From a virus (lineage: Duplodnaviria > Caudoviricetes): a stretch of DNA of 56,910 nucleotides. Under the pieces are notes generated by a model that saw only the letters and a list, made by a program, of their open reading frames with translations, was not told the DNA's origin and made no database searches. The DNA lies in IMG/VR virus record IMGVR_UViG_3300014208_000049, positions 1 to 56,910 of that record. One strand, given 5' to 3'. Of the stretch, positions 1 to 56,910 are shown piece by piece (within the stretch, counting starts at the first letter, position 1; each line of letters starts with the position of its first letter). The position numbers and the translations under genes were made by a program.

Positions 1-175
1 CATCACGCCGACCTGCGATGATTCCCGCATCACGCCGACCTGCGACGATCCCCACATCTCGCCGACCTGCGATGATTCCCGCATCTCGCCGACCTGCGAT
101 GATCCCCACATCACGCCGACCTGCGACGATCCCCGCATCTCGCCGACCTGCGACGAGTCCCACATCACGCCGACA
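1..175. repeat. 27-bp tandem repeat encoding SSQVG(V/E)M(R/W)(E/G/D) on the minus strand
   Basis: Consecutive units of catc(a/t)cgccgacctgcga(t/c)ga(t/g)(t/c)ccc(g/a), no spacers. Confidence 0.95.
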
Positions 176-357
176 ATTACTGCCCCGTAAAGATACGCGA
201 CGGTGTTCTCGCGCAATTCCAAATAGATATTTTCGATGGATCGCTTGAGGGTGATAGGCACCCCCGGGTCGGAGTAAATATGTACCGCCGTCGTCTTAGG
301 GAAAGCATCCGGCAGCGCATCCCACTCGGCTTGATTCTTTACGATGATAGTTTTCAA
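1..357 (-). CDS. 5' part of the origin-spanning 9-aa-repeat protein (continues at 56910..56204)
   Basis: AGGAGG then TTG at 357 reads MKTIIVKNQAEWDALPDAF...VIVGVMWDSSQVG into the repeat, no stop before nt 1. Confidence 0.85.
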   Translation of the reverse strand, partial: MKTIIVKNQAEWDALPDAFPKTTAVHIYSDPGVPITLKRSIENIYLELRENTVAYLYGAVIVGVMWDSSQVGEMRGSSQVGVMWGSSQVGEMRESSQVGEMWGSSQVGVMRESSQVGVM

Positions 358-632
358 TTATTCCTCCTATCGTGTACGGTCATGGCGACACCGGCGGGGA
401 GGGGAGGGGCTGTATTTGCTCGATCCCCATGTCCGCGCCGACCTCGCATTCGTCGCAAGTGCCGGGGCATCCTACCCAATCGTAACAGTCGATCCCTTCG
501 TCCTCTACGGTGTCAGGCATCTTCCCTCCCTTCGAGGTTCCGCAGATGGGGGTGTGACGGTGACAGGGCCGATCGTATTCCCTGTGCTTATGAATCCCCG
601 CGTAAGTCGTGGGACTCACCGCCGGTATCGTC

Positions 633-835
633 CTACTCCCCGACCTCGATCGCCTTGAACGCTTCCCACGCCCCGTCCTTGTCGATATTGTCGAGGTCGA
701 TCACGGGAGCGATCTCGTCCTCGGCCCGCGGCACGGCCTTCTCGCCCTTGATGACCGCCTTGAGCAGCTTCTTCGCCTCGGGGGTCGTCGTCCGAAACAC
801 CTTGCCGTCCTGCACGAAATGAATGCCCTTCGCCA
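633..835 (-). CDS. Small hypothetical protein (MAKGIHFVQDG...)
   Basis: GGAGG RBS upstream of ATG; 3' part of ORF 633..1217. Confidence 0.55.
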
Positions 836-865
836 TACTGATTTCCTCCTTCGGATTTGGTGGTG

Positions 866-1099
866 CTACGACTTCGGTGCGATGTCGTTTTCGTTCCTTG
901 CGATCGCGCTGTTCGCCCACATGACGACTTCCTCCAACTTCGTCAGCGCGAGTGACTGCTCCCGACTCTTCGGCGTGAGCGCCAAGATCGTTGTCGCGAA
1001 CGACTTCGCCTCGTCCCGAATCCTGACGTACCGCTCCTGTTGTGTGCCGAACGGCGGGTGATACGTGTACACCTTGTCCAGTTCCGTCCCCTGCGCCAT
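866..1099 (-). CDS. Acb2/Tad1-hairpin-like protein, candidate cyclic-nucleotide sponge
   Basis: YTYHPP...RYVRIR...SREQSLALTKLEEVVMWANSAIARN resembles the Acb2/Tad1 helical hairpin family; AAGGAGG RBS. Confidence 0.65.
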   Translation of the reverse strand: MAQGTELDKVYTYHPPFGTQQERYVRIRDEAKSFATTILALTPKSREQSLALTKLEEVVMWANSAIARNENDIAPKS

Positions 1100-1213
1100 C
1101 AATTTCCTCCTTCTCCTGCTCTAACGTGGCAGGCGCCGGTGTGTGGTACGTAAAGATGCACGGACCTTTCTTGTTCTCGATCGGGTCGAAGCAACGGTTG
1201 CAGGAGGAGTGGG

Positions 1214-1876
1214 TCATAAGAGATACCCCATCTCTTGCATGAATTGGATCGGGTCTTTATTGCACTTCCTGTTGTTGCATCTCTGACACAGCAACTGGAT
1301 ATTGGAAATATAATTCGTTCCCTTCTGCCCTCCTTCTCTCGGCTTCAGCGGGACGATATGGTCTTTGTGGTATCCGCTGCCCAACTTACCTTTACAAGCC
1401 GCACAGCGTCCCTTTTGGAACTTATAAAGCGCGACCACCTCTTCGGCAGTATGACTTCCTTTCGCGTCCATTTTTCGTCCGTAATAGGAGTGCCAGTATG
1501 CCCTGCATAGTTCAATATTGGCGGCCCTCCATTCTGCCGCGACCCTTCTCTTTCTCTCCTGATTCCTTTCCTCCCACGCCTTGCTGGCCGCATAAGCCTT
1601 TTCTCTGTTCGCCTCAACGTATTTCTTCTGGTAGGCTCTCACCTTCTCCCGATTCGCATCTCTCCACATTTTACTTGCCGCCTTACACTTTTCCTTGTTG
1701 TCTTTTTCCCATTCGGTGTTGCGTTTCCTTATCGACTCTTTGTTTATGCCGTAGTATCCTAATTGGTATTCGTGTTTGCATTTTTTGCACCAATAATCAA
1801 GGCCGTCTATTGCCTTGCTCCTTTTGTGGAACTCTAACGACGGCTTTGTAATGTTGCATTTAGTACAACACTTCAT
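1214..1876 (-). CDS. HNH endonuclease (paralog 1, N-terminal CxxC zinc finger)
   Basis: CAAC...HKDHIVPL...NIQLLCQRCN; ends PIQFMQEMGYLL; TAATG overlap with helicase stop; low GC. Confidence 0.9.
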   Translation of the reverse strand: MKCCTKCNITKPSLEFHKRSKAIDGLDYWCKKCKHEYQLGYYGINKESIRKRNTEWEKDNKEKCKAASKMWRDANREKVRAYQKKYVEANREKAYAASKAWEERNQERKRRVAAEWRAANIELCRAYWHSYYGRKMDAKGSHTAEEVVALYKFQKGRCAACKGKLGSGYHKDHIVPLKPREGGQKGTNYISNIQLLCQRCNNRKCNKDPIQFMQEMGYLL

Positions 1877-3147
1877 TATCGTTCTGGCTCCAATTCGTCG
1901 CTGTTCACATTTACCGCCATATAAGCAGTCCACTCTCTGCCCATTATTACTTTTATTATACCTGTTTGCCCCGCCCTGTTCTTGGCAAGCCTAAGTTCAC
2001 CCTTAGATGGAATTATCTCAATGCCAACATCGCAAGCATGTGAGACTTCCGAGGCATACCGAAAATTAAGCATTCCCTTGCCTTGTTCGCTTACTGCGGC
2101 ATTACTCTGTTGGCTCACCGCTATTACACAAGTATCTACGTCTGCTGCCAAGTTCTGCAACTCCATTGCGATTAAGGCCATGCGCTCATTTACGTTCTGT
2201 ATTCCTCTTACCTGTACGTTCTGGATAAAGTCAATAACGCAAACGTCCAACTTTCCATACGTCGCCTTGATGCCTCGCGCTCGCCGGCAGATGTCGTAAA
2301 GTTCGATTTCTTGGCGAAAGGTATGCAACGGCATCTCGGCAAGAAGCCCCACGGCCCCCTCAACCATGATCTCCTCGCGCTCGGTGAGCCTGCCCCGGAA
2401 TATCCTATTGGATGCGATTCCCAAATAGGCCCCTGCAAGTCGTGCGAAAAGCCACCGTTTCGGGATCTCGGCCGAAAAGTAGGCCGCCCTGCCGCCCCAC
2501 AATAGGGTCTGGACGACGCATTGGACCGCCAGGAGCGTCTTTCCTCCCGAGGTAGGTCCTCCTATGGCCCAAAGGAAAGAGGGCACCAGGCCGAACGTGG
2601 CGCGGTCCAGTGCCCTAATTCCGGTCGGGGGTCCGAGGGATTCCATCTTCGCGTTCCTGCGGATCATCGCCATGAACTCCTCGGCCTGATCCGGGGTGAT
2701 CCTGCCGTCCTCTGCGGCCCCTCCGATCTCGCGAACCGTTCCCAAGAAGTCCCTGACCGCCGATACACCCCCTTCTCGGACCAATTCCTGAATCCGGCGC
2801 TTCGTCCTGCGCTCCTTGAGCGATGCCACGGCCTCCATGATCGACGTAGGCGGGATGACGATCGGGTTCGGCCTCGCGATCAGGTCCGACATCGTGGCCC
2901 AGGAATCGACCCTCCCGCGGCGGGCAAGGGCTTCGCCTACGGCGCCGGGGTCAACTGCGCTGCCGGCGACTCGCACGTCGAGAATCGCGTTGAAAATGTC
3001 GCGGTTATCGATGGAAATGAAGTCCTCGGGCGACATGATCGAGACGATCCGCTCGGCCTCGCTGGCGCTTCGCATGGCGGCATCAAGCAAAGCGGCCTCG
3101 ACTTCGAGGAAATTCCTGGATTCGACGATGGGGGCGGGGGTCGTCAC
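1876..3147 (-). CDS. dnaB: DnaB-like replicative helicase
   Basis: DnaB-type N-terminal domain, Walker A GGPTSGGKT, VIDFIQ, SQ and AKNRAG motifs. Confidence 0.9.
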   Translation of the reverse strand: MTTPAPIVESRNFLEVEAALLDAAMRSASEAERIVSIMSPEDFISIDNRDIFNAILDVRVAGSAVDPGAVGEALARRGRVDSWATMSDLIARPNPIVIPPTSIMEAVASLKERRTKRRIQELVREGGVSAVRDFLGTVREIGGAAEDGRITPDQAEEFMAMIRRNAKMESLGPPTGIRALDRATFGLVPSFLWAIGGPTSGGKTLLAVQCVVQTLLWGGRAAYFSAEIPKRWLFARLAGAYLGIASNRIFRGRLTEREEIMVEGAVGLLAEMPLHTFRQEIELYDICRRARGIKATYGKLDVCVIDFIQNVQVRGIQNVNERMALIAMELQNLAADVDTCVIAVSQQSNAAVSEQGKGMLNFRYASEVSHACDVGIEIIPSKGELRLAKNRAGQTGIIKVIMGREWTAYMAVNVNSDELEPER

Positions 3148-3926
3148 CGCAGTTCCTCCAACTCTCTCCCCGCGGTATCCGTCCCTCGCGGCCCCCTGCC
3201 GCTACCGTCCGGCGGCGCGTTCAAATACGACTCGAATTTCGTCCCGAACAGTGTTTCCGGGCGAAGATATTCCTCCATGCTGGCATTGCCCGTCCACTTC
3301 GCAACCTGGTGGTCGATCACCTTTCGGAACTCTTCGATGCCGAATCCTTCCTTCCACCTTGCCGCGATGTGCCGCCTCGTTGCGCGTGACGTAGCGGAGA
3401 ATTTCTTCCCCGTCTTTTCGTTCAAGTATTCGATGATGTCCTTGGCCGGAATGATGTCCTCAAGTTCGCGCTCGTCCTGCTTCGGCGACACCTTCTCCTT
3501 CGGTGCCTTCTTTGACGCCTTCGCGTCCATCGGGATCTCGTAGTATTCCGCGAATTCTTGGACGATGGAGAGCTTGGGCAGGGTCCGCAGCGTGTTGGCG
3601 ATGCCGCATACCTGCTTGGAGTTGGAGGGTACAAAACTCGGTTCGTTGCGAAGCCCCTTGACGATCCAGATGACGGGACGTTCATAGCGTACCCAACCGG
3701 CGGCGATCAGGGCGTCCAGCCCTGCGTCGATGTCGGACGGCTCCGAGGTCTTCATGCGCTCGTACAGCGTCGTCTGGTAGAAGGTGAAGATGCACGGAAA
3801 ATTGCAGTCCCTTGATGTCCTGAGATTAAAGAATACGAGTTGCGTCACGGGGTCGAACGATTGGAATTCCGGGTCATCCCAAATGCACGAATAGATGGAC
3901 CGATACTGTCCCTTTTCAGGAGGCAT
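3144..3926 (-). CDS. Phage replication initiator with conserved phage C-terminal domain
   Basis: IIEYLNEKTGKKF...YLRPETLFGTKFESYLN (Phg_2220_C-like); directly upstream of DnaB. Confidence 0.85.
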   Translation of the reverse strand: MPPEKGQYRSIYSCIWDDPEFQSFDPVTQLVFFNLRTSRDCNFPCIFTFYQTTLYERMKTSEPSDIDAGLDALIAAGWVRYERPVIWIVKGLRNEPSFVPSNSKQVCGIANTLRTLPKLSIVQEFAEYYEIPMDAKASKKAPKEKVSPKQDERELEDIIPAKDIIEYLNEKTGKKFSATSRATRRHIAARWKEGFGIEEFRKVIDHQVAKWTGNASMEEYLRPETLFGTKFESYLNAPPDGSGRGPRGTDTAGRELEELR

Positions 3927-4112
3927 CAGGTGATCTCCGGGGGAAAGAAAATGTGCGCGGGCTTCAGGAGCGGAGGGTGCGGCCCCACACTCTTGAAAGG
4001 GAACCGGGAGGTTTCCTGCTGCCCACGCACAACCGGGGAATCGTATTTCATTTTTGCTCCCGCACGAGCGTCTATTGGAACTCTATGGTATGCGATGCGA
4101 TGAGGATGTCAA
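3926..4112 (-). promoter_or_regulatory. Sigma70 promoter, structured leader and 41-aa uORF coupled to Rep
   Basis: TTGACA(4112-4107)-16-TACCAT; uORF 4051..3926 ends TGATG on the Rep start; nested stems 3932-4042. Confidence 0.65.
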
Positions 4113-4121
4113 GGTGAATCG

Positions 4122-4871
4122 TCATCGGCCGGCGGCGCGTAATGCCTGCTCGGTCCACGCACGGATTCCCGGAAGATTGAACATCTCCTTCGTCGCCCCG
4201 AGCAACTTGCCGACCTCTATCGAAATCTGCACGGCGCCCGTCGTTTTCTCTTCGTCCGCGTCCTTCACGGTGAAGGATATCTTCCCGTCCACGGCGGCCT
4301 GAAGCAACGCCTTCGGGTCGATCACCTTGTACTTCCACGCGGGGACGAAGTTGCTCCCCGCCAGTTCCTCCTTCACGGTCGGCAGCGACACCTGCGGGAC
4401 TTGGATCGGCGCGGCGAGAACCTGCTCCGCAAGGGCCGCGTGGCCCTGCTGTTCGAGGACTGCGGCGCGTTCTACCTGGCGCGTCTCGGCCTTCTTGCGT
4501 TCCTCCTCTTGCGCCAAGCGTTCGCGCTCACGGCGGATGTCCTCCTGGACGGCGTTGTACCCCTCCATCTCGCGCTTGATGATCCCCTTCGCTTCCGTGA
4601 CGGGCTTGAGCGCATCGGCCTTGGCTTGCGTGGCCGCCTTGTGCGCGGCGTTCGCGGCCTTGCAGATGGGGTCGAACGTGGCGGATATCTTCTTTTCAAG
4701 TTGGTGACAGCACAGGAATAGTTCGTTCGCCTTGGCGAGCGTGTCCGAATCCTCCACCTTCAGGGCGCGGGCCTGATCGGGAAGGGTAAGGGCTTCATCA
4801 GCGGCCTGATTGGCGACTTCGATCTGCTGCTCCGTTGCGGCTTCTCCGAGGACAAGTTTGCGGGTCATCAC
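4122..4871 (-). CDS. Coiled-coil phage protein in the recombination module
   Basis: Long Ala/Glu/Lys helical ORF with AGGAG RBS; family (Gam/Gp157-like?) uncertain. Confidence 0.6.
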   Translation of the reverse strand: MMTRKLVLGEAATEQQIEVANQAADEALTLPDQARALKVEDSDTLAKANELFLCCHQLEKKISATFDPICKAANAAHKAATQAKADALKPVTEAKGIIKREMEGYNAVQEDIRRERERLAQEEERKKAETRQVERAAVLEQQGHAALAEQVLAAPIQVPQVSLPTVKEELAGSNFVPAWKYKVIDPKALLQAAVDGKISFTVKDADEEKTTGAVQISIEVGKLLGATKEMFNLPGIRAWTEQALRAAGR

Positions 4872-4908
4872 GTCTCCTATTCGTTTGCCTGATTGTGTGC
4901 CGTCTTCT

Positions 4909-5592
4909 TCACAGCAGATACCCCATCTCCTGCATGAACTGAATCGGGTCTTTACTCCATTTTTTTCGGTTACACGTAGGGCAAAGTAATTGAACGTTTT
5001 TGTCTTCGTTCTTGCCGCCTTTGGCTATAGGGACCACGTGGTCAAGGTGGTAGCCAGTCTTCCGCAGATCGGCTTTGCAGACGGGGCATTTGCCCTTCTG
5101 TAGCATGAGCAACTTCTGGATTATGCCCTTGGATAACTTCCCTCCGTTCGCTTTCTTGCGGGCGCGATGATTTTGAGTGGCAATGTTCTTTTTATCTTTA
5201 TTCTTTAGCCTGTATCTTTCCTGAATCTCCCTGTACTCTGCTGGATGAGATTTGTACCATGCAGTAAACCATGATTTTGCTTTCTCTTTATTTGCTATGC
5301 GGTATGCAGAAGTATTGGCCTTGCTCCTCTCTGGGTTATCCTCTCTCCACTTTGCGCTCCTGGCTTTTATTGTCTCTCTATTCGCTGCGTAATAATTCGA
5401 GCTGTAAGTTTTGGCTTTCTCAACAAGTTCGTCACGTGAACAGGTATTTTTGTGTTTGTAGTTTCTGGATATGCCAATGCCTCTGCATTTTATTGAACAA
5501 TATTTATATTCCCTGCTCCCTTTATTCTTCCTTACCGTGACGCCACCGCAAATACAACATACATATTCCCTATACATTGTCTGCCTAAGCAT
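4909..5592 (-). CDS. HNH endonuclease (paralog 2, N-terminal zinc finger)
   Basis: CPVC...HLDHVVPIAKGGKNEDKNVQLLCPTCN; ends PIQFMQEMGYLL. Confidence 0.9.
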   Translation of the reverse strand: MLRQTMYREYVCCICGGVTVRKNKGSREYKYCSIKCRGIGISRNYKHKNTCSRDELVEKAKTYSSNYYAANRETIKARSAKWREDNPERSKANTSAYRIANKEKAKSWFTAWYKSHPAEYREIQERYRLKNKDKKNIATQNHRARKKANGGKLSKGIIQKLLMLQKGKCPVCKADLRKTGYHLDHVVPIAKGGKNEDKNVQLLCPTCNRKKWSKDPIQFMQEMGYLL

Positions 5593-6238
5593 TACTTGAC
5601 TTCCATCTGTTTATTTGAAGTGCCGCCAAGAAGACGGACCGCAAGGAATACATATTGTCCGCGCTGACATGTTCTATTCGTGGATTCCCCCCATCGCCAT
5701 CCAAGTACACGATGCAACCCTCTGGATACACATTGTCAAGACCCACGACAGAGTTGCCTATGAGTTCCCCGTATGCAGAAACCTGTACTTTATCGCCGGA
5801 TCGCTTCTCTCCGCTTTTGAGGTCGCAAACGGTGAATCTCCCGTCGATTAGCCCAGGGAGGTCTGGCGTTCCTGCGAACCGCCATGAGTTATGCCACATT
5901 GGTACTTCTGCTAACTGGACCACGGACTTGAAAGATGTTATTTTTACGAACTTCTTGTAGCTCTCAAGATACGCCGCGATCCCCTCGCCCAAGGTACTCT
6001 CGTCTAGCGTCCCATGCTCGAACCACGCGATCGCTTGGTGGACCCATGTGCCGACCTGCATCTTGAAATCCGCGTCCGAATTGCGCGGCCCGTACTGCTG
6101 AATCCCCTCGGCCTTGAGGATGCCCGTCACCGACGAAAGAATCTCGCCACCCTTGAGTCGGTACGTGTGCGTCTCTTCATCGAACGTAAGTTCGGCGTGA
6201 TGCGGCTGAAAAACAATCGTGTCGGGGATGGAGATCAA
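5585..6238 (-). CDS. PD-(D/E)XK family exonuclease
   Basis: FDEETHTY, SVTGIL, GTWVH, FAGTPD, DLKSG and QVSAY motifs. Confidence 0.85.
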   Translation of the reverse strand: MISIPDTIVFQPHHAELTFDEETHTYRLKGGEILSSVTGILKAEGIQQYGPRNSDADFKMQVGTWVHQAIAWFEHGTLDESTLGEGIAAYLESYKKFVKITSFKSVVQLAEVPMWHNSWRFAGTPDLPGLIDGRFTVCDLKSGEKRSGDKVQVSAYGELIGNSVVGLDNVYPEGCIVYLDGDGGNPRIEHVSADNMYSLRSVFLAALQINRWKSSNA

Positions 6239-6329
6239 AGTAAAAGCCCCCGGAGATCGTCGCGCCCGGACCAGGGGCTACCCACCCGACAACCTCCCTG
6301 TAGTGAATTTCTCCGGGGGCAGGGGAATA

Positions 6330-6509
6330 TCATGTTGCGGCCTCCTTATCTCGCTTCAATTTCTCCATCGCCGCCTCGCGCAAGAAGTGGGAAATCGCGA
6401 TGCCCTGCTTCGCACACCATCGGGCGATGGATCTGTATTCCGCATCGTAAAAGTTCACGCTATGCGTCCAGTTCTTGCGAAGTTCTTCGGCTATGCGCGG
6501 GCGGCCCAT
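6330..6509 (-). CDS. Ribbon-helix-helix-like DNA-binding protein, 59 aa (not in ORF track)
   Basis: MGRPRIAEELRKNWTHSVNFYDAEYRSIARWCAKQGIAISHFLREAAMEKL; TAATG coupling to HNH stop. Confidence 0.7.
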   Translation of the reverse strand: MGRPRIAEELRKNWTHSVNFYDAEYRSIARWCAKQGIAISHFLREAAMEKLKRDKEAAT

Positions 6510-7183
6510 TAGAGTAAATACCCCATCTCTTGCATGAACTGGATCGGGTTCTTGTTAAATTTCTTCAGGTTGCAGGTAGGACATGTCAGTTGCATATTGG
6601 CATCCTCGTGCTTCCCGGCAGGTTCACCCGTGCGCGGTTTCAGTGGGACTATGTGGTCAAGATGGTAGCCGGTTTCCTTGAGGTCGGCCTTGCAGACAGG
6701 ACATCTTCCTTTCTGTACCTTCCACAACTTCTGAATGATGTCCTTGGAGAGTTTTCCGCCTTTATTTTCCAATGCGATCCGATCGTACTTTCTTATGCGT
6801 CTTTCCTCGCGATGTTCTTCGCGGTATCTTTTAACTTTTTCAGGGTTAGATTTTGCGTACTCCCTTGCCCGTGCCCTGTACTTCTCTGGATCGGAGGCGT
6901 ACATATTTCTCCGATACTCCGCCATCGCCTCTTTTCGTTTTAGATTGTACGCGGAGCAAGTAGCCAACATTCTTTCCCTATTGGCGGCTCTCCACGCCAA
7001 GGTTATTGCCTTGTCTTTGTCGGGATTGTTTTTACGCCACGCCCTGCACTTTTCCCTCTCTTGTTCAAGGTGTTCGGAGCGATACTTTTTGCTGTATGCC
7101 TTGATCTTGTCTGGGTTGTTGGCCTTCCATTTTCTGCACCGTTCTCTTTCGCGTTCCCTTCTCTCTTCTGGCGTCATAGCCAT
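6509..7183 (-). CDS. HNH endonuclease (paralog 3, RNA-leader associated)
   Basis: HLDHIVPL...GEPAGKHEDANMQLTCPTCN; GGAGG RBS before ATG 7183. Confidence 0.9.
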   Translation of the reverse strand: MAMTPEERRERERERCRKWKANNPDKIKAYSKKYRSEHLEQEREKCRAWRKNNPDKDKAITLAWRAANRERMLATCSAYNLKRKEAMAEYRRNMYASDPEKYRARAREYAKSNPEKVKRYREEHREERRIRKYDRIALENKGGKLSKDIIQKLWKVQKGRCPVCKADLKETGYHLDHIVPLKPRTGEPAGKHEDANMQLTCPTCNLKKFNKNPIQFMQEMGYLL

Positions 7184-7316
7184 CAAAGCCTCCGTCCGCC
7201 GGGTGTGACGGCACGCGGCGACAAAGGACGCAACGCTAGCGCGTGGCATCCACCGGAGGCTTTCCCGCTCGCTGTTTCGTAAGCACGCATGGGCCGTCAC
7301 CCTGCGAGAATATGAT
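7184..7316 (-). ncRNA. Conserved structured RNA leader, copy 1 (133 nt)
   Basis: 42/43-nt identical core with copy 2, compensatory change in closing stem, G-U pairs form only on the minus strand. Confidence 0.7.
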
Positions 7317-7322
7317 GTGCTT

Positions 7323-7351
7323 ACGTTACGCCGCATCTTCGGGATTGTCAA
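7323..7351 (-). promoter_or_regulatory. Sigma70 promoter for leader copy 1
   Basis: TTGACA-17-TAACGT. Confidence 0.7.
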
Positions 7352-7628
7352 GGAGTATTCGGTCAATTTCGGCACATAGCAGCGCCCCGGCAATCACGAG
7401 ACTCCTTAGCCTTCCGTGCTTCCTGCGCTTGTCGTGTTCCTCGACGAACGGGAACGCATCGCTGTCGCCGTATTCGTACACGCTCACGCCCTGAATCCCG
7501 TTGACTGCGTAGCACGCTGCGGCGAGGGCCAGTTCGTTGTCCGTGTGGCAACGGTCGTGCTCGGGATCGAATCCCTCCACGGTGATCTGCCGATCGCGTT
7601 CCTTGGTGATAAGTTCAATGCCGGTCAT
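7326..7628 (-). CDS. Conserved phage helical protein (MazG/dNTP-pyrophosphatase-like fold possible)
   Basis: ERDRQI..EG...EHD...ELALAAACYA...LVIAGALLCAEIDR is a recurrent phage family pattern. Confidence 0.55.
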   Translation of the reverse strand: MTGIELITKERDRQITVEGFDPEHDRCHTDNELALAAACYAVNGIQGVSVYEYGDSDAFPFVEEHDKRRKHGRLRSLVIAGALLCAEIDRILLDNPEDAA

Positions 7629-8014
7629 GACTTGGACTCCTTCTCGTACCCCCGGACCGCATCTTTGATGCCTTCGGGCCATTCGGATTCAGGTATAAAC
7701 TTGCCGAGCGATTCCCTGATGTGGTCCGCGTTGGGTTTGCCGATCACGTTCAACCGCAAGGGACCCGGCGCCCCTCCTTCGGGCCATTTGTCTCCCGCGA
7801 AGAGGACGAGGCGTTGTTCGACATCCGACACTTCCCGGTAGCACCTTTCGAACACTTCCTTGGGCGACCAAGAAACGTGCCCGTCCTCGTAGCGGACACG
7901 GTAGCCGTGCGTTTCGACAGCAAGACACGCACGTCCTTCTGATTGGCAGAAACGGGTATATTCCATCGGTTCCGCCGCGATGATCTTCGTGCCGATGTAA
8001 ATCTTCTCGGTCAT
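7625..8014 (-). CDS. YIGTK...GYxVxYxDGxxSWSPKxxFE domain protein, candidate anti-defence sponge
   Basis: Motif seen directly; this domain is commonly fused to Tad2 (DUF2829) and Gp49-family sponges. Confidence 0.55.
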   Translation of the reverse strand: MTEKIYIGTKIIAAEPMEYTRFCQSEGRACLAVETHGYRVRYEDGHVSWSPKEVFERCYREVSDVEQRLVLFAGDKWPEGGAPGPLRLNVIGKPNADHIRESLGKFIPESEWPEGIKDAVRGYEKESKS

Positions 8015-8262
8015 TTCGCCCTCGCCTCCTTCACGTGGGACTCCACGTATTTTATGAGATCGTCCACAGTCTTGACCTTCTCGGCGTCGTCGTCATCGTA
8101 GATGTCGATGGCGAATTCGTCCTCCACTTCCATCGCGAGTTCCATGATGTCCAAGGAGTCAAGGCCGATGTCCTCGATGAGCGTATTCTCGCGGTGAATG
8201 TCGGCCACCGACCGGTCGGACTGACGAGCGACCAGATGGATGATGGTTTCTTCCGTGGTCAT
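8011..8262 (-). CDS. acpP: Acyl carrier protein
   Basis: 83 aa, acidic, DIGLDSLDIMELAMEVEDEFAIDI...KTVDDLIKYV with the phosphopantetheine Ser. Confidence 0.9.
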   Translation of the reverse strand: MTTEETIIHLVARQSDRSVADIHRENTLIEDIGLDSLDIMELAMEVEDEFAIDIYDDDDAEKVKTVDDLIKYVESHVKEARAK

Positions 8263-9239
8263 TTCTTCGCACCTGCGGCGGCGATGTTCTTCACGAGGGC
8301 TTCGATCAGCGTGGACGCCTCCCGCTTGGTGAGGTCCTTGATCGACGCGATGTTCTCGGCCTTGGCGAGAATGACGCTCGCGTACTCATGCTTCTCGTCG
8401 TCCGTCGTCAGGCCGAGTTCCTTCAGGCAGATGGCGATCTTCTTCACCTGCGGCTCCGTGGCGAGTTCGCCGGTTTCGGTGCCGGCGGCCGACTGTGCCG
8501 CTGCGGCCCCTGCCGGGGCACCGTTGCCGGCGGACTGCGCGGCGGACTGTGCGGGCTTCTGCGTTGCGGGTTGCGTCTGCGTCGGGGCGCGGAATCCCTG
8601 CATCCCCTCGGGGACGGGAATGACGGGGGCCTTGCCCATTTCGTAGGCGGGAAGCGCATCCTCGTCGGCCGCGAATTCCTCGGGGAGATACAGGCGTCCG
8701 AGTTCGTCGGGGAAAGCGTCACGGTGAGCCTGTGCGATGGGCACCTTCCGGATCATGGTTCCCGGCTTTGTGGCCCATTGCTTGTTGATAGTCCCGTCGC
8801 CCTTGCGCCCGACGTACTCGTTGAACGCAACTTCGATGCGGTACGGCGTTGACCGGTCCCGACGGTACACCTCGCACCATCCGCCGAGGATCTGCTCCGT
8901 TTCCAGGTAGAACGCGCCCTCGCGGTACGTGATCTTCTTGTCGCCGTCGAGGACGATGATGCCGGCCTTGAATCCGTTGTACGTGGGGTTCTTCTCGGCC
9001 CGCTTGATGAAGACCTGATACGCGACCACCATCGAAGCCGGTTCGCTGCCGTACTTGATGAGGAACGCTTCCTTCATGAACGGGTTCAACTCCTGCGACT
9101 TGCAAAGTTCCATGAAGAAGTAAATCTCCTGGTCGTTCGCCTTGTCGCAGATGTACTTCTTCACGATGTCCGACGTGAGGGTCGGAACGTATCGCGTTAC
9201 TCCCATGCCCGTCGCTTTCGCCAGTTCGTCTCCCGCCAT
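8259..9239 (-). CDS. bet: Bet/RecT-family ssDNA annealing recombinase
   Basis: LCKSQELNPFMKEAFLIKY, GGWCEVYRRDR, WATKPGTMIRKV...RDAFP. Confidence 0.9.
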   Translation of the reverse strand: MAGDELAKATGMGVTRYVPTLTSDIVKKYICDKANDQEIYFFMELCKSQELNPFMKEAFLIKYGSEPASMVVAYQVFIKRAEKNPTYNGFKAGIIVLDGDKKITYREGAFYLETEQILGGWCEVYRRDRSTPYRIEVAFNEYVGRKGDGTINKQWATKPGTMIRKVPIAQAHRDAFPDELGRLYLPEEFAADEDALPAYEMGKAPVIPVPEGMQGFRAPTQTQPATQKPAQSAAQSAGNGAPAGAAAAQSAAGTETGELATEPQVKKIAICLKELGLTTDDEKHEYASVILAKAENIASIKDLTKREASTLIEALVKNIAAAGAKK

Positions 9240-9475
9240 CTTCCTGCTCCTTTCAGTTCGTGTTGGAGTCCGCGATTTGCAGCTTGATCTTCCACTCACC
9301 GCACGCTTCGGTCGGCTTCGGACTCGGCCAGTACGTCGCCGTGACCGGCCCGGTCGGTGTTCCGACGAGCGACGCCTTCGGCGGGTAGCGGTAGCACTTG
9401 CCCTCCGGCGTGACGTTGACGAGTTTCATCTTGTAGTGAAAACAGTTCGCGCATTGGCGCAAGGGATCGGTCATC

Positions 9476-9646
9476 TCACGCCACCTTCTTGAATTCGCGC
9501 ACCAGGCGTTTGATCTCGCGCCGGAGCAGGGCCGAAAGGGTATTCAACCCTTCCGTCTTGGCGATCAGGAACAGCGTGCGCTTGTCCTTCATCGTCACGC
9601 CGCGGATCGCCAACACCACCATCCTTTCCTTACCGGTCACTCGCAC
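9476..9646 (-). CDS. Small RHH-like DNA-binding protein (not in ORF track)
   Basis: LAIRGV...LFLIAKTEGLNTLSALLRREI; AGGAGG RBS before GTG. Confidence 0.55.
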   Translation of the reverse strand: MRVTGKERMVVLAIRGVTMKDKRTLFLIAKTEGLNTLSALLRREIKRLVREFKKVA

Positions 9647-10392
9647 GTTGCGGCACCTCCTGCTGATGATTTATTTCTACGTAGTAGTAGTACGTGACGG
9701 CGCCCATGCACAGCACCAGGAGGACGGCGAAGTAGACCACGATGCCCTTGCCGAGCGGGGTCAGGGAGCGCCACAATTTACAGGACATTCAGCATCTCCT
9801 CCGTCTTGTGCGCCGACACTCGGGCGGTCATGCGATCGGCTATCCCTCGTCCGAAAACGAATACCGTGATGAAAACGGTGCAGAAAAGAGTGCCGATTGA
9901 AACGAAAAGATGAGCGAGACTTACCAACAGCAAGAGCACCGAATTTACAAGACTGCCGGACCGGTCCACCAGTTCTGAAAATTCCTGCTTCGGATTCACG
10001 ATTCCCTCCCTTAGACCGCCGCTCTGGCACGCATGTTGTCGATCTCCGCGAGCCTCGCGTCGTTCATCTGCTGGATCGTTGTACGGCCGATGGAAATCTC
10101 CCGCGGTTCCCCGCAATCGCATAGGTACGTGGCCGCCAGGATCTCGTCGTGCTTGCCGCGAGTCACACCGGTCATGCGGGGACGCAAAGGCTCGAAGCGT
10201 TTGCATGCGGGGCAACGGCGGGTGGTCATCCCTTCGCCTCCTTCTTCGGCCATGCCGTCACCCCGTGGATTTCGATCAACCCTGCCCGGAAAAGAATCTG
10301 TGCCGACAGGTCTTCTTTCGGCGACAGATAGTACCCCGTCTTCGGGCATCGGTTGATGCGGGCGAGGAGCTTGGATTGTGCGGCGGAAAGGG

Positions 10393-10728
10393 TCATCGGT
10401 CCTCCCTCATCAGGATCTTGTAATACGCAAGCATCGTCTTCCCCTCGCTCACGTCGAACAATTTCTCCGGACCGCATCCGTGCGGGCATTTCAAGTCCTC
10501 GACGGTCCCATAGATGCGGCACAGAAACGGACGGACCTCGTAGATCGAACAGCCGCCGTCGCCGATGTACGGGCAACCGATACCCTCGGCCAACACCGGC
10601 TCGGGAATCTTCGCGTATTCGCTCTTGCCGAAAGGCACGGGGCCGCAACAATCGGCGCAACCGGGCTTGCACTCGAACACCGGGATGCGATCGTACAGTT
10701 CGTGGTACTTGTCAACCATGCCGCTCAT
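10393..10728 (-). CDS. YkgJ-family cysteine-cluster protein
   Basis: CKPGCADCC...CPY...CSIYEVRPFLCRIYG. Confidence 0.85.
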   Translation of the reverse strand: MSGMVDKYHELYDRIPVFECKPGCADCCGPVPFGKSEYAKIPEPVLAEGIGCPYIGDGGCSIYEVRPFLCRIYGTVEDLKCPHGCGPEKLFDVSEGKTMLAYYKILMREDR

Positions 10729-10965
10729 CCTTCTCGCGCTTCTTGATCGCGTCCAGAATCTCGCACCATTCTCCGTCGGAAATGTTGTCCAAGGGCCAGC
10801 GGCATTTCAGGAAACGGATCTCCATACACCCCGAGTTGCCGACCTTGTAGGCGACCACGTAATCGGCTGCGGCGACACGATCAATTCCTCCCGTGGTGGC
10901 GTCTATAAGAGGGGTCCATCCCTTGACGGCTTTTATTGCGATGACTCTCACGTTGGGAAACGACA

Positions 10966-11169
10966 TCATCCCCTCCCGTGAACGTGGTCGTCGTGCGTAT
11001 GATGCGCGTGGAAACCCTTCTCGTGCGCTTCCACCGTCAACGTGCCGCCGACCTTGGCCGCGAGCGCGTTCAACTCGGCGAGGATTTCCTTCTCGGTGCC
11101 GACCATGCCGCGAGCGTTAGTCTTGAGCGAACCGTCGGGCATTATCTGGACGATAAGTTTGGATGGCAT
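10966..11169 (-). CDS. DUF2997-like small protein
   Basis: IVQIMPDGSLKTNARGMVG pattern; context with DUF1257-like gene and AAA ATPase; His-rich tail. Confidence 0.55.
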   Translation of the reverse strand: MPSKLIVQIMPDGSLKTNARGMVGTEKEILAELNALAAKVGGTLTVEAHEKGFHAHHTHDDHVHGRG

Positions 11170-11459
11170 GGTCATCTCTCCCTGAAGTAATTGAGTACGA
11201 ACGGTGTCAGAATCCATGCGGCGCACCATCCGATTGCGAACCCCTTGAATATGTCAGTATGAATGAATTCCATCACACGCTCCTTATGATTCCAAGTACG
11301 ATGATCGCCCGGAAGATGTCTATCAAGAGAAACATCGGCCATCCGAACAGGTTTATCGCGAAATTTCCAACCTCTTCTGAATTGAGATCAAGATCCCACG
11401 CGACCACGTAGGCAATTCCAATAAACATGTAGGCGATTGCGTAAAGTATATACGCCATG

Positions 11460-11771
11460 TCACACCCTCCTGTTCACGAGCGTCATGGTCTGCGTCTTCT
11501 CGTCGAACGACTGGATCGCGTACCCGCGGGATTTGGCCCAAGACTTGACGCCGATCTTCGCATATTCCATCGTGATCTCCGTGAGGCCCTGAACGCCGCG
11601 TGCGACGGTGTAGGCGCCGCCGTAGCCCTTGGAGAACGTGATGCTGCGGTTGTCCCGCGTCCCGACGATCGACTCGCCGCGAGACTTGACAGCGTAGCCC
11701 AAGGCGTCAAGGGCCGCGCCAAGGTGCTCGGCGTCGGTGAGATTCGTTGTGATACGGGCATCGCAAGGAAT
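11460..11771 (-). CDS. DUF1257 (Ycf35)-like protein, probable ATT start
   Basis: TNLTDAEHLGAALDALGY...ITMEYAKIGVKSWAKSRGY; GGAGG 9 nt upstream of ATT. Confidence 0.6.
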   Translation of the reverse strand: MPCDARITTNLTDAEHLGAALDALGYAVKSRGESIVGTRDNRSITFSKGYGGAYTVARGVQGLTEITMEYAKIGVKSWAKSRGYAIQSFDEKTQTMTLVNRRV

Positions 11772-12364
11772 TTTATTTGCCTCCCTTCGTACCGGCGAGG
11801 AACCCGGTGAACACGCCATTCTTGTGCGTTATCTCGTCCAATCCTCCGTCCGAATCGTAGTAGAACAGGCGGCGTTCGGCGGGGAGAAGGCCCTCGCGGG
11901 TAAGGCTTTCGACCACGGCCTCCGCGTCATTCGTGACGGACATATTCCCCAAGTTCCGATCAAGTATCACCAGTGGTTCACCGGGCACGTTCTTGACGAT
12001 GGAGAAATCGGATCGGGGACTCATTTCTTCACCTTCCTGATCGGCGTGACCTTGCGGGAGACGCGGAGGCCGTCCCAGTCATTCGGGAAGATACACATTC
12101 GGAATGAACTATATCTACTCCATCCTCCCGATTTGGTTAATTTCTTGATGTCGGTCATGCACCCGCAGCGCAACTTGAATGGTCCGTTGTCGTCGAGTTT
12201 GTAGGTGACTTTGTACGGCGGCTTGGGCATCTCACCAAAGAACCTCGTCATGCTGCTTACGTGCGGGGACCTCGACCCCCCTTCTTCGTGTTCGTATACG
12301 ATCTCGTTGTTGTCGTCGCCTGCTTTACGCTTGCCGGTTATGCTAACAACGATGGATTTCTTCA

Positions 12365-13333
12365 TCACGCCTCCCCTTCCGGCTCCGACATGATCTTCCG
12401 CCGGCCCATGCCCGTGAGGGCTTCCTCTGCCGCACGAACCGCCTCGTCCGCCGACTCCTCGATCGCCTTCTCGATGTCGTTGAGCGATGCCTCGGAAATC
12501 CCCACGGTTTTGCGCGAATTGCCCTCGGCCGCCGTGAGGATTCCGCGCAAGATTCCGACCTGCTGACGGAGCACTTCGTCGCCCATCACGTTCATGGATT
12601 CGACGCGGCCCATGACTTCCACGGCCGATTCGATCATCTTCTCGGGGATCACGCCGCCGCGAGCGACGACCTTGGCGATCTTGCCGACTTTCTCGCTGAA
12701 TTCCTCGCGCAATTCCATGACCATCGACTTGACAATGGACTTCACGGCCTCCGTCTCGGCGGCGATGCCTTCGGTGCTGGCCGCATCCTTGGGCGCTGAG
12801 ATGGCGTAGACCGACCAGGACAGCCGGAACTTCTCCTTGGCGGCATCAGGAGCGGGGTACTCGCTTTGAAGACGCTGTAGGGCCGCCTGAGCCGCCTCCG
12901 GGGTATGCGCGGCGTCCTTCAGGGCCTTCTCCAGCACGGGAAGCATGAGCGTCTTGGTCGCCTCGTAATTGGCGACGAAAATGGCGACCGCGCCGTCGAA
13001 TCCCTCGCGGATCTTCTTGAGTTTGACGATCAGGTCGGGCAACTTGTCCGATGGGACGTACCGGGCGCCGCGGACGAAGGGGAAGGGAAGCGAATGCCAT
13101 TCGACTACCCGCTTCGCCTGCCGGACGGTTTCCATGATCTCGTCGAACGACTCCTTGGGGAAGAGGCGATGGGAGCCGAGACTGAGCGCCCGCTGAACTT
13201 CCTTGCTGTCCTCGATGCCGAAGTCCTGACACCGAATCTGAGTGCGGCCCGACCAGAGTCCGATGTCGAGGTCCACGACGCTGCCGTTGAGGAATAAATC
13301 CGACCATCCTGGGGCCTTGCTGTTCTCTGTCAT
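12365..13333 (-). CDS. DUF3150-like protein
   Basis: LDIGLWSG...SLGSHRLFP...SLPFPFVRGARYVP...EYP pattern. Confidence 0.6.
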   Translation of the reverse strand: MTENSKAPGWSDLFLNGSVVDLDIGLWSGRTQIRCQDFGIEDSKEVQRALSLGSHRLFPKESFDEIMETVRQAKRVVEWHSLPFPFVRGARYVPSDKLPDLIVKLKKIREGFDGAVAIFVANYEATKTLMLPVLEKALKDAAHTPEAAQAALQRLQSEYPAPDAAKEKFRLSWSVYAISAPKDAASTEGIAAETEAVKSIVKSMVMELREEFSEKVGKIAKVVARGGVIPEKMIESAVEVMGRVESMNVMGDEVLRQQVGILRGILTAAEGNSRKTVGISEASLNDIEKAIEESADEAVRAAEEALTGMGRRKIMSEPEGEA

Positions 13334-13404
13334 GATACCCTCCCGCACGAAGGTTGATGTGATGTTGTCATACAAATGCCATACGCGCTATTCGCTGTCA
13401 AGGA

Positions 13405-14922
13405 TTATTTTCCTGACCCGCCGATCATCCTCTGCCCTACGTTGACTGCCTTCTCCTTCACGGTCGATGCGAACCGCGCCCGGGACGATGCCCATTCGCG
13501 GATCGCCTTGATCTTCTCGCCGGCCGTGACGGACAACGGCGTGGTGGCGACCGCGGCATCCATCAGGTCGGTCATGGTGATGTCCCGGCCCTCGTCGAAG
13601 GCATTGAACATTGCCTCTTTTATGATGCCCTCAATCTCCGATCCGGTGAATCCGTTCGTGGTGAGCACGGGGACGCAATCCACCGTAATTTTCTCCGCGA
13701 GCGCATCGCGTTTCCGCGACTTCAGGTGGATCTTGAATATCGCTACTCGCTCATCGTCGTTCGGGAGATCGACCGCGAATAATTCGTCCCACCGGTGCTT
13801 CCCCAAGAATTCAGGCGGCAGGGCGGTCACATCGTTTGCGGTCGCTACAAGGAACGCGCCTTTTTTGCGCTCGACCATCCACGTGATTAGGGTGCCAAAA
13901 ACACGTTTTGTCACGCCCGAATCTCCGGAGCCGGAACCACCTGATCCTGCAAGCGATTTGTCAATTTCGTCACACCAGACAATGCAGGGACTCATGGCAT
14001 CGGCGAGCTTCAATGCGTCCCTCGTCCTGCTCTCTGATTCCCCGACCAGCGAATTAAATAATGATCCGATGTCGAGCCGAAGTGTTGGGACTCCGAGTGC
14101 CGTACCGAATGCTTTTGCGCTCAAGGATTTCCCTGAACCAGGGACGCCCACGATCAGGATACCCTTCGGACTCGGCAGCCCGTATTCCTCCGCCTCCTTC
14201 GTGAACGCCCGTTTGCGCTTCGTGATCCATCCCTTGAGCACGTCCAGCCCCCCGATGGCGTCCAGTCCGCGAGGGTCCGGGTCCACGATTTCGAGCAGGC
14301 CCGACTTCTTCACGCCGGCTACCTTCTCCCGGTAGATGATCTCGGGGCAGAACTTCCCCGATTCGACGATCGACAGCGCGAGCGCGTTCTCCGCCTCCGT
14401 AGTCGATAGTCCTGAGAGTGCGCGTAAAACGTCCTCGGCATCCCCGTTGAACTTCTTCCCCGCGGACTTGGCGATCGACTCCGCGATGCTCGTCAAATCG
14501 GCCTTCGAGGGGAGCGCGTAGTCGGTCACGACGATGAGTTTTTCGAGCGTAGGGTGCGGCCGGAAAGACGGCCCGACGATGATGATGCACGAACCTTCCG
14601 ACGGCGCCCATGTGAGCAGGTCGCGCAAGGCTCGCGGCAGGATCGGGTCACGGTCGAACGGAAAATTGGCGAGGTCGCAAAACATATAGACCGTGTTCGG
14701 AAGGCGTTGCGCGAGGGCGGCGACCGGATCTTCCGTGTTGGCGATGGCCTTCGTCGCGGGGAAGATGTTCTTCATCCCCTCCGTCGCGGTCCATTGAACG
14801 AGGGCCTTCCCCGCTTCCTTTGCGGCTCCGAGTACGTCCGCGCCGATGCGTTTTTCCTCGGCTGTCTGGACGGCTATCCCCGGAAACGCTGCCTTGAAAT
14901 AATTTATGAGTTTCTTTTTCAT
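13405..14922 (-). CDS. AAA+ ATPase (Ycf46-like)
   Basis: IGGLDVLK, GVPGSGKSL, WCDEIDK, ATAN...LPPE, GFTGSEIE. Confidence 0.9.
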   Translation of the reverse strand: MKKKLINYFKAAFPGIAVQTAEEKRIGADVLGAAKEAGKALVQWTATEGMKNIFPATKAIANTEDPVAALAQRLPNTVYMFCDLANFPFDRDPILPRALRDLLTWAPSEGSCIIIVGPSFRPHPTLEKLIVVTDYALPSKADLTSIAESIAKSAGKKFNGDAEDVLRALSGLSTTEAENALALSIVESGKFCPEIIYREKVAGVKKSGLLEIVDPDPRGLDAIGGLDVLKGWITKRKRAFTKEAEEYGLPSPKGILIVGVPGSGKSLSAKAFGTALGVPTLRLDIGSLFNSLVGESESRTRDALKLADAMSPCIVWCDEIDKSLAGSGGSGSGDSGVTKRVFGTLITWMVERKKGAFLVATANDVTALPPEFLGKHRWDELFAVDLPNDDERVAIFKIHLKSRKRDALAEKITVDCVPVLTTNGFTGSEIEGIIKEAMFNAFDEGRDITMTDLMDAAVATTPLSVTAGEKIKAIREWASSRARFASTVKEKAVNVGQRMIGGSGK

Positions 14923-15446
14923 ACCTTGCTCCATTCCCCGAACGGCTTCATCGGCATCAGGAGTCCGTCGCCCCCGTCGAAGGTGAACGGGGCCTGGTAC
15001 ATCGGGTTCACGTTCGGGCCGATCTTGCAGTTCGGCAGGGCCTTCAGGATCAGGAGATATGCGAGTTGGTAATGCGAGTTCCCGACGGCGACGGGTTGCA
15101 TGGGCGTCACCTTGCCGGTGCCGTCGCAGTCGGGGCACGGATGTCCATCGCAGTCGGGGCATTCCTCGTGCCTCACTTCCCCATCGCCGTCGCACTCTGA
15201 ACAGTCCACCGTTTTCACCTTCGCCAGTTCGATGTCGGAGAGCGCGAACCATGCGGGCGGGTCGGCGTAGGGGAACAAGTAATCCGTGCTCAGCGCGCCA
15301 TCCCTTTCCGGCACGTCCGCAAGGCGCGGGACGCGGGCGATGATGTGACCGTTCGTGGCGTAGGAATACTCACCTTTCGACCACGGGTGAAGGTTGATGC
15401 GCGAACCATCGGCAGCGGCACAGAACTTCTTGAGAGTTTCGATCAT
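14919..15446 (-). CDS. Phage protein with DnaJ-type CxxCxGxG zinc finger
   Basis: YATNGHI; CSECDGDG, CPDCDG, CPDCDGTG; GLLMPM. Confidence 0.7.
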   Translation of the reverse strand: MIETLKKFCAAADGSRINLHPWSKGEYSYATNGHIIARVPRLADVPERDGALSTDYLFPYADPPAWFALSDIELAKVKTVDCSECDGDGEVRHEECPDCDGHPCPDCDGTGKVTPMQPVAVGNSHYQLAYLLILKALPNCKIGPNVNPMYQAPFTFDGGDGLLMPMKPFGEWSKV

Positions 15447-15534
15447 CGTATTCTCCCTCCGCACAGGGTTTAAGGTTGTATGACAATACGTTTACTATAT
15501 ACGATACAGCGTTGTCAAGCCCTGATTTCGATCC

Positions 15535-15867
15535 TCACCGCGTACTCCTCGGCTTGCCCTTTTCTTGTGTATAGTTCCACGTGATCCGCTTTGATCCGTC
15601 GTCGATGCCGATCTCTGTTGCTATCTGATCTCGGCACGCCTTGAAACTACGCTGCAAGTTGTCTCCGTCGAATCCTCGCGGGGCGATGCGGGTGAGCGTG
15701 ATCGTATAATTATCGTGTCCCTTGATCGCGGCGCGGTGATTGTACAGTCCTATTTTTACGGCGTCGTGTTGCTCCTTCCTGCGCTTGTTTTTCTTCGACC
15801 AATGCTCATGCCACGATGAATTCGCTTCGCTCTCCGTGCGTATCGGCAGCGTGACGGTGAGGGTCAT
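15535..15867 (-). CDS. RusA-like Holliday junction resolvase, C-terminus possibly frameshifted
   Basis: SEAN...HW...ITLTRI..DGDNL..SFKACRD....GIDD. Confidence 0.7.
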   Translation of the reverse strand: MTLTVTLPIRTESEANSSWHEHWSKKNKRRKEQHDAVKIGLYNHRAAIKGHDNYTITLTRIAPRGFDGDNLQRSFKACRDQIATEIGIDDGSKRITWNYTQEKGKPRSTR

Positions 15868-17555
15868 ACCGATACCCTCTCCCCGTCCCTCCACCTCCCG
15901 GCCAGCATTTCGTTCGGCGCGAGGTCTTGGGGAACGGTCGCCCATGCGAGGAACATCCCGCTTTTGTCCGTGGTCACGATGGCGACGGTGTGCCCGTGCT
16001 TGAGCGACAATCTCCGCGCCTCTTCGTTCGCGGCTTCGACGGCGGCGCCGACGAGTGTGTGAATCGTGCCCATCACGCGGCCCCTTTCTTGTGATTCCGG
16101 CATGGGAAGTCGGGGACACGAGCGAACACTTCCGCCTTCGGGTATCCCACTTCGCTCATGTCCTTGGTCGGATCTACCAGCCACCTGCACCCGCAATTTG
16201 TCTCCCACTTCGGGCCTTCCTCGATGGATTCCTTCATGAACGATCCGGGTAGCACCGGCCCCTTCTTCGGGAAAGTCTTCGGGCAGACGAACCGGCCCGA
16301 TCCGTTATCGACCACTTGCTCCCCGCACAGGCAGACCGCGTTCCCGTCGTCGGATTCGATGTGCCTGACTTTTTCTTCCGGAACGTCTCCGGGGTCCTTC
16401 GCGTCCAGCGGCCATTCGTACCAGGTGTATCCGCATCGCTTGCAATCCCTTTTCATGAGCGGATACTTCCCCTCGCGGCCGAGTAGGGCCCGCATGGCGT
16501 CTTGGAATTCGGTCTTGGCGTTCGTGGCGCCGCATTTTTTGCAAGCTCGGTTGACGGCGTAGCGGTTCAATTGAGTCCTCCTTTCGGCGGCGTGGTCGGG
16601 GCGTTTACGCCTTCGAGCATCGCCGTCATTTTTTCCGCCTGAATTTTCAGGATGCCGAGCATCACCAGCGGCATGATGTCGGGAGAATTCTCGATTAGGC
16701 GGAGAATCATAAACGCCGTAACATCGTCCGATGCGTGCATGAGAATTGATGCGTTTTCGCCGTCCTTGATGTTGTCGTCCTGCGTTGCCAGGATCACGTG
16801 CTGTCCCCGCGTCGGCTCGAACGTCCGGATCGTGCCGTCCTTGAGTTGCAGTACGATGTTGACGAATTTGGCTTCGTTGCCGTCGATCATTTTCCCTCTC
16901 CTTTCCCGTTGTTTTTTCTCACGGCGTCCGCAAACGGTTCCTTGAATTTCCCGGCGAAGTGTCTGCCGGATATTTGCTTGTCCGCTTTATTTCTTCCCGC
17001 GCATCGGTGACACAACCAGACCGGTGTGCATTTGCATTTCGGGTCCGCGATGCCCGAGAATGTCACGACTTTTTCTTTCTTTTCGTCTGCACTCACCGCT
17101 GCGCTCCCTCCACGCGGTCCGCCTCGAATTCTTCCTCTTCCTGGGTTGCGGGCCGCGTCCCCTTGCCGAGTTCCCAAACTCTTGAATGAATCTCTACGAT
17201 TTCGCCGGCGTTGTCCACCATGAATCCGCGGCTCACCGTGGCGCGTTCCTCAATGCTGACAAAGTGAATCAGGAGCGTCAACCAGATGAACAGCATCACG
17301 GCGGCGCCGATAATAACGGCAGCGTTCCGGTATCGTTCCCTCATCGAATTTCTCCTTTCTCTTTTAAGTCGTCGAGCTTTTTCTGCGCGTTCGTCTCCGT
17401 GCTGTAGCAGCCTCGCGTGAAGCAACTTTTCCCGTGCGGGTTCCAGTACCAGATGCGATACACGATCCCGCGGCGGCCGGTGGAGTCGCAAGGGACAACC
17501 TTGGGGGAGTAAAACACATCAAGATATATCGGCCTCATAAAGTTGCGCCCTTTCG

Positions 17556-18110
17556 TCATAGTAGATATCCTTGTTCCTGCATGAATTGAATCGGGTTCTT
17601 GTTGTGTTTTTTCATGTTGCACTTCGGGCAAGCGAGTTGTATATTCCTGTCCTCGTGTTTCCCGGCGGGTTCGCCCTTCCTTGGGATTAGCGGAACAATA
17701 TGGTCTACATGGAATCCTGTCTTGCGTAGGTCGGATTTGCAGATAGGACATTTGCCCTTCTGTAGTTTAAATAATTTGGCTATTATTCCGGGGGATAACC
17801 CCGCGGTGGTGTTTGTTCTCCGTTTGGCGTTTCTGTCTTTATATTTGTCGCGGTTTCTTGCTCTATGCGCGGCTGCGTATTCCTTCACTTTATCTGGGTT
17901 TGCCTTGGCCCATGCCGATTGGATGGCTCTTGCTCTTGCATTGTTCGCATAAAATGATTTTGCGTATTCACGGAGGCGTTCTAGGTTTTTTGCTCTATAT
18001 TTGGCATAGTATCCGGGGTTCTTCGCCCTCCATTCTGTCCAGTAATTCGGGTTGTTGGCTTTAAATGCCGCCTGGTGTGCCTTCTCTTTCTCTGGATCTT
18101 TTGCTGGCAT
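17556..18110 (-). CDS. HNH endonuclease (paralog 4, RNA-leader associated)
   Basis: HVDHIVPL...GEPAGKHEDRNIQLACPKCN; ends PIQFMQEQGYLL. Confidence 0.9.
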   Translation of the reverse strand: MPAKDPEKEKAHQAAFKANNPNYWTEWRAKNPGYYAKYRAKNLERLREYAKSFYANNARARAIQSAWAKANPDKVKEYAAAHRARNRDKYKDRNAKRRTNTTAGLSPGIIAKLFKLQKGKCPICKSDLRKTGFHVDHIVPLIPRKGEPAGKHEDRNIQLACPKCNMKKHNKNPIQFMQEQGYLL

Positions 18111-18243
18111 CAATACCCCCGTCCGCCGCATGGTGTCGGCCTGACGACGACAAAGGAGACTGGCACGGGCGCACCATCTCCACCGGGGATTCCGTTCGCT
18201 GTTTCGTAAGCACGCATGGGCCGACACCCTGCGAGAATGTGAT
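18111..18243 (-). ncRNA. Conserved structured RNA leader, copy 2 (133 nt)
   Basis: Same length, core and fold as 7184-7316; GGTGTCGGCC/GGCCGACACC stem. Confidence 0.7.
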
Positions 18244-18249
18244 ACAAAT

Positions 18250-18277
18250 ATGGTACCAATTTGGGGGTTCATGTCAA
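18250..18277 (-). promoter_or_regulatory. Sigma70 promoter for leader copy 2
   Basis: TTGACA-16-(TGn)TACCAT. Confidence 0.65.
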
Positions 18278-18328
18278 TTACTTTATTCTCCTGCGCTTTT
18301 TTTGCGGTTCTGCTTGGCGCGTTTCGCG

Positions 18329-18490
18329 TCAAATTTCCAGAACCGAAAAGTCGAACACTCCGAGGAATGAATCCGCGGCGTAGTCCTCCGCGGCTTCGCG
18401 GGTGGCAAATACGATGTTTTCCCCGTCCTCCTCCTGGGCGATAACGGCCGCGTCCGGATTGCCGAGTTGATGCGCTATTAGGATGAACAT
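18329..18490 (-). CDS. Small acidic protein, 53 aa (not in ORF track)
   Basis: AAAGGAG RBS; MFILIAHQLGNPDAAVIAQEEDGENIVFATREAAEDYAADSFLGVFDFSVLEI. Confidence 0.65.
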   Translation of the reverse strand: MFILIAHQLGNPDAAVIAQEEDGENIVFATREAAEDYAADSFLGVFDFSVLEI

Positions 18491-18891
18491 TTCGCTATGC
18501 TCCTTTCGTGTCCGGCGTGAGTTGCCATGCGCGAAAACCTTTCAACCATCGGGCCGTTGTGATGCCGGAAAAGTTGCAGATTGAGCAACCGGTCCCGGTG
18601 CATTTCGGACATTGAACCGTCTTGACTTTCGGCGCGTCGGTTGCGGGGATGATCTCCTTCCCTCCGAGGATCCGCGTACCCGTCCGCGTCTGAGCTTCCC
18701 ATCGGACGATAACGCGGCCATCGCGTATAAATGCCTTACGTGTCTCCTGCTCCATTTCAAGCCGGTTCATGGCGGGATAAACGTATTCCCTGGCGCCTTC
18801 CGGCCGCGAATATCCGATTACGTGATAGGTGAAAGATCGGCCCATCATTTCCCCTTTCTCCGCGTGTACGATGCGCGGCCCCGGATGGGTG

Positions 18892-19560
18892 CTACCAGGA
18901 GCGGATTTCCGCCAGAATCTCGGGCGGGATTTCCTCGTACTTCCACGCGGTCCCGTACTTGTACCCGCATACCGGACAGGGCTTGCAAAGTAGCCCTTGC
19001 GGGTGCTCCGTCTCGTAAATCCATCCGGCCGTTTTCGTCTCGATCTTGCCCGGGATGATCCATCCGGCTTTGAGTAATTCTTTCACAACGGGGGTTTCGT
19101 GTTTCGGTGCGGCGCTGTTGATGGTGGCCCGCATTACGTGGGCGGAAATTTCTTTCCAGCGGGCGTATTCCTCGGGCGGCATCGTCCCGGCCTCGGCTTC
19201 CTTGCGCGTGGCGTGAAACTTCGGCGACCAAGTGAAATGCTGCAGCGTGATTTCCTCGGCCGTGTTCCATTCCCTTTGGTGTTCGCATCCCGGGCAGCAG
19301 TCGTTCATGTGCCATCGGCGCCAAACTTCCGCCATCCGTGCGGCTCTCGTATCGTTCGGAAACAGGGCGGTTACCGTGTCCACGCATTGTCCGCCCGCGA
19401 GAATGTCCCGGCCGTCCGGCTGCCATATTTCCCCGGACATTGAAAAGCGGATTTTCCCGTCCCGATCTTCGAGGGTCCAGGTCAATTTCGCGGTGCAATT
19501 CGGGCGGCCGTCTCCATTGTAGTCGCATTTCCCGAGGGTGTACTTGTTTTCCGTTTTCAT
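18892..19560 (-). CDS. Hypothetical early protein with C-terminal zinc ribbon
   Basis: 222 aa; W.RWHMND..PGC..Q and GLLCKPCPVCGYKYGTAW. Confidence 0.75.
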   Translation of the reverse strand: MKTENKYTLGKCDYNGDGRPNCTAKLTWTLEDRDGKIRFSMSGEIWQPDGRDILAGGQCVDTVTALFPNDTRAARMAEVWRRWHMNDCCPGCEHQREWNTAEEITLQHFTWSPKFHATRKEAEAGTMPPEEYARWKEISAHVMRATINSAAPKHETPVVKELLKAGWIIPGKIETKTAGWIYETEHPQGLLCKPCPVCGYKYGTAWKYEEIPPEILAEIRSW

Positions 19561-19791
19561 GGCGTTTACCCCTCCGCTTTCTTTTGGTCCGCTATTTCAC
19601 GGTCAATCAGGATATTTATCGCGGATCGCAGGTGCTCGATGGCATGGGCGGCCCATTTGTCACGGTATGCGAGAAATGCGGGTTCCTCATCGTCGAACGG
19701 TCCCGGTAGGGGTTCGGGTTCCATGTGAAGCGCCGATATTGCCGATTGGATTTCCGATACCGCATCGCGTCCGAATGGCTTTGACATTTTC

Positions 19792-20172
19792 TTACCCCTC
19801 CGCTTTCTTGATGGCGTTCTCGATGGTGGCGCGTAGATACCGACCGCGGGCGGATCCGTCCGGATCGCAGTATTCAAGCGCGGCGCGGAGCGTTTCCGTC
19901 AATTCTCCGATCAGTCCGGGGCGGGGCTGCGGCTTCCTCGTCGTCTTGCCGATGATACCTTCGGCGAGCGTTTCGCGGATCCCGGCGCCGTTGCTCGGGT
20001 GCTGTTCCTGCGTTACCGTGAACCGGTCCACGTCGTTTTTCTCGTCGTGCCATACGTCCACGCGGACCATTCCGGACCAGGACATAGCGCGGGCCGTGAG
20101 TCCGCTTTTCTTGGTGCCGAGTCTTGAGGCGCTTCCTCTCGATCCGCTTACATCGCCGAGAAAATGTGCCAT
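19792..20172 (-). CDS. Hypothetical early protein
   Basis: MAHFLGDVSGSRGSASRLGTKKSGL; GAAAGGA RBS. Confidence 0.7.
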   Translation of the reverse strand: MAHFLGDVSGSRGSASRLGTKKSGLTARAMSWSGMVRVDVWHDEKNDVDRFTVTQEQHPSNGAGIRETLAEGIIGKTTRKPQPRPGLIGELTETLRAALEYCDPDGSARGRYLRATIENAIKKAEG

Positions 20173-20211
20173 GATAAAATCCTTTCTCCGCTTGCGCGGG
20201 GTGGGTGAGGG

Positions 20212-20727
20212 TTAGAACATCTTGCCGTCTTCGGTAAATTCGTACTCGTTCGCCTCGATGGTTTCGATGATTGCCTCTTCGCTGGTGAGGTACTCGTATT
20301 CCTGCCGGAGCATTGAAAGATATTCCTCGCCAAGCGCCCGCTGGAATTCGGCGTTTAATTCATCCAGGAGTTTATCCACGGCGTACTCGTCCGCAAGTTC
20401 TCCGTCTTCATCGCGTTCGGCTTCTTCTATAATCTTTTCGCGGTCCTTGCAGTACTGCGCGGCGAGCTTGCATGTGTCGCATTTGGAACCGTGATTCTCC
20501 ATGATGAGGCGGGCCGTTTCGTGTGCGTCGTCGCATCTTAAATCGCAGTAGCTCCCGCGGTCCGTGTCGAATCCTTTGATCTTGCAGCCGATCGTGTTTG
20601 CGTCGTCGTAGATTGAATCCCACCAATCGAAAGATACGTTGATGTCGTACAATTTCTCTATTGCGGTTTGTTTCGCTGCGTCGGACAGTTCGTCAAATTT
20701 GTAGACTGGCGTGTGTACGGTTCGCAT
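20212..20727 (-). CDS. Highly acidic early protein
   Basis: VYKFDELSDAAKQ.A...EYEYLTSEEAIIETIEANEYEFTEDG. Confidence 0.75.
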   Translation of the reverse strand: MRTVHTPVYKFDELSDAAKQTAIEKLYDINVSFDWWDSIYDDANTIGCKIKGFDTDRGSYCDLRCDDAHETARLIMENHGSKCDTCKLAAQYCKDREKIIEEAERDEDGELADEYAVDKLLDELNAEFQRALGEEYLSMLRQEYEYLTSEEAIIETIEANEYEFTEDGKMF

Positions 20728-20729
20728 GG

Positions 20730-20903
20730 TTATTTCTCCTTCGGCATCGGGTGGAGGTTGCACACCCGGTCCGGACAGTTGAATCCTTGCGGATCGGGCG
20801 GGGCCTGGCAGCGTCGGCAATACTTCAGGCCGCAGCAATCGCAATACTGTTCGAGGTTCCGGTGGTGCGTCAATTCTCCGCAGTTGTCGCAGTATTTGGG
20901 CAT
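20730..20903 (-). CDS. Small Cys-rich zinc-finger protein (not in ORF track)
   Basis: MPKYCDNCGE...CDCCGLKYCRRC; GGGAG RBS. Confidence 0.6.
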   Translation of the reverse strand: MPKYCDNCGELTHHRNLEQYCDCCGLKYCRRCQAPPDPQGFNCPDRVCNLHPMPKEK

Positions 20904-21409
20904 GGTCGTTACTCCCTCCCTGGTCCGGTGATAGTTGCGTAGCCCATAAGTACCAGCTCCTTAATTCCGTAGACTCCGGCGCCGTCGCATTTCGGGCAGG
21001 TGTACTTCCTCGCGTCCGGTTCGATGCCGTGAGACTGACGGGCGCCGCAAAGGATGCAGGCGCCGGCGGACTCATCGGTAAGGCGGTAGGCTTCGGCTTC
21101 GGTGAGTCTGAACCGATACAGCGTGCGGCCGGTCTTGCGTCCGGTGAACTGTACTTTGGTCATCGGGTTATACCTTCGAGTAAAGGTAAAGGTGTCCGTG
21201 CCCGGTCGAAAACGTCCGCTCCGTCATCCGGACCTGTACCAGTTCGCCGCGCCGATCCGAATTGAACCGGAAAAGTTCCCCCAAGGAGTCGAACCGCATC
21301 GGTTCTAATTCCTTGCCTGTCCGCGCGTCCTTGAAATATACGGTGTACTCTTTCTGTACCATCGTCTTTTCCCTCCTCGCGGGATGTGTTCGAACCATGC
21401 CATATATAA

Positions 21410-21425
21410 AGCATACGCCGTGCCA
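21410..21425 (-). promoter_or_regulatory. Sigma54 (-24/-12) promoter
   Basis: TGGCACG-GCGT-ATGCT versus consensus TGGCACG-N4-TTGCW, in an AT-rich intergenic region at the head of the early operon. Confidence 0.65.
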
Positions 21426-21634
21426 GAATGGACCGGACGGATAGCCCCATAAAATCAATACGATAGAATCAGGATGAATTATCAGGTGACGTAAATTGTC
21501 ATATCGGAATTGTAATAATATGGGTTATCTTGCGGAATATAAAGGGGAATCCCTGAAATTAAAAGATTTAAGGGGATATTAAGGGGTTTAATCCTGAGGT
21601 TATAAGAATTCCGGGGAATAATTCTTACCTATCT

Positions 21635-21958
21635 TTACGGGTGGGCGGCTCGGTATTCCTCTTCGGTCTTGAAAGTAATATATTTCCTCGGTTCCGCCTT
21701 GATAATAAATCCGTGCCGATCCATGTGGCAGTTATGACAAAGGATAACGATTAAATTCTCGTCGTGGCATTGAATCTCGGCCCAAGGGATAACGTGGTGG
21801 AATTCCATATTTCCGGCCCAAAAAAGGAACGACATACCCGACCTGGCGGTAAATCCATATTCCCCGGCCGATCCCGGCGCCCCGCAATCCACGCAGCGGC
21901 CTCGGTGTTGTCGGTATATTCTCGCTCGCATTGATTCCGGGATGGGTGGTCTACTCAT
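21635..21958 (-). CDS. Small HNH endonuclease
   Basis: CVDCG...EFHHVIP...NLIVILCHNCH...H. Confidence 0.8.
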   Translation of the reverse strand: MSRPPIPESMRARIYRQHRGRCVDCGAPGSAGEYGFTARSGMSFLFWAGNMEFHHVIPWAEIQCHDENLIVILCHNCHMDRHGFIIKAEPRKYITFKTEEEYRAAHP

Positions 21959-22488
21959 CGGTTTTCCCGTATTTCACATGGCGTCCTTCCTTCTGTCCGC
22001 GGTGGCAAGCCTCCAAAGATTCGGCCTCGGTCGGAATCCAAACTAGGATGGCCTTACAGCGGCCGCATTGGAGCTTCGATTTCCTCCGGTCGGGGTACTT
22101 CCGGAGGTTGATAATGTGTCCGCAATTCCCGCATTGAATGGGCCTAAAATCCTTCGGCGCCCGTTCGCCGTCTTCATACTTCGTTCCTTTTTTCGCCTGT
22201 AAAACGAGGGGTTCCTGCATTTTCTCATTCCTCCTTCATGTTGGTATCCATATACTTACTATACGTTAATGTCATTGTCAAGGGTTATCTCGTTGTCAGT
22301 ATACTACAGGGTCATCGGGAGGGTATGCGGTAGGCATCGCCGAGGCATTGGAGATAGATAGTTGTCTATATCCCTATCTATAAACTATAGCAGAGAAAGA
22401 GAAAGGAAGATTGAAAGGTAATAAAACCATTGTCGGGCAAACGGCGCCCGACGGTGCCGGTTGAATCGAGGGGGCATAAAAAAAAGAC

Positions 22489-22516
22489 TTGACAGAGAAA
22501 TTGAGGGGAATACTCT
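22489..22516 (+). promoter_or_regulatory. Sigma70 promoter, probably giving a leaderless mRNA
   Basis: TTGACA-16-TACTCT; ATG follows 6 nt after the -10 box. Confidence 0.6.
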
Positions 22517-22522
22517 GACGGC

Positions 22523-23110
22523 ATGGAAACGGCTATAAACGGCGTTGCCGATACCCTCCGAGCGCAATATATCCCCCCGAACGCTCCACCCGATCCGGCG
22601 CCGGTCAAGCGGACGGGGAAAAAACCGTGGTATGAATCTCCCGAATTGACGGAGAAATATACAGCATTTCAATTACTTCGCGACCAAGGATTCACGGTGG
22701 AAAAGGCGGCCGCGACACTGGGGTATGCGGAATCGACGGGCCGGTACATCGAGGGGAAATTAGCGGAATTTGCGAGGAAAAAGGCGGTTTCCGGTGCTTC
22801 GGGCAGCTTCCTCACGTTGAAACGAATCGAGCGTGCGGCCGGTGTCGTTGATAAATTGATGCGGGCTAAGGTATTCGGCGACATCAAAGAGATTAAAGAT
22901 TCCACGGTGTTACGAGCTGCGGAGTGCGTGCTCGACCGGTCCGATCCGAAACGCTCGGAATCCAGCTCCGGCCCGTCAATCTCGTTCGTTACCGTGAACC
23001 TGGGTCAATACGGTCCGCCGCCGCCCGATCCCGTGCCGATCCTGGACATTACGCCATCAAAACAAGGGGATACCGATGAGGTATCAGGTTTTATATCGGA
23101 TGGAATATAA
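22523..23110 (+). CDS. Putative terminase small subunit
   Basis: HTH-like N-terminal half, AAECVLDRSDPK helix, first late-strand gene upstream of TerL. Confidence 0.5.
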   Translation: METAINGVADTLRAQYIPPNAPPDPAPVKRTGKKPWYESPELTEKYTAFQLLRDQGFTVEKAAATLGYAESTGRYIEGKLAEFARKKAVSGASGSFLTLKRIERAAGVVDKLMRAKVFGDIKEIKDSTVLRAAECVLDRSDPKRSESSSGPSISFVTVNLGQYGPPPPDPVPILDITPSKQGDTDEVSGFISDGI

Positions 23111-24066
23111 TAATCAAATGGGGGAATGATTCGTGGTTCATTATCATATTGATTCCCCATTGATTCCCATTACTTATCAATCCAAAACATCGGTTTATAG
23201 ACATAATATATATTACCGGATGTTGGACTCTTGCGGGTTCGGTTCGCCTGATTCGTCCGGGCACCGGGGGGGATGGGCCATCGGAAGGGAAAATAAATTT
23301 AATAATAAGTCCTCTTCTTGGCCGCCGGTAATTTTTTCAAATCCCCCTTCCCTTTCAAATTCAAGAATTTCGGAGTCTTTGTGAGCGCGAACTTGTCGTG
23401 TCACGGGTGTGTGCATTTCAGGCGTGATGCCCCACCGTTCAAGGACTCGGGGATCTGCGTGAAGCGCAACATGGGCGTGTACGAGTCGGACGGCGCGAGA
23501 TGCGAGCATCACGACCCCGGGTTCATCTTCAGGGCGGCGTACAGCGCGAAAAAATTTCTGGAAAGGGTGGTGCGATGATGGACGTGAAAGAGAAGTCCGA
23601 TGTTTCGAATGCGATCCACGCGGGGGCCGTGGCGTTGCTGAATTCCGGTGCCGTCAAGGCGACGAAATATCTGTCCCCGAAGCTCGTCGTCAAGGTCAAG
23701 CGCAAAGAATTCAATGGACGCACAAACCCGCGCCTGACGGAGCTTCACGTGACCTTCGGGGTGCCGAATTACGAGGAGCGGGAGTTCATCAAGGCGTGTC
23801 GCAAGTCTGGCGAGCCGTTCCCCGTCGGGAAGATTCAACTCAAGTTCGCGAAGACGAAGAAGGCCGTAAAGAAGGCGGCGTGACGTGGCCTATCTCCCGC
23901 CGTTCGAATCTTTGTTCCCGCTGTCGGATGACCTGTCGGGGATGACGGTCGAGGTCATGGATTTGATGCCGGCGGGTGAGGCCGTGGTGGATGTGCCCTT
24001 GGGGTACTTGTCGGCGCGGGTGCTGGATTTCGGGGGGTGCGAGCGGCCGCAGAGGGTGGGGGAGCA

Positions 24067-25695
24067 GTGATATCCGTCAACGGCATCGACTTCGAGAAGC
24101 GCGAGGGTTGCTCGTACAAGTACGACTACGAGAAGATGCTGAACGACGCCAAGGCGGGACTGATGCGCGGCGGCGAGAAGGCCGACCCTCGGGTGCTGGA
24201 GTTGTCCACGCTTCGGTCGCTGATCCTGGACGATCTGTGGTTCGTGGTCTACTTCGTGATGGGCGTGAAGGTCGCGAACCATCCGTTTTGGGTGGGCGCG
24301 GCTCGTGAGATAGAATTGGGGCCGAAGGATTTCACGCTGGACGTGTGGAGTCGAGAGCACGGGAAAAGTTCGCTGCTCACCAAGGCCGAGACGATTCAAT
24401 TCGCATTGAAGGACCCCGAATCGTCCACGGGAATCTTCTCTGCAGTCAGGCCGCTGGCGAAGAAATTCCTGTTCGAAATAAAAGAGACGTTCCAGACTTC
24501 GAAGATTCTCCAGACGTGCTTCCCCGACATCGTGTGGCAGGATTGCGAGCGGGACGCGCCGCTGTGGTCGCTGGACGAGGGGCTTATCTTGAAGCGCCGA
24601 ACGAACATGGCGGAGCCGACGATCTCCGCGTGGGGTCTGACCGAAGGTATGCCAACCGGGTTGCATCTGGATCGGCGCATCTACGACGACATCGTGAACA
24701 AGGACATCTCCGAATCGGTTGAGGTCATGGAGAAGGTCAAGGAGAAATATGACCTCTCGCAATATCTCGGCAAGGACGGCGGTACGCATCGCGTGATCGG
24801 TACGTTCTATCACCACAACGATCCGTTGGTGTACATCCGCGGGAAGAAGAATCTCGATGGCAGCGCGAAGTATCTGCTGCGTCTGAAGCCTGCCACGGAG
24901 GATGGCACGGCGAACGGAGTGCCGGTGCTGTTGTCGCAGAAGGCTCTCGACGACAAGAAGGGTGACTCGGGGTTCAACACGCAGATGCTCTGCAACCCGA
25001 CGCCGCAAAGCGACCAGAAGTTGAATTTCGAATTCATGAATCGCATCTCTCGGGCGTTCTTGCCCAAGGGCCGGTTCCGCATGATGCTGATCGACCAGGC
25101 GGGAGATGCGGCCAGCAACAAGACCGGCCCAGGAGACTCGTGGGCGGTAGTCATCGTCGGGGTCGAACCGTGCATGGACGACCTCGGGCAGTCGCGCAGG
25201 TTTCTCGAAGATGCGTGGGTGCAACCCGCGAATGAATCCGAGGCGATCGAGCAGGCCATCCGCATGTTCACCCGCGGAGGGATCATCCATAAACTCGGCG
25301 TCGAAAAAGTCGGTCAGACGACGACACATCTGCATATCGCGGCGGCCCTGAAAGCCCGCGGCCGGCACGTGGAGTTCAACGATTCTCCGTGGTCGGCAGG
25401 GAAACTGCTTCGCCCTGCTGGACGCAACAAGAAAAAATTCATAGAAGGTGCCCTGTCGTGGCCGCTGAATAACGGGAAATGGCACTATGTGGACGACATA
25501 CCGAACGCCTACCTCGACCGCGTTCGGATGGAGATGACCAACTTTCCCGTCTGGCACGACGACGCCCTGAACGCGATGGCCTACTCCGAGGACGTAATTA
25601 AAGATTGCAATTTGGAATATTACGATGTAGAAAATGTCCCAAGGAGTGTTTCGCAGGTGATGGACTCAATGCCCGAGGCACGAAACTTTGCGTAA
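24067..25695 (+). CDS. terL: Terminase large subunit
   Basis: SREHGKS Walker A, YDDIV Walker B, MLCNP coupling motif, IDQA/GDS/HDD nuclease residues. Confidence 0.9.
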   Translation: MISVNGIDFEKREGCSYKYDYEKMLNDAKAGLMRGGEKADPRVLELSTLRSLILDDLWFVVYFVMGVKVANHPFWVGAAREIELGPKDFTLDVWSREHGKSSLLTKAETIQFALKDPESSTGIFSAVRPLAKKFLFEIKETFQTSKILQTCFPDIVWQDCERDAPLWSLDEGLILKRRTNMAEPTISAWGLTEGMPTGLHLDRRIYDDIVNKDISESVEVMEKVKEKYDLSQYLGKDGGTHRVIGTFYHHNDPLVYIRGKKNLDGSAKYLLRLKPATEDGTANGVPVLLSQKALDDKKGDSGFNTQMLCNPTPQSDQKLNFEFMNRISRAFLPKGRFRMMLIDQAGDAASNKTGPGDSWAVVIVGVEPCMDDLGQSRRFLEDAWVQPANESEAIEQAIRMFTRGGIIHKLGVEKVGQTTTHLHIAAALKARGRHVEFNDSPWSAGKLLRPAGRNKKKFIEGALSWPLNNGKWHYVDDIPNAYLDRVRMEMTNFPVWHDDALNAMAYSEDVIKDCNLEYYDVENVPRSVSQVMDSMPEARNFA

Positions 25696-25707
25696 GAGGA
25701 GATACGG

Positions 25708-26032
25708 GATGCCGAAGGAAGATCCGATCGGGCCGGGCGGTGGAGCGGATCAGGATCGGGCGCGTGGGTACGTACCGAAGAAGAAACAAAAGAAAACAAT
25801 CAAGGGACAACTGCTCGAAGAGAAGGCATTGGACGAGAAAGTCCTCCGGCAGTCCGACGACGAAATCGAAGACCTGAAGAAACTCCAATCGTACAAGAAG
25901 GGCGGCATCGTCAAGAAGACCGGTGTGGCGCTTGTCCACAAGGGCGAGCGCGTGATCCCGGCCAAGAAAGAGACGGCAACCGAGCGATTCATCCGGGTCC
26001 GTAACGCGAAGGAAGCGAAGGGGAGACGGTAA
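25708..26032 (+). CDS. Basic hypothetical protein
   Basis: AGGAGA RBS; YKKGGIV..TG.ALVHKGERVIP motif. Confidence 0.65.
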
Positions 26033-26033
26033 G

Positions 26034-28367
26034 TTGGCCCGCAAGGAAAAAGACAACAGCGGACTGAACGAAACACCGAAAGAAAAAGTTCTACGACTTG
26101 CGAACAAGCGGCTCAAGCGGTGCGTGGACAACGACAACGAGAACCGCGCCAACGCACTCGAAGACCTGCGCTTTCTGAACGGCGAGCAGTGGGATGAAAA
26201 GGAAGTAAAACTCCGCAAGCGCCGCAAGCGTCCCTGCCTGCAAATCAATCTCCTCCCGAAGTACGTCGATCAGATCGTCGGCGAGGAGCGGATCAATCGC
26301 CCGCGAATCAAGATCAGGCCCGTGGACTCGAAGGCCGATGTGCATCTGGCGCGAATTCGCGAGGGCATCGTCCGTAACATCGAGTACCTGTCACGCGCAG
26401 AGCAGATTTACGATCAGGCGTTCGAGATGGCCGTGTCGTGCGGCTACGGAGCGTGGCGCATCTGTACGCGGTACACCGAGGAGAATCCGTTCATCCAAGA
26501 GATTTACGAGGAGGCGATCAAGAATCCGTTCCTCGTGTACCTCGACCCGGACTGCAAGGACGACACGTTCGCCGACGCGAAGTACGGGTTCGTCTTGCAA
26601 CGGATGCCGCGTGAAGAGTTCGACGAACGATGGCCTAACGCGCAGTACCCGACTGATTCGCTCAAGACCGGCCTCGGCATATCGAACGAGATGTGGTACG
26701 ACGACAACACGGTGACGGTCGCGGAGTATTTCACCCGCGAGACGGAAAAGAAGAAGATGGCGCAGTTCTCCGATGGCATGGTGGTGCCGTTCGAAGAGGC
26801 GCAGGAAGCCGTTGCCGCATGGGAAGCGAAAGCGGAACAGATCAGAGCGGCAATCGCCGCCAAAGCTGCGGCGGCGGCAGCGATGCAACCGCCAGCAGCC
26901 GCCGTTGGTTCCCCTCCGACATTCGGCCCGGACTCGTCCACCGCGGCCGTACCACAGGTGGGTGCAGAGCCTCAAGGGGCAATTGCCGGGGACATGGCGG
27001 CAGTACCACCGACAGCCGCCCCCCCGGCGCCCCCGGCGGACGCCATCATCGAAATGACGATCGGACCGAAGCCCGAGATCGCGAAGACGAAGGACACCGA
27101 GATCATCAAGATCCGTCGGTACATCATCAACGGGGCGGACGTGATCGAGGGCATGGACGGCGACGAAAAATATTTCCCCGGAAAGTACATCCCGATCGTG
27201 TTGGTGCTCGGGAAAGAGCGCAACATCGAGGGCAAGCGGTACGTCCGCGGGATGATCCGGGACGCGAAGGATCCGCAACGCCTGGTGAACTATTGGGAGA
27301 CTTCGTGCGCGGAGACTGTCGCCATCGCCCCGAAGGCCCCGTGGCTCGTCACGGCCGCGATGATAAAGGGGTACGAGAACGACTACGCGACCGCGCACGA
27401 GGAAAACTTCCCGTACCTGAAGTACAACATCGACCCAAACTCACCGATGCAGACGCCTATTCGCAACCACGCCGGCGACCCACCGATGGCCCTGTTCGCG
27501 CAGCGTCAGTCGGCGCACGAGAACTTGAAGCAGGTGATCGGAATGTTCGCGGCGGATGTCGGCGCTCCCGGCCCCGAGCGGTCCGCGCCGGCCATCATTG
27601 CACGACAGACGCCGGGGGATGTCGGCACGTTCGCGTTCCTGGACAATCTCTCCCGGTCGATCGCGCACTCCGGACGCATCATCAACGAGATGATCCCCGA
27701 GGTGTACGATACCGAGCGCGACGTGCGGCTTCGCAACGTGGATGAGTCCGAGACGTTCGTGCCGATCAACACGACGGCGGGCGGTGCGCTTCAGAACATC
27801 CGCAAGAATCCGAATCGGTACTTCGGACTCGACCCCAATAAGTTGCAGGAGTCCATCCGCAAGAGCGGCCCGGATGCGCGGTTCAACGACATCACTATCG
27901 GCAAGTACGACGTGATCGTGTCGGTCGGTCCGTCGTACACCACGCAGCGTCAGGAAGCGTCACAGAACATGTTCACGCTGATGAACTCCATGCCCGACAA
28001 GATGGGCGTGGGCGTCGATATTCTCGTGGAGAACATGGACTTCCCCGGCTCGGAACGTCTCGCTGCGCGACTCCGCAAGGGGCTGCCGCCCGCGCTCCTT
28101 GAGGCGCGCCCCGGCGACCCGCCCATCAAACCACAACCTCCGCCGATTCAGGTGCAGGTCCAGATGAAGAAGTTGGAGTTGGAGAACAAGAAGATTTCCG
28201 TGCAGATCGAGCGGCAGAAGGTCGAGCAGATCAAGGCGGTGAAGGAGTTGTCGGACGCGAAGGGCGAGGTACGAAACGTCGTACTCGGGTTGCTCAAGGA
28301 AGTGATGGGGCCCGACCACCCGGCGGACGCGGCCATACAAGGCGGTCCGCCTCAGATGACGCAGTAG
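26034..28367 (+). CDS. P22-like portal protein
   Basis: DLRFLNGEQW, RPCLQIN, GYGAWRI, YIPIV, RDAKDPQR..N, GKYDVIVSVGPSYTTQRQE. Confidence 0.95.
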   Translation: MARKEKDNSGLNETPKEKVLRLANKRLKRCVDNDNENRANALEDLRFLNGEQWDEKEVKLRKRRKRPCLQINLLPKYVDQIVGEERINRPRIKIRPVDSKADVHLARIREGIVRNIEYLSRAEQIYDQAFEMAVSCGYGAWRICTRYTEENPFIQEIYEEAIKNPFLVYLDPDCKDDTFADAKYGFVLQRMPREEFDERWPNAQYPTDSLKTGLGISNEMWYDDNTVTVAEYFTRETEKKKMAQFSDGMVVPFEEAQEAVAAWEAKAEQIRAAIAAKAAAAAAMQPPAAAVGSPPTFGPDSSTAAVPQVGAEPQGAIAGDMAAVPPTAAPPAPPADAIIEMTIGPKPEIAKTKDTEIIKIRRYIINGADVIEGMDGDEKYFPGKYIPIVLVLGKERNIEGKRYVRGMIRDAKDPQRLVNYWETSCAETVAIAPKAPWLVTAAMIKGYENDYATAHEENFPYLKYNIDPNSPMQTPIRNHAGDPPMALFAQRQSAHENLKQVIGMFAADVGAPGPERSAPAIIARQTPGDVGTFAFLDNLSRSIAHSGRIINEMIPEVYDTERDVRLRNVDESETFVPINTTAGGALQNIRKNPNRYFGLDPNKLQESIRKSGPDARFNDITIGKYDVIVSVGPSYTTQRQEASQNMFTLMNSMPDKMGVGVDILVENMDFPGSERLAARLRKGLPPALLEARPGDPPIKPQPPPIQVQVQMKKLELENKKISVQIERQKVEQIKAVKELSDAKGEVRNVVLGLLKEVMGPDHPADAAIQGGPPQMTQ

Positions 28368-28371
28368 GAGG

Positions 28372-28725
28372 ATGACGATGGACTTCGTGGACCTGAAACT
28401 TCCGAAGAAGAGCGCAAAGGGTGGACCGGAAGCCCCGGCATGTATCGGAGGCGAGGGCCGCGACCAGTACCCCTACGGACTTCGGATCACGCTCGACGAG
28501 GAACAGTTGGCGAAGATGGGCGAACTGTTCGATGGCGTGGACGCCGACGGAGAAGTGACGATCACGGCCAAGGGATGCGTGACATCGAAGCGTTCGGACC
28601 AGATGCAGGGCGGGAAGAAGAATCGTGGACTGTCGATCCAAATCCAGAAGATCAACATCGCGTGCAAGACCCCCTACGAGAAGGGGTCGATGGACGACTT
28701 CGTGAAGGCCAGGACGAAAAAATAG
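28372..28725 (+). CDS. Capsid staple-like protein
   Basis: YPYGLRITLDEEQLAKMG...LSIQI. Confidence 0.6.
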   Translation: MTMDFVDLKLPKKSAKGGPEAPACIGGEGRDQYPYGLRITLDEEQLAKMGELFDGVDADGEVTITAKGCVTSKRSDQMQGGKKNRGLSIQIQKINIACKTPYEKGSMDDFVKARTKK

Positions 28726-28735
28726 GAGGGGACGG

Positions 28736-29677
28736 ATGAGCACACCGGAAGAGACAGTACAGGGTACGGCGGCGGACGTAGCACTCAAGGCCGAACCAGT
28801 CGTAGTCGTAACGGACGAACCGAAGAAGGCGGACGACACCCCTGCGCCGGTCGTGGACGATGCGGCGAAGGCGACCGAGGATGCGCGGCTTGCCGAAGAG
28901 GCGAAGCGGGCGGCGGAAGGTACAACACCCAAGGTCGAACCGGCCACAAGCGAGGGTGCCGAAACTCGCATCCGCAAACTGATCGCCGAGCGTGAAGAGG
29001 CCAAGCGGCAAGCGGAATACTTCCGCGGTCTGTCCGAAGGGCGCGGCCCCAAGCCTGAAGTGCCGGCCGCTCCCGCCCCGATGCGGATCGAGGATTTCCT
29101 GCCCACGGAGCAGGAGTTCGCCGCCGTCGGGCTGACGGCCGATGCGTTCGAAAAGGCGGGGCGGTCCTACGATGACCTGCTCATCGCCAAATCCGCGTTC
29201 GCGACGAGGAAAGCCAGCGCGTTGATGGCGAAGCAGACCGAAGAAGCGCGGGCCAAGGAGTCGGTCGCAAGGGCGCAATCGACCTTCATGGAGCGCGTGA
29301 ACAAGGCCGCCGAGACGGACCCCGGCATCCTGGACCTGATGGAAGACAGGACGCTCCCGGTCAGTCAGGCGATGGCCGAGGTCATTCGCGAGTCGGAAGT
29401 GGCCCCGAAGATCCTGCGGTTCATCGCGGACAACCGGGCCGAGGGCAAACGCATAGCCGGCCTGCCGCCGTTGGCCGCGGCGCGTGAGTTGGGGCGCATC
29501 GAAGCGAAGATCATGGCGACCCCGGCACCAGAGCCTCCGAAGCGCGTTTCACAGGCGCCCGAGCCGATCAAGTCGCTCACTCCGTCAGGGGTCACGGAAA
29601 TAGACCTTGACAAAGTTCCAATTGATGATTTCATGAAGAAAAGAAACGCGCAGCAGTTCGGCGCAGCAAGGAGTTGA
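28736..29677 (+). CDS. Scaffolding protein
   Basis: Between portal and coat; RIRKLIAEREEA, AARELGRIEAK, SQAPEPI. Confidence 0.8.
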   Translation: MSTPEETVQGTAADVALKAEPVVVVTDEPKKADDTPAPVVDDAAKATEDARLAEEAKRAAEGTTPKVEPATSEGAETRIRKLIAEREEAKRQAEYFRGLSEGRGPKPEVPAAPAPMRIEDFLPTEQEFAAVGLTADAFEKAGRSYDDLLIAKSAFATRKASALMAKQTEEARAKESVARAQSTFMERVNKAAETDPGILDLMEDRTLPVSQAMAEVIRESEVAPKILRFIADNRAEGKRIAGLPPLAAARELGRIEAKIMATPAPEPPKRVSQAPEPIKSLTPSGVTEIDLDKVPIDDFMKKRNAQQFGAARS

Positions 29678-29839
29678 TCGTACAGAAAGGCTTCCGTAAG
29701 CACGACGTAGGCGGGGTTCGTCGCCCGCACGGAAGCGCGAATCAGGCACGTAAAGCCTGCCTCCTGTCACATCGGGACTCAGGGACCCGGCGAGCGGATT
29801 GAGTAGTAGCAGTACACACTCGTAGAAGGAGGCAAGCAG

Positions 29840-31075
29840 ATGAGCAATACTCTCTTGACCCCGACCGCCTTGACTCGCGAGGCACTTCGGGTCCTGCATA
29901 ACAACCTCGCCTTCGCCCGCGGAGTCAACCGGCAGTACTCGAAAGAGTTTGCCGTGTCCGGCGCGAAGATCGGGTCCACCGTCAACATCCGCAAACCGAA
30001 CCGGTACTTCGTCCGTACCGGCGCCGCGATCAACGTCCAGAACACGTCCGAGGCGTACACCTCGCTCTCGCTGGACACCCAATGGGGCATCGACGTGTCG
30101 TTCTCCTCGGCCGAACTGACCCTCTCTCTCGACGATTTCTCCAAGCGCATCCTTACGCCGGCGATGGCGCGGATCGCTTCGAAGATCGACGAGGCGGGGC
30201 TGGCCCTCTACACCGACGTGTACAACATCGTCGGCACGTTCGCGACGACTCCCGGCTCGGCGTCGGGCGGCACGGGCCTCCTGAAGTACACCGTCCCCGG
30301 CATCTACCTGAACGCGGGCATGATCCTGGACCACAACTCCTGCCCCCGTGACGGAAACCGGCGCTGCATCCTCGGCCCCGCTGCGATGGCGTCCTCGGTG
30401 GACGGCCTCTCCGGCCTCTACAACCCGCAGGGGATCATCTCCAAGCAGTTCCAGAAGGGACTGATGGGGAACGCCCTCGACTTCGACTTCGCGATGGACC
30501 AGAACGTCGCGACGCACACCAACGGGACCCGGGCGGTTTCCGGCGAGATCACGGTGCAGGCGACGTGGAGTTCCGGCGCCAGTCTGTCCCTGACCGGCGG
30601 AACGGCGACCATCAAGAAGGGCGATGTCCTAACTGTCGCCGATGTCTACATGGTCAACCCCGAAAACGGCGCGTCCACCGGCGTCCTCCAGCCCTTCGTC
30701 GTTACGGCCAACGTGACGATGAGCGGCACCACGACGGTCGCGATCTCTCCGACCCCGAAGCTCGCGTCTTCGACCGTCGCCGATGGGAACATCAACCGCG
30801 TGCCGACCGCCAGCGACAAGGTGGTCTGGTTCGGCGCCACCGGCTCCCAAGGTCCGCAGAACATGGCGTACCACCAGGACGCCTTCACGCTCGGAACGGC
30901 CGACCTCGAACTGCCGAAGGGCGTGGATTTCGCGGCCCGCGAGAACTACGACGGCATCTCGATGAGGATCGTGCGGGCCTACGATGTCAATTCGGACCAA
31001 TTCCCCTGTCGAATCGATGTCCTCGGAGGCTGGAAGACTTTACGGCCTGAATTGGCGTGTAGAATCACGGGGTAG
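29840..31075 (+). CDS. P22-like major capsid protein
   Basis: MSNTLLTP..TREAL..L.NNL, KIGSTVNIRKP, CRIDVLGGWKTLRPELACR. Confidence 0.95.
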   Translation: MSNTLLTPTALTREALRVLHNNLAFARGVNRQYSKEFAVSGAKIGSTVNIRKPNRYFVRTGAAINVQNTSEAYTSLSLDTQWGIDVSFSSAELTLSLDDFSKRILTPAMARIASKIDEAGLALYTDVYNIVGTFATTPGSASGGTGLLKYTVPGIYLNAGMILDHNSCPRDGNRRCILGPAAMASSVDGLSGLYNPQGIISKQFQKGLMGNALDFDFAMDQNVATHTNGTRAVSGEITVQATWSSGASLSLTGGTATIKKGDVLTVADVYMVNPENGASTGVLQPFVVTANVTMSGTTTVAISPTPKLASSTVADGNINRVPTASDKVVWFGATGSQGPQNMAYHQDAFTLGTADLELPKGVDFAARENYDGISMRIVRAYDVNSDQFPCRIDVLGGWKTLRPELACRITG

Positions 31076-31176
31076 GACAACAATAGAACATGGCATACTT
31101 CGGCAAAAAAGAGTTGACATCCTCGCCCCTTTGTGGTGTTAATGATGATACGTCATTAACCCACAAGGAGGCCGGG

Positions 31177-31983
31177 ATGGACTATTTCTCGGACCCGAAG
31201 GTATGTTGCATTAAGGGGTGCGACAAGGAAACCGTCGCGCTCGGGATGTGCGTGAATCACTGGCGGCGGAACCGAAAACACGGATCACCGATGGGCCGTC
31301 AGACAATGCAGTGGGTCTACCGTGGTTTGTCCGATGAGGAAAAGTTCTGGGCACAGGTTCAGAAAACCGATACCTGCTGGAACTGGACTTCAGGGAAAGA
31401 TCAAGACGGCTACGGCAGTTTCAAGGGGAGGGTGGGAGATCGCGTCTACCGAAGGGCGCACAGGTTCGCGTATGCCCTCGTCCACGGGCCGATCCCCGGT
31501 GGGATGTGCGTCTGCCACAAGTGCGACAACCCGCCCTGCGTCAACCCGGAGCACTTGTTCCTCGGGACCGAGAGCGACAACATGAACGACAAAATCTCCA
31601 AGGGTCGGCATCGTGCGGCCTTCGGGGAGGATGCCGGTCGCGCCATTCTCACCGAGGAGCAGGTCCGCGCCATCCTCATCGACCCTCGTCCGCACACGGC
31701 GATCGCCGCCGACTACGGGGTGAAGGGCGCCACGATCGGGAGCATCAAGCAGCGCGTGTCGTGGTCCCATATCTCGGGCATCGAACCGGTCCACGCGGTT
31801 CGCGTCAGCGCCCACAAGGGAGTCAGCGACAAGATCACGCCTGAGATAGTGGTCGGCATCCGCGCAAGCAACGAATCGTACAGCAGACTCGCGCAGCAGT
31901 TCGGCGTGAGCATCAGCACCATCTGTGACATCCGAAAGAAACGCTCTTGGGCACACGTAACCAGCCCTCAAGAAGGAGGATAG
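31177..31983 (+). CDS. HNH homing endonuclease (HNH_3-type) with duplicated C-terminal HTH
   Basis: CWNW...GYG...AHR...VCHKCDNPPCVNPEHLFLGT..DN..D. Confidence 0.9.
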   Translation: MDYFSDPKVCCIKGCDKETVALGMCVNHWRRNRKHGSPMGRQTMQWVYRGLSDEEKFWAQVQKTDTCWNWTSGKDQDGYGSFKGRVGDRVYRRAHRFAYALVHGPIPGGMCVCHKCDNPPCVNPEHLFLGTESDNMNDKISKGRHRAAFGEDAGRAILTEEQVRAILIDPRPHTAIAADYGVKGATIGSIKQRVSWSHISGIEPVHAVRVSAHKGVSDKITPEIVVGIRASNESYSRLAQQFGVSISTICDIRKKRSWAHVTSPQEGG

Positions 31984-31987
31984 CCTC

Positions 31988-32275
31988 ATGACCGCACCGA
32001 ACAGCGAAACGGGAAGTTTGGAGCAGCAGATCGGCAACGACAACCCCGATGGAATCGTCATCGGGCAGGCCGCCGCGAGCCTCGTCGGGTTCTACGGTGC
32101 TACTCCGGTGGCGCAGACGGCCTCCACGGGTGGTGCCGCAGTCGCGACGACCGCGGCGATCTCGACGACCACGACCAAGTGGGGATTCTCCACGTCCACG
32201 CAGGCGAACGACCTCGTGACGATGGTGAACGATCTCTACAGCAAACTCGTGAGCCTCGGAATCCTGTCGGCGTAG
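31988..32275 (+). CDS. Putative minor capsid/decoration protein
   Basis: NPDGIVIGQ...VGFYGATPVAQ; follows the coat gene. Confidence 0.55.
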   Translation: MTAPNSETGSLEQQIGNDNPDGIVIGQAAASLVGFYGATPVAQTASTGGAAVATTAAISTTTTKWGFSTSTQANDLVTMVNDLYSKLVSLGILSA

Positions 32276-32344
32276 GCCGGCAACGGAAGAACAAAACCAA
32301 CGCGGGAGGGGCCGGACGCGGCCCCTCCCCTTCATGGAGGCAGA

Positions 32345-33061
32345 TTGAAGATCGTCATCGCGACCCCGTTTTACGAGATGAAAGGATTTTCCCCGTACAT
32401 TTCCAGTCTTGCGAAAACGCTTTCCCTGCTTCACAAGCTCGGCATCGAATGCGACTATTGGGACCTGTCGGGAGATTCCTACGTGGACCGTGCGCGGAAC
32501 ACCATAGCGAACGAGTTCATGAAGACGGACGCGACGCACCTGATATTCATAGATTCGGACATGGCGTGGGACCTCGATGGATTTGGGAATCTCCTTCAGG
32601 CGGACGTGGACATTGTGGGGGCCGGATACCCCTGCAAGAACCAATGGGACTTCTACTCGTGCATCCTGAACGTGAACGACGACGAACTGAAGACCCCGAA
32701 GGTAGACCCGAAGACGGGCCTCATCAGCGCATGGGGCGTTCCGACGGGGTTCATGAAAATCCGGCGAGAAGTGTTCCTGAAGTTGGCTGAGAAAATGCCG
32801 GACAACAAGTACGAATGCAGCAAGGACGAGGACGGAAAGGAGTCGTACCACTATAACTTCTTCGGCAGGATCCCTCCGATGGGCGAGGACATCTCGTTCT
32901 GTCGGCGGTGGGTTTCGATCGGCGGAGAATTGTGGGTAGAGCCGAGGGTGACGATCACTCATTTTGGCGTTAAGGGGTGGGAGGGCAATTACCACGAGTT
33001 CCTGTTGTCGTGTCCTGGCGGGAGCAATGATCCGCTGAGGAAGGTGGCCGTTCCGGCGTGA
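32345..33061 (+). CDS. GT-A fold glycosyltransferase
   Basis: IATP, SYVDRARN, FIDSD (DxD), TGFMKIRR, GEDISFC. Confidence 0.8.
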   Translation: MKIVIATPFYEMKGFSPYISSLAKTLSLLHKLGIECDYWDLSGDSYVDRARNTIANEFMKTDATHLIFIDSDMAWDLDGFGNLLQADVDIVGAGYPCKNQWDFYSCILNVNDDELKTPKVDPKTGLISAWGVPTGFMKIRREVFLKLAEKMPDNKYECSKDEDGKESYHYNFFGRIPPMGEDISFCRRWVSIGGELWVEPRVTITHFGVKGWEGNYHEFLLSCPGGSNDPLRKVAVPA

Positions 33062-33570
33062 AGGATTGCTACAAAGACATCTTCGGGTGGTTCCCGGAGA
33101 GTAACGCGCAATACCTTGAGGACCTGATGGCGAGTCTGAACGCGAAATCGGTGATCGAGATCGGGAGCTTCCTCGGGAAGTCCACGACGTTCTTTGCGGC
33201 CAGGGTTGATCGCGTAACGGCGATAGACACCTTCAAGGGGAACGACGAGCACTACATGGGTACGGTGAAGTCCCTGATGCCGAATCTGTACGATGAGTAC
33301 CGAAGGAACACGGGCAAATTCGGAAATATCACTACGTTGGTAATGCCGTCCTTGGATGCCGCGAAATTGAACTTGGAGGCCGACCTGATCTACTTGGACG
33401 GGTCGCATAAGTACGGCGACGTGAAGGCCGACATTGAGGCATGGAGGGGGCGCGGGTTCCTTTGCGGCGATGATTTTCACTTTCCCGAGGTTCAGATCGC
33501 GGTAGAGCGGTTGATCCCCGGATATCACACCGATGGGAGGATGTGGAGTGAACCCCGCCCTCGCGCTTGA
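33058..33570 (+). CDS. Class I SAM methyltransferase (Methyltransf_24-like)
   Basis: IEIGSFLGKST, DLIYLDGSHKY, GDDF. Confidence 0.85.
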   Translation: MKDCYKDIFGWFPESNAQYLEDLMASLNAKSVIEIGSFLGKSTTFFAARVDRVTAIDTFKGNDEHYMGTVKSLMPNLYDEYRRNTGKFGNITTLVMPSLDAAKLNLEADLIYLDGSHKYGDVKADIEAWRGRGFLCGDDFHFPEVQIAVERLIPGYHTDGRMWSEPRPRA

Positions 33571-34057
33571 GGTCCTGTCGGAAGGGACAAAGTTGCTCGC
33601 CGACACTAATTGGTGGGTGTCTGCCGGCACAGCTCTCGGCGCCTACCGGGACGCCTTGAGCGACGAATTCTTGGCAAGGGACACGGACCTTGACGTGGAG
33701 GTCGAAGGGTACATCGACCTGAAGCCGATATTCATGGACAGCGGATTCAAGGTACACACGGAAGCGTCCGTTGGTCCCGTGAAGTGCCAACTAGCGCTTG
33801 TGAAGAATGGGATTATCTTCGACATCTATTTCTACACTCGCGGAGTAAGCGATTTCGTGAATTTCAGCGAGTTCGGGGCGGTGGTGGTTCCATCGCACCT
33901 GATCGACAACGCCAAAATCGTCAATGTCCGAGGCATCGACCTGCGCTTTCCGTCTCCGCCGGAGGAATATCTTGCGACTCGGTACGGGAAGGATTGGGCC
34001 ATCCCGCAACCGAAAAAGAATTGGTGGGAGCAAGCCGCCAACATGGTGCGACCATGA
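33548..34057 (+). CDS. LicD/fukutin-family phosphotransferase
   Basis: GTALGAYRD...DTDLDV...EEYLATRYGKDWAIP. Confidence 0.85.
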   Translation: MNPALALEVLSEGTKLLADTNWWVSAGTALGAYRDALSDEFLARDTDLDVEVEGYIDLKPIFMDSGFKVHTEASVGPVKCQLALVKNGIIFDIYFYTRGVSDFVNFSEFGAVVVPSHLIDNAKIVNVRGIDLRFPSPPEEYLATRYGKDWAIPQPKKNWWEQAANMVRP

Positions 34058-34434
34058 AGATCGGATTCACGGTCGGCGTATGGGACCTGCTCCATGAGGG
34101 GCATCGGATCTTCATGGGGAAGTGCCGCGGGGAATGCGACTATCTCGTCGTCGGCGTGATGACGGATTATTGGGTGAGGGTCCAGAAGGGACACGATCGG
34201 CCGAAAGAATCTCTCCAGAAGCGGATGGAAAACGTCAGGCCGTTCGCGGACAGAGTGATCGCAATCAACACCCTGAACATGAGGCACTACCTACAAATGT
34301 CGGATGTCTGGATCAAGTCCGTTGAGCAGAAGAATATGCTTCCCGAGGAGTGGCCGAATACGGTATGGTTGCCAAGAACTCCGGGTGTTTCAACGACGGA
34401 GATAATCGAAAGAAAAGAGGAGGCATCACAATGA
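34054..34434 (+). CDS. Cytidylyltransferase (TagD-like)
   Basis: FTVGVWDLLHEGH (HxGH), LVVGV, RTPGVSTT. Confidence 0.85.
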   Translation: MKIGFTVGVWDLLHEGHRIFMGKCRGECDYLVVGVMTDYWVRVQKGHDRPKESLQKRMENVRPFADRVIAINTLNMRHYLQMSDVWIKSVEQKNMLPEEWPNTVWLPRTPGVSTTEIIERKEEASQ

Positions 34435-34828
34435 AGGGATCAAGCAAGGCGGGTTCGTTGGGCGGTGCGAAGATCAAGCCGGTTACGGGGAAAGAGGGCA
34501 TCAAGAGCGGCGGAGCGAACGTCCCGAACACGAAGCCGGCCTTCGCCGAGCATGGGTTCGCCCCTTCGGCGAAGACGAACGTGCCGTGCAGCGGGGGCAA
34601 GGGCACCGGCGGGAAGTTGTAACGCCATGCCCAAGGGAACGAAGGTCGAAGAGATGTACGATGCCATGAAGGCCGAGGGCATGGACAAGGGGAAGGCGGC
34701 GCGGATCGCGCAGTCGAAAACCGGCTTGGCTCTCGCGACGGGCAAGCCGCCGAAATCTAAGGTTAAGAAACCCGAACCGATCAAGGCGTTCATGACGCGA
34801 AGAAATAAAAAAGAGGGGAAGAAATAAC

Positions 34829-35317
34829 ATGGCCGACGAGTCGGGTTTCCCGAGGAAGATGTACAACGACGTGCATGACGTGATCGAAGTGGACTGCCAG
34901 GAGACGCTGGACCTGGCGCTCTCCCGCGGGTGGAAGCTCGTCCCGCCGGCACTCAACACGATCCCGAAGTTGAAGGAGAAGATCGCCGAGGTCGAGAAGG
35001 AACTGAAGGAGTTGAAGCAGAACCTCGCGGCGAAGATCCACGAAACCGAAGTCGCCATGCAGGCCGAGAAGATCCTCGAAAAGATGCAGGCCGAGAAATC
35101 CGCCAAGGAAGCCGAGGCGAAGAAGTTGGCCGAGGATCAGGCGGCACAGGCGGAACTCGACGCCGAGGAGAAGGCCAAGGCCGATGCGAAGAAGTTGGCC
35201 GAGGCGCAGGTCGCCGTGGAGGAGGGGGAATCCGCGCCCGAACCTACCGCGGCGGGAACGAAGTCGGCGCCATTTTCGGCATCAAGGATCGCCGACCACC
35301 TGAAGGGGAAGAAGTAA
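34829..35317 (+). CDS. Hypothetical coiled-coil protein
   Basis: FPRKMY...GW N-terminus, then Ala/Glu/Lys coil; upstream of the head-tail adaptor. Confidence 0.7.
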   Translation: MADESGFPRKMYNDVHDVIEVDCQETLDLALSRGWKLVPPALNTIPKLKEKIAEVEKELKELKQNLAAKIHETEVAMQAEKILEKMQAEKSAKEAEAKKLAEDQAAQAELDAEEKAKADAKKLAEAQVAVEEGESAPEPTAAGTKSAPFSASRIADHLKGKK

Positions 35318-35323
35318 CCGGCC

Positions 35324-36058
35324 ATGACCTTCACCGTCTACGACATCATCCGACTCGCGCTTCTGGACATCGGGGCGATCGCCAAGTCCGAGGCGTTGGA
35401 TGCCGACGAGTCGGCCGACGCCCTGAAGATCCTGAACATGCTCTTGGATGAGTGGTCCGCAGAAAGCACGATGGTGGTCGGGACGGTCATGGAGAGCCAG
35501 GTCCTCACGGCGAGCGATGGCACCTACACGATCGGAGCGTCCGGGGCGGACATTACATCGTCCAAACCGACCGCGATCACCGAGGCGTTCGTTCGGGACT
35601 CTGACAATAATGATTCCGTTGTGCGCGTAGTGACCTTGGGCGAGTGGAACTCCTACGGCGACAAGACCGGCACGGGGCGTCCTGAGTCGCTTTACTACGA
35701 TCCGGGGGCGACACAGCAGGCGGCGCACAAGGGAACGATCAATCTCTACCCTCTGCCCGACAGTTCGACCACGTACACGCTCTTCTTTGGTGGTCAGAAG
35801 CCCCTAACGGAGTTCTCGGCGGTCGCCAATGCGGTCACGCTCGCTCCGGCGTACCTGAGGGCATTACGGCTGAATTTGGCGGTGGATCTGTGGCCGGGGT
35901 ACTTCTCCGAGAAGGGCGCCCCGGTGCCGGATGCCATAAAGCGCGAGGCGCAGCGGGCGCGGGCCGTGATCGAGGCGATGAATTCCAAGCAGGTGATCTG
36001 CGGCATGGAGATACCCGGTCAAACTGGCGGTGGCTTCAACATCAACACGGGGGATTAA
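35324..36058 (+). CDS. P22 gp4-like head-tail adaptor
   Basis: DIIRLAL..IG....E.L...E..DAL..LNMLLDEW; GRPESLYY; LRLNLAV. Confidence 0.8.
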   Translation: MTFTVYDIIRLALLDIGAIAKSEALDADESADALKILNMLLDEWSAESTMVVGTVMESQVLTASDGTYTIGASGADITSSKPTAITEAFVRDSDNNDSVVRVVTLGEWNSYGDKTGTGRPESLYYDPGATQQAAHKGTINLYPLPDSSTTYTLFFGGQKPLTEFSAVANAVTLAPAYLRALRLNLAVDLWPGYFSEKGAPVPDAIKREAQRARAVIEAMNSKQVICGMEIPGQTGGGFNINTGD

Positions 36059-36061
36059 ACG

Positions 36062-37528
36062 GTGAAAATCCCGTTCGTCGGTGGCACTTACAACGCGGTA
36101 TCCGGTGCCATCGACGCCTCCCGTGCCATCAATTTTTACCCCGAAGTCTCCCAAGAAGATTCCAAGAGCGTCGTTTCCGTGATCGGGACCCCAGGGACGG
36201 CGCTTTGGGCCACGGTCGGGTCGGGTGTGATCCGCGGTCAGCACATTTTCAATTCCGTCATGTTCGTCGTGTCGGGAAACAAGTTGTATTCCGTGACGAC
36301 GGCGGGAGTAAGTACCGAATTGGGTACGCTTCAAACCTCGACCGGACCTGTTTCCATGAAAAACAACGGGTTAGCGTCGGCCGGCATCGGCGGGAATCAA
36401 CTGATCGTGGTAGACGGGACCGCCGGATACCTGTACAACGTGGCTACATCGGCGTTTTCGACCATTTCCGGGGGTGGATTTCCCGCCAATCCGGTCATGG
36501 CGGCGTACATGGACGGGTACTTCATCGTGTTCGGGTCGGGGAAAATGGCCTATGCTGTCAGCAACTTGTACGATGGTTCCACGTGGAACGCTCTCGCGAC
36601 GGCTTCGATCATCGCCTCGCCTGACGCCATCGTTTCGGTGATCTCCGCGCACAATCAGTTGTGGTTCCTGAAGAGTGAGACATCGGAAGTCTGGTACAAC
36701 GCAGGGACTCCGACCTCCCAGGGGTCGCCGTTCTCCCGAATCGCCGGTTCCGTGATCGAATTCGGCAACGCCGCCGCCTTCTCGGTGGCCCACGGCGCCG
36801 GGGCGGTATTCTTCCTCGGGAGCATCCGCGAAAATCAGGGGAGCAAGTTCGTCGGTGTCGTGAAATTGGCGGGTAACGTGCCGCAGGTCATATCCCCGCC
36901 GGCAATCAACTACCAGATCGGTCAATTTGCGACGATTTCGGACGCGATCGCGTACATGTACTCGGATTCCGGTCATCAGTTCTACGTCCTCACGTTCCCG
37001 ACCGCGAACGCGACCATCGTGTACGACGCGACGACGAATTTCTGGCACGAGCGGTCCACGTACATCGGTGGAGCGTCATCGGTGCGCCGGCACACGGGGA
37101 ACTGCTACGCATATTTCGCCGGAAAGCACCTGGTCGGCGACTATCGGGCGAACGGGAAGATTTACGAGATGTCCGCGGCGACCTACGACGACGCCGGGTA
37201 TGCGCTCACGTCAATCCGGCAGGCGCAGCACTTCGCCGACAAGAACGATGGCCGGCTGCTGTCGTATCACCGCCTGCATATTGACATCGAATCCGGTGTC
37301 GGGACGCAAACGGGGCAGGGACTCGATCCGCAGGCGGGCCTTTCGTGGTCGGACGACGGTGCGAAAACGTGGTCGAACGAATACTACAAGTCGATGGGCA
37401 AGATCGGTGAGTACAAGAAGCGGATGTCGTGGAAACGCCTCGGGGCGTCCCGCGATCGCATCTTCAAACTCACGATTTCCGACCCGGTAAAGCGCGTGAT
37501 CGTCGGCGCGTTCGCGGACATCACATGA
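36062..37528 (+). CDS. P22 gp10-like tail hub (packaged DNA stabilization protein)
   Basis: INFYPE, GTPG, MDGYF, SPDAIV, SEVWYN, WSDDG.KTWS. Confidence 0.9.
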   Translation: MKIPFVGGTYNAVSGAIDASRAINFYPEVSQEDSKSVVSVIGTPGTALWATVGSGVIRGQHIFNSVMFVVSGNKLYSVTTAGVSTELGTLQTSTGPVSMKNNGLASAGIGGNQLIVVDGTAGYLYNVATSAFSTISGGGFPANPVMAAYMDGYFIVFGSGKMAYAVSNLYDGSTWNALATASIIASPDAIVSVISAHNQLWFLKSETSEVWYNAGTPTSQGSPFSRIAGSVIEFGNAAAFSVAHGAGAVFFLGSIRENQGSKFVGVVKLAGNVPQVISPPAINYQIGQFATISDAIAYMYSDSGHQFYVLTFPTANATIVYDATTNFWHERSTYIGGASSVRRHTGNCYAYFAGKHLVGDYRANGKIYEMSAATYDDAGYALTSIRQAQHFADKNDGRLLSYHRLHIDIESGVGTQTGQGLDPQAGLSWSDDGAKTWSNEYYKSMGKIGEYKKRMSWKRLGASRDRIFKLTISDPVKRVIVGAFADIT

Positions 37529-38205
37529 GGACCCCGGCCCCCATCAGGACGCCGATCGGAACGGCCGGCCCGAACGGGGTAATCGTCGTTTCCCCGGCGT
37601 GGCAGGAGTGGTTCCAGCGGTTGTCGGATTACTACGAAACCGTGTCGAAACTGATCGACCCAGGCGCGTCCAACTTCGGCCAGTCGGCCCCGGATAATCC
37701 TTCGGAAGGGTTGCTCGCCTACGCAGACGGGGTGAATTGGGACCCAGGGGGTTCGTCATCGGGCGCGGGCATCTACTTCTACACGAGCGGGGCGTGGCAA
37801 CTGTTCGACATTGGCGGAGCGTTGCTGTTCGCTCCGATCGCCAAGGGCGTGACGAACGGCGATTCCCACGACCACAGCGGCGGCGATGGAGCACAAGTAG
37901 ACCACGTGAACCTCGCCAGCAAGGGGACCAATACCCACGCGCAGGTAGACACACATCTTGGGGCCGCGGCGCCGCACTCAGGGCATGAAGTCACCACGGC
38001 AAAGGACGCCGCCTCAGGGTACGCAGGACTCTCAGCAGCAAGTCGGACCACGAAGGGCGTGGACACCACCGACGACCTGATCGTGGACCTTGCGACGAAG
38101 GGGTTGGTGCTCAAGGATACGCAGGGGACGCCGCATTACTGGCGTGGAACGATATCAACCCTTGGCGTTCTTACGTTCGCGGATCTCGGTACATCGAAGC
38201 CATAA
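37525..38205 (+). CDS. Tail needle/fibre-like structural protein
   Basis: gp26 position; SPAWQEWF, YADGVNWDPG and GYAGL motifs. Confidence 0.55.
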   Translation: MRTPAPIRTPIGTAGPNGVIVVSPAWQEWFQRLSDYYETVSKLIDPGASNFGQSAPDNPSEGLLAYADGVNWDPGGSSSGAGIYFYTSGAWQLFDIGGALLFAPIAKGVTNGDSHDHSGGDGAQVDHVNLASKGTNTHAQVDTHLGAAAPHSGHEVTTAKDAASGYAGLSAASRTTKGVDTTDDLIVDLATKGLVLKDTQGTPHYWRGTISTLGVLTFADLGTSKP

Positions 38206-38216
38206 GGAGGCACGAA

Positions 38217-38612
38217 ATGAAGCGATCTATCTGGTTGATCTTGGCTCTTGCTCTGATGGTGATTCCGATCTGCGCCTACGCAGGGCCGGATGTGTTCTCG
38301 GTCATGGGAGAATCCGAATCGAAGGATTACACCTTCGCGGCCGATGCCGCTGTCACGGTTCAAGCGGCGTTCGTGGCCGGCGGGGGAACGTGGCTGAAAA
38401 ACACCTCCCCCCCGAAAGCCGTCACCTTGCAACCCGAGACATACGGGATCCGAATCGGGTTCCAGCAGACGCCCTCCGTGGACAATGTTGGTACGGTGAT
38501 AACGGCAGGTTCTACCGGGCGGTGGGCCGGGGTGGACACGGTGGGGAATGCCTCGATCTGCAATTCGACGGCGGGCAGCAACGCCAAGGTCCACATCATC
38601 GTGGAGCGATAG
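38217..38612 (+). CDS. Hypothetical protein with signal peptide
   Basis: MKRSIWLILALALMVIPICAYA n/h/c regions with AYA cleavage site. Confidence 0.7.
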   Translation: MKRSIWLILALALMVIPICAYAGPDVFSVMGESESKDYTFAADAAVTVQAAFVAGGGTWLKNTSPPKAVTLQPETYGIRIGFQQTPSVDNVGTVITAGSTGRWAGVDTVGNASICNSTAGSNAKVHIIVER

Positions 38613-38615
38613 AGG

Positions 38616-39725
38616 GTGAAACTCTGCCTCATACTTCCGCGGTACGGGGTCAGCATTCACGACCCCTGTTTCGCTCCGTTGGGGGTGCTCTACATCTCCG
38701 CGATGGCGAAGAAGTTGGGCCACGCGGTCGATTTCTTCAACCTGAATCTGCACGAATTCAAGGGCATCAAGTTCAAGGATTACGATGTGGTCCTGTTCAC
38801 CGGCGGCGATGAATTCTTGGAGCTCAACAAGGCCATGTCCGAGCAGGCGCGGGCGCAGGGCGTGAAGACCGTGATCGGCGGCGCACTCGCGACGTTCCGG
38901 TCGCAGGAGATGGCGCGGTACTTCGATTCCGTGGTGGCCGGAGAGGGCGAAGGAGTCTTGGCCGATGCGCTCGCGGAGGAAGGAATCTTCCAATGCCCAC
39001 CGATCCCATTCACCGAGATTCCGTGGCCCGACTACGAGGGCTTCGGCATCGACGAGTACCACAAGCGGCATTCGGTTCGTTACATGGGCGTGATGACCTC
39101 GCGTGGTTGCCCGTTCCGGTGCTCGTTCTGCGTCCAGACGTGCGCGTACCGAGAGCGACCGTTGGCCGACGTGTTCGCCGAGATAGACCATTATCGCGAG
39201 AAGTACAAGATCACGATGCTGGTGGTCTGCGACAACACCCTGAACGTGAAGAAGCCGCGCTTCATGGAGTTCTGCGACGGCATGGCATCGCGTGGATTGA
39301 AATGGTCCGCGGCGATTCGGACGGATCGGTTCGATGAACAGATGGCGGTCGCGGCGAAGAAGTCCGGGTGCGAATACTTCGTCGTCGGCGTGGAGTCGTT
39401 CGTTCAACGGCGCCTCGACATGATGGGGAAGAAGACGTTCGTTGCCGACAACGTGAGGACGCTTGACCTGCTCCACAAGCACGGGATCAAGTACCACGGG
39501 AATCTGCTCTTGGGATTCGAGGGTGAGTCGGTGACAGACATCATGGCCGAGTTCATGGCGGCCCCGAAGAAGTACAACGTGTTCCCGTCGCTCCTGCAAC
39601 CGTTCGCCGGCATCAAGGCGAAGCCGGGAATCTTCGGCAAGGACCGTGAAGTTCTGTCGCAGGCGTTCCATGAATTTGCGGAGTCGAAGGGGATGTCGTG
39701 CTACCCGGATGCCGTATGTCAATGA
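38616..39725 (+). CDS. B12-binding radical SAM protein
   Basis: PLGVLYI N-terminal cobalamin-binding domain; TSRGCPFRCSFC; GVES. Confidence 0.9.
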   Translation: MKLCLILPRYGVSIHDPCFAPLGVLYISAMAKKLGHAVDFFNLNLHEFKGIKFKDYDVVLFTGGDEFLELNKAMSEQARAQGVKTVIGGALATFRSQEMARYFDSVVAGEGEGVLADALAEEGIFQCPPIPFTEIPWPDYEGFGIDEYHKRHSVRYMGVMTSRGCPFRCSFCVQTCAYRERPLADVFAEIDHYREKYKITMLVVCDNTLNVKKPRFMEFCDGMASRGLKWSAAIRTDRFDEQMAVAAKKSGCEYFVVGVESFVQRRLDMMGKKTFVADNVRTLDLLHKHGIKYHGNLLLGFEGESVTDIMAEFMAAPKKYNVFPSLLQPFAGIKAKPGIFGKDREVLSQAFHEFAESKGMSCYPDAVCQ

Positions 39726-40168
39726 CGACGGTAACTGTCGCCACGGTCGAGGAGGCGAAGGCCATTTTCTTGCTCGCCAAGCAATACGATGGTGGCTTCT
39801 CCCGGCACGTCAAGGTGGACGTGGATTACGCTACCGGCGTGTGGATGAAGTGGTTGGAGAACGGTACGGGCATTGTTTTCGCGCTGAAGAAAGATGATCG
39901 GCTGATCGGCGGGCTTGGCGCGATCAAAGTGCCCGATATTCATTGTGGACTTCTCACGGCAATAGAGATATTTTGGTTCACAAATCCGGAGGACCGGGGA
40001 GAGGGACTTCGACTCTTGGATGCCTACGAAAAATGGGCGAAAATCTCCGGATGCAAAAGAGTTGCCATCATCCACCTCGCCGATTCCTTCCCTGAAGTGT
40101 TGTCGCGCATCTACGAACGCCGCGGGTATGAACTGATCGAATCGCATTACATGCGGGAGGTCTTATGA
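39716..40168 (+). CDS. GNAT-family acetyltransferase
   Basis: WFTNPEDRG.GLRLL..YEKWAK..G...YERRGY; position before ejection proteins. Confidence 0.8.
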   Translation: MSMTTVTVATVEEAKAIFLLAKQYDGGFSRHVKVDVDYATGVWMKWLENGTGIVFALKKDDRLIGGLGAIKVPDIHCGLLTAIEIFWFTNPEDRGEGLRLLDAYEKWAKISGCKRVAIIHLADSFPEVLSRIYERRGYELIESHYMREVL

Positions 40169-41058
40169 GCGTCATCTCTGGAATAATGCAATCAAGCGCC
40201 ACTGAAGATGCCGCCGCGACTGCGGCCGAAGCATCCAAGGACGCATCAGGGACTCAGTTGCAGATGTTCCGGGAGCAGCAGGCTTCGATGCAGCCGTGGC
40301 TCACGTCGGGTAGCAACGCCCTCGACCGCCTGAACGCGATGATGGGGTTGCCGAAGTATCAGAGTGGCAATGCTCTCGTTCCCGGAGGTGGCACCGCCCC
40401 TGTCGCCCCGACGAAACCGACGTTCAATTCAAACGTGTCGGAATTTATAACCCCTCCTGATCCTGACACCGGTTACGGAGGTGTAAGGAATCCCGCCTAC
40501 GCCGATTCTGCTTCGCAGATGGAAAAGTACAACGCGGATTGGGCCGACTATACACGCAAAATGGCCGAGTACAACGCCAAGGGCGGGGGCTTGGTCCCTG
40601 CTACGCAACCTGCCACGCAAACGCAATCGCAGGATTGGCGTTCCCTCATGGACCCCGGCTACGAGTTCCGCAAGCAGGAGGGGGTCAACGCTCTCGCGGC
40701 GGCGGGTGCGGCTTCGGGCAATTACGGCTCCGGGAACATGGGCGTTGCGCTTCAGGACTTCGGGCAGAACCTCGCATCCCAAGAGTTCCAGAACGTGTAC
40801 AACCGCTTGGCGGGCATGTCCGGCACGGGACAGGTGCAGAGTCAGCAGATGGGGAATCTTGGCGTGCAGACCGGCAACGTCATGGCGAACTATTTGAACC
40901 AGGCGGGCCAGAACATCGCCCAAGGACAAGTCGCCGGGGCGAACGCGATGGCCGGCGGAGTGCGCGATCTCGAAAAGGGAATCGCATCGTACTACATGTA
41001 CAAGCAACCGGCCGCGGATTACATCTCCCAAGATCAATTCAATGCGCTCTGGGTGTAG
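40165..41058 (+). CDS. DNA ejection/pilot protein (gp7-like)
   Basis: QPWLTSG..AL, DPGYEFR..EG, SG....ALQ.FGQNLAS.EF; Gly/Ala/Gln rich. Confidence 0.8.
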   Translation: MSVISGIMQSSATEDAAATAAEASKDASGTQLQMFREQQASMQPWLTSGSNALDRLNAMMGLPKYQSGNALVPGGGTAPVAPTKPTFNSNVSEFITPPDPDTGYGGVRNPAYADSASQMEKYNADWADYTRKMAEYNAKGGGLVPATQPATQTQSQDWRSLMDPGYEFRKQEGVNALAAAGAASGNYGSGNMGVALQDFGQNLASQEFQNVYNRLAGMSGTGQVQSQQMGNLGVQTGNVMANYLNQAGQNIAQGQVAGANAMAGGVRDLEKGIASYYMYKQPAADYISQDQFNALWV

Positions 41059-41067
41059 GGGGTCACG

Positions 41068-43059
41068 ATGCCTGTCGATTACCGAATGATCGCCGAGACG
41101 CCGTACATCAGCATTCCCGAGATCGGGAACGCGCTCATGCAGCGTCAGCAGATGCAGAACAACCCGCTTCAGCAGATGCGGCAGGCGGAGATGTTGAAGG
41201 AGCAACAGTATCTAAACCGCATCAACTTCATAAAGGCGCAAGAAGCCGAAAGAAACAAGGCGGTACACGAGTCGAAAATCGAAGAGTTGATGAACATGGG
41301 CGCCACGGGGCCACAGGCCGCCGCTGCCGCCGCCAATATACCCGCTCCCCCTCCGGCCGCCGCAAACGCCTTTACGGGGGTTCCCGGCCCCCCTGCGGCG
41401 GCACCCGCCCCTGCGGTTCCTTGGGCGTTGCCTATATCTACGAATGGGCAACAGGTTGATCCTTCGACGGGACGGTTGATGTCCGGGATGACTCCTGAGC
41501 AGGCGGCCATGCTGCAACCGGCAAATGCGCTTACTCAACCGCCACCAGAGACATTCAACGGTCGCCCCGCAACTCCCGGTGTCGTACCTGTCGGTGGTGG
41601 ACGCATCCCCTATTCTCCCGAGGCAGAGGGGCAGTACATGGCGCGGGAAGGCGCACGCATGGAGGCGATGAAGGAAGCGCGTGATACGTTCAAAGTCCTA
41701 CTGAAATCGGCGGCAGACTTGGGCGCAGATGGGCAACCGATGATGGATTCGCTCCTTCGCGCCGCCAAGAAGAGCAACGCGCTTCGAGATGTCGTCGGAT
41801 TCCTTGGCGACCCGGACGGCCCTGAGAATCAGCGGCTCGTCGTCACCGGCAAGGGTGAAACACAGACGGAATCCGCGTTCACGAGCAAGGAACAGTTTGC
41901 GGCCCTGATCCCGATGGCGGGGAACGAAATCGTCCGCAAGTCGCTCGAAAACGCCACACCGGGGACCTACGAGATCAAGACGAAGGGGTACGTCACGGTA
42001 GACGGCAAGCAGGTGCCGAAGATCGTGGGGTTCAAGGCGATCGCGTCCACCGAGGCGGCGCATACTTCCGACATCGGGAAATTGATCCGCGAACGAGACG
42101 CCAAGAAAGCGGCGCTCGTTGCGGCGGGGAATACCCCTGAAGAGGCGGAGAAAAACCCTGATGTGTTGGCGTACAACGCCAAGATTGCAAAGACGAGCGA
42201 GCCGAAACCGGAGGCGCCGAAAGAGAAGTATCTGGACATCCTTCAGCGTGTCCAGATGAACGATCCGGTGAGGTATCCCGTCACCGCCGAGGAGAAGAAA
42301 TTCGCGTGGGCCTACGAGCGCGAGAAGAAGCTTGGTGCCGAGGAATACGGCCGGCAACGGCTCCAGATGGTCATGGAAATTCCCGTGTCGGTCTATGATG
42401 CGAACACGGGGACCGTGGCACTCAGAACGCGGGGGGAGATCAACGAGGCGAACAGGGCGAATCAGAAGCTCGGCATCGGGGATCGCTACGTGGGCGCGGA
42501 GTTGGCAACGAAGCTGAAGTCCCGCAACGCGATCATGGAGGAAATTGCAACGTCATCCGAGATCGCACGGAAGGCGCTCAAGTCGCTCAAGCACGAAAAC
42601 TTCTCGCAGTCGCAGTTGCTCAAGTTCGCGGACCAACTGCGGGTCAACGACGACGGCAGCCTGCTGAAGTCGTTCATCAGTTCCAACTTCGCGAAGACGC
42701 TGACCCCGGAGGAAATCGAGTACGTCACGGCGATCAGGAACCTTCGCGAAAGTTCGTTCTCCCTGCGTACCGTCGGCGGCATGGGGCAGGGGTCCGACAT
42801 GCTCCGTGCGGCCATCGCGGAGATGATCCCGAGTACGCGCACGCCGAACAAGAAGATGGGGTTGTCCGCCCTCGACAAGTTCGACATCCAAGTGGATCGA
42901 CTGTGGAGCGGAATACCAGGTATTGGGTCCGAGGCGACCACGCGAAGGAAGGATGTCGGCAAGGCATCGGCTGGTGGAGACATCGCGCCCGCAGGCACGA
43001 AGATCAAGACGAAAGACGGCAAGATCCTGACCTCTGACGGCGTGGGAGGATGGAAGTAA
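41068..43059 (+). CDS. DNA ejection protein (gp20 position)
   Basis: Synteny; Gln/Met-rich N-terminus, helical. Confidence 0.6.
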   Translation: MPVDYRMIAETPYISIPEIGNALMQRQQMQNNPLQQMRQAEMLKEQQYLNRINFIKAQEAERNKAVHESKIEELMNMGATGPQAAAAAANIPAPPPAAANAFTGVPGPPAAAPAPAVPWALPISTNGQQVDPSTGRLMSGMTPEQAAMLQPANALTQPPPETFNGRPATPGVVPVGGGRIPYSPEAEGQYMAREGARMEAMKEARDTFKVLLKSAADLGADGQPMMDSLLRAAKKSNALRDVVGFLGDPDGPENQRLVVTGKGETQTESAFTSKEQFAALIPMAGNEIVRKSLENATPGTYEIKTKGYVTVDGKQVPKIVGFKAIASTEAAHTSDIGKLIRERDAKKAALVAAGNTPEEAEKNPDVLAYNAKIAKTSEPKPEAPKEKYLDILQRVQMNDPVRYPVTAEEKKFAWAYEREKKLGAEEYGRQRLQMVMEIPVSVYDANTGTVALRTRGEINEANRANQKLGIGDRYVGAELATKLKSRNAIMEEIATSSEIARKALKSLKHENFSQSQLLKFADQLRVNDDGSLLKSFISSNFAKTLTPEEIEYVTAIRNLRESSFSLRTVGGMGQGSDMLRAAIAEMIPSTRTPNKKMGLSALDKFDIQVDRLWSGIPGIGSEATTRRKDVGKASAGGDIAPAGTKIKTKDGKILTSDGVGGWK

Positions 43060-46059
43060 ATGCCTCAGTTCGCGGGAATGCCGGAGGGGGCGGAAGTAGT
43101 CAAGTACGCCGGTATGCCCGAAGGCGCGGAAGTCATCGACGAGAAGGATGTAACTGCGCCCCCCGCACGCTCCCTGAGGGCGTTGCCTCGGGACTTGGCG
43201 CATAGCGCGGATGTCCTCGCCGGCGGACTTGTGAAGGGGACAGCGAACCTTGCCGCGATGGGACCGGATGCCATTGCGAGTGCGCTCGAATCGCTTGGCG
43301 TACAGCGCGTGGCCGATTGGATCAGCGAGAAGACGGGCGTCAACCTCGGGAACGTATCGCAACATCCCTTGAGGGCGGACAAGGTTACGAAGACCCTCAT
43401 GCCGAATCCTCCCGTACCGGAGACGATGGGTGAGAAGATCATCGAAGGCATCGGTGAGCAGATTCCCGCGATGGTCATCCCCGGCGTTGCCGCCGAAGCG
43501 TACCTCGCCCCGAAGTTGGGGCAGATTCCGAAACTTATCGAGGCGGCGAAAGTTGCGGGAAAGACGGCCTTCGGCGCGGGAACAGCGTCAGGTATCGCTC
43601 GCGAAGCCGCCCCTGATTCACCGGGCATCGACCTTGCCGCGCAAATTGCGGGCGGTGTTGCAATCGGCAAAGGCCCTGATCTGTACCGCAAGGGTCAGCA
43701 GGCGTTCTCTGCACTAAGGCGTGGTGCTCCATCCGTGACGGAGGGCCAGTTGCGGACGAAGGCCGGTCAAACCCTGAACGAGATTTCCGGCACATCGGAA
43801 ATATACGACCAGAATGCCGCCGCCGCAACGAAAATAGAGGAGGCAATTCCAGGATTCAAGGCCACGATCGGCGAGAAGACGAACGACCCAGGACTAATCA
43901 AGAAGCAGCGGTCACTTGAGGCGGGTCCCGATAAAACCGCCGCCGAACTGATGGCGGAGAAGAAAGCGGTCAACCAAGTTGCGGTGAAGGATTATCTTGC
44001 CAACGAGTTCAAGGGTGACGAGTCGATAGATGAAGTGATCGACGCGCTGAACACGAAGAAAAAAAACATCGAAAAGACGGTCGGATGGATGCAGGGCGAG
44101 GCCGATCAGGCGCGGGAAGCGTTGCCGGTCGCGGGGAAGCAGGAGTCCGGGCAAGCGGCGGTTGCGGCGATCGAAGAGGCGCGGGCACCGCTGAAGGCGA
44201 AGAAGGATGTTCTCTACGCCGAAGTGGGCAATCCACCCGTGCAGACATCGGCGACGAAAGAGGCCGTGAAGTCCTTGGAAGCGGAGTTCACTCCCGGCGA
44301 GGAGGCTGTGTACCCGTCGGGAATCATCGCGAAGATCAAGAAGGTGCTGAAGGGGAAGGTCACGGATGCGGAACCGTTGCCGCCGGGAACCGAGGCACCC
44401 CCGCCGAATCCAAAGGTCGCCGAACGCGCAGAGAAACTTGCGAAGAAGGGCCTTGAGACGGCGTTCTCGCGATACGGGAAGCAGAAGATCAAATTGACCG
44501 ATGACATCGCCGTGGTCTTGAAGGAGAAGCAGCAACGCAATCTCTACAAACTGTTCGATAAGGATGGCCGCGTGACGTGGGACACGGTGGCGAAGGAGTT
44601 GGCCGAAGAAGGTGAGATTCCGGGTTTCGCCGCTGGCGAGAAGATTGACCAATCGACGTTCGTGGAGTGGTTGCAATCGAATCCCGTCCTCGGGCGAAGC
44701 AAGGACGTGTACGCCGACCGATTGGCGAAGGCTACGGCCCGCGTCAGCGCGGCAATGTCCGACATTGGTGAGCGTGGATTTCAGGAGTTGCACTCGCTCC
44801 GGAAGGACATCGGGCGGCAGATATCGGATGCCGTGACGGGTGCGAACCCGAACATGCCGATGGCGCGGAGACTGTACTCGTTGAGGAATGCGATCGACGC
44901 CGACATCGAGGCCGCACTTGGCGGCGAAAACGCCTACCAAGTGGCGCGAGACTTCGCCCGCGAATACTACCTGAAGTTCCGGTCGGGGGCGGTCGGGAAG
45001 GTGCTTCAGAGGGGTGGTCAGGCGAGCGGTCGCGCCGTCCCGGACGCACAGATCCCAGGCAAGTTGTTCACGATTGACGGGGCCGATGATTTCATCCGCG
45101 CCGTGGGGCAGGAGAATGCCGCCACGGTAATGCGTCAGCACGCGGCCGAACTGCTGATGGAATCCGGCGCCGTGAACAAACTCACGAACGAGATCAACAC
45201 GAAACAGTTCGCGACGTGGGTAAATCGGAATCGTCGGGTGCTGGAGAAATTCGGCATCCAAGACGACTTCGCCAACGTCCGTGACGCCTACGTGGCGCTC
45301 GACGATCTCAAGGCGATGCAGGTCGAATTCGGCAAATCGGTCGCGTCGAAGTTGCTGAACGCCGATCCCGACAAGGCGATCAAGGCCGCCATGCAGGGGG
45401 CCGAGGGCATCAGCGGGAAGAATACCGGCGAGACGATGCGGCGACTGATGGGTCAACTGAAGGATGCCGATGGCGTGATCGACAAGAAGGCCCTGCTCGG
45501 ATTGAAGAATGCGTTCAAGGATTTCATCATCTCCGAGGCCGAAACGACTGCGAAAACGGTCGCCGGGGACCAGATAATCAGCCCCGCGGGAATCCTCAAG
45601 AACATGAAGAAGTACGAGCCGGCCATGCGTATCCTGTACAACGATGAGCCGCAAAAACTGGACGCCCTGCTGAACGTGCAGAAGGCGATCGAGATTCAGG
45701 CGCGGTCGCTGAAGTCCCCGGTCGGAGGAGGGTCCGATACCTTCGAGAAGTTGTCGATGGCCCAAGGCGTTATGAGCAGGGTACTCGACCGCATTCCTGG
45801 CCTCTCGTACACCGGGAGGCTTGCCCGCGCCGGGCTAAAATTAGTCAGCAATCTGAACGAGTCGGAGTTGAATAAGTTGCTTGCTCGTGCTATGTACGAC
45901 CCTGAACTGGCGCAAACGCTGATGATGGCGGCGAAGAATCAGGCTCCGAAGGAAGTGGCGCGTAGGATCAACAATCAGCTCGTAATCTTGAGCCTTGGCG
46001 TGACGGCGAACAAGAAGGGCGAAGAAGAAGAGATCCCCACGGAGGTCCCCGGCCCATGA
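43060..46059 (+). CDS. Large DNA ejection protein (gp16 position)
   Basis: 999-aa helical protein; synteny; AGMPEGAEV duplicated at the N-terminus. Confidence 0.65.
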   Translation: MPQFAGMPEGAEVVKYAGMPEGAEVIDEKDVTAPPARSLRALPRDLAHSADVLAGGLVKGTANLAAMGPDAIASALESLGVQRVADWISEKTGVNLGNVSQHPLRADKVTKTLMPNPPVPETMGEKIIEGIGEQIPAMVIPGVAAEAYLAPKLGQIPKLIEAAKVAGKTAFGAGTASGIAREAAPDSPGIDLAAQIAGGVAIGKGPDLYRKGQQAFSALRRGAPSVTEGQLRTKAGQTLNEISGTSEIYDQNAAAATKIEEAIPGFKATIGEKTNDPGLIKKQRSLEAGPDKTAAELMAEKKAVNQVAVKDYLANEFKGDESIDEVIDALNTKKKNIEKTVGWMQGEADQAREALPVAGKQESGQAAVAAIEEARAPLKAKKDVLYAEVGNPPVQTSATKEAVKSLEAEFTPGEEAVYPSGIIAKIKKVLKGKVTDAEPLPPGTEAPPPNPKVAERAEKLAKKGLETAFSRYGKQKIKLTDDIAVVLKEKQQRNLYKLFDKDGRVTWDTVAKELAEEGEIPGFAAGEKIDQSTFVEWLQSNPVLGRSKDVYADRLAKATARVSAAMSDIGERGFQELHSLRKDIGRQISDAVTGANPNMPMARRLYSLRNAIDADIEAALGGENAYQVARDFAREYYLKFRSGAVGKVLQRGGQASGRAVPDAQIPGKLFTIDGADDFIRAVGQENAATVMRQHAAELLMESGAVNKLTNEINTKQFATWVNRNRRVLEKFGIQDDFANVRDAYVALDDLKAMQVEFGKSVASKLLNADPDKAIKAAMQGAEGISGKNTGETMRRLMGQLKDADGVIDKKALLGLKNAFKDFIISEAETTAKTVAGDQIISPAGILKNMKKYEPAMRILYNDEPQKLDALLNVQKAIEIQARSLKSPVGGGSDTFEKLSMAQGVMSRVLDRIPGLSYTGRLARAGLKLVSNLNESELNKLLARAMYDPELAQTLMMAAKNQAPKEVARRINNQLVILSLGVTANKKGEEEEIPTEVPGP

Positions 46060-47474
46060 CGTTCCGCAAATCGAAGTTCTGGTCGCTCCTGCTCGCGCAT
46101 CTCTTCTTCCTCGCCGCGCTCGGTATTCATCCCGTCGTCATGCCTCCGACCGCCGATGCTGCGACCCAAAGCATCCTGCCTTACCCGCGGTTCAAGGCGT
46201 TCGTGACCGGGACCAGTGACCCTCTGGCCGGCGGGAAACTTTACACGTACCTGCCGGGGACCACGACTCCGACGACGACGTACACGACGAGCGCGGGGAC
46301 CGTGGCGAACGCGAATCCGGTGGTCCTGGATGCCAACGGGGAAGCCGATGTGTGGTTCACGGGGACGATCAAGCTCGTCCTCGTGGACTCCGCCGACGTG
46401 ACCGTTTGGACGAAGGATAACGTCGGCGCGGTGGGATCTTACGGTTCCCTCACCGGCGACTCCACCGGCAACATCAGCGGCTTCGACAACGGTACGTTCA
46501 CGGGGCGCGTGACGACGGCTACGCTTACGGTATCCGGCACCCCTACCTTTACCGACAACACGGTCAACGGTGCGGACCTAATAGACAACACGATTACTTC
46601 CGCGAAGATCCTCGACAACTCCATCGCGTCATCGAAGATTCTGGATAACACGATTGCCGCTGGAAAGTTGGCCGCTTCCGGTACCGCATCCAACTCCACG
46701 TATCTTCGGGGTGACGGTACATGGGGCACTCCTTCCATCACCACGTCCACCACTATTCTCAGCGCGTACAAGGGATTGACGATCACGACCCCGGCCGACA
46801 ATCAATCCGTCACCATTACCGCTGATCAGGTGGTCGCGGTGGACAACACGAACACGGCGCGGATTCTATCCACCGTATCCCTCACGGTCAACTTGGACGT
46901 TGCCGGAGCAAACGGGTTAGATAACGGGACCATCGCCGCGAACACGGGGTACTTCCTGTACGTCATCGACAACGGTGCGACCACGGCGGGGCTTGCATCC
47001 ACTTCTGCGACCGATCCCGTGATGCCGTCCGGGTACACGTACAAGGCGTTGGTCGGGTGGTGTACGACGGACGCGACGGCAACCCCGTTCAACATTGCGG
47101 AGTTCACGATTGTGGACGATCTCTATACGTGGGCGGTGGCACAGAAGGTTGCGAACGACGCTGGCGGCGACCACAACACCACGACGATGAACCTTGCGGC
47201 GGGTGGTGCGATGACCTACGCGGCTGTACCGCCAAGCATCACAAAGAGCGTCTTCGGGAAAATGTCCATCTATCAGGGGCCGGGAATCCTGTACTCGAAT
47301 CCCACCACCTTTTCGGACGGCGCGAACGCATCGACGGTCATATCCGATGACTCGGCGGGCGGAGAGTATCCGTACTCTTTCTTCCTCCCGATAATCGAAA
47401 GCCAGACGTTCTACTACAAGGGCGCAAATTCCTCGTTCGACATTTGGATTTCCGGTTTCACTTTAAAGAGATAA
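46056..47474 (+). CDS. Tailspike/fibre with head-binding-type domain and N-terminal signal peptide
   Basis: PLAGGKLYTYLPGTTTP..TY...NANPVVLDANGEA; 10-aa (I/L)DNxIxxxK repeats; TYLRGDGTW. Confidence 0.8.
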   Translation: MTFRKSKFWSLLLAHLFFLAALGIHPVVMPPTADAATQSILPYPRFKAFVTGTSDPLAGGKLYTYLPGTTTPTTTYTTSAGTVANANPVVLDANGEADVWFTGTIKLVLVDSADVTVWTKDNVGAVGSYGSLTGDSTGNISGFDNGTFTGRVTTATLTVSGTPTFTDNTVNGADLIDNTITSAKILDNSIASSKILDNTIAAGKLAASGTASNSTYLRGDGTWGTPSITTSTTILSAYKGLTITTPADNQSVTITADQVVAVDNTNTARILSTVSLTVNLDVAGANGLDNGTIAANTGYFLYVIDNGATTAGLASTSATDPVMPSGYTYKALVGWCTTDATATPFNIAEFTIVDDLYTWAVAQKVANDAGGDHNTTTMNLAAGGAMTYAAVPPSITKSVFGKMSIYQGPGILYSNPTTFSDGANASTVISDDSAGGEYPYSFFLPIIESQTFYYKGANSSFDIWISGFTLKR

Positions 47475-47484
47475 GGAGACCCCC

Positions 47485-48759
47485 ATGCGTAAACTTTTCC
47501 TCACCCTGTTCCTGATCCTCCTCGCGGCGTGGGCTTACGCCGAGAATCCGTTCAACGTGATCGGCGGTGGCGGCTCCACCACCCTCACCACCGGCTCCGT
47601 CACCTCGGCGCATATCCTCGACAACACGATCGTGGGCGGGGACATCGCGGACAATGCGGTGAACTTGCGGCACGTGAAGTTCGTCGCGGACGACAACAGT
47701 TACTCCGTATTCGAGCAGCCATCCGGCAACAGGATTATTTTAACGCATTATTCCGCCGACAATGTTGCATTGGGAAAGTTGCGGTTTTATTCGACCGGTG
47801 AGGTCTACCTTGGCGGGTCGGATAATACGGGCGCTTCCGTGGGGTACCTGGACTTCACTACTACCGCCACGTATCTGTTAGCGGAAGCGGGTAGATATCT
47901 AAGTCTTTCCGGCGACAACGTGGCTGTTGCCTCCGGCGTCCCCTTCATTTCCGATAACGTCCAGATCACCGGCGGGTCGATCACCGGGGTGACGGGGGTG
48001 GGCACCGTTACCGGCCCCGCTACCGCGACGGAGGATTACGTAGTCACATGGGGCGCGGATAACGTGTCGATCAAGGACGGCCAGATTCCGCTGTCGGCGT
48101 TGGCTACGCTGGCCTCCCCCACGTTCACGGGTACGGTGACCGCCCCGAAGGTGGTCGTCGCGGGCACCGATGGCGGCACGATAGACAACACGGTGATCGG
48201 CGGCACGACCGCGTCGGCGGGTACGTTCACGACGGTGACGGCAGACGAGTTCGTTTCCTCTGCGGCTAACGGGACCCATAAGGGTAACGTGGCAAACTCC
48301 GGGGCGGCTTCCAATCTGACTACCGCCGGGGATTACGCGTACAACCTGACGACAGGCGCACTCACCATTTACGACAACACGATTGCCGACAACGTGATAC
48401 TGGTGCGGGCGGTCAAATCAAAGTCCTTCGGTTGGGACAACGCGGCGGCTACCGATGACGGTATCTTCCTCGGAGCGGAGTGGAGTCCGGTCGCCTCGAC
48501 GCTGATCTCCATTAAATGTTTCGCGTCTACCGATAACGTAGTCGGATTTATGAGCGAGTGCGCCGCCGACAACAATGCCTCGTGCGTGAGGGTAGACGAT
48601 ACCGACTGGACGATCACGAATGCGGAGGCGGGAGTGACCGTGTTGGCGGCTGATTTTGAGAACGCGGCTATCGCTGCGGGTGCATCGCTGAAATGGGATA
48701 CAACGTCCGTAGGTGCGGCAAGTAACCGGTTTTCCTGCACGATCAGGTATCGGGAGTAG
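47485..48759 (+). CDS. Tail fibre-like protein with signal peptide
   Basis: LASPTFTGTVTAP and IDNTVIGGTT..AGTFTT fibre motifs; MRKLFLTLFLILLAAWAYA. Confidence 0.75.
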   Translation: MRKLFLTLFLILLAAWAYAENPFNVIGGGGSTTLTTGSVTSAHILDNTIVGGDIADNAVNLRHVKFVADDNSYSVFEQPSGNRIILTHYSADNVALGKLRFYSTGEVYLGGSDNTGASVGYLDFTTTATYLLAEAGRYLSLSGDNVAVASGVPFISDNVQITGGSITGVTGVGTVTGPATATEDYVVTWGADNVSIKDGQIPLSALATLASPTFTGTVTAPKVVVAGTDGGTIDNTVIGGTTASAGTFTTVTADEFVSSAANGTHKGNVANSGAASNLTTAGDYAYNLTTGALTIYDNTIADNVILVRAVKSKSFGWDNAAATDDGIFLGAEWSPVASTLISIKCFASTDNVVGFMSECAADNNASCVRVDDTDWTITNAEAGVTVLAADFENAAIAAGASLKWDTTSVGAASNRFSCTIRYRE

Positions 48760-48762
48760 CCC

Positions 48763-49530
48763 ATGCGAAACGCCATCTATCGCATCCTGCAAGGGATCAT
48801 CCTCCTCGCGGTCGCGTCCTCGTTCGCGCAGGCTGACGACTTCATGTACTTCAAGAAGAAGGCGGCGGGGGGGGGAGGAGCGGCACCGCCTACATACCTT
48901 GCCTCCGAATCGTTCGACAACTCAGTGGGGTACGATAGAGCGTGGACTGTTGTTGGGGGAACGCCAGATCCAGATTATACGGACAACGTGTTGGAGGGGA
49001 CACAATCCCTCGAAATGGCAGTAAAGACCGACGCGGAAACCAAGGAATTATATACAGCATTTACCCCCACTGATGGTCAAGCGCAGGAGATATATTTCTT
49101 AATTAAGTATCCTTATATTGGCACCACTACTACGGATTATACTGTTTTCGACCTCAAGGACGCAGGAGGAAATAACGTATCCAGAGCGTATGTGTCCAGG
49201 GGGGGTGGAACTGCAAAATTCAAAATAACCTCTGTGGGCGGGACAGCAGGAACAACTGTCGGAACAATAACAGACAATGTTGTGTACCATGTATGGATAA
49301 GATACTTAAAGGGTGGGGGAGCGGATGCATTCTCTTCTATAGCGTTTTCAACCGACGGAGTTAGGCCAGCCTCCGGCAATAATTACGCGGAGTCTACAAA
49401 TGGCACGTCCACGGCAAATGCCACCAGATTGCAATTGCGGTTAACTTATGGTGCACCCACGTCATCGTGCGATGCGATATTTGACAAAATCAGGGTAGAT
49501 GACGCCACTATCGGGGACAACCCATCGTGA
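48763..49530 (+). CDS. Beta-sandwich/lectin-like protein with signal peptide
   Basis: AQA cleavage site; beta-rich; ends FDKIRVDDATIG; low GC. Confidence 0.65.
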   Translation: MRNAIYRILQGIILLAVASSFAQADDFMYFKKKAAGGGGAAPPTYLASESFDNSVGYDRAWTVVGGTPDPDYTDNVLEGTQSLEMAVKTDAETKELYTAFTPTDGQAQEIYFLIKYPYIGTTTTDYTVFDLKDAGGNNVSRAYVSRGGGTAKFKITSVGGTAGTTVGTITDNVVYHVWIRYLKGGGADAFSSIAFSTDGVRPASGNNYAESTNGTSTANATRLQLRLTYGAPTSSCDAIFDKIRVDDATIGDNPS

Positions 49531-51491
49531 GGGGTATACTTGCGTCGATCGTCCTTGTTTTGTTTGCGGTTGTGGCTGATGCCGCATGGACGCCGATAAT
49601 CGGGATTCCAGAACCGCCTTTTGGTATCAACGAAACGGCTACCGCAGTTCCTTCACCGTGGGATACGGAGACAGGAGGGTTTTATTATATCAACTATTTA
49701 ACCGGCGACGACACCGGAAGAACTTACGGTACTCCCTCCGCTCCGCGCCAGACCATTCCCCATACAATTCCGGCGGGGTCTGTTGTTGAGATACATGGGG
49801 CCACTTACGACGAAGGTGGAACGTTGAGCATAACAGCAAACGGATCGGCGGATAATGCAGTATTTATTCGCAGTACAAGTTACGCTGACAGGACGCAAGT
49901 AACGAATCAACTGTATCTTTACGGTACTTATGTAATTGTAGAGAATCTGCACTTCGGTTCTCAAGACAACGCGAATACTACTTTAGGCGTAAGAATACCA
50001 AATACATCAGGGCAAAGTAATATTGTTATAAGAAACTGTGAATTTTCTGGTAACGACATAAAGACTGGCGGCGTTGGCGTTGGGAGTTGGGGTTATCATA
50101 TCGCCGATAACTCGGTATCCAATGTTGTATTGGACAACCTTTACATTCACGATTTAGGAAAACTTGTGTTGGGTGTAGATACTGACGCTCACGGAGTGGG
50201 GTTAGCGGGAGTAATAGACAATCTGTGGTTGACCAACAGTACAATTAATGACTGCATTGGGGATGGTATACAGATTGAAGCACAAAGCACCTACAGGGAC
50301 AGGATACACCATGTCTACATAGGGAAAAACGACATCCATGACGTAAAGCAGAATACGGTGTGGATTAAACACGCCACAGACGTAGTTGTGTCTCAAAATA
50401 CGTTGCACTCACAACAAAAGGTAGATGCTTACTCTGGCGGTGGTGTAGCGGGGTGGCAATATGGACCCGAATATGTGTGGTTTTTAGCGAACGAGATATA
50501 CGATGCTGAAATGGGAATTAATTCAGGGAGTGGTGATCCCCCTGGAGATGGCTTGTATCAGTATATTATTGGAAACCTGATCTATAACATTCATTCCACA
50601 GATAAAAGCACAAGCGGATCTGGTGCAATGATGTTGCGTGGAGGAACCAATATAGCAATCATAAATAATACTATGTACGATTATGATTCTGGGATAAACA
50701 TGGCCAGTGACGGCAGGGTGTTGTCCATAACCAATAATATATTTTCCAACAGGGCAGACAATACAGTAAACGACATATACATGGAGGGGGCGACTTCATC
50801 TTCTAACTCAACCGTGGATAATTGTGTCTTTTATAATTCGGGGGATATAAGAATTTCGTGGAACGGTTCGCAGTATACAAGTCTGGCCGCGTTCCAGTCT
50901 GCAACGGGGAAAGGCGGCGGGTCTATTTCGGCAGACCCTTTATTCACAAACGCCACGGACAATAATTTTACGTTATCGGTAGGCTCACCTGCAATTGATA
51001 GTGGGGTAGTATCCGCCGCCTATCAGACGTTCTTCGACCGCTACGGTATTGACATACAGGAGGACATCGCAGGAACTACGCGACCACTCGGAGGGGTGTG
51101 GGATATCGGAGCATACGAGTCTGGAGGGATAGACTCCACCCCCGCCGCCTTCTCCTTCACCGACGTAACCGGCGCGACTCTATCGACCGTCACGACCTCG
51201 GACAACGTAACCGTAACGGGTATCGACAACACGACCACGCTGACGCTGACCGGTACGGGTTGCGAGTATTCCATCAACGGTGCGGCGTTCGCCACGGCGG
51301 ACGATAACGTGACGCTGAACGACAACGTGGCCCTGCGCGTAACGAGTAGCGCGTCCCACAACACGGCGGTGTCGTGCGTACTCAACATCGGCGGGGTAAC
51401 GGATACGTGGTCTGTGACGACATTGGCGGCGGTCGCTGACCCGCAGACGCCCCGATTCCGGGGTAGTTCAATGAGCGGAGGGTGGAGATGA
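49527..51491 (+). CDS. Right-handed beta-helix (depolymerase/adhesin-like) protein with signal peptide
   Basis: Repeated N.I/N.L stacks, DGIQI, ADPLF...FTL...SPAIDSG...DIGAYE; Ig-like tail; low GC. Confidence 0.8.
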   Translation: MRGILASIVLVLFAVVADAAWTPIIGIPEPPFGINETATAVPSPWDTETGGFYYINYLTGDDTGRTYGTPSAPRQTIPHTIPAGSVVEIHGATYDEGGTLSITANGSADNAVFIRSTSYADRTQVTNQLYLYGTYVIVENLHFGSQDNANTTLGVRIPNTSGQSNIVIRNCEFSGNDIKTGGVGVGSWGYHIADNSVSNVVLDNLYIHDLGKLVLGVDTDAHGVGLAGVIDNLWLTNSTINDCIGDGIQIEAQSTYRDRIHHVYIGKNDIHDVKQNTVWIKHATDVVVSQNTLHSQQKVDAYSGGGVAGWQYGPEYVWFLANEIYDAEMGINSGSGDPPGDGLYQYIIGNLIYNIHSTDKSTSGSGAMMLRGGTNIAIINNTMYDYDSGINMASDGRVLSITNNIFSNRADNTVNDIYMEGATSSSNSTVDNCVFYNSGDIRISWNGSQYTSLAAFQSATGKGGGSISADPLFTNATDNNFTLSVGSPAIDSGVVSAAYQTFFDRYGIDIQEDIAGTTRPLGGVWDIGAYESGGIDSTPAAFSFTDVTGATLSTVTTSDNVTVTGIDNTTTLTLTGTGCEYSINGAAFATADDNVTLNDNVALRVTSSASHNTAVSCVLNIGGVTDTWSVTTLAAVADPQTPRFRGSSMSGGWR

Positions 51492-51781
51492 GGTATCTGG
51501 CAATTCTGCTTCTGTTGGTCGCGGGGAGCGCGTGGGGGGAAGTGCATTATCACATCGAGAGTAACTCGCCTGACCCGTCCGTGCGGTCCCGTCCCGACTG
51601 CGAATCCATCGGGTACGTTCATGCGTGGGAGGACACGACGCCGAACGTCGTCTACACCGTAATATGCCCGGAGGATTATCCCGGTTGCGGTTCGCCCAAT
51701 CGGTCAAGGATGTGCCTTAATTGCGGCAAGCGACAGGTCAAGCCTAAACCCACGCCGCATCTGTGGGAGGATGTGAAGTGA
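51488..51781 (+). CDS. Small Cys-rich protein with signal peptide
   Basis: MRYLAILLLLVAGSAWG; C....HAW...C..C..CLNCG. Confidence 0.6.
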   Translation: MRYLAILLLLVAGSAWGEVHYHIESNSPDPSVRSRPDCESIGYVHAWEDTTPNVVYTVICPEDYPGCGSPNRSRMCLNCGKRQVKPKPTPHLWEDVK

Positions 51782-52203
51782 GGGAGTCCTTCCCCACCGC
51801 CATTGATTTCGTCCTCGCGCACGAGGGCGGATATAGTCTCGATTCTTCCGACCCCGGCGGCGAGACGAATTTCGGCATCTGTAAGCGGTCCTATCCGAAC
51901 GAGGACATCGCCGGGATGACGGTTGGCCGGGCTAAGGAAATCTACTTCGCGGACTACTGGTCGCCGATTGCGGACGCGCTTCCATCCCCCGCCGATTTCG
52001 TGGCGTTCGATGCGGCGGTCAATCAGGGGCTTGGATTCGCCCGGAAGATGGTCGCCGATTGCGGAGCGGACGCGGACGCCATGCTGTTCTACCGACTGAA
52101 GAAATACTCGGCTATCGTCGCGGCGCGTCCCACGTCGCTGAAATACCTGCGCGGGTGGATGAACCGGATCATCGCGTTACACGACAAGATGAAGGAGGCT
52201 TAA
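51778..52203 (+). CDS. Glycosyl hydrolase family 108 endolysin
   Basis: HEGGYSLDSSDPGGETNFGI, FDAAVNQG, GWMNRI. Confidence 0.9.
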   Translation: MRESFPTAIDFVLAHEGGYSLDSSDPGGETNFGICKRSYPNEDIAGMTVGRAKEIYFADYWSPIADALPSPADFVAFDAAVNQGLGFARKMVADCGADADAMLFYRLKKYSAIVAARPTSLKYLRGWMNRIIALHDKMKEA

Positions 52204-52476
52204 ATGGCCGACCAGAACTGGTTCCAGAAGATGATGTCCTCCCTGTTCGACCAACGTGGAGGCGTCTACGTCGGCATGGCTACCGCCGCGCTCATCTTCA
52301 TGGCGGTCGGGGAGTTCGTCCAGGGCGGGTGGAAGGCCCCGGCGTGGTACGTCACCGTTCCCCTCGGGGTCTATGCGTTCATTTTGGGCGTGTTCGTCGT
52401 CCGCAAGGGGGCCGAATACTACATGGACAGCCGGTACAACTCGCCGCCGGAGAAGCCGCCGGAACCGAAGGAGTAG
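52204..52476 (+). CDS. Holin-like membrane protein
   Basis: Two hydrophobic helices, charged tail, adjacent to endolysin. Confidence 0.6.
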   Translation: MADQNWFQKMMSSLFDQRGGVYVGMATAALIFMAVGEFVQGGWKAPAWYVTVPLGVYAFILGVFVVRKGAEYYMDSRYNSPPEKPPEPKE

Positions 52477-52484
52477 GAGGCATC

Positions 52485-52826
52485 ATGTGGGAATGGGCGA
52501 AATCGAATCGACTCTTTGCGGTCATCATTGTGGCCTTCGGGATCGTTGTCCTCGGGTCTGTAGCCGATGGGGTGTCGATGCGGCAGACCGCCCAAGGATA
52601 CCTGAACGCGGCGAAGGGCTGGGCGGCGGCGTATCAGCGCGACACGGCGGCGACGAAGACCGCTTACGAGGCGAGGATCAAGGTGCTGACCGCTGACCGG
52701 GACGCCTACCGAGCGAAGTACGTGGCGGCGAAGGGGAGGATGTCGGCACCATGGGTCCCTCCCAAGAATCCCGGCGAAATTGAGGAACGATTCCTGAAAA
52801 TGGGGTATCGGGGGGCAATCCGATGA
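52485..52826 (+). CDS. Rz-like inner-membrane spanin
   Basis: N-terminal TM helix followed by coiled coil, in the lysis cassette. Confidence 0.55.
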   Translation: MWEWAKSNRLFAVIIVAFGIVVLGSVADGVSMRQTAQGYLNAAKGWAAAYQRDTAATKTAYEARIKVLTADRDAYRAKYVAAKGRMSAPWVPPKNPGEIEERFLKMGYRGAIR

Positions 52827-53254
52827 GGAAAACCGCCGTAATCGGTCTGTGTTGCGTCCTGTTGGCGGGGGGTATGCCTACCTATGGCCTCGGGGGAGAT
52901 AACCCCGCCTACCCCCCGGCATCGAAGCCCGCTGGGGGCGAAATCTGCTTCCCCCTGCCCGATGGGGAGCGAATACTGCGGGATCTGGAATCCCTGCCCC
53001 CCTGCCGGGAGGCGGTAGTCGCCGCTGAGGACGCGCTCAATTCGTGCGAGTCCCGCGCCGGGATCATCGATCAACGGGTCGCGGAACAGGACCGCGAGTT
53101 GACGGAGGCCCGGAAGCTGGTAGAGGACACCAGGAAGGCGGGACAGGACGCGGCCAAGGTTGCGGCGGGGCCGTGGTATTCCCGTGCGCTGTCCGTGGTC
53201 AAATGGGTTGCGCTAGGGATCATCGTCGGGTTTGTTGGCGCGGCGGCAAAATAA
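52823..53254 (+). CDS. Spanin-like protein
   Basis: Signal-like N-terminus, coiled coil, C-terminal TM helix. Confidence 0.5.
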   Translation: MRKTAVIGLCCVLLAGGMPTYGLGGDNPAYPPASKPAGGEICFPLPDGERILRDLESLPPCREAVVAAEDALNSCESRAGIIDQRVAEQDRELTEARKLVEDTRKAGQDAAKVAAGPWYSRALSVVKWVALGIIVGFVGAAAK

Positions 53255-53270
53255 CAGGCGGGAGGCAATC

Positions 53271-53510
53271 ATGGCGAACGGCTATACCGACAAGGAAATG
53301 ATCGACAAATTATACGCGGGGCAGGAAGGCATCCAGCGCCAACTGGCGGCCCTGATGGAGAAGGTGGACCGGATAATGGTGGCAGGTTGCGCCCACCGTA
53401 CCGATGACTTGCGGCGCATCGAGGAACTGGAGGGCTGGCGGACCAAGGGCATCGTCGGCACCATCGGACTGTTCATCATGGCGATCGCCGCGCTGTTCAG
53501 GAGGATGTGA
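53271..53510 (+). CDS. Small coiled-coil protein with C-terminal TM helix
   Basis: GGGAGG RBS; RIEELEGW followed by hydrophobic helix. Confidence 0.6.
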   Translation: MANGYTDKEMIDKLYAGQEGIQRQLAALMEKVDRIMVAGCAHRTDDLRRIEELEGWRTKGIVGTIGLFIMAIAALFRRM

Positions 53511-53581
53511 TTGTTTCATCTTGCGATACATCAACTCGCATCCGACCAAGATGCCGAACAGGAAGACGATGATGAGGTCGG

Positions 53582-54391
53582 TCATTCGAAGAGCCACGGG
53601 TTTGGATCTTCTTCCTTCGATCCTCCGCGAAGCCACCAATCCCACATATCGTCCTCTGTACCCCATTCCCGCGACACGTCAGCAATCCCGCGTTGCTTGC
53701 GTTCCTCCACGCATCTACCGATGGCGCGTTTATATTTATATGCGGCTGCGATCTTCGGCCACCGTTCCATGTCTCGGGCCATTCCGGTCGGCCCCGCCAT
53801 CGGACACATGACGCATCCGATCCGCTTCCATCCTTCGGCGTACAGGGAGCAAACGGGAAGATTATTTGTTCGGATATAGTTCCAAACGTCATCGGTCGTC
53901 CAGTCGATGATCGGGTGAAGGAAGTTCTTGTCGGGATGGTTCTTGCAGTTCTCCACCATCCTTCTTTTCCCGCGCCGAACGCTCTCGGCCCACCGGATTC
54001 CGGTTGCGATAATGCGCCCACTTTCACGGTTCCCCGTCCCGCGACCTTCTTTCAGGTACTCGCAGCAGAACCGCATCATTCTTGTCGGTGGCATGTTCTT
54101 CTTCACGATCAACTGCCACATGGTCATCGCGGGCCGATGTACCTGTACGTCGGGGTATTCCTTGCGGATGAAGTGAACTAACTCGGGCGGGTCCACCGTG
54201 GTCAGGTTGTAGTGAACATCATGCTTCACGCCCGCCTTGCGCACCAAGTCCAGCAGGACAACGGAATCTTTCCCGCCGCTGAACGCCACGTACAACCCCT
54301 CCGGTGGAGTGAACTGTCGGATACGGGCGATGGCGATGGCAACCTTATCGTTACCGTCGAACAGGGGACCGATTATTTCAGGTGAAACCAA
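53582..54391 (-). CDS. PAPS reductase family protein
   Basis: AFSGGKDS, RFCCEYLKE, GIRWAES..R, RIGCVMCP. Confidence 0.9.
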   Translation of the reverse strand: MVSPEIIGPLFDGNDKVAIAIARIRQFTPPEGLYVAFSGGKDSVVLLDLVRKAGVKHDVHYNLTTVDPPELVHFIRKEYPDVQVHRPAMTMWQLIVKKNMPPTRMMRFCCEYLKEGRGTGNRESGRIIATGIRWAESVRRGKRRMVENCKNHPDKNFLHPIIDWTTDDVWNYIRTNNLPVCSLYAEGWKRIGCVMCPMAGPTGMARDMERWPKIAAAYKYKRAIGRCVEERKQRGIADVSREWGTEDDMWDWWLRGGSKEEDPNPWLFE

Positions 54392-54677
54392 TGTTGCTCC
54401 TTTCGCGCTGTTCAGGGGGATGTAGGCGCGTTCACCGCCCCCTGCTTGCAAGCCACTCCTGTATGCTGACGAATCCTTGTAGTATTTTCTTCTTCTCGCG
54501 GAGCGCGGCCCTTTCAATCTCCGCCCGGCCTATCGTGAGCGCGTGCATTATCCGCACCATCCCCGAGGGCGCGGCGTGACTTTTACCGCCAAAGCTCCCG
54601 CGTCGATGTTTCTTTAGACTGAGGGAACCGCCACCCTTATCCATTTGACCACCTCCTTTCGCGGAGCGGGAGTTACT

Positions 54678-54761
54678 TGGTACCCAAGGCGGGATTCGAA
54701 CCCGCACCCATTAAGGACCGGAGTTTAGGTCCGGCGCGTCTGCCAGTTCCGCCACTTGGGT
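54678..54761 (-). tRNA. tRNA-Leu(TAA) with encoded CCA and atypical C33
   Basis: ACCCAAG/CTTGGGT acceptor stem, discriminator A, GGTTCGAATCC T-arm, variable arm, CCGGA-CCTAAAC-TCCGG anticodon arm. Confidence 0.9.
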
Positions 54762-55040
54762 TCGATACTTTTCAATCAGCGCGTTCACTCGATCTTCTGA
54801 AAATTCAACATTGGCCCACGACTCAAGGGCGTGGAAAACCTCATGCATTAGTGATTCTGCCACAAAGTGTGGCACCTCGGATGAAGCAATGTCTTTTCCA
54901 TCAACAGCGGCCAGTAAAGAACCAAGGTTCAAAACGACGTGCGCTGTTCCGTGGTAGGACAAACTTCCATCGTTCAGGAACGCCGCGAATCCGGGTATCC
55001 AGTCGTGTTGGTAAACTTCGATTGTTATGCCATCGGTCAT
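54711..55040 (-). CDS. HExxH metallopeptidase-like small protein
   Basis: ESLMHEVFHALE...FSED. Confidence 0.6.
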   Translation of the reverse strand: MTDGITIEVYQHDWIPGFAAFLNDGSLSYHGTAHVVLNLGSLLAAVDGKDIASSEVPHFVAESLMHEVFHALESWANVEFSEDRVNALIEKYRTQVAELADAPDLNSGP

Positions 55041-55373
55041 CGGCCCTATACCCATACTCACCCCTTCCCGTCGAGGGCGCGTGACAACCCGCACCTTGCG
55101 CGTATCATTCCTTGCGGACAGTCCGAGCAATCGCCATCGTGGAATCGTCCGAGTTCGCTACAATTCTCTGACGAGCATTTCAGCGCGGACTCCAGCATGG
55201 CGATGCGGTCACGGTATTTGATACGCTCGCCTTCTGTTACGGTATGCGCGGCTATTTCCCGTGAGTAAAGACCCTCCAGTTCCGCGATGCGGGCGTCCTT
55301 GGAGACAAGCATGGCGACAAGGCGCTCTGTGTCCTTACGGAGACATATGAACTTCTCGCCGTTATAGGTCGCC

Positions 55374-55622
55374 TTAGGCATCCTTATCATCCCAGTCCCT
55401 CCTGTAATTGTCAGCGATCATCATGGCGAAATTAGCCACGTCTGCCGCTTCACGATCGATCTCGTCAGGATGAAGTTTCTTTTCAATGGCCCGCTTCAGT
55501 TCTCCCTTTTCTTGGACGAGTCGGTTCAGCAACCACTTTATAGTGCAGTATTCCCAACCGGATTTATGGCTGTTAGCATCTATCTTCTGTTGCATGACGA
55601 CGGCAAACTCGATGACGTTCAT
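55374..55622 (-). CDS. MazG-like/dNTP pyrophosphohydrolase-like protein
   Basis: RLVQEKGEL...EAADVANFAMMI. Confidence 0.65.
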   Translation of the reverse strand: MNVIEFAVVMQQKIDANSHKSGWEYCTIKWLLNRLVQEKGELKRAIEKKLHPDEIDREAADVANFAMMIADNYRRDWDDKDA

Positions 55623-55719
55623 TCTTCATTTCGTAATTCATGGCGATCTCCTTTTATCTGATGAGGGTTGGGAACAAATTGCGTCCAGAACGCCACGGGA
55701 ACATTGCAGGGGCATGGCT

Positions 55720-56136
55720 TCATGTCCCCTCCTTGGATTTCAGCGCGGCGCGGCAGATGGCTAAAGGGGCGGATGGGGCGTATGCACCCCACCCCCCATT
55801 AAACTCACAAAACCAGTGGTCGCGTGTAATATCCGTTCGAAGTAGTTTGAAGTTGCCCATCTTCTCCACGACCTTCCACGCGGCGGAGATGTCGGTGCTG
55901 AATGGCGATAACCCGCGTTCGATGTGACGGCGTGGGTCGTACTTTACGAGCGGCCTGTAGCGGCCAACGTGGCGTTGCCAATCCCGCGAACCGTACCAAG
56001 GCTCCCTGTCGCCGGGGCGTTGCCAAACCACGTGGGTATACTCTCCGCGTGTTTCTTCCCATGCCTTCCACCCCATCACCTTCTCCGCCACCAGCGCGTC
56101 CATCTCGCGGCCTGCTTCCATGGTGTCGTAGTTCAT
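55720..56136 (-). CDS. Phage ABA-sandwich-like protein
   Basis: REMDALVAEKVMGW...FSTDISAAWKVVEKM...APLAICRAAL. Confidence 0.7.
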   Translation of the reverse strand: MNYDTMEAGREMDALVAEKVMGWKAWEETRGEYTHVVWQRPGDREPWYGSRDWQRHVGRYRPLVKYDPRRHIERGLSPFSTDISAAWKVVEKMGNFKLLRTDITRDHWFCEFNGGWGAYAPSAPLAICRAALKSKEGT

Positions 56137-56203
56137 CCCCCCTCCTTCCGCCCGGTATGCCACGGGCAGTCTCCGTCAGCCGCCCTGATGATGTCGTGGA
56201 TGG

Positions 56204-56910
56204 TCATTTCTTCCACTCCCCGACCACCGTCACCTTGCGGCACCGAACTTTCGTGATGTCCGTGGCGTACACGACGATATCCTTCCGCGCCACGCGGCAC
56301 TCCAATACCCTCCCGTCGTTGTATCTCAACGCATCCTGCGGCGTGGGCGACAGGTGCAACCCGCCGCCGCATTGACGGGTCTTGTCGGGGTCGAAATCAG
56401 GGCAAACGACTTCACCCTCATATTTAATCTGGCCCGTATGGAAATCGCAGAGGGTATCGGGGCGCACGGATTTATAGAGGGTCAGCGGCTTATTTCCGTC
56501 GCCGAAAATTTCACAGAACGATTTGACCGAGTGTTGGAAAGTTTTCGTGCGGACCACGGTGACGCCGGTTCCGTGGCGCTTGATAGAGGGCTTGCAGTCT
56601 TGACAGATTATGCTGACGTAATGGTATGCCTCGATTTTTACGTTGTTCGACAATGAGCGGACAGAGCAGTTTTCGTGCGCCTTTACCTGCGACGATCCCC
56701 ACATCTCGCCGACCTGCGATGATTCCCGCATCACGCCGACCTGCGACGATCCCCGCATCTCGCCGACCTGCGACGAGTCCCACATCACGCCGACCTGCGA
56801 CGATCCCCGCATCACGCCGACCTGCGATGATTCCCGCATCACGCCGACCTGCGATGATTCCCGCATCACGCCGACCTGCGACGATCCCCGCATCTCGCCG
56901 ACCTGCGATG
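56204..56910 (-). CDS. 3' part of the origin-spanning repeat protein (DUF7666-like C-terminal domain)
   Basis: Repeats, then LYKSV...CGGGLHLSPTP..AL.Y...KVRC. Confidence 0.85.
   Translation of the reverse strand, partial: SQVGEMRGSSQVGVMRESSQVGVMRESSQVGVMRGSSQVGVMWDSSQVGEMRGSSQVGVMRESSQVGEMWGSSQVKAHENCSVRSLSNNVKIEAYHYVSIICQDCKPSIKRHGTGVTVVRTKTFQHSVKSFCEIFGDGNKPLTLYKSVRPDTLCDFHTGQIKYEGEVVCPDFDPDKTRQCGGGLHLSPTPQDALRYNDGRVLECRVARKDIVVYATDITKVRCRKVTVVGEWKK
56685..56910. repeat. 27-bp tandem repeat (same array as 1-175)
   Basis: About 8 consecutive units. Confidence 0.95.

Follow-up and report, generated by a model that had tools for sequence, protein, structure and literature searches.

The two 133-nt leaders that precede two related HNH endonuclease genes in an uncultured groundwater phage probably act in cis as translational locks, each within a cassette that consists of a promoter, the leader and the HNH gene. 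Most likely, the leader hides the ribosome-binding site to keep the enzyme scarce. This principle is already known for phage homing endonucleases, and it is the leader itself that is uncatalogued and structurally distinct. The window, as the whole stretch of DNA that was analyzed is called here, is a 56,910-bp virus record of IMG/VR, and an identical contig is present in a GTDB MAG. Transcription is leftward over 0.6-23 kb, a region of replication and recombination genes, and the rightward half of the window contains a P22-like portal gene and structural genes. Four HNH paralogs with a PF01844 domain are dispersed in the leftward module, and the two that are preceded by leaders are designated HNH A and HNH B, with their units referred to as copies A and B. 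The genes of this module that are of concern here are as follows.

1214-1933, leftward module: HNH paralog, overlapping its upstream gene
1876-3147, leftward module: DnaB-type helicase gene
4909-5592, leftward module: HNH paralog, overlapping its upstream gene
5585-6238, leftward module: exonuclease gene
6509-7183, minus strand: HNH endonuclease gene A, 224 aa, Pfam PF01844 at 33.0 bits, PHROG 1035 and 2118
8259-9299, leftward module: RecT gene
17556-18110, minus strand: HNH endonuclease gene B, 184 aa, Pfam PF01844 at 42.5 bits

The scores of HNH A and HNH B are both above the gathering cut-off of PF01844 (21.4 bits), and the two proteins are 54% identical. The Pfam search returned HNH-type domains only, with neither RuvC nor any further Pfam domain found in these proteins of 184-224 aa, which agrees with an earlier reading of this DNA that was made from the sequence only. 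That sequence-only reading had also described HNH A and HNH B as lacking the N-terminal zinc finger of the two leaderless paralogs, and an N-terminal Cys-rich segment was indeed present only in the paralogs at 1214-1933 and 4909-5592; the leaders of HNH A and HNH B are intergenic. An insert, GEPAGKHED, was said to be shared by HNH A and HNH B, and this exact stretch is found only in these two, but an insert of the same length is also present in the paralog at 1214-1933, and it is the paralog at 4909-5592 alone that is 5 residues shorter at this position. The closest HNH relative off this contig is 45% identical and the closest one in cultured phages 33%, and no close relatives of the phage were found in IMG/VR by way of its RecT protein. 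Most likely, these dispersed HNH genes of the replication/recombination module encode free-standing homing endonucleases.

The two cassettes are arranged in the same manner on the minus strand.

7323-7351, minus strand: promoter-like site of copy A, found by reading and by pattern match, with TTGACA at 7351-7346, a 17-nt spacer and TAACGT at 7328-7323
7184-7316, minus strand: leader A, 133 nt that extend from the putative transcription start (ATCAT) to the base before the ATG, 169.8 bits with model R1
7183-7181, minus strand: start codon (ATG) of HNH A
18250-18277, minus strand: promoter-like site of copy B, with TTGACA at 18277-18272, a 16-nt spacer and TACCAT at 18255-18250, a TG preceding the -10 box
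18111-18243, minus strand: leader B, 133 nt starting with ATCAC, 162.7 bits with model R1
18110-18108, minus strand: start codon (ATG) of HNH B

The sequence shared by the leaders opens with ATCA(T/C)ATTCTCGCAG, begins 6 nt past the -10 box in both copies and extends for exactly 133 nt to the ATG, so that the positions, the gap and the length in the sequence-only reading were all correct on the minus strand. A Shine-Dalgarno (SD) sequence, GGAGG or GGGGG, is located 5 nt upstream of the ATG. The proposal of a TTGACA promoter at each gene holds for the hexamer, which is present in both copies, but a simple promoter scan called the site of copy B (10/12) and missed that of copy A, the -10 box of which has only 3 of 6 matches. 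Site A overlaps the last codons and the stop codon (7328-7326) of the upstream gene at 7326-7628. The pattern TTGACA-N15-19-TANNNT occurs at four sites in the window versus 0.64 expected (none of 100 shuffles reached four), and all four sites precede genes in the correct orientation. In a scan limited to sigma-70-type promoters, sites were found upstream of the whole leader and none inside it, and no terminator was found between the leader RNA and the HNH ORF in either copy. Each HNH mRNA would carry the 133-nt element as its 5' untranslated leader, and a sigma-70-like promoter would probably direct transcription from the first of the conserved bases.

A comparison of the two copies indicated what had been duplicated. 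The 5' 52 nt of the leaders are 94-96% identical between A and B and contain a 43-nt core (alignment columns 10-52) with 42 identical positions; a 27-mer of this core occurs twice in the window, versus 0.00 occurrences expected from 100 shuffles. When the copies were compared in sliding windows of 30 nt, 29 positions were identical in the 5' leader, 16-23 in the remaining leader, 0-16 in the N-terminal coding part and 18-25 in the HNH domain, versus 8-15 immediately upstream of the transcription start and background levels right past the stop codon. Therefore, the duplicated unit comprises the promoter hexamers, the leader and the gene, and its best-conserved part is non-coding. The conserved unit reaches from the promoter as far as the stop codon, and the genomic contexts of its two copies are unrelated, so that the leader was evidently copied along with the gene; both copies directly precede HNH genes, in keeping with the module of promoter, RNA and HNH gene in the sequence-only reading. 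Promoter, leader and gene would thus have been copied as a single cassette within the phage. Gene conversion between the copies could account in part for how nearly identical the 52-nt region is. In a second groundwater run, one contig joins 6485 to 7415 and skips 929 nt that make up the whole of cassette A; the shorter flank of this joint has only 36 nt, and it hints only weakly at presence or absence of the cassette between genomes. Both leaders were identical in two groundwater DNA runs of different studies, which thus provided no additional variation.

The variable middle of the leader alignment contains three 1-nt indels, and the alignment in this part is not unique. These indels bear on whether the leader could be protein-coding. 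The HNH frame is free of stop codons for 71-74 codons upstream, with in-frame ATGs near the -35 box, as would be required if the leader were an N-terminal extension of the HNH protein. However, stop codons are rare in every frame of this stretch of 62-63% GC, the indels shift the frame between the copies, the 43 invariant nucleotides lack third-position variation, and an SD sequence and an ATG are conserved at the same place in both copies, so that a coding extension is scarcely credible and was rejected. A conserved antisense ORF was also rejected, on account of the same three indels and of plus-strand ORFs that differ between the copies.

The leaders are predicted to fold into the following elements, given first for copy A and then for copy B.

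7286-7306, minus strand: hairpin hp1 of copy A, CGCAGGG.../...CCC-A-UGCG, the loop/top of which, 7293-7299 (UGACGGC), is the 5' strand of the P1 core
7270-7285, minus strand: hairpin hp2 of copy A, UGCU-UACGAAAC-AGCG, invariant between the copies, predicted pairing
7254-7263, minus strand: anti-SD segment of copy A, AAAGCCUCCG, complementary to 7185-7194
7226-7251, minus strand: hairpin H2 of copy A, with a sequence that differs between the copies and pairing that is kept
7196-7221, minus strand: hairpin hp4 of copy A, UCGCCG/CGGCGG, with the 3' strand of the P1 core, 7206-7212 (GCCGUCA), in its loop
7181-7194, minus strand: SD region, spacer and start codon of HNH A, with CGGAGGC at 7194-7188, the SD pairing with the anti-SD segment
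18213-18233, minus strand: hairpin hp1 of copy B
18197-18212, minus strand: hairpin hp2 of copy B
18155-18181, minus strand: hairpin H2 of copy B
18123-18150, minus strand: hairpin hp4 of copy B
18220-18226 and 18134-18140, minus strand: strands of the P1 core of copy B
18184-18190, minus strand: anti-SD segment of copy B, AAUCCCCG
18115-18121, minus strand: SD helix of copy B

When applied to the two copies, RNAalifold returned, unprompted, a fold in which the SD is sequestered and the four hairpins hp1, hp2, H2 and hp4 sit between two contacts, one between the 5'-AUCA and UGAU and the other between the anti-SD segment and the SD. In copy A, UGAU (7185-7182) pairs with the 5'-terminal AUCA (7316-7313) across the start codon. 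The predicted anti-SD:SD helix of 7-10 bp is found in both copies, with two double-sided changes and one change to wobble. In addition, the top of hp1 is predicted to pair with the loop of hp4 through the P1 core, which reads UGACGGC:GCCGUCA in A and UGUCGGC:GCCGACA in B. The single difference in the 43-nt core, A/T at column 24, is compensated by T/A at column 115, just as the sequence-only reading had described it. When the P1 codes were crossed between the copies, the 8-bp duplex weakened from -13.9 kcal/mol to between -8.5 and -9.9 kcal/mol, and the P1 code is therefore copy-specific.

For a model of seven helices, which is based on two sequences from one genome (RNAalifold and a count of pairs, with the P1 core entered as a pseudoknot), all 45 pairs form in both copies; 12 of them vary and none is broken. 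Half of the varying pairs (6) changed on both sides, three of these in H2, two in anti-SD:SD and one in the P1 core, and the other 6 changed to wobble. In H2, which has 10 pairs, three of the changes were double-sided and three were one-sided, to wobble, so this hairpin keeps its pairing though not its sequence, and the G-U pairs work on the sense strand only, both as previously claimed. When the partners were slid by 1-3 columns as a control, 34-49% of positions were paired and 0-1 double changes were found. A shuffle control gave 13 of 500, a value at its floor. H2 was also considered as an intrinsic terminator or attenuator, and this was rejected since only UUUGU is found past the stem.

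In the consensus fold both the SD and the AUG are paired, and anti-SD:SD has two compensatory changes, which fits the cis-regulatory role that the sequence-only reading had favored. In the proposed mechanism, the anti-SD segment would pair with the SD and the 5'-AUCA with UGAU over the start codon, a function suggested by pairing that is conserved and compensated, and the contact of 7-8 bp between the loops of hp1 and hp4 would either clamp this locked fold or nucleate a P1 helix of 13-14 bp, giving a bistable leader. The net effect would be a low, gated synthesis of a potentially toxic nuclease. The lock could be opened by constitutive leakiness, by a switch or by coupling to upstream translation. 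Among the observations that run counter to a lock, two concern the stability of the fold and the position of the promoter. First, the minimum-energy fold of copy B is no more stable than that of shuffled sequences (z = +0.13), while that of copy A is (z = -2.40), and in the ensemble the SD of copy A is fully paired (unpaired probability 0.0), while that of copy B is paired only in part. Second, the only sigma-70-type promoter-like site is upstream of the whole lock, unlike in the T-even phages, where a promoter inside the structure gives rise to an unlocked message.

Sequence conservation of this kind could also have its origin at the level of DNA, for instance if the conserved stretch were an operator bound by the nuclease or a tract of recombination or gene conversion. 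There is a precedent in I-TevI, which, as described in PMC2988022, binds an operator that resembles its homing site and lies near its own promoter, resulting in autorepression. Furthermore, the nearly identical block of 52 nt begins at the promoter, and the phage encodes RecT and an exonuclease. However, compensations 90 nt apart and G-U pairs that work on the sense strand only are not expected of a site in duplex DNA or of a conversion tract, and the conserved block starts only past the promoter hexamers, with which it has no overlap. A DNA-level origin is thus regarded as quite improbable.

The compensated changes in both the P1 core and anti-SD:SD imply that these pairings either coexist, as a kissing or pseudoknot clamp, or alternate, as in a bistable switch. 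When the P1 core was forced to form, it extended to a helix of 13-14 bp that replaced hp1 and hp4. For copy A, the locked fold had -63.4 kcal/mol and the P1 fold -56.8 kcal/mol; for copy B, the locked fold had -49.4 kcal/mol and the P1 fold -53.4 kcal/mol. The two folds are thus 4-7 kcal/mol apart with opposite preference in A and B, differences that fall within the error of the energy model. What had been called a closing stem in the sequence-only reading therefore stands as a compensated pairing, but it may equally be a loop-loop kissing contact or belong to one of two folds that alternate.

A true switch might show just such a pair of folds, with the compensated P1 core in common and an opposite preference in the two copies. 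In a switch of this kind, the leader would be shifted between the locked and the extended P1 state by a ligand, by a protein of phage or host, or by the HNH protein. The invariant stretch of 43 nt, which includes the hp2 loop UACGAAAC, also exceeds what base-pairing alone needs. In such a bistable device, which is conceivable though doubtful, the kissing contact would grow into the helix of 13-14 bp, and the fold, and with it the timing of nuclease synthesis, would be set by a signal, be it a factor of phage or host, the nuclease, or a small ligand at the invariant 43-nt core. On the other hand, neither leader matched any of the riboswitch classes of Rfam, the differences in energy are no larger than the error of the model, and no switch is needed to explain the compensations if both pairings coexist in a pseudoknot or kissing fold. 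A true switch is accordingly held to be possible but unlikely.

Another way in which the lock could be opened is through translation of a short reading frame within the leader.

7183-7290, minus strand: possible upstream ORF of copy A, 35 codons, opening at an invariant AUG and closing with a UGA that shares bases with the AUG of HNH A (UGAUG)
18110-18217, minus strand: possible upstream ORF of copy B, 35 codons, starting and ending (UGAUG) as its counterpart in copy A does

Translation of these 35 codons could open the lock, with the ribosomes starting anew at the UGAUG overlap. The ORF has the same length in both copies despite the frame-shifting indels in between, and a weak SD-like sequence, GGGUG, is located 7 nt 5' of its AUG. 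When the variable part was shuffled, however, the upstream frame stayed open by chance in about 0.66 (A) and 0.62 (B) of cases, and with this 62-66% per copy, coupling was kept only as a minor and rather unlikely rival. In addition, the HNH frame is likewise open over the entire leader, the peptide encoded by the upstream ORF is conserved only at the invariant nucleotides, and both its SD-like stretch and its AUG are paired within hp1.

The leaders were compared with known RNA families and with other phage genomes. A search of the whole window against Rfam 15 at gathering thresholds returned tRNA only, and the two leaders at E <= 10 gave a single noise match (HIV_PBS, 15.8 bits). The view that the RNA is undescribed was thus borne out, as no family of Rfam, HEARO included, was matched, and a group I intron or ribozyme was rejected for the same reason. 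A blastn search of the INPHARED phages with the leader gave no match, and exact patterns (a 27-mer, a 22-mer, an 11+9 two-block pattern and a 19-mer) had 0 matches each in IMG/VR. A 15-mer was found at 36 loci of IMG/VR, the best of which scored 16.6 bits with R1. In GTDB genomes, the 27-mer occurred only in the contig of the window itself, and a 19-mer was found in 69 stretches, in which 67 new loci scored <= 22.3 bits with R1. In JGI metagenomes, an 18-mer was found at 14 loci (best score, 17.5 bits). No homologs of the leader were present at 39 IMG/VR and 7 GTDB loci that encode HNH relatives. When R1 was run over the window and 44 HNH-relative loci, it detected the two copies of the window only, with the next best at 9.8 bits, and it had 0 matches in 37 whole viral records of HNH relatives. 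Homologs beyond the phage, which the sequence-only reading had envisaged for a covariance analysis, were therefore not obtained from INPHARED, IMG/VR, GTDB or JGI metagenomes, and in the databases searched the family consists of two copies in one phage, although scans with exact words miss diverged copies and this absence is thereby not proven.

A different conserved leader, approximately 93 nt in length, was found upstream of HNH relatives. It starts approximately 6 nt past a -10 box (TAAAAT, TATAAT or TACAAT) and is predicted to form a three-way junction, in which the SD region, itself predicted to lie in the loop of a small hairpin, is complementary to the loop of the second hairpin. A covariance model, designated R2, for which 9 of these leaders were used, matched 12 of 37 other viral records with HNH relatives at >= 43.9 bits, with one additional weak match, and it had 0 matches in the window at E <= 0.1. 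In 16 copies, aligned by fitting to the model, 94.7% of cells pair and 19 of 26 pairs have double-sided changes; this is also the case for 6 of the 7 kissing pairs, and none of 500 shuffles reached the observed values. One record of 34.8 kb contains two copies, each preceding an HNH-type gene. A pattern scan of IMG/VR for R2 gave at least 119 loci and added copies before further HNH genes. The R2 leader also precedes a homing endonuclease of the NUMOD3/phrog_314 type, which has no relationship to the HNH clade; a leader that heads two unrelated nuclease families argues for an expression cassette over a protein-specific guide. No match to the R2 leader was found in Rfam or in cultured phages. 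Overall, such leaders have no entry in Rfam, and none was found among the papers listed in a literature search.

The leaders of the window and the R2 leaders have much in common: both start approximately 6 nt past a -10 box and directly precede related HNH genes, both are predicted to form a junction of several helices with a copy-specific internal sequence that pairs with the SD region, and both can be present twice in a phage, each time with a nuclease gene. The leader of the window differs in that it is 40 nt longer, has an extra long hairpin, carries its anti-SD segment in a small internal hairpin and has a compensated loop-loop contact that does not itself involve the SD, and the two models do not cross-match (R2 against the window, R1 against the 37 records).

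A structured RNA upstream of a gene with an HNH domain is also found in the HEARO/IscB systems with their omega-RNA. The IscB architecture combines RuvC and HNH domains. The proteins of the window differ in lacking RuvC and in their size of 184-224 aa, and the RNA is the 5' UTR of the gene itself, including its SD. An RNA of the HEARO/IscB type was rejected, since no match to HEARO of Rfam was found and the proteins have an HNH domain only, which excludes an IscB-like RNP as a family assignment. More generally, the RNA might act in trans as a partner of the HNH protein, either as a guide or as the scaffold of an RNP, as the sequence-only reading had offered as a second option. A trans-acting partner is supported only by the fact that RNA and HNH gene are strictly linked in each copy and by the copy-specific code of 8 nt. 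Such a partner is nevertheless very improbable: the RNA contains the SD and the start codon of the gene with no terminator that separates RNA and ORF, the copy-specific code pairs inside its own leader, the proteins have a single HNH domain without RuvC or any other Pfam domain, and the analogous R2 family serves unrelated nucleases.

A lock acting in cis has known counterparts. Bacterial operons contain long-range pseudoknots and coupling structures that sequester an SD, such as that of the L35-L20 coupling. The leader of the window is like these in that a distant segment is predicted to pair with a downstream SD, so that translation would depend on an upstream event, and it is unrelated to them in sequence and context. 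Closer in function are the RNA structures that sequester the ribosome-binding sites of I-TevI, I-TevII, I-TevIII, segB and mobE in T-even phages and regulate these genes; in PMC2988022, these structures are considered to keep the nuclease scarce. Both in these leaders, as described there, and, by prediction, in the leader of the window, an RNA structure in cis pairs with the SD of the gene. The T-even leaders are depicted in the same source as single local hairpins in which a late or middle promoter is embedded, so that a shorter transcript escapes the lock. In the window, by contrast, the leader is predicted to fold its 133 nt into 6-7 helices and to make a copy-specific contact at long range, shares no sequence similarity with the T-even leaders, and has its only sigma-70-type promoter-like site upstream of the entire structure.

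These comparisons suggest what the leaders may mean for the phages that carry them. Homing endonucleases need to be made in small, well-timed amounts, and T4 uses simple hairpins for this. The leader of the window and the R2 leaders suggest that uncultured phages control homing endonucleases with larger, multi-helix structures, which have a copy-specific pairing code and move along with the nuclease gene, that is, with compact and portable translation locks. If the leader were a true switch, it would represent a new class of regulatory RNA and a marker for mobile nuclease genes in metagenomes. As a lock, the leader of the window would be a further, structurally distinct example of a widespread, uncatalogued control of phage homing endonuclease genes.

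Four TTGACA/TAnnnT promoter-like sites, including the two HNH promoters, were found in the window versus 0.64 expected. The others, both of the form TTGACA-N16-TAnnnT, were:

4085-4112, minus strand, before gene 3144-3926 (minus)
22489-22516, plus strand, before gene 22523-23110 (plus)

A mosaic population of the window's phage was seen over 500-20000 in a sequencing run (X2) from a second groundwater study. At contig joints in this run, the blocks 4907-5993, 6485-7415 and 1456-2006, among others, were skipped or replaced, and several of these blocks lie at HNH genes. Elsewhere, the phage carries a tRNA-Leu gene (anticodon TAA; 54678-54761, minus strand). The left end (1-189) carries five overlapping copies of a 27-nt tandem repeat, and at the right end (56204-56893) lies a repetitive ORF with MRGSSQVGV... 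units; both may be repeats of the contig's termini or the result of its wrapping around.

Three metagenome contigs sharing the 18-mer GTGCTTACGAAACAGCGA were aligned over ~135 nt by model R1, the covariance model of the window's two 133-nt HNH leaders. These alignments, which scored only 15-17 bits, were taken as chance:

L088, 410-544
L094, 897-1031
L089, 6083-6217, minus strand

Among loci from other records, a distinct leader of ~93 nt folds as a three-way junction with strong covariation, in which the SD region pairs with a hairpin loop (consensus GUCAGGACAGG...UUACUGAC...). The genes directly downstream are HNH genes and a phrog_314/NUMOD3 homing endonuclease, and no match to this leader was found in Rfam or among cultured phages. 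Its copies are:

L011, 1324-1416
L016, 1324-1416
L018, 1342-1434
L019, 1396-1488
L023, 1324-1416
L025, 172-264
L033, 1327-1419
L028, 951-1044
L038, 404-499
L168, 1266-1360, minus strand
L202, 2784-2877
L212, 6578-6672, minus strand
L218, 9828-9922, minus strand
L238, 6308-6400
L253, 2246-2338, minus strand
L265, 8449-8543

A simpler leader precedes the genes of other HNH relatives. It starts with a stable hairpin, after which come a motif resembling YCUAACCAA and, last, the SD; in L029, for instance, GUUAAGGAG stands opposite CUCUAAC. The loci are:

L029, 1372-1443
L036, about 1150-1260
L039, 1270-1350
L041, about 540-634

These simpler hairpin leaders may represent the kissing-loop leader in reduced form.

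Follow-up and report, generated by a model that had tools for sequence, protein, structure and literature searches.

Free-standing homing endonucleases are costly passengers of phage genomes, and we know of little, outside the T4 group, on how their expression is restrained. Among RNAs that control translation, the pseudoknotted riboswitches that sequester the Shine-Dalgarno (SD) sequence carry an anti-SD in a conserved domain that pairs with the SD, with helices that covary and joining strands that are invariant. In the T4-type phages, RNA structures that sequester the ribosome-binding site (RBS) regulate the homing endonuclease genes I-TevI, I-TevII, I-TevIII, segB, and mobE of phage Aeh1 (PMC2988022). 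A second parallel comes from plasmid replication control, where leader-peptide coupling (PMC8053102) is used by the tap/repA pair of R1, with CopA, and by the IncI1/IncB systems repY-repZ and repBA, with a pseudoknot.

The locus studied here lies in a stretch of 56,910 nucleotides (the window) from a Caudoviricetes virus (IMG/VR record IMGVR_UViG_3300014208_000049). An earlier note on this DNA spoke of both HNH leaders; the window has four paralogous HNH genes, two of which carry a leader of about 135 nt (copies A and B; Table 1), with the other two being leaderless. Scans with motifs from the 3' part of the leader recovered three homologs in metagenomes (L048, L049, and L050, the last the same as L053), giving a set of five. 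L048 and L049 precede an HNH gene, and L050 precedes an unrelated non-HNH gene. With our model R1 the five members score 118-169 bits, and the next best match among 83 sources scores 13.4 bits. The conservation of the leader is far above that of the gene behind it: leaders A and B are 83% identical, against 64% for the first 400 nt of their ORFs, and leader B and L048 are 92% identical, against 61% for the same part of the ORF. We propose, with a probability of roughly 0.55, that this leader is the 5' UTR of an independently transcribed mRNA, with a conserved RNA structure that restricts translation by engaging the SD in base pairs. On what we consider the best reading, it is a structured 5' UTR of a new and rare kind, which throttles translation through SD masking.

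Table 1. Positions of the leaders, their RNA helices, the flanking genes, and promoter-like elements in the window
Feature	Position	Strand	Remarks
Leader A, putative conserved 5' UTR of HNH gene A	18111..18243	-	From ATCACATTCTCGC to the base preceding the HNH ATG; model R1, 129.3 bits over 18105-18243
Leader B, putative conserved 5' UTR of HNH gene B	7184..7316	-	Model R1, 163.7 bits over 7178-7316
HNH endonuclease gene A	17556..18110	-	184 aa; PF01844, E = 7.4e-11
HNH endonuclease gene B	6509..7183	-	224 aa; PF01844, E = 6.6e-08
Upstream ORF (uORF) A	18110..18217	-	35 codons plus TGA, TGATG on the HNH ATG; peptide MRAYETANGIPGGDGAPVPVSFVVVRPTPCGGRGY
uORF B	7183..7290	-	35 codons plus TGA, TGATG on the HNH ATG; peptide MRAYETASGKASGGCHALALRPLSPRAVTPGGRRL
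H1 5' arm, A	18219..18228	-	GGTGTCGGCC; contains the SD-like GGGTG of the uORF
H1 3' arm, A	18132..18141	-	GGCCGACACC; in the loop of hairpin H5/H3
H1 5' arm, B	7293..7302	-	GGGTGACGGC
H1 3' arm, B	7202..7212	-	GCCGTCACACC; one bulged A
Ha hairpin, A	18194..18211	-	Invariant AAACA in A-rich loop; 4/6 pairs changed on both sides
Ha hairpin, B	7267..7284	-
H2 5' arm (anti-SD), A	18184..18190	-	AUCCCCG
H2 3' arm, A	18115..18121	-	CGGGGGU; includes the HNH SD GGGGG at 18116-18120
H2 5' arm (anti-SD), B	7254..7263	-	AAAGCCUCCG
H2 3' arm, B	7185..7194	-	CGGAGGCUUU; includes the HNH SD GGAGG at 7189-7193
H4 variable hairpin, A	18155..18181	-	5/10 pairs changed on both sides; 100% of cells paired
H4 variable hairpin, B	7226..7251	-
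Invariant CCUUUGUCGYCG, A	18145..18156	-	5' strand of H3 (anti-SD hairpin of the earlier note) and of H5
Invariant CGGCGGACGGRGG, A	18116..18128	-	3' strand of H3/H5, SD included
Sigma-70-like promoter, leader A	18250..18277	-	TTGACA, 16-nt spacer, TACCAT, TG before the second hexamer; 10/12 matches
TTGACA hexamer, leader B	7346..7351	-	Same distance from H1 as in A; -10 candidate TAACGT weak; not called a promoter by the scan

Four helices (H1, Ha, H4, and H2) keep their pairing through compensatory changes across the five sequences, and they exceed chance: both partners have changed in 13 of 36 pairs (shuffles, 5.3±1.7), and 93.3% of the 178 cells are paired (shuffles, 85.3±1.4%), with none of 500 shuffles reaching either observed value. 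When the partners are slid by 1 to 3 columns, 35-50% of the cells are paired and at most three pairs are double-changed. These controls lean towards the fold because the structure was derived from the same five sequences, two of which (L048 and L049) are almost identical and two of which (A and B) are paralogs from a single genome. The pairing is strand specific, with G-U pairs, and the double changes that do not belong to Ha or H4 fall on 2 of the 10 pairs of H1 and 2 of the 10 of H2. H1 is the long closing stem that the earlier note had described (GGGTGWCGGCC with GGCCGWCACC, covering AGGGTG), and it shows a T-A to A-T double change between copies A and B; in L050 the 5' block differs, yet the H1 arms, GGGAUGGCAGC and GCUGCCAUCACC, still pair. 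The note had placed the mask of the HNH SD in another hairpin (H3), whose strands CCTTTGTCGYCG and CGGCGGACGGRGG are indeed complementary (12 of 12 pairs, 100% of cells, all five sequences) but display zero covariation. The SD-masking helix that covaries is instead H2, which that reading missed, wherein GGRGG is paired, in all five sequences, with an anti-SD of the CCUCC type some 65 nt upstream of the SD. Two other candidate structures were rejected, namely a local 5' hairpin (columns 11-31), which has no covariation and a lower stem that is disrupted in both L049 and L050, and a transcription terminator or attenuator, for which only H4 with a weak, U-poor tail was flagged and no U-run follows H5.

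In the consensus computed with RNAalifold, the SD is part of H2, the helix that closes a three-way junction. In nested folding, the H1-type and H2-type states lie 2.5-8.4 kcal/mol apart, and the minimum free energy (MFE) structure is of the H1 type in A and L050 and of the H2 type in B, L048, and L049. The opening energy of the HNH start, a thermodynamic estimate set against a crude background of 25 starts (the first start codons of long ORFs; median, 9.5 kcal/mol), is 16.1 kcal/mol in B, 15.2 in L048, and 11.0 in L049. The corresponding values for A (6.6 kcal/mol) and L050 (2.6 kcal/mol) are below the background median, and the SD of both is unmasked in nested folding because H1 outcompetes H2 there; masking in these two would therefore need a putative H1/H2 pseudoknot. 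Leader B folds better than its shuffles (z = -2.43, with 3 of 200 as good), and leader A is not more stable than its own (z = -0.29, with 71 of 200 folding as well).

Transcription would begin at the TTGACA promoter, with a 5' end some 13-15 nt before H1. In A, B, and L050 this hexamer precedes H1 by 42-47 nt, and the scan called a promoter for A; the same sigma-70-type scan found no site in B and none inside leader A, its consensus being one that may not match the late promoter type of the phage. In the transcript, H1 would act as a long-range closing stem joining the 5' end to the segment just upstream of the SD, Ha would form a small hairpin with an A-rich loop, H4 would form the variable hairpin, and H2 would lay its CCUCC-type anti-SD on the GGRGG SD that sits 5 nt ahead of the start codon. 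Helices H1 and H2 cross, and they may form either one pseudoknot or two alternative states of a switch; in the latter case, formation of H1 would break H5, the hairpin stacked under H2. The fold would lower or gate translation, and some signal would probably shift the balance. Of the two-state translational attenuator proposed earlier, a conserved structured leader that covers the HNH SD is supported, as is a long-range stem (H1) that competes or interlocks with an SD-masking fold, with H1 and the SD-masking helix both compensated in the five homologs; the uORF as its conserved working part is not supported. The suggestion that the device keeps a toxic nuclease off is too narrow, since the leader of L050 stands before a non-HNH gene.

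As in the T4-type systems, compared here with regard to function, the leader belongs to a phage gene of the homing endonuclease type with a good SD about 5-8 nt from the AUG, and this SD is paired within a stable RNA structure, which holds translation down in those systems and would do so here (PMC2988022). The pairing of the SD, which defines that type, is seen here as H2 in all five sequences, with the double changes given above, and in the MFE structure of three of the five. Unlike the single local hairpin of those systems (PMC2988022), the leader is a multihelix element of about 135 nt with a long-range stem and a distant anti-SD. It also differs in being a conserved sequence family on unrelated contigs, found before a non-endonuclease gene as well (L050). 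Moreover, where the T4-type genes have an internal late promoter that yields a hairpin-free transcript (PMC2988022), the sole promoter-like site here by the sigma-70 scan is upstream of the whole leader. The leaderless HNH paralogs of the window recall mobE with its UAAUGA (PMC2988022) in that they overlap the stop of the upstream gene (by TAATG at 1876 in one case and by 8 nt at 5592 in the other), and the two HNH starts of G001, a related phage record, do the same. The genes upstream end at their own stop codons, and small complete ORFs lie directly 3' of the HNH genes. A group I intron carrying the HNH ORF was rejected, with no intron match in Rfam and with complete flanking genes.

The strongest rival to SD masking by the fold itself gives the uORF a working role, in that ribosomes translating it would unwind the SD mask, terminate at UGAUG, and reinitiate on the HNH AUG. 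As uORF translation would be needed for the HNH start, HNH synthesis would then depend on access to the uORF start, set by H1 or by a local hairpin. The features given in the earlier note are all present in the sequence. Both uORFs begin with MRAYETA, have the same length, and end with a stop that overlaps the HNH ATG, as noted earlier, with the TGA sharing its A with the ATG. They read the shared block CCTTTGTCG in different frames (TCC TTT GTC G in copy A; CCT TTG TCG in copy B), so that the exit frame is kept while the peptides differ; the frame is the same in A and B because the four indels between them, one of 3 nt and three of 1 nt, net to zero (alignment A1). In favor of this role are that restored frame and the uORF ATG, which is kept in three of the five homologs (A, B, and L048), where it has GGGTG 7 nt upstream and an intact TGATG, i.e., in three of the four leaders that share the 5' block. 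L050 also has a 30-codon ORF starting with ATG, terminating 8 nt beyond the probable TTG start codon of its downstream gene. The leaderless HNH paralogs, in the window and in G001, all overlap upstream stop codons, so that coupling is the usual arrangement of this HNH family. The analogous plasmid systems, tap/repA of R1 and repY-repZ and repBA of IncI1/IncB, likewise have a short leader ORF whose stop overlaps or adjoins the main start, as TGATG does in A, B, L048, and L049, and a sequestered main RBS, with a hairpin loop that engages sequence close to the RBS in a long-range pairing or pseudoknot (PMC8053102).

Against this role, frame conservation among the homologs is partial: A, B, L048, and L049 share the TGATG, which is absent in L050, and the ATG is lost in L049, which has ATC ATA where the others have ATG CGT and retains an in-frame GTG without an SD (the bases in question sit in the last 46 nt of a contig with a coverage of 3 by its name). 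The ORF in L050 is a different one, with a nonhomologous ATG lacking an SD, and it crosses the structure and has no TGATG. The peptide is not conserved, and its substitutions follow the RNA pairs. Between uORF B and L048, there are six nonsynonymous and two synonymous changes, and six of these eight preserve RNA pairs or wobbles, with four making up two compensatory pairs (columns 34/49 and 68/90), two being wobble compatible (columns 36/47 and 60/130), and the last two being unpaired. The uORF peptide thus evolves like noncoding sequence, and judged from these sequences a conserved coding or coupling role is not supported. Its occurrence is only marginally beyond chance expectation: in 5,000 dinucleotide shuffles per leader, with the TGATG fixed, an ATG-started ORF of at least 30 codons ending on that TGA arises in 11.5% of cases for A and 7.3% for B, and the retained frame adds only a chance of about 1 in 3. 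The start of the uORF is moreover buried, with estimated opening energies of 14.0 kcal/mol in A and 14.4 in B and a range of 12.6-14.4 kcal/mol in the three uORFs, each above 24 of the 25 background starts (median, 9.5; single higher value, 17.4 kcal/mol). In this burial, in its loss in L049, and in its nonhomology in L050, it differs from the tap/repA type (PMC8053102). A further difference from that type is that the sigma-70 scan detected no promoter-like + strand site in either leader from which an antisense RNA could start, and that we are dealing with a phage gene rather than a replicon control region. We therefore regard coupling through a leader peptide as possible but doubtful. Most probably, the 35-codon uORF is a frame that happens to be open in a segment rich in G+C and nearly devoid of stop codons, and it looks like a by-product of the fold. 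The G+C content is 62-65% in the four HNH leaders, against 43-49% in their ORFs, and stop codons across all three frames number 0-3 in the leaders overall, with none in leader A and two in total in leader B. The HNH frame is open through the whole leader in A, B, L048, and L049. An N-terminal extension of the HNH protein through this frame was rejected, with the SD and its spacing from the ATG marking the annotated start. A broader warning follows from the uORF: where a leader is structured and rich in G+C, a long uORF that ends in a tidy TGATG junction can arise at a probability of about 10% and persist without being the functional element.

An unlikely alternative is that the leader is a riboswitch or translational operator. 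H1, Ha, and H4 would then form a three-way junction whose invariant joining strands (CCGGUGG, CCUUUGUCG, and CGGCGGACGG), along with the AAACA loop, bind a metabolite or a phage or host protein, and pairing of the anti-SD with the SD would hinge on this binding. Invariant strands beside compensating helices are typical of aptamers and operators, and here invariant stretches that are single stranded or have two possible partners do adjoin freely varying, compensated helices. The module also precedes genes that differ in function (HNH and the L050 gene), and the crossing of H1 and H2 is as in pseudoknotted riboswitches. Compared with these as a general class rather than structure by structure, the leader shares the anti-SD:SD pairing, the covarying helices, and the invariant joining strands, but it matches no Rfam model and has very few members, with just five examples across viral, metagenome, and genome contigs and the 151 genomes searched with R1. 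Moreover, no candidate for a ligand or binding protein is identifiable, and the conservation of the invariant strands is explained without a ligand because they can pair with each other as H5/H3. In its boldest form, which we hold to be improbable, the leader would be a hitherto undescribed pseudoknotted sensor RNA of uncultured groundwater phages, with a three-way-junction aptamer gating the anti-SD:SD helix by a small molecule or protein; were this true, the phage would time its selfish nucleases and an early replication-region gene by an intracellular signal.

Finally, a static leader with no alternative functional states, which would allow a constitutive trickle of a costly gene product or stabilize the mRNA by a closing stem near the 5' end, accords with H1 closing nearly all of the UTR, at some 13-15 nt from where the 5' end is placed, and with the relative strengths of H1 and H2, which differ so widely among the homologs (MFE of the H1 type in two of five and of the H2 type in three) that a tuned switch is disfavored, but it is very unlikely, given that the invariant segments have two possible partners and that H1 conflicts with H5 plus H2 in segments or topology, yet H1 and H2 are both kept by compensatory change, which suggests a pseudoknot or a switch.

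The preferred reading, SD masking by a conserved fold, describes a portable module of promoter plus leader, with a compensated fold, that occurs before nuclease genes and before a gene unrelated to them. Should the fold prove to throttle or gate translation, it would be a new class of cis-regulatory RNA in phage biology and a compact natural part for SD masking. Our searches indicate that it is rare. At the gathering threshold, only a tRNA in the whole window matches Rfam, and over 17950-18400 at E values up to 10 there are four chance-level matches to eukaryotic lncRNA or miRNA families (E ≥ 1.4); a literature search, covering articles apart from their supplements, found no description of the motif. 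There was no blastn match of 17500-18500 to phage records, no exact 22-mer of the 5' block in viral contigs, nothing in metagenome contigs with a codon-degenerate pattern of that block, and no leader copy at 32 loci of HNH relatives in viral contigs. Related phage records (fragments with 60-89% identity in the major head protein) have no copy in five of five by BLAST, and the leader is absent from G001 when searched with R1. Over 151 genomes related to G007, R1 matches G007 alone. A search by protein words, based on the HNH-frame translation of the leader, gave three candidates, none of them scoring, and two further patterns in viral contigs (28 and 6 stretches) yielded no member except L053; one locus there, L174, resembles the H5/SD part only (R1, 11.5 bits).

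A looser three-block pattern run over genome contigs returned at least 120 stretches; 129 pattern matches were screened, of which 9 scored at least 2. Two DNA runs (contigs) add no leader variants, since 0 letters differ from leaders A and B in the listed pieces. The sole new loci with all three motifs from the genome-contig scan, L121 and L163, are identical to copies B and A, respectively, and their source is the same phage contig inside a genome bin.

The conserved leader of ~135 nt precedes genes A and B alone among the four paralogous HNH endonuclease genes of this phage (Table), whose window, a virus record of 56,910 bp, also encodes a terminase, portal, major head protein, RecT, DnaB-like helicase and a tRNA; a BLAST search with the leader against the whole record returned these two copies and one chance 14-mer. 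Scanning metagenomes for its invariant 3' motifs recovered three homologs, namely, L048, L049 and L050 (the same sequence as L053 in the viral collection). L048 and L049 lie in front of an HNH gene that is similar to B in its catalytic C-terminal portion. L050 has only the long closing stem (H1) and the 3' module in common with the other leaders; its 5' block differs, and the gene behind it encodes a protein of 176-180 aa with no Pfam match. Additional pattern scans and covariance-model searches added no new members. No copy was found in phage records, at 32 HNH-relative loci of viral contigs, in five related phage records recruited via the major head protein, or in 150 genomes related to a metagenome-assembled 1.3-Mb genome bin (G007). 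Two genome contig matches identical to B and A (L121 and L163, respectively) are the same phage contig within that bin (G007:C17); either this contig was binned there as phage sequence or its presence hints at the host. An HNH-type gene without a leader of its own lies ~1 kb downstream on the L050 phage contig.

Table. Features of the window and of other viral contigs
Feature	Position	Strand	Remark
HNH paralog	1214-1933	-	no leader
HNH paralog	4909-5592	-	no leader
HNH gene B	6509-7183	-	leader present
HNH gene A	17556-18110	-	leader present
uORF B	7290..7183	-	in leader B
uORF A	18217..18110	-	in leader A
Open HNH frame, B	6509-7393	-	70 codons upstream of ATG
Open HNH frame, A	17556-18494	-	128 codons upstream of ATG
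59-aa ORF	6330-6509	-	3' of HNH B
217-aa ORF	5585-6238	-	no Pfam match
Fifth HNH gene	31090-31983	+	phrog_59, E = 2.2e-40
27-nt repeats	1-255, 56621-56902		9 copies, 60-100% alike
HNH-type gene, L050 contig	2913-3539	+	no leader
Different upstream sequence, L004	~2780-2860		before HNH start
Different upstream sequence, L005	~2830-2905		before HNH start
Different upstream sequence, L009	~2770-2850		before HNH start
Different upstream sequence, L007/L008			before HNH start

RNAalifold folds the five leader sequences into a local 5' hairpin, a hairpin with an A-rich loop (Ha) and a three-way junction with H2 as its closing helix, formed by a CCUCC-type anti-SD and the GGRGG SD; a variable hairpin (H4) and a hairpin beneath H2 (H5) lie within this junction. 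H1, proposed in the earlier note, was tested in addition. Across H1, Ha, H4 and H2, 93.3% of 178 cells are paired versus 85.3±1.4% in shuffles, and 13 of 36 pairs are changed on both sides versus 5.3±1.7 (0/500 shuffles reach the observed value in either case); when the partners are shifted by 1-3 columns, pairing drops to 35-50%, with at most 3 pairs changed on both sides. By helix, such changes number 2/10 in H1, 4/6 in Ha, 2/10 in H2 and 5/10 in H4. L050 keeps H1 despite quite different arms, and since MAFFT puts its H1 arm one column out of register, the pair count underestimates H1. The local 5' hairpin has zero covariation and a lower stem that is broken in L049 and L050. Because several pairs are G-U, the fold exists on the HNH sense strand only, i.e., as RNA. 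The leaders are also more alike than the genes behind them (92% versus 61% identity for B/L048; 83% versus 64% for A/B), and the four HNH leaders have a G+C content of 62-65% versus 43-49% in their ORFs.

The anti-SD hairpin described in the earlier note, CCUUUGUCGYCG with CGGCGGACGGRGG, is paired in all five leaders. Of its 12 pairs, however, 10 are invariant and none is changed on both sides; it is a possible fold, for which H2 would be a competitor at the SD and H4 at two closing pairs. H1 crosses H2, and the loop of H5 is the 3' arm of H1. In nested folding, the minimum free energy is of the H1 type in leader A (-53.4 versus -49.4 with H2 forced) and L050 (-56.3 versus -53.8), and of the H2 type in leader B (-62.7 versus -56.1 with H1 forced), L048 (-64.2 versus -55.8) and L049 (-63.1 versus -55.4); forced-H1 energies were dropped for A and L050, where the forced H1 columns are slightly out of register. 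The two helices could form either a pseudoknot or alternative states, both of which fit these energies. The evidence against an SD-pairing leader points both ways: the stability of leader A is unremarkable (z = -0.29), that of leader B is unusually high (z = -2.43), and nested models leave the SD open in A (6.6 kcal/mol) and L050 (2.6 kcal/mol).

A TTGACA hexamer lies 42-47 nt upstream of H1 in leaders A, B and L050. For leader A, the scan called a promoter, TTGACA-16-TACCAT, with TG ahead of the second hexamer; leader B has a weak -10, and none was called there. Conservation of the leader starts at ATCAY, approximately where a transcript from the TTGACA promoter would begin. An independently transcribed, SD-pairing 5' UTR appears to be the most economical reading. 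The pairings and their conservation are direct results of the analysis, whereas the ends of the transcript, an effect on regulation and any signal for switching are inferred: the HNH mRNA would be transcribed independently, its 5' UTR would fold with the SD paired, and this pairing would keep translation of the nuclease, and likewise of the unrelated gene in L050, low, with H1 either locking the fold as a pseudoknot or providing an alternative open state. The two-state translational attenuator postulated in the earlier note is partly supported, in that the leader is structured and SD-masking and may have two states, but the uORF is probably incidental.

Functionally, the leader comes closest to the RBS-sequestering hairpins known from homing endonuclease genes of the T4 type, each a single local structure that an internal late promoter bypasses, and likewise to the stop-start overlap of mobE (PMC2988022). 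No such internal promoter was detectable in the leaders with a sigma-70-type scan, which may not represent the late type of this phage. No Rfam family matches the leader, and searches of the main texts of articles found no description of such a motif. The leader is a new, rare RNA motif of an already known functional kind.

The alternative, that HNH expression proceeds via a leader uORF of 35 codons with a stop-start overlap, starts from an observation that is confirmed in every element. uORFs A and B translate as MRAYETANGIPGGDGAPVPVSFVVVRPTPCGGRGY and MRAYETASGKASGGCHALALRPLSPRAVTPGGRRL, respectively, each followed by a stop codon that shares its A with the HNH ATG; the shared block is read in different frames (TCC TTT GTC in A and CCT TTG TCG in B) with a common exit frame; and both pairings named exist in the sequence. 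A and B have a 5' block of 52 nt with 94% identity in common; in the variable middle that follows, a 3-nt indel and three 1-nt indels add up to no net shift, so that the two read the shared block differently and then return to the same frame. This kept exit frame speaks for the uORF, as do an ATG intact in three of the four leaders having the common 5' block and the habit of this HNH family of overlapping upstream genes: of the leaderless copies, one (ATG at 1876) has a TAATG overlap with the helicase stop and the other (ATG at 5592) starts 8 nt ahead of the upstream gene's stop codon, and the HNH paralogs of the closest relative (G001; head protein 89% identity) likewise begin on the stop codon of the upstream gene. 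The uORF itself is, however, not strongly beyond chance: in 5,000 dinucleotide shuffles with TGATG held fixed, an equivalent (ATG, at least 30 codons, ending at TGATG) arose in 11.5% (A) and 7.3% (B). Leader A has zero stop codons in all three frames, and in A, B, L048 and L049, no stop codon interrupts the HNH frame within the leader. Given the long open stretch ahead of the ATG in A and B (Table), gene callers may give overlong HNH proteins with a spurious Arg/Cys-rich N terminus.

Nor is the peptide apparently protected: the eight differences between B and L048 across the uORF comprise six amino-acid-changing and two silent ones. Four of them make up two compensatory pairs, one in Ha (alignment columns 34/49) and one in H4 (68/90). 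Two others, at 36/47 and 60/130, exchange a Watson-Crick pair for a wobble pair or the reverse, and two are unpaired. The start is not conserved among homologs. L049 has ATC ATA where the other leaders have ATG CGT and is otherwise identical to L048 from column 47 onward, including at least 400 nt of the ORF; these changes fall within the terminal 46 nt of a contig with a coverage of 3 according to its name, making an assembly artifact possible, but one of them perfects Ha, which suggests real variation. In L050, a 30-codon ORF begins at a different ATG without an SD and ends 8 nt inside the downstream gene, the likely start of which is a TTG 6 nt after GGAGG; just 3' of this SD, stop codons occur in all three frames within ~12 nt, so any ORF leaving the stop-free core would end near the start codon. 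The uORF start is also poorly accessible: opening it costs 12.6-14.4 kcal/mol, whereas the median of 25 other starts in the window is 9.5, and only one of these is costlier. The counterpart of this model is leader-peptide coupling in plasmid replication control (PMC8053102); of its defining features, a conserved and an accessible start of the leader ORF are both lacking here. Taken together, we consider coupling through the uORF unlikely, and the uORF is probably incidental.

HNH relatives on other viral contigs have a different shared upstream sequence, ...GGCCGGCCAGCCTTGCATTGC...CAATGC..., followed by GAGGGTG and ATG, which may be a second leader family of this HNH clade. A fifth HNH gene of the window, belonging to a different family, lies directly 3' of the major head protein gene. 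Downstream of HNH B, a 59-aa ORF is followed by a 217-aa ORF, and G001 repeats this order of HNH, small ORFs and the latter ORF. In run X2, one contig connects 6485 with 7415 and leaves out the 929 nt in between (6486-7414), which hold HNH B, its leader and TTGACA; this is a weak hint that a variant without the HNH B cassette may exist, since the likeness threshold was 85, the shorter side of the junction has 36 nt, and other sequence may lie between the two sides. Tandem 27-nt repeats of one family occupy both record ends; the record break probably lies inside one such array, which could point to circular permutation of the genome or to a terminal repeat.

Follow-up and report, generated by a model that had tools for sequence, protein, structure and literature searches.

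Asp-Asn dipeptide enrichment in the signal-peptide-like tail-fibre proteins of a short-tailed phage: a candidate structural turn motif

Related systems and organisation of the fibre locus

Three described systems place asparagine or aspartate in short recurrent motifs. Right-handed parallel beta-helices of the pectate-lyase-like folds have an asparagine ladder and Asx-turns at their short turns. The general O-glycosylation motif of Bacteroidota, D-(S/T)-(A/I/L/V/M/T), acts on exported proteins, and the Campylobacter-type PglB sequon is D/E-x-N-x-S/T. The Asp-Asn (DN) pairs described here are compared with each of these systems, and the proteins that carry them with the tailspikes of related podoviruses.

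The window, i.e., the whole 56,910-nucleotide stretch analysed, comes from a short-tailed phage and contains four tail-fibre-like ORFs on the plus strand, which amount to 1805 aa together. The N-termini of all four proteins begin with basic residues, continue with a hydrophobic core and finish in an A-x-A-like sequence; they were called signal-peptide-like using an in-house heuristic, and export is a prediction in this sense.

Fibre protein 1 (472 aa; 46056..47474), whose ATG at 46056 is preceded by GGAGG, consists of a signal-peptide-like segment (residues ~1-35), a tailspike head-binding domain (~39-120), and a shaft and distal part. Residues 56-114 match 7eeq_A ('Tailspike head-binding domain') with an E-value of 4.5e-07, and residues 43-98 match the 9vyg tail spike chains with an E-value of 3.4e-04. 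The domain gave 12 tblastn matches, which lie at the N-termini of phage tailspikes, including those of Xanthomonas phage PBR31, Rhodoferax phage P26218, Vibrio phage VvAW1, phage DSL-LC05 and one uncultured record. As in these podoviruses, the gene is placed between the ejection proteins and the lysis genes. However, their tailspikes begin at the head-binding domain, without the signal-like extension, and show no excess of DN (17 against 13.6 expected in nine proteins).

Fibre protein 2 (424 aa; 47485..48759) has a signal-peptide-like N-terminus, a shaft and a C-terminal jelly-roll tip (~308-424) with 4 Cys, and the fold of the tip resembles XepA, YomS and phage fibre tips at Z-scores of 8.3-9.0, which are near the stated background of the tool. 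Protein 3 (255 aa; 48763..49530) has no family match in Pfam, PHROG or NCBIfam; its signal-like start and the adjoining residues recur next to fibre genes in L001 and L010-L013, where the relatives contain 0-1 DN each, except for the L001 copy with 4 against 0.67 expected. Protein 4 (654 aa; 49527..51491) consists, after its signal-peptide-like N-terminus, of a depolymerase-like right-handed beta-helix (~21-535; Pfam Beta_helix, E-value 8e-10) and a C-terminal beta domain (~536-654). Its Foldseek matches are GH136 lacto-N-biosidases, PL6 lyases, chondroitinase B and phage depolymerases, and its homologues have a signal peptide at the start, followed by a common W-x-P-P-I-G-I-P.

Magnitude and residue specificity of the DN excess

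The four fibre proteins contain 40 DN against 8.1 expected (z = 12.0), a number reached in 0 of 3000 shuffles, and DN is the most extreme of the 400 dipeptides in the pooled proteins, the runner-up having z = 3.8. The recount agrees in all four ORFs with the 10, 14, 4 and 12 occurrences in about 1805 aa of the original prediction, and the excess persists under the shuffled dipeptide statistics. Fibre protein 1 contains 10 DN against 1.77 expected (residues 121, 144, 167, 177, 187, 197, 248, 263, 289 and 305) and fibre protein 2 contains 14 against 1.85 (46, 56, 70, 92, 113, 144, 157, 192, 234, 297, 302, 318, 350 and 362), each matched in 0 of 20000 per-protein composition shuffles. The corresponding values are 4 against 0.86 for protein 3 (52, 74, 171 and 252; p = 0.0052) and 12 against 3.67 for protein 4 (109, 147, 194, 203, 231, 411, 431, 478, 559, 567, 593 and 599; p = 0.0002). 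The DN enrichment in the four fibre proteins is real and very strong. No excess is seen in the remaining 50 ORFs of the phage, where 29 DN compare with 27.5 expected, and the absence of DN from the coat protein (29840-31075) and the 488-aa protein at 36062-37528, noted before, was found again, with expectations of 1.34 and 0.99, respectively.

The excess is confined to one order of the two residues. The reverse pair ND occurs 1, 0, 0 and 5 times in proteins 1-4 (6 in total) and is not enriched; fibre protein 2 has no ND, and 14 of its 27 Asn come directly after an Asp, in line with the earlier observation that about half of its Asn do so. EN (3 against 2.4 expected) and DQ (1 against 2.4) are not enriched, DG (10 against 13.5) and NG (11 against 12.1) are neither raised nor depleted, and DD and NN are likewise not raised. 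D and N are thus not replaced by E and Q, which fits a stereochemical Asx role.

With D at about 7% and N at about 6% of the residues and a few sites lying in 10-residue repeats, chance, overall composition, the general composition of loops or one inherited repeated segment might be considered as the source. Loop composition would raise ND, DD, NN, DG and NG, none of which is raised. The 10-residue period occurs only at 177/187/197 in protein 1 and 46/56 in protein 2, as had been stated of DN lying beyond repeats. The enrichment is as strong in the variable remainder (143 against 24.5) as it is in the conserved tip (92 against 15.7), and the 143 sites of the latter fall in 122 distinct 8-residue contexts, which argues against inheritance of one repeated segment. 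Because neither the shuffles nor the fold-matched controls reproduce the excess, this source is rejected and its probability is negligible.

As also stated earlier, the residue after DN is mostly V, T, A, S or G (V 12, T 10, S 4, A 4 and G 3; 33 of 40). Over 318 sites, the motif is D-N-[V/T]-[V/I/T], with V enriched 4.8-fold together with T at +1, and V (3.3-fold) and I (2.8-fold) at +2; the flanks are otherwise nearly free of information. DN-[AILVMT] accounts for 28 of the 40 sites in the four proteins (3.6 expected, z = 13.3) and for 280 of the 357 DN in a set of 32 DN-rich proteins. In that set, D-T-[AILVMT] occurs 7 times against roughly 54 expected, by rough arithmetic on the counts, while the 31 occurrences of D-S-[AILVMT] are at expectation.

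These features bear on the two glycosylation motifs. DN resembles the PglB sequon in that an Asn lies near an acidic residue in proteins with apparent export signals. However, the acidic residue is at −1 instead of −2, and position −2 relative to the Asn is occupied by an acidic residue in only 2 cases; counted from the Asp, position −2 of the 40 sites is I, G, S, A or T, none of which is acidic. The x-S/T that would complete the sequon follows DN at 7 of 40 sites, which is the level of composition (S and T make up 19-24% of the proteins), and the full pattern [DE]-x-N-x-[ST] occurs 4 times against 2.2 ± 1.5 expected, bearing out the earlier statement that the proteins do not follow it. N-x-S/T, which the original prediction had described as frequent, occurs 29 times against 23.1 ± 4.3, so that composition suffices to account for it. 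The motif of Bacteroidota is closer: both comprise three residues with Asp first and the same class of residue at the third position, and a DN modification would likewise act on exported proteins. The mismatch claimed earlier for this motif stands for the hydroxyl residue, which is absent, and not for the third position, whose class is shared. With Asn in place of Ser/Thr, the linkage would be N-linked or of another chemistry; moreover, D-[ST]-[AILVMT] is low in the four proteins (5 against 12.0), and no glycosyltransferase or oligosaccharyltransferase is linked to the DN motif.

A bias at the DNA level was also considered, which might stem from selection for or avoidance of a nucleotide word, from a mutational process or from a diversity-generating retroelement with AAC-rich targets. 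GACAAC encodes 22 of the 40 DN, a single C-to-A change turns D-T into D-N in the genetic code, and fibre protein 1 has a weak match to the second domain of Mtd (E-value 0.0022, under the family cut-off). However, the other pairs are used as well (GATAAC 8, GACAAT 7 and GATAAT 3), roughly according to general codon usage, and all 22 GACAAC hexamers of the region are in frame, which indicates that the bias acts at the amino-acid level. In addition, none of the 8 repeat families found forms a template/variable pair near 46-51 kb, the reverse transcriptase family PF00078 has 0 matches in the contig (estimated to be 83% complete) and was matched in 3 control genomes, and neither DN nor D-T departs from expectation in the other 50 ORFs. 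An origin at the DNA level is thus very improbable.

Distribution among fold relatives and unrelated phages

DN is not a property of the folds, since the fold-matched relatives have no excess. The 150 homologues of the beta-helix of protein 4 contain 605 DN against 653 expected, and 534 copies of its C-terminal domain contain 44 against 160. In contrast, 21 metagenomic homologues contain 255 against 42.6 expected. In G001, an unrelated complete phage of 62 kb, the bias is found only in its four fibre ORFs. The DN bias therefore travels with a mobile cassette of fibre genes that have signal-peptide-like starts. Two small proteins with such starts move with it: a 131-aa protein (38217..38612, plus strand) with one DN and 61% identity to an ORF of G001, and a Cys-rich 99-aa protein (51482..51781, plus strand) directly 3' of protein 4, with 80% identity to G001 over 99 residues and 0 DN against 0.20 expected.

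The proposed co-occurrence with signal peptides held, the bias being restricted in two unrelated phages to fibre proteins with signal-peptide-like N-termini, and DN, whose presence in unrelated folds had been noted before, was gained convergently in them, namely in the beta-helix, the C-terminal beta domain, the jelly-roll tip and the shafts. These observations are consistent with DN-[V/T/A/I] as a sequon for an Asn-directed modification, e.g., glycosylation, of exported fibres by a host-encoded enzyme. The strict residue specificity, the location in turns and loops, the third-position class shared with Bacteroidota and the strong depletion of D-T-[AILVMT] point in the same direction, and the structural operon holds a cluster of LicD-like (a weak match), cytidylyltransferase-like and methyltransferase genes together with B12 radical-SAM and GNAT genes.

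Other observations argue against such a sequon. To our knowledge, no Asn-modifying enzyme uses D at −1, and neither the PglB pattern nor N-x-[ST] exceeds composition. The fibres of G001 are equally rich in DN, and a tblastn search of this phage (E ≤ 1e-3) gave no match to the radical-SAM, GNAT, methyltransferase, cytidylyltransferase-like, LicD-like or phrog_1574 genes of the window. The suggested co-occurrence with the GT/LicD cluster is not seen in G001 for these genes, and since none of the candidates is present in this unrelated phage, the modifying enzyme is unlikely to be phage-encoded. In 420 kb of the genome bin that includes the contig, a bin which may not be that of the host, 71 ORFs begin with a signal-peptide-like segment and contain 44 DN against 50.3 expected, which argues against a general host sequon. 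Most of the 150 beta-helix homologues also begin with signal peptides and yet have no bias, and an invariant DN within a compact domain looks structural. Bacteroidota make weak use of Shine-Dalgarno sequences, and the Shine-Dalgarno-like cores before 20 of 38 genes argue against a host of this phylum. Taken with these points, a modification sequon is rather unlikely. More doubtful is its fuller form, in which D-N-[V/T/A/I] would be the acceptor of an undescribed Asn modification by a host envelope enzyme, an N-linked counterpart of the Bacteroidota motif; the fibres would be Sec-exported and join the particle only at lysis, and the sites would have accumulated to coat the receptor-binding proteins.

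Predicted structures, conservation and the turn motif

The predicted structures place DN in turns, as the original prediction had suggested. In the AF2 model of protein 4 (mean pLDDT 84.6), every one of the 12 DN falls in a turn or loop; the Asn is immediately before a DSSP strand at 5 sites (232, 479, 560, 594 and 600) and is separated from it by one residue at 4 sites (110, 195, 204 and 432). The model of fibre protein 2 has a mean pLDDT of 57.7 and is poor beyond the tip, so that 6 of its 14 DN have no placement; in the tip (pLDDT ~70-83), the DN at 297, 302, 350 and 362 are predicted at hairpin turns or strand starts.

DN is also retained about twice as well as other dipeptides, at 56-100% of the aligned sites compared with 31-79%. 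In seven aligned pairs, 12/14, 11/14, 10/10, 5/9, 4/4, 9/13 and 5/7 DN are kept, where the fractions for other dipeptides are 0.65, 0.33, 0.50, 0.31, 0.79, 0.32 and 0.35 in the same order. In the tip of fibre protein 2, D302, D318, N319 and D350 are invariant among 20 aligned homologues, at least 90% of which retain N303 and N351, i.e., three tip DN are invariant or nearly so. The commonest exchange partner of DN is DG, in 6 of the 29 listed changes.

We consider that D-N-[V/T]-[V/I/T] has about an even chance of being a structural motif under selection in this pool of fibre genes, a turn together with a strand start. This explanation is favoured because of the position in turns and before strands, the motif itself, the conservation, the exchange with DG and the lack of an enzyme travelling with the motif. 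DN would form a tight turn from which a beta-strand starts and by which it is capped: the Asn would occupy a glycine-like (positive-phi) position, the preceding Asp would act as a side-chain cap through putative hydrogen bonds, and the beta-branched residues that follow would open the next strand. Rigid nucleation of turns might be advantageous for beta-rich, probably trimeric fibres that would fold after Sec export without cytoplasmic chaperones. Asn in N-V/I/T contexts deamidates slowly, and the Asn of the motif would be kept in such contexts. Of the 'selected recognition sites' in the original prediction, selection is supported by the convergent gain and retention, and modification is a hypothesis.

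Three observations do not agree with a simple turn. If structure alone were responsible, the motif should be common in relatives of the same fold, but it is not, which indicates some pressure special to this gene pool. The usual turn dipeptides DG and NG are neither replaced nor depleted, and the depletion of D-T-[AILVMT] is not predicted.

The DN turns might instead be sites for a metal, e.g., Ca2+, or another ligand, stiffening the fibres or binding the host surface along their length. The Asp carboxylate and the Asn carboxamide are common Ca2+ ligands, and the fibres probably fold outside the cytoplasm. The tip of fibre protein 2 resembles CBM6, CBM35 and CBM36 (Z 7-8, near the background of the tool), and some of these modules bind Ca2+. 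The Ca2+-binding turns proposed earlier find no counterpart among the tested motifs, however, since RTX GGxGxDxUx, D-x-[DN]-x-[DN]-G, D-x-D-x-DG and cadherin D-x-N-D-N have 0 matches each in the four proteins. In addition, no further acidic ligand is enriched beyond +2, and forty separate sites in four folds are many for specific metal binding. Binding of a metal or another ligand is quite improbable.

Signals of this kind, with one ordered dipeptide in five- to six-fold excess, are rare, and this one combines independent gain in unrelated folds, conservation above the surroundings and confinement to those fibres of the mobile cassette that begin with apparent export signals. A structural role would provide a compact rule, transferable between proteins, by which stable beta-turns are built in extracellular fibres, and a sequence marker for this gene pool in metagenomes. 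A modification site would mean that proteins are modified according to a new code and that phage and host interact at a further, new level. In either case the biology is odd, with receptor-binding proteins that are seemingly exported before joining the virion.

The preferred turn motif shares features with the asparagine ladder. In both, D and N are not interchangeable with E and Q, and at 203/204 and 431/432 of protein 4 the Asp closes a strand and the Asn (204 and 432) opens a two-residue inter-strand turn in the DSSP assignment of the AF2 model (pLDDT >90), in a conserved column; this feature is established for 2 of the 12 sites of the protein. However, the classic ladder has no preceding Asp, and the homologues have Y, W, R, K or H there. 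DN is also found in the jelly-roll tip, the C-terminal beta domain and the fibre shafts, and most of the fibre DN sites are unconserved in the fold family: among 57 aligned beta-helix homologues, 15 of 176 DN lie on the DN columns of protein 4. In these homologues, the Asn column is often Gly at 147 and 478 and is conserved at 203 (25/57) and 431 (35/57).

Size and specificity of the DN excess

The Asp-Asn dipeptide (DN) occurs 10, 14, 4 and 12 times in the four large fibre proteins, proteins 1 to 4, which are encoded on the plus strand at 46056-47474 (472 aa), 47485-48759 (424 aa), 48763-49530 (255 aa) and 49527-51491 (654 aa). These are exactly the counts of the original prediction, which proposed DN as a candidate modification sequon in exported proteins. 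Expected numbers were obtained by shuffling each protein separately; the pooled 40 DN compare with 8.1 expected (z = 12.0), and the observed total was reached in none of 3000 shuffles, so that the excess persists when composition is controlled. DN is the top outlier of all 400 dipeptides in proteins 1 to 4, where the runner-up has z = 3.8. The 50 other ORFs picked from the phage (13,488 aa) show no excess, with 29 DN against 27.5 expected, and the coat protein and the 488-aa tail protein contain none, as had been claimed. With these shuffles and controls, the observation as a whole stands and is stronger than could be known from the first reading; chance is negligible as its cause.

The bias is ordered and residue-specific. 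The reverse order, ND, is found only six times in proteins 1 to 4, and the observed and expected numbers are 3 and 2.4 for EN, 1 and 2.4 for DQ, 10 and 13.5 for DG, and 11 and 12.1 for NG. An artefact of composition or of loop composition is ruled out by the shuffles and by these related dipeptides remaining at expectation. The DN codon pairs track the general codon usage and the word GACAAC occurs in frame only, which indicates selection on the protein and rules out a DNA-level word as the source; DNA-level causes of any kind are very improbable. A retroelement was also considered as the source and rejected.

Fibre genes and their export-like starts

The window is from a short-tailed phage of the P22 type, with a P22-like portal (26034-28367) and coat (29840-31075), an SU10-type adaptor (35324-36058), a 488-aa head-closure Hc3 protein (36062-37528), a DNA-ejection protein (40165-41058) and a GH108 endolysin (51763-52203). 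Proteins 1 to 4 are flanked by the ejection proteins on one side and the lysis genes on the other, the usual place of the tailspike in such phages. Protein 1 carries a tailspike head-binding domain (match to 7eeq_A, E = 4.5e-07), which also forms the N-terminus of named podovirus tailspikes. Protein 2 ends in a C-terminal jelly-roll tip (about residues 308-424), whose fold resembles XepA, YomS and phage fibre tips with Z scores of 8.3-9.0, near the stated background of the tool. Protein 3 has no recognisable family, and protein 4 is a right-handed beta-helix of the depolymerase type. Among solved structures, a profile search with protein 2 gave no match at E <= 1 and a sequence search with protein 4 gave none; the ESM Atlas returned viral clusters only, all scoring below 0.9. 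Scans with the protein 2 alignment found only five metagenome and two genome loci, mostly short.

Tandem repeats of 27 bases are present at both ends of the window (1-255 and 56621-56902), in one ORF of repeated nine-residue units. The contig thus ends inside a single repeat-bearing gene, which suggests a circularly permuted or wrapped assembly; the CheckV-type completeness is 83%. In the early region there are several HNH endonuclease genes, whose DNA is repeated at 65-75% identity (repeat families D2-D4). The HNH genes are located at 1214-1933, 4909-5592, 6509-7393 and 17556-18332, and an HNH_3 gene (31090-31983) directly follows the coat gene.

Each of proteins 1 to 4 starts with one or two basic residues, a hydrophobic stretch and an A-x-A-like end (46056-46170, 47485-47550, 48763-48840 and 49527-49590), and signal-like starts are also found in the fibre proteins of L001, a contig with related fibre genes, at 8691, 10001, 11271 and 12029. 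In protein 1, where GGAGG lies upstream of the ATG at 46056, the head-binding domain directly follows the signal-like extension; a domain of this type is normally the extreme N-terminus of a phage fibre. An L001 fibre continues after its signal-like start with what we take, by eye, to be an Mtd_N-type beginning. Signal peptides are an unusual feature of virion receptor-binding proteins. Judged from the sequence, these starts suggest that the fibres may leave the cytoplasm first and become part of the particle only upon lysis. Four Cys residues of the protein 2 tip (345, 359, 367 and 418; codons 48517-48519, 48559-48561, 48583-48585 and 48736-48738) are invariant in 20 homologues, which would fit disulfide bonds formed outside the cytoplasm. 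Among the titles and abstract openings returned by literature searches, none concerns a DN motif or signal peptides of tail fibres, and at this level the DN signal appears to be undescribed.

Fold-matched controls and the mobile fibre gene pool

The enrichment might have disappeared once beta-turn preference was considered; however, relatives of the same folds lack the excess, so that DN is not a property of the fold. In the 150 best representatives of the protein 4 homologues (31-52% identity), 605 DN were observed against 653 expected, with a median observed/expected ratio of 0.94, and the closest homologues have 0-4 DN. The beta-helix has eight DN columns, where the ten closest homologues read VS, NS, DH, YN, RN, AG and the like; of the 176 DN in 57 aligned homologues, just 15 coincide with DN columns of the query. 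The C-terminal domain is also present in large bacterial proteins; 534 such copies together contain 44 DN against 160 expected, a depletion, and at the four DN columns of the query they read NT/NA, NT/NA, GT and DT/QT. Five phage records share the head-binding domain of protein 1, and nine of their proteins, tailspikes or neighbours of these, have 17 DN against 13.6 expected. A general trait of the beta-helix, the C-terminal beta domain or tailspikes is rejected on the basis of these controls. Most of the beta-helix homologues start with signal peptides and yet are unbiased, which indicates that export alone does not produce the bias.

What carries the DN bias is a mobile pool of fibre genes. 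Each of the 21 metagenomic homologues of protein 2 has a signal-peptide-like start and is rich in DN, with 255 observed against 42.6 expected in total. Tip and remainder are equally enriched: the conserved tip has 92 DN against 15.7 expected, and the rest of these proteins, which is mosaic and mostly non-homologous, has 143 against 24.5. These 143 sites have 122 distinct eight-residue contexts; inheritance of one conserved domain or repeat is thereby rejected.

G001 is a complete 62 kb phage that has no coat, portal or other core gene in common with the window. The coat and portal of the window find no match in it, which marks it as unrelated, and the matches to the fibre genes indicate that the search was working. 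What G001 does share is protein 2 (74% identity), the central part of protein 1, the beginning of protein 3 and the protein 4 C-terminal domain (88% identity). It also has counterparts of two small proteins whose starts are signal-peptide-like, one of 131 aa (38217-38612; about 22805-23185 in G001; 61% identity) and a Cys-rich one of 99 aa (51482-51781; about 1007-1300; 80% identity). These two appear to move together with the fibre cassette and are perhaps assembly or attachment factors. Among the 47 ORFs called in G001, only the four fibre ORFs show a DN excess (observed/expected 10/2.9, 4/0.6, 13/1.6 and 10/1.2); the heuristic flags a signal peptide in two of them, and the other two were recognised by eye, one from an internal Met. 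The adjoining ORF of 4156 aa (6433-18903), directly upstream of the cassette, has 3 DN against 8.0 expected. By eye, parts of this ORF look methylase-like and helicase-like, and L001 2-8596 corresponds to part of it. In the fibres of the P22-like fragments L017 and L018 and of other short contigs, the corresponding ratios are 14/1.9, 4/0.8, 5/0.6, 15/2.6, 11/1.8 and 9/1.5, and the protein 3 relatives on these contigs have 0-1 DN. As for the proposed association with signal peptides, the bias is indeed restricted to proteins with export-like starts.

Turn positions, possible modification and the extended motif

The protein 4 model has a mean pLDDT of 84.6, with values that mostly exceed 90 to residue 535 and are poor in the C-terminal domain; it places all 12 DN in turns or loops. 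The Asn immediately precedes a strand at five sites, three of them in the poorly modelled part; the distance from Asn to the strand is one residue at four sites and two at one, with longer loops at two. At 203/204 and 431/432, Asp ends a strand and Asn starts a two-residue turn, and the Asn column is conserved in homologues. In the protein 2 tip (pLDDT about 70-83), the DN at 297, 302, 350 and 362 are at hairpin turns or strand starts, and six others lie in regions with pLDDT below 50 and could not be placed. When seven pairs of relatives with 51-88% identity are aligned, 56-100% of the DN sites are kept, compared with 31-79% for other dipeptides of the same pairs. Across 20 sequences of protein 2, there is no variation at D302, D318, N319 and D350 and almost none at N303 and N351. 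The commonest partner in loss or gain of DN is DG (6 of 29), which fits an Asn in a glycine-like turn conformation. Retention and model positions thus bear out the suggestions that the sites are selected and lie in turns.

The best-supported reading, to which we give an even chance, is that D-N has a structural role, as a motif for turns and strand starts that is maintained by purifying selection. In this reading, Asn would occupy a positive-phi turn position, Asp would serve as a cap, and the beta-branched residues after DN would start the strand. We suggest that fibres folding after export might profit from such rigid turns, in which Asn would deamidate slowly. This structural reading does not account for the heavy use of the motif in this gene pool alone.

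Modification of DN by a host-encoded enzyme is considered unlikely, although the restriction to proteins with export-like starts, the convergent gain in several folds, the strict residue specificity and the location in turns give the sequon idea genuine support. The third position also falls in the residue class of the Bacteroidota O-glycosylation motif at 28 of 40 and 280 of 357 sites. However, the motif matches no known Asn-directed system, and the classical N-x-S/T and D/E-x-N-x-S/T sequons are rejected; N-x-S/T, described as frequent, is at composition level (29 against 23.1 expected). Most of the 150 protein 4 homologues have signal peptides at their starts and are unbiased. In 420 kb of the genome bin that includes the contig, the 71 ORFs whose starts are signal-peptide-like have 44 DN against 50.3 expected, and no DN bias was found in the 370 ORFs of these 420 kb. 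This 1.3 Mb bin of 29 contigs (L002 / G002), labelled Patescibacteria group bacterium, includes the contig as C17; its large contigs C21 (784 kb) and C18 (267 kb) have the same G+C content as the phage (0.56-0.58 against 0.576). The bin may represent the host, or composition alone may have placed the contig in it.

A phage-encoded modifying enzyme is unlikely as well. Immediately ahead of the ejection proteins, the late structural operon includes a gene for a B12-binding radical-SAM protein, which overlaps one for a GNAT acetyltransferase (38616-40168). The expected co-occurrence with DN-rich fibres holds in the kindred fragments, where radical-SAM relatives (27-28% identity) lie beside the fibre genes (L017 5654-6925 and L018 2-1336), but not in the unrelated G001, which lacks every candidate enzyme of the window. 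The predicted GT/LicD cluster corresponds only loosely to 32345-34434, between coat and adaptor: a weak LicD-type ORF is present (cholinephosphotransferase Mf1, E = 2.7e-06), but its match is below the cut-off. The cluster also encodes a phrog_1574 protein, a Methyltransf_24 methyltransferase and a cytidylyl/adenylyltransferase-like protein. Metal or ligand binding by the DN turns is quite improbable, and a search for known Ca2+ motifs found none. The remaining probability is assigned to causes outside these readings.

In 318 DN sites from 28 proteins of the gene pool, the informative positions are D, N and the two that follow, with V (4.8-fold over background) or T at +1 and V (3.3-fold), I (2.8-fold) or T at +2. 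The upstream and farther downstream positions are almost uninformative, and the motif is thus D-N-[V/T]-[V/I/T]. In 32 DN-rich proteins (from the window, L001, L011, L017, L018 and P0002-P0022), D-T-[AILVMT] occurs 7 times against roughly 54 expected by our own arithmetic, D-S-[AILVMT] is at expectation with 31, and D-T-[AILVMT] is common in the 150 fold-matched controls (680). This near-absence is likewise unexplained by the structural reading. At residue 599 of protein 4, the phage has DN, compared with mostly DT or QT in the homologous domain copies.
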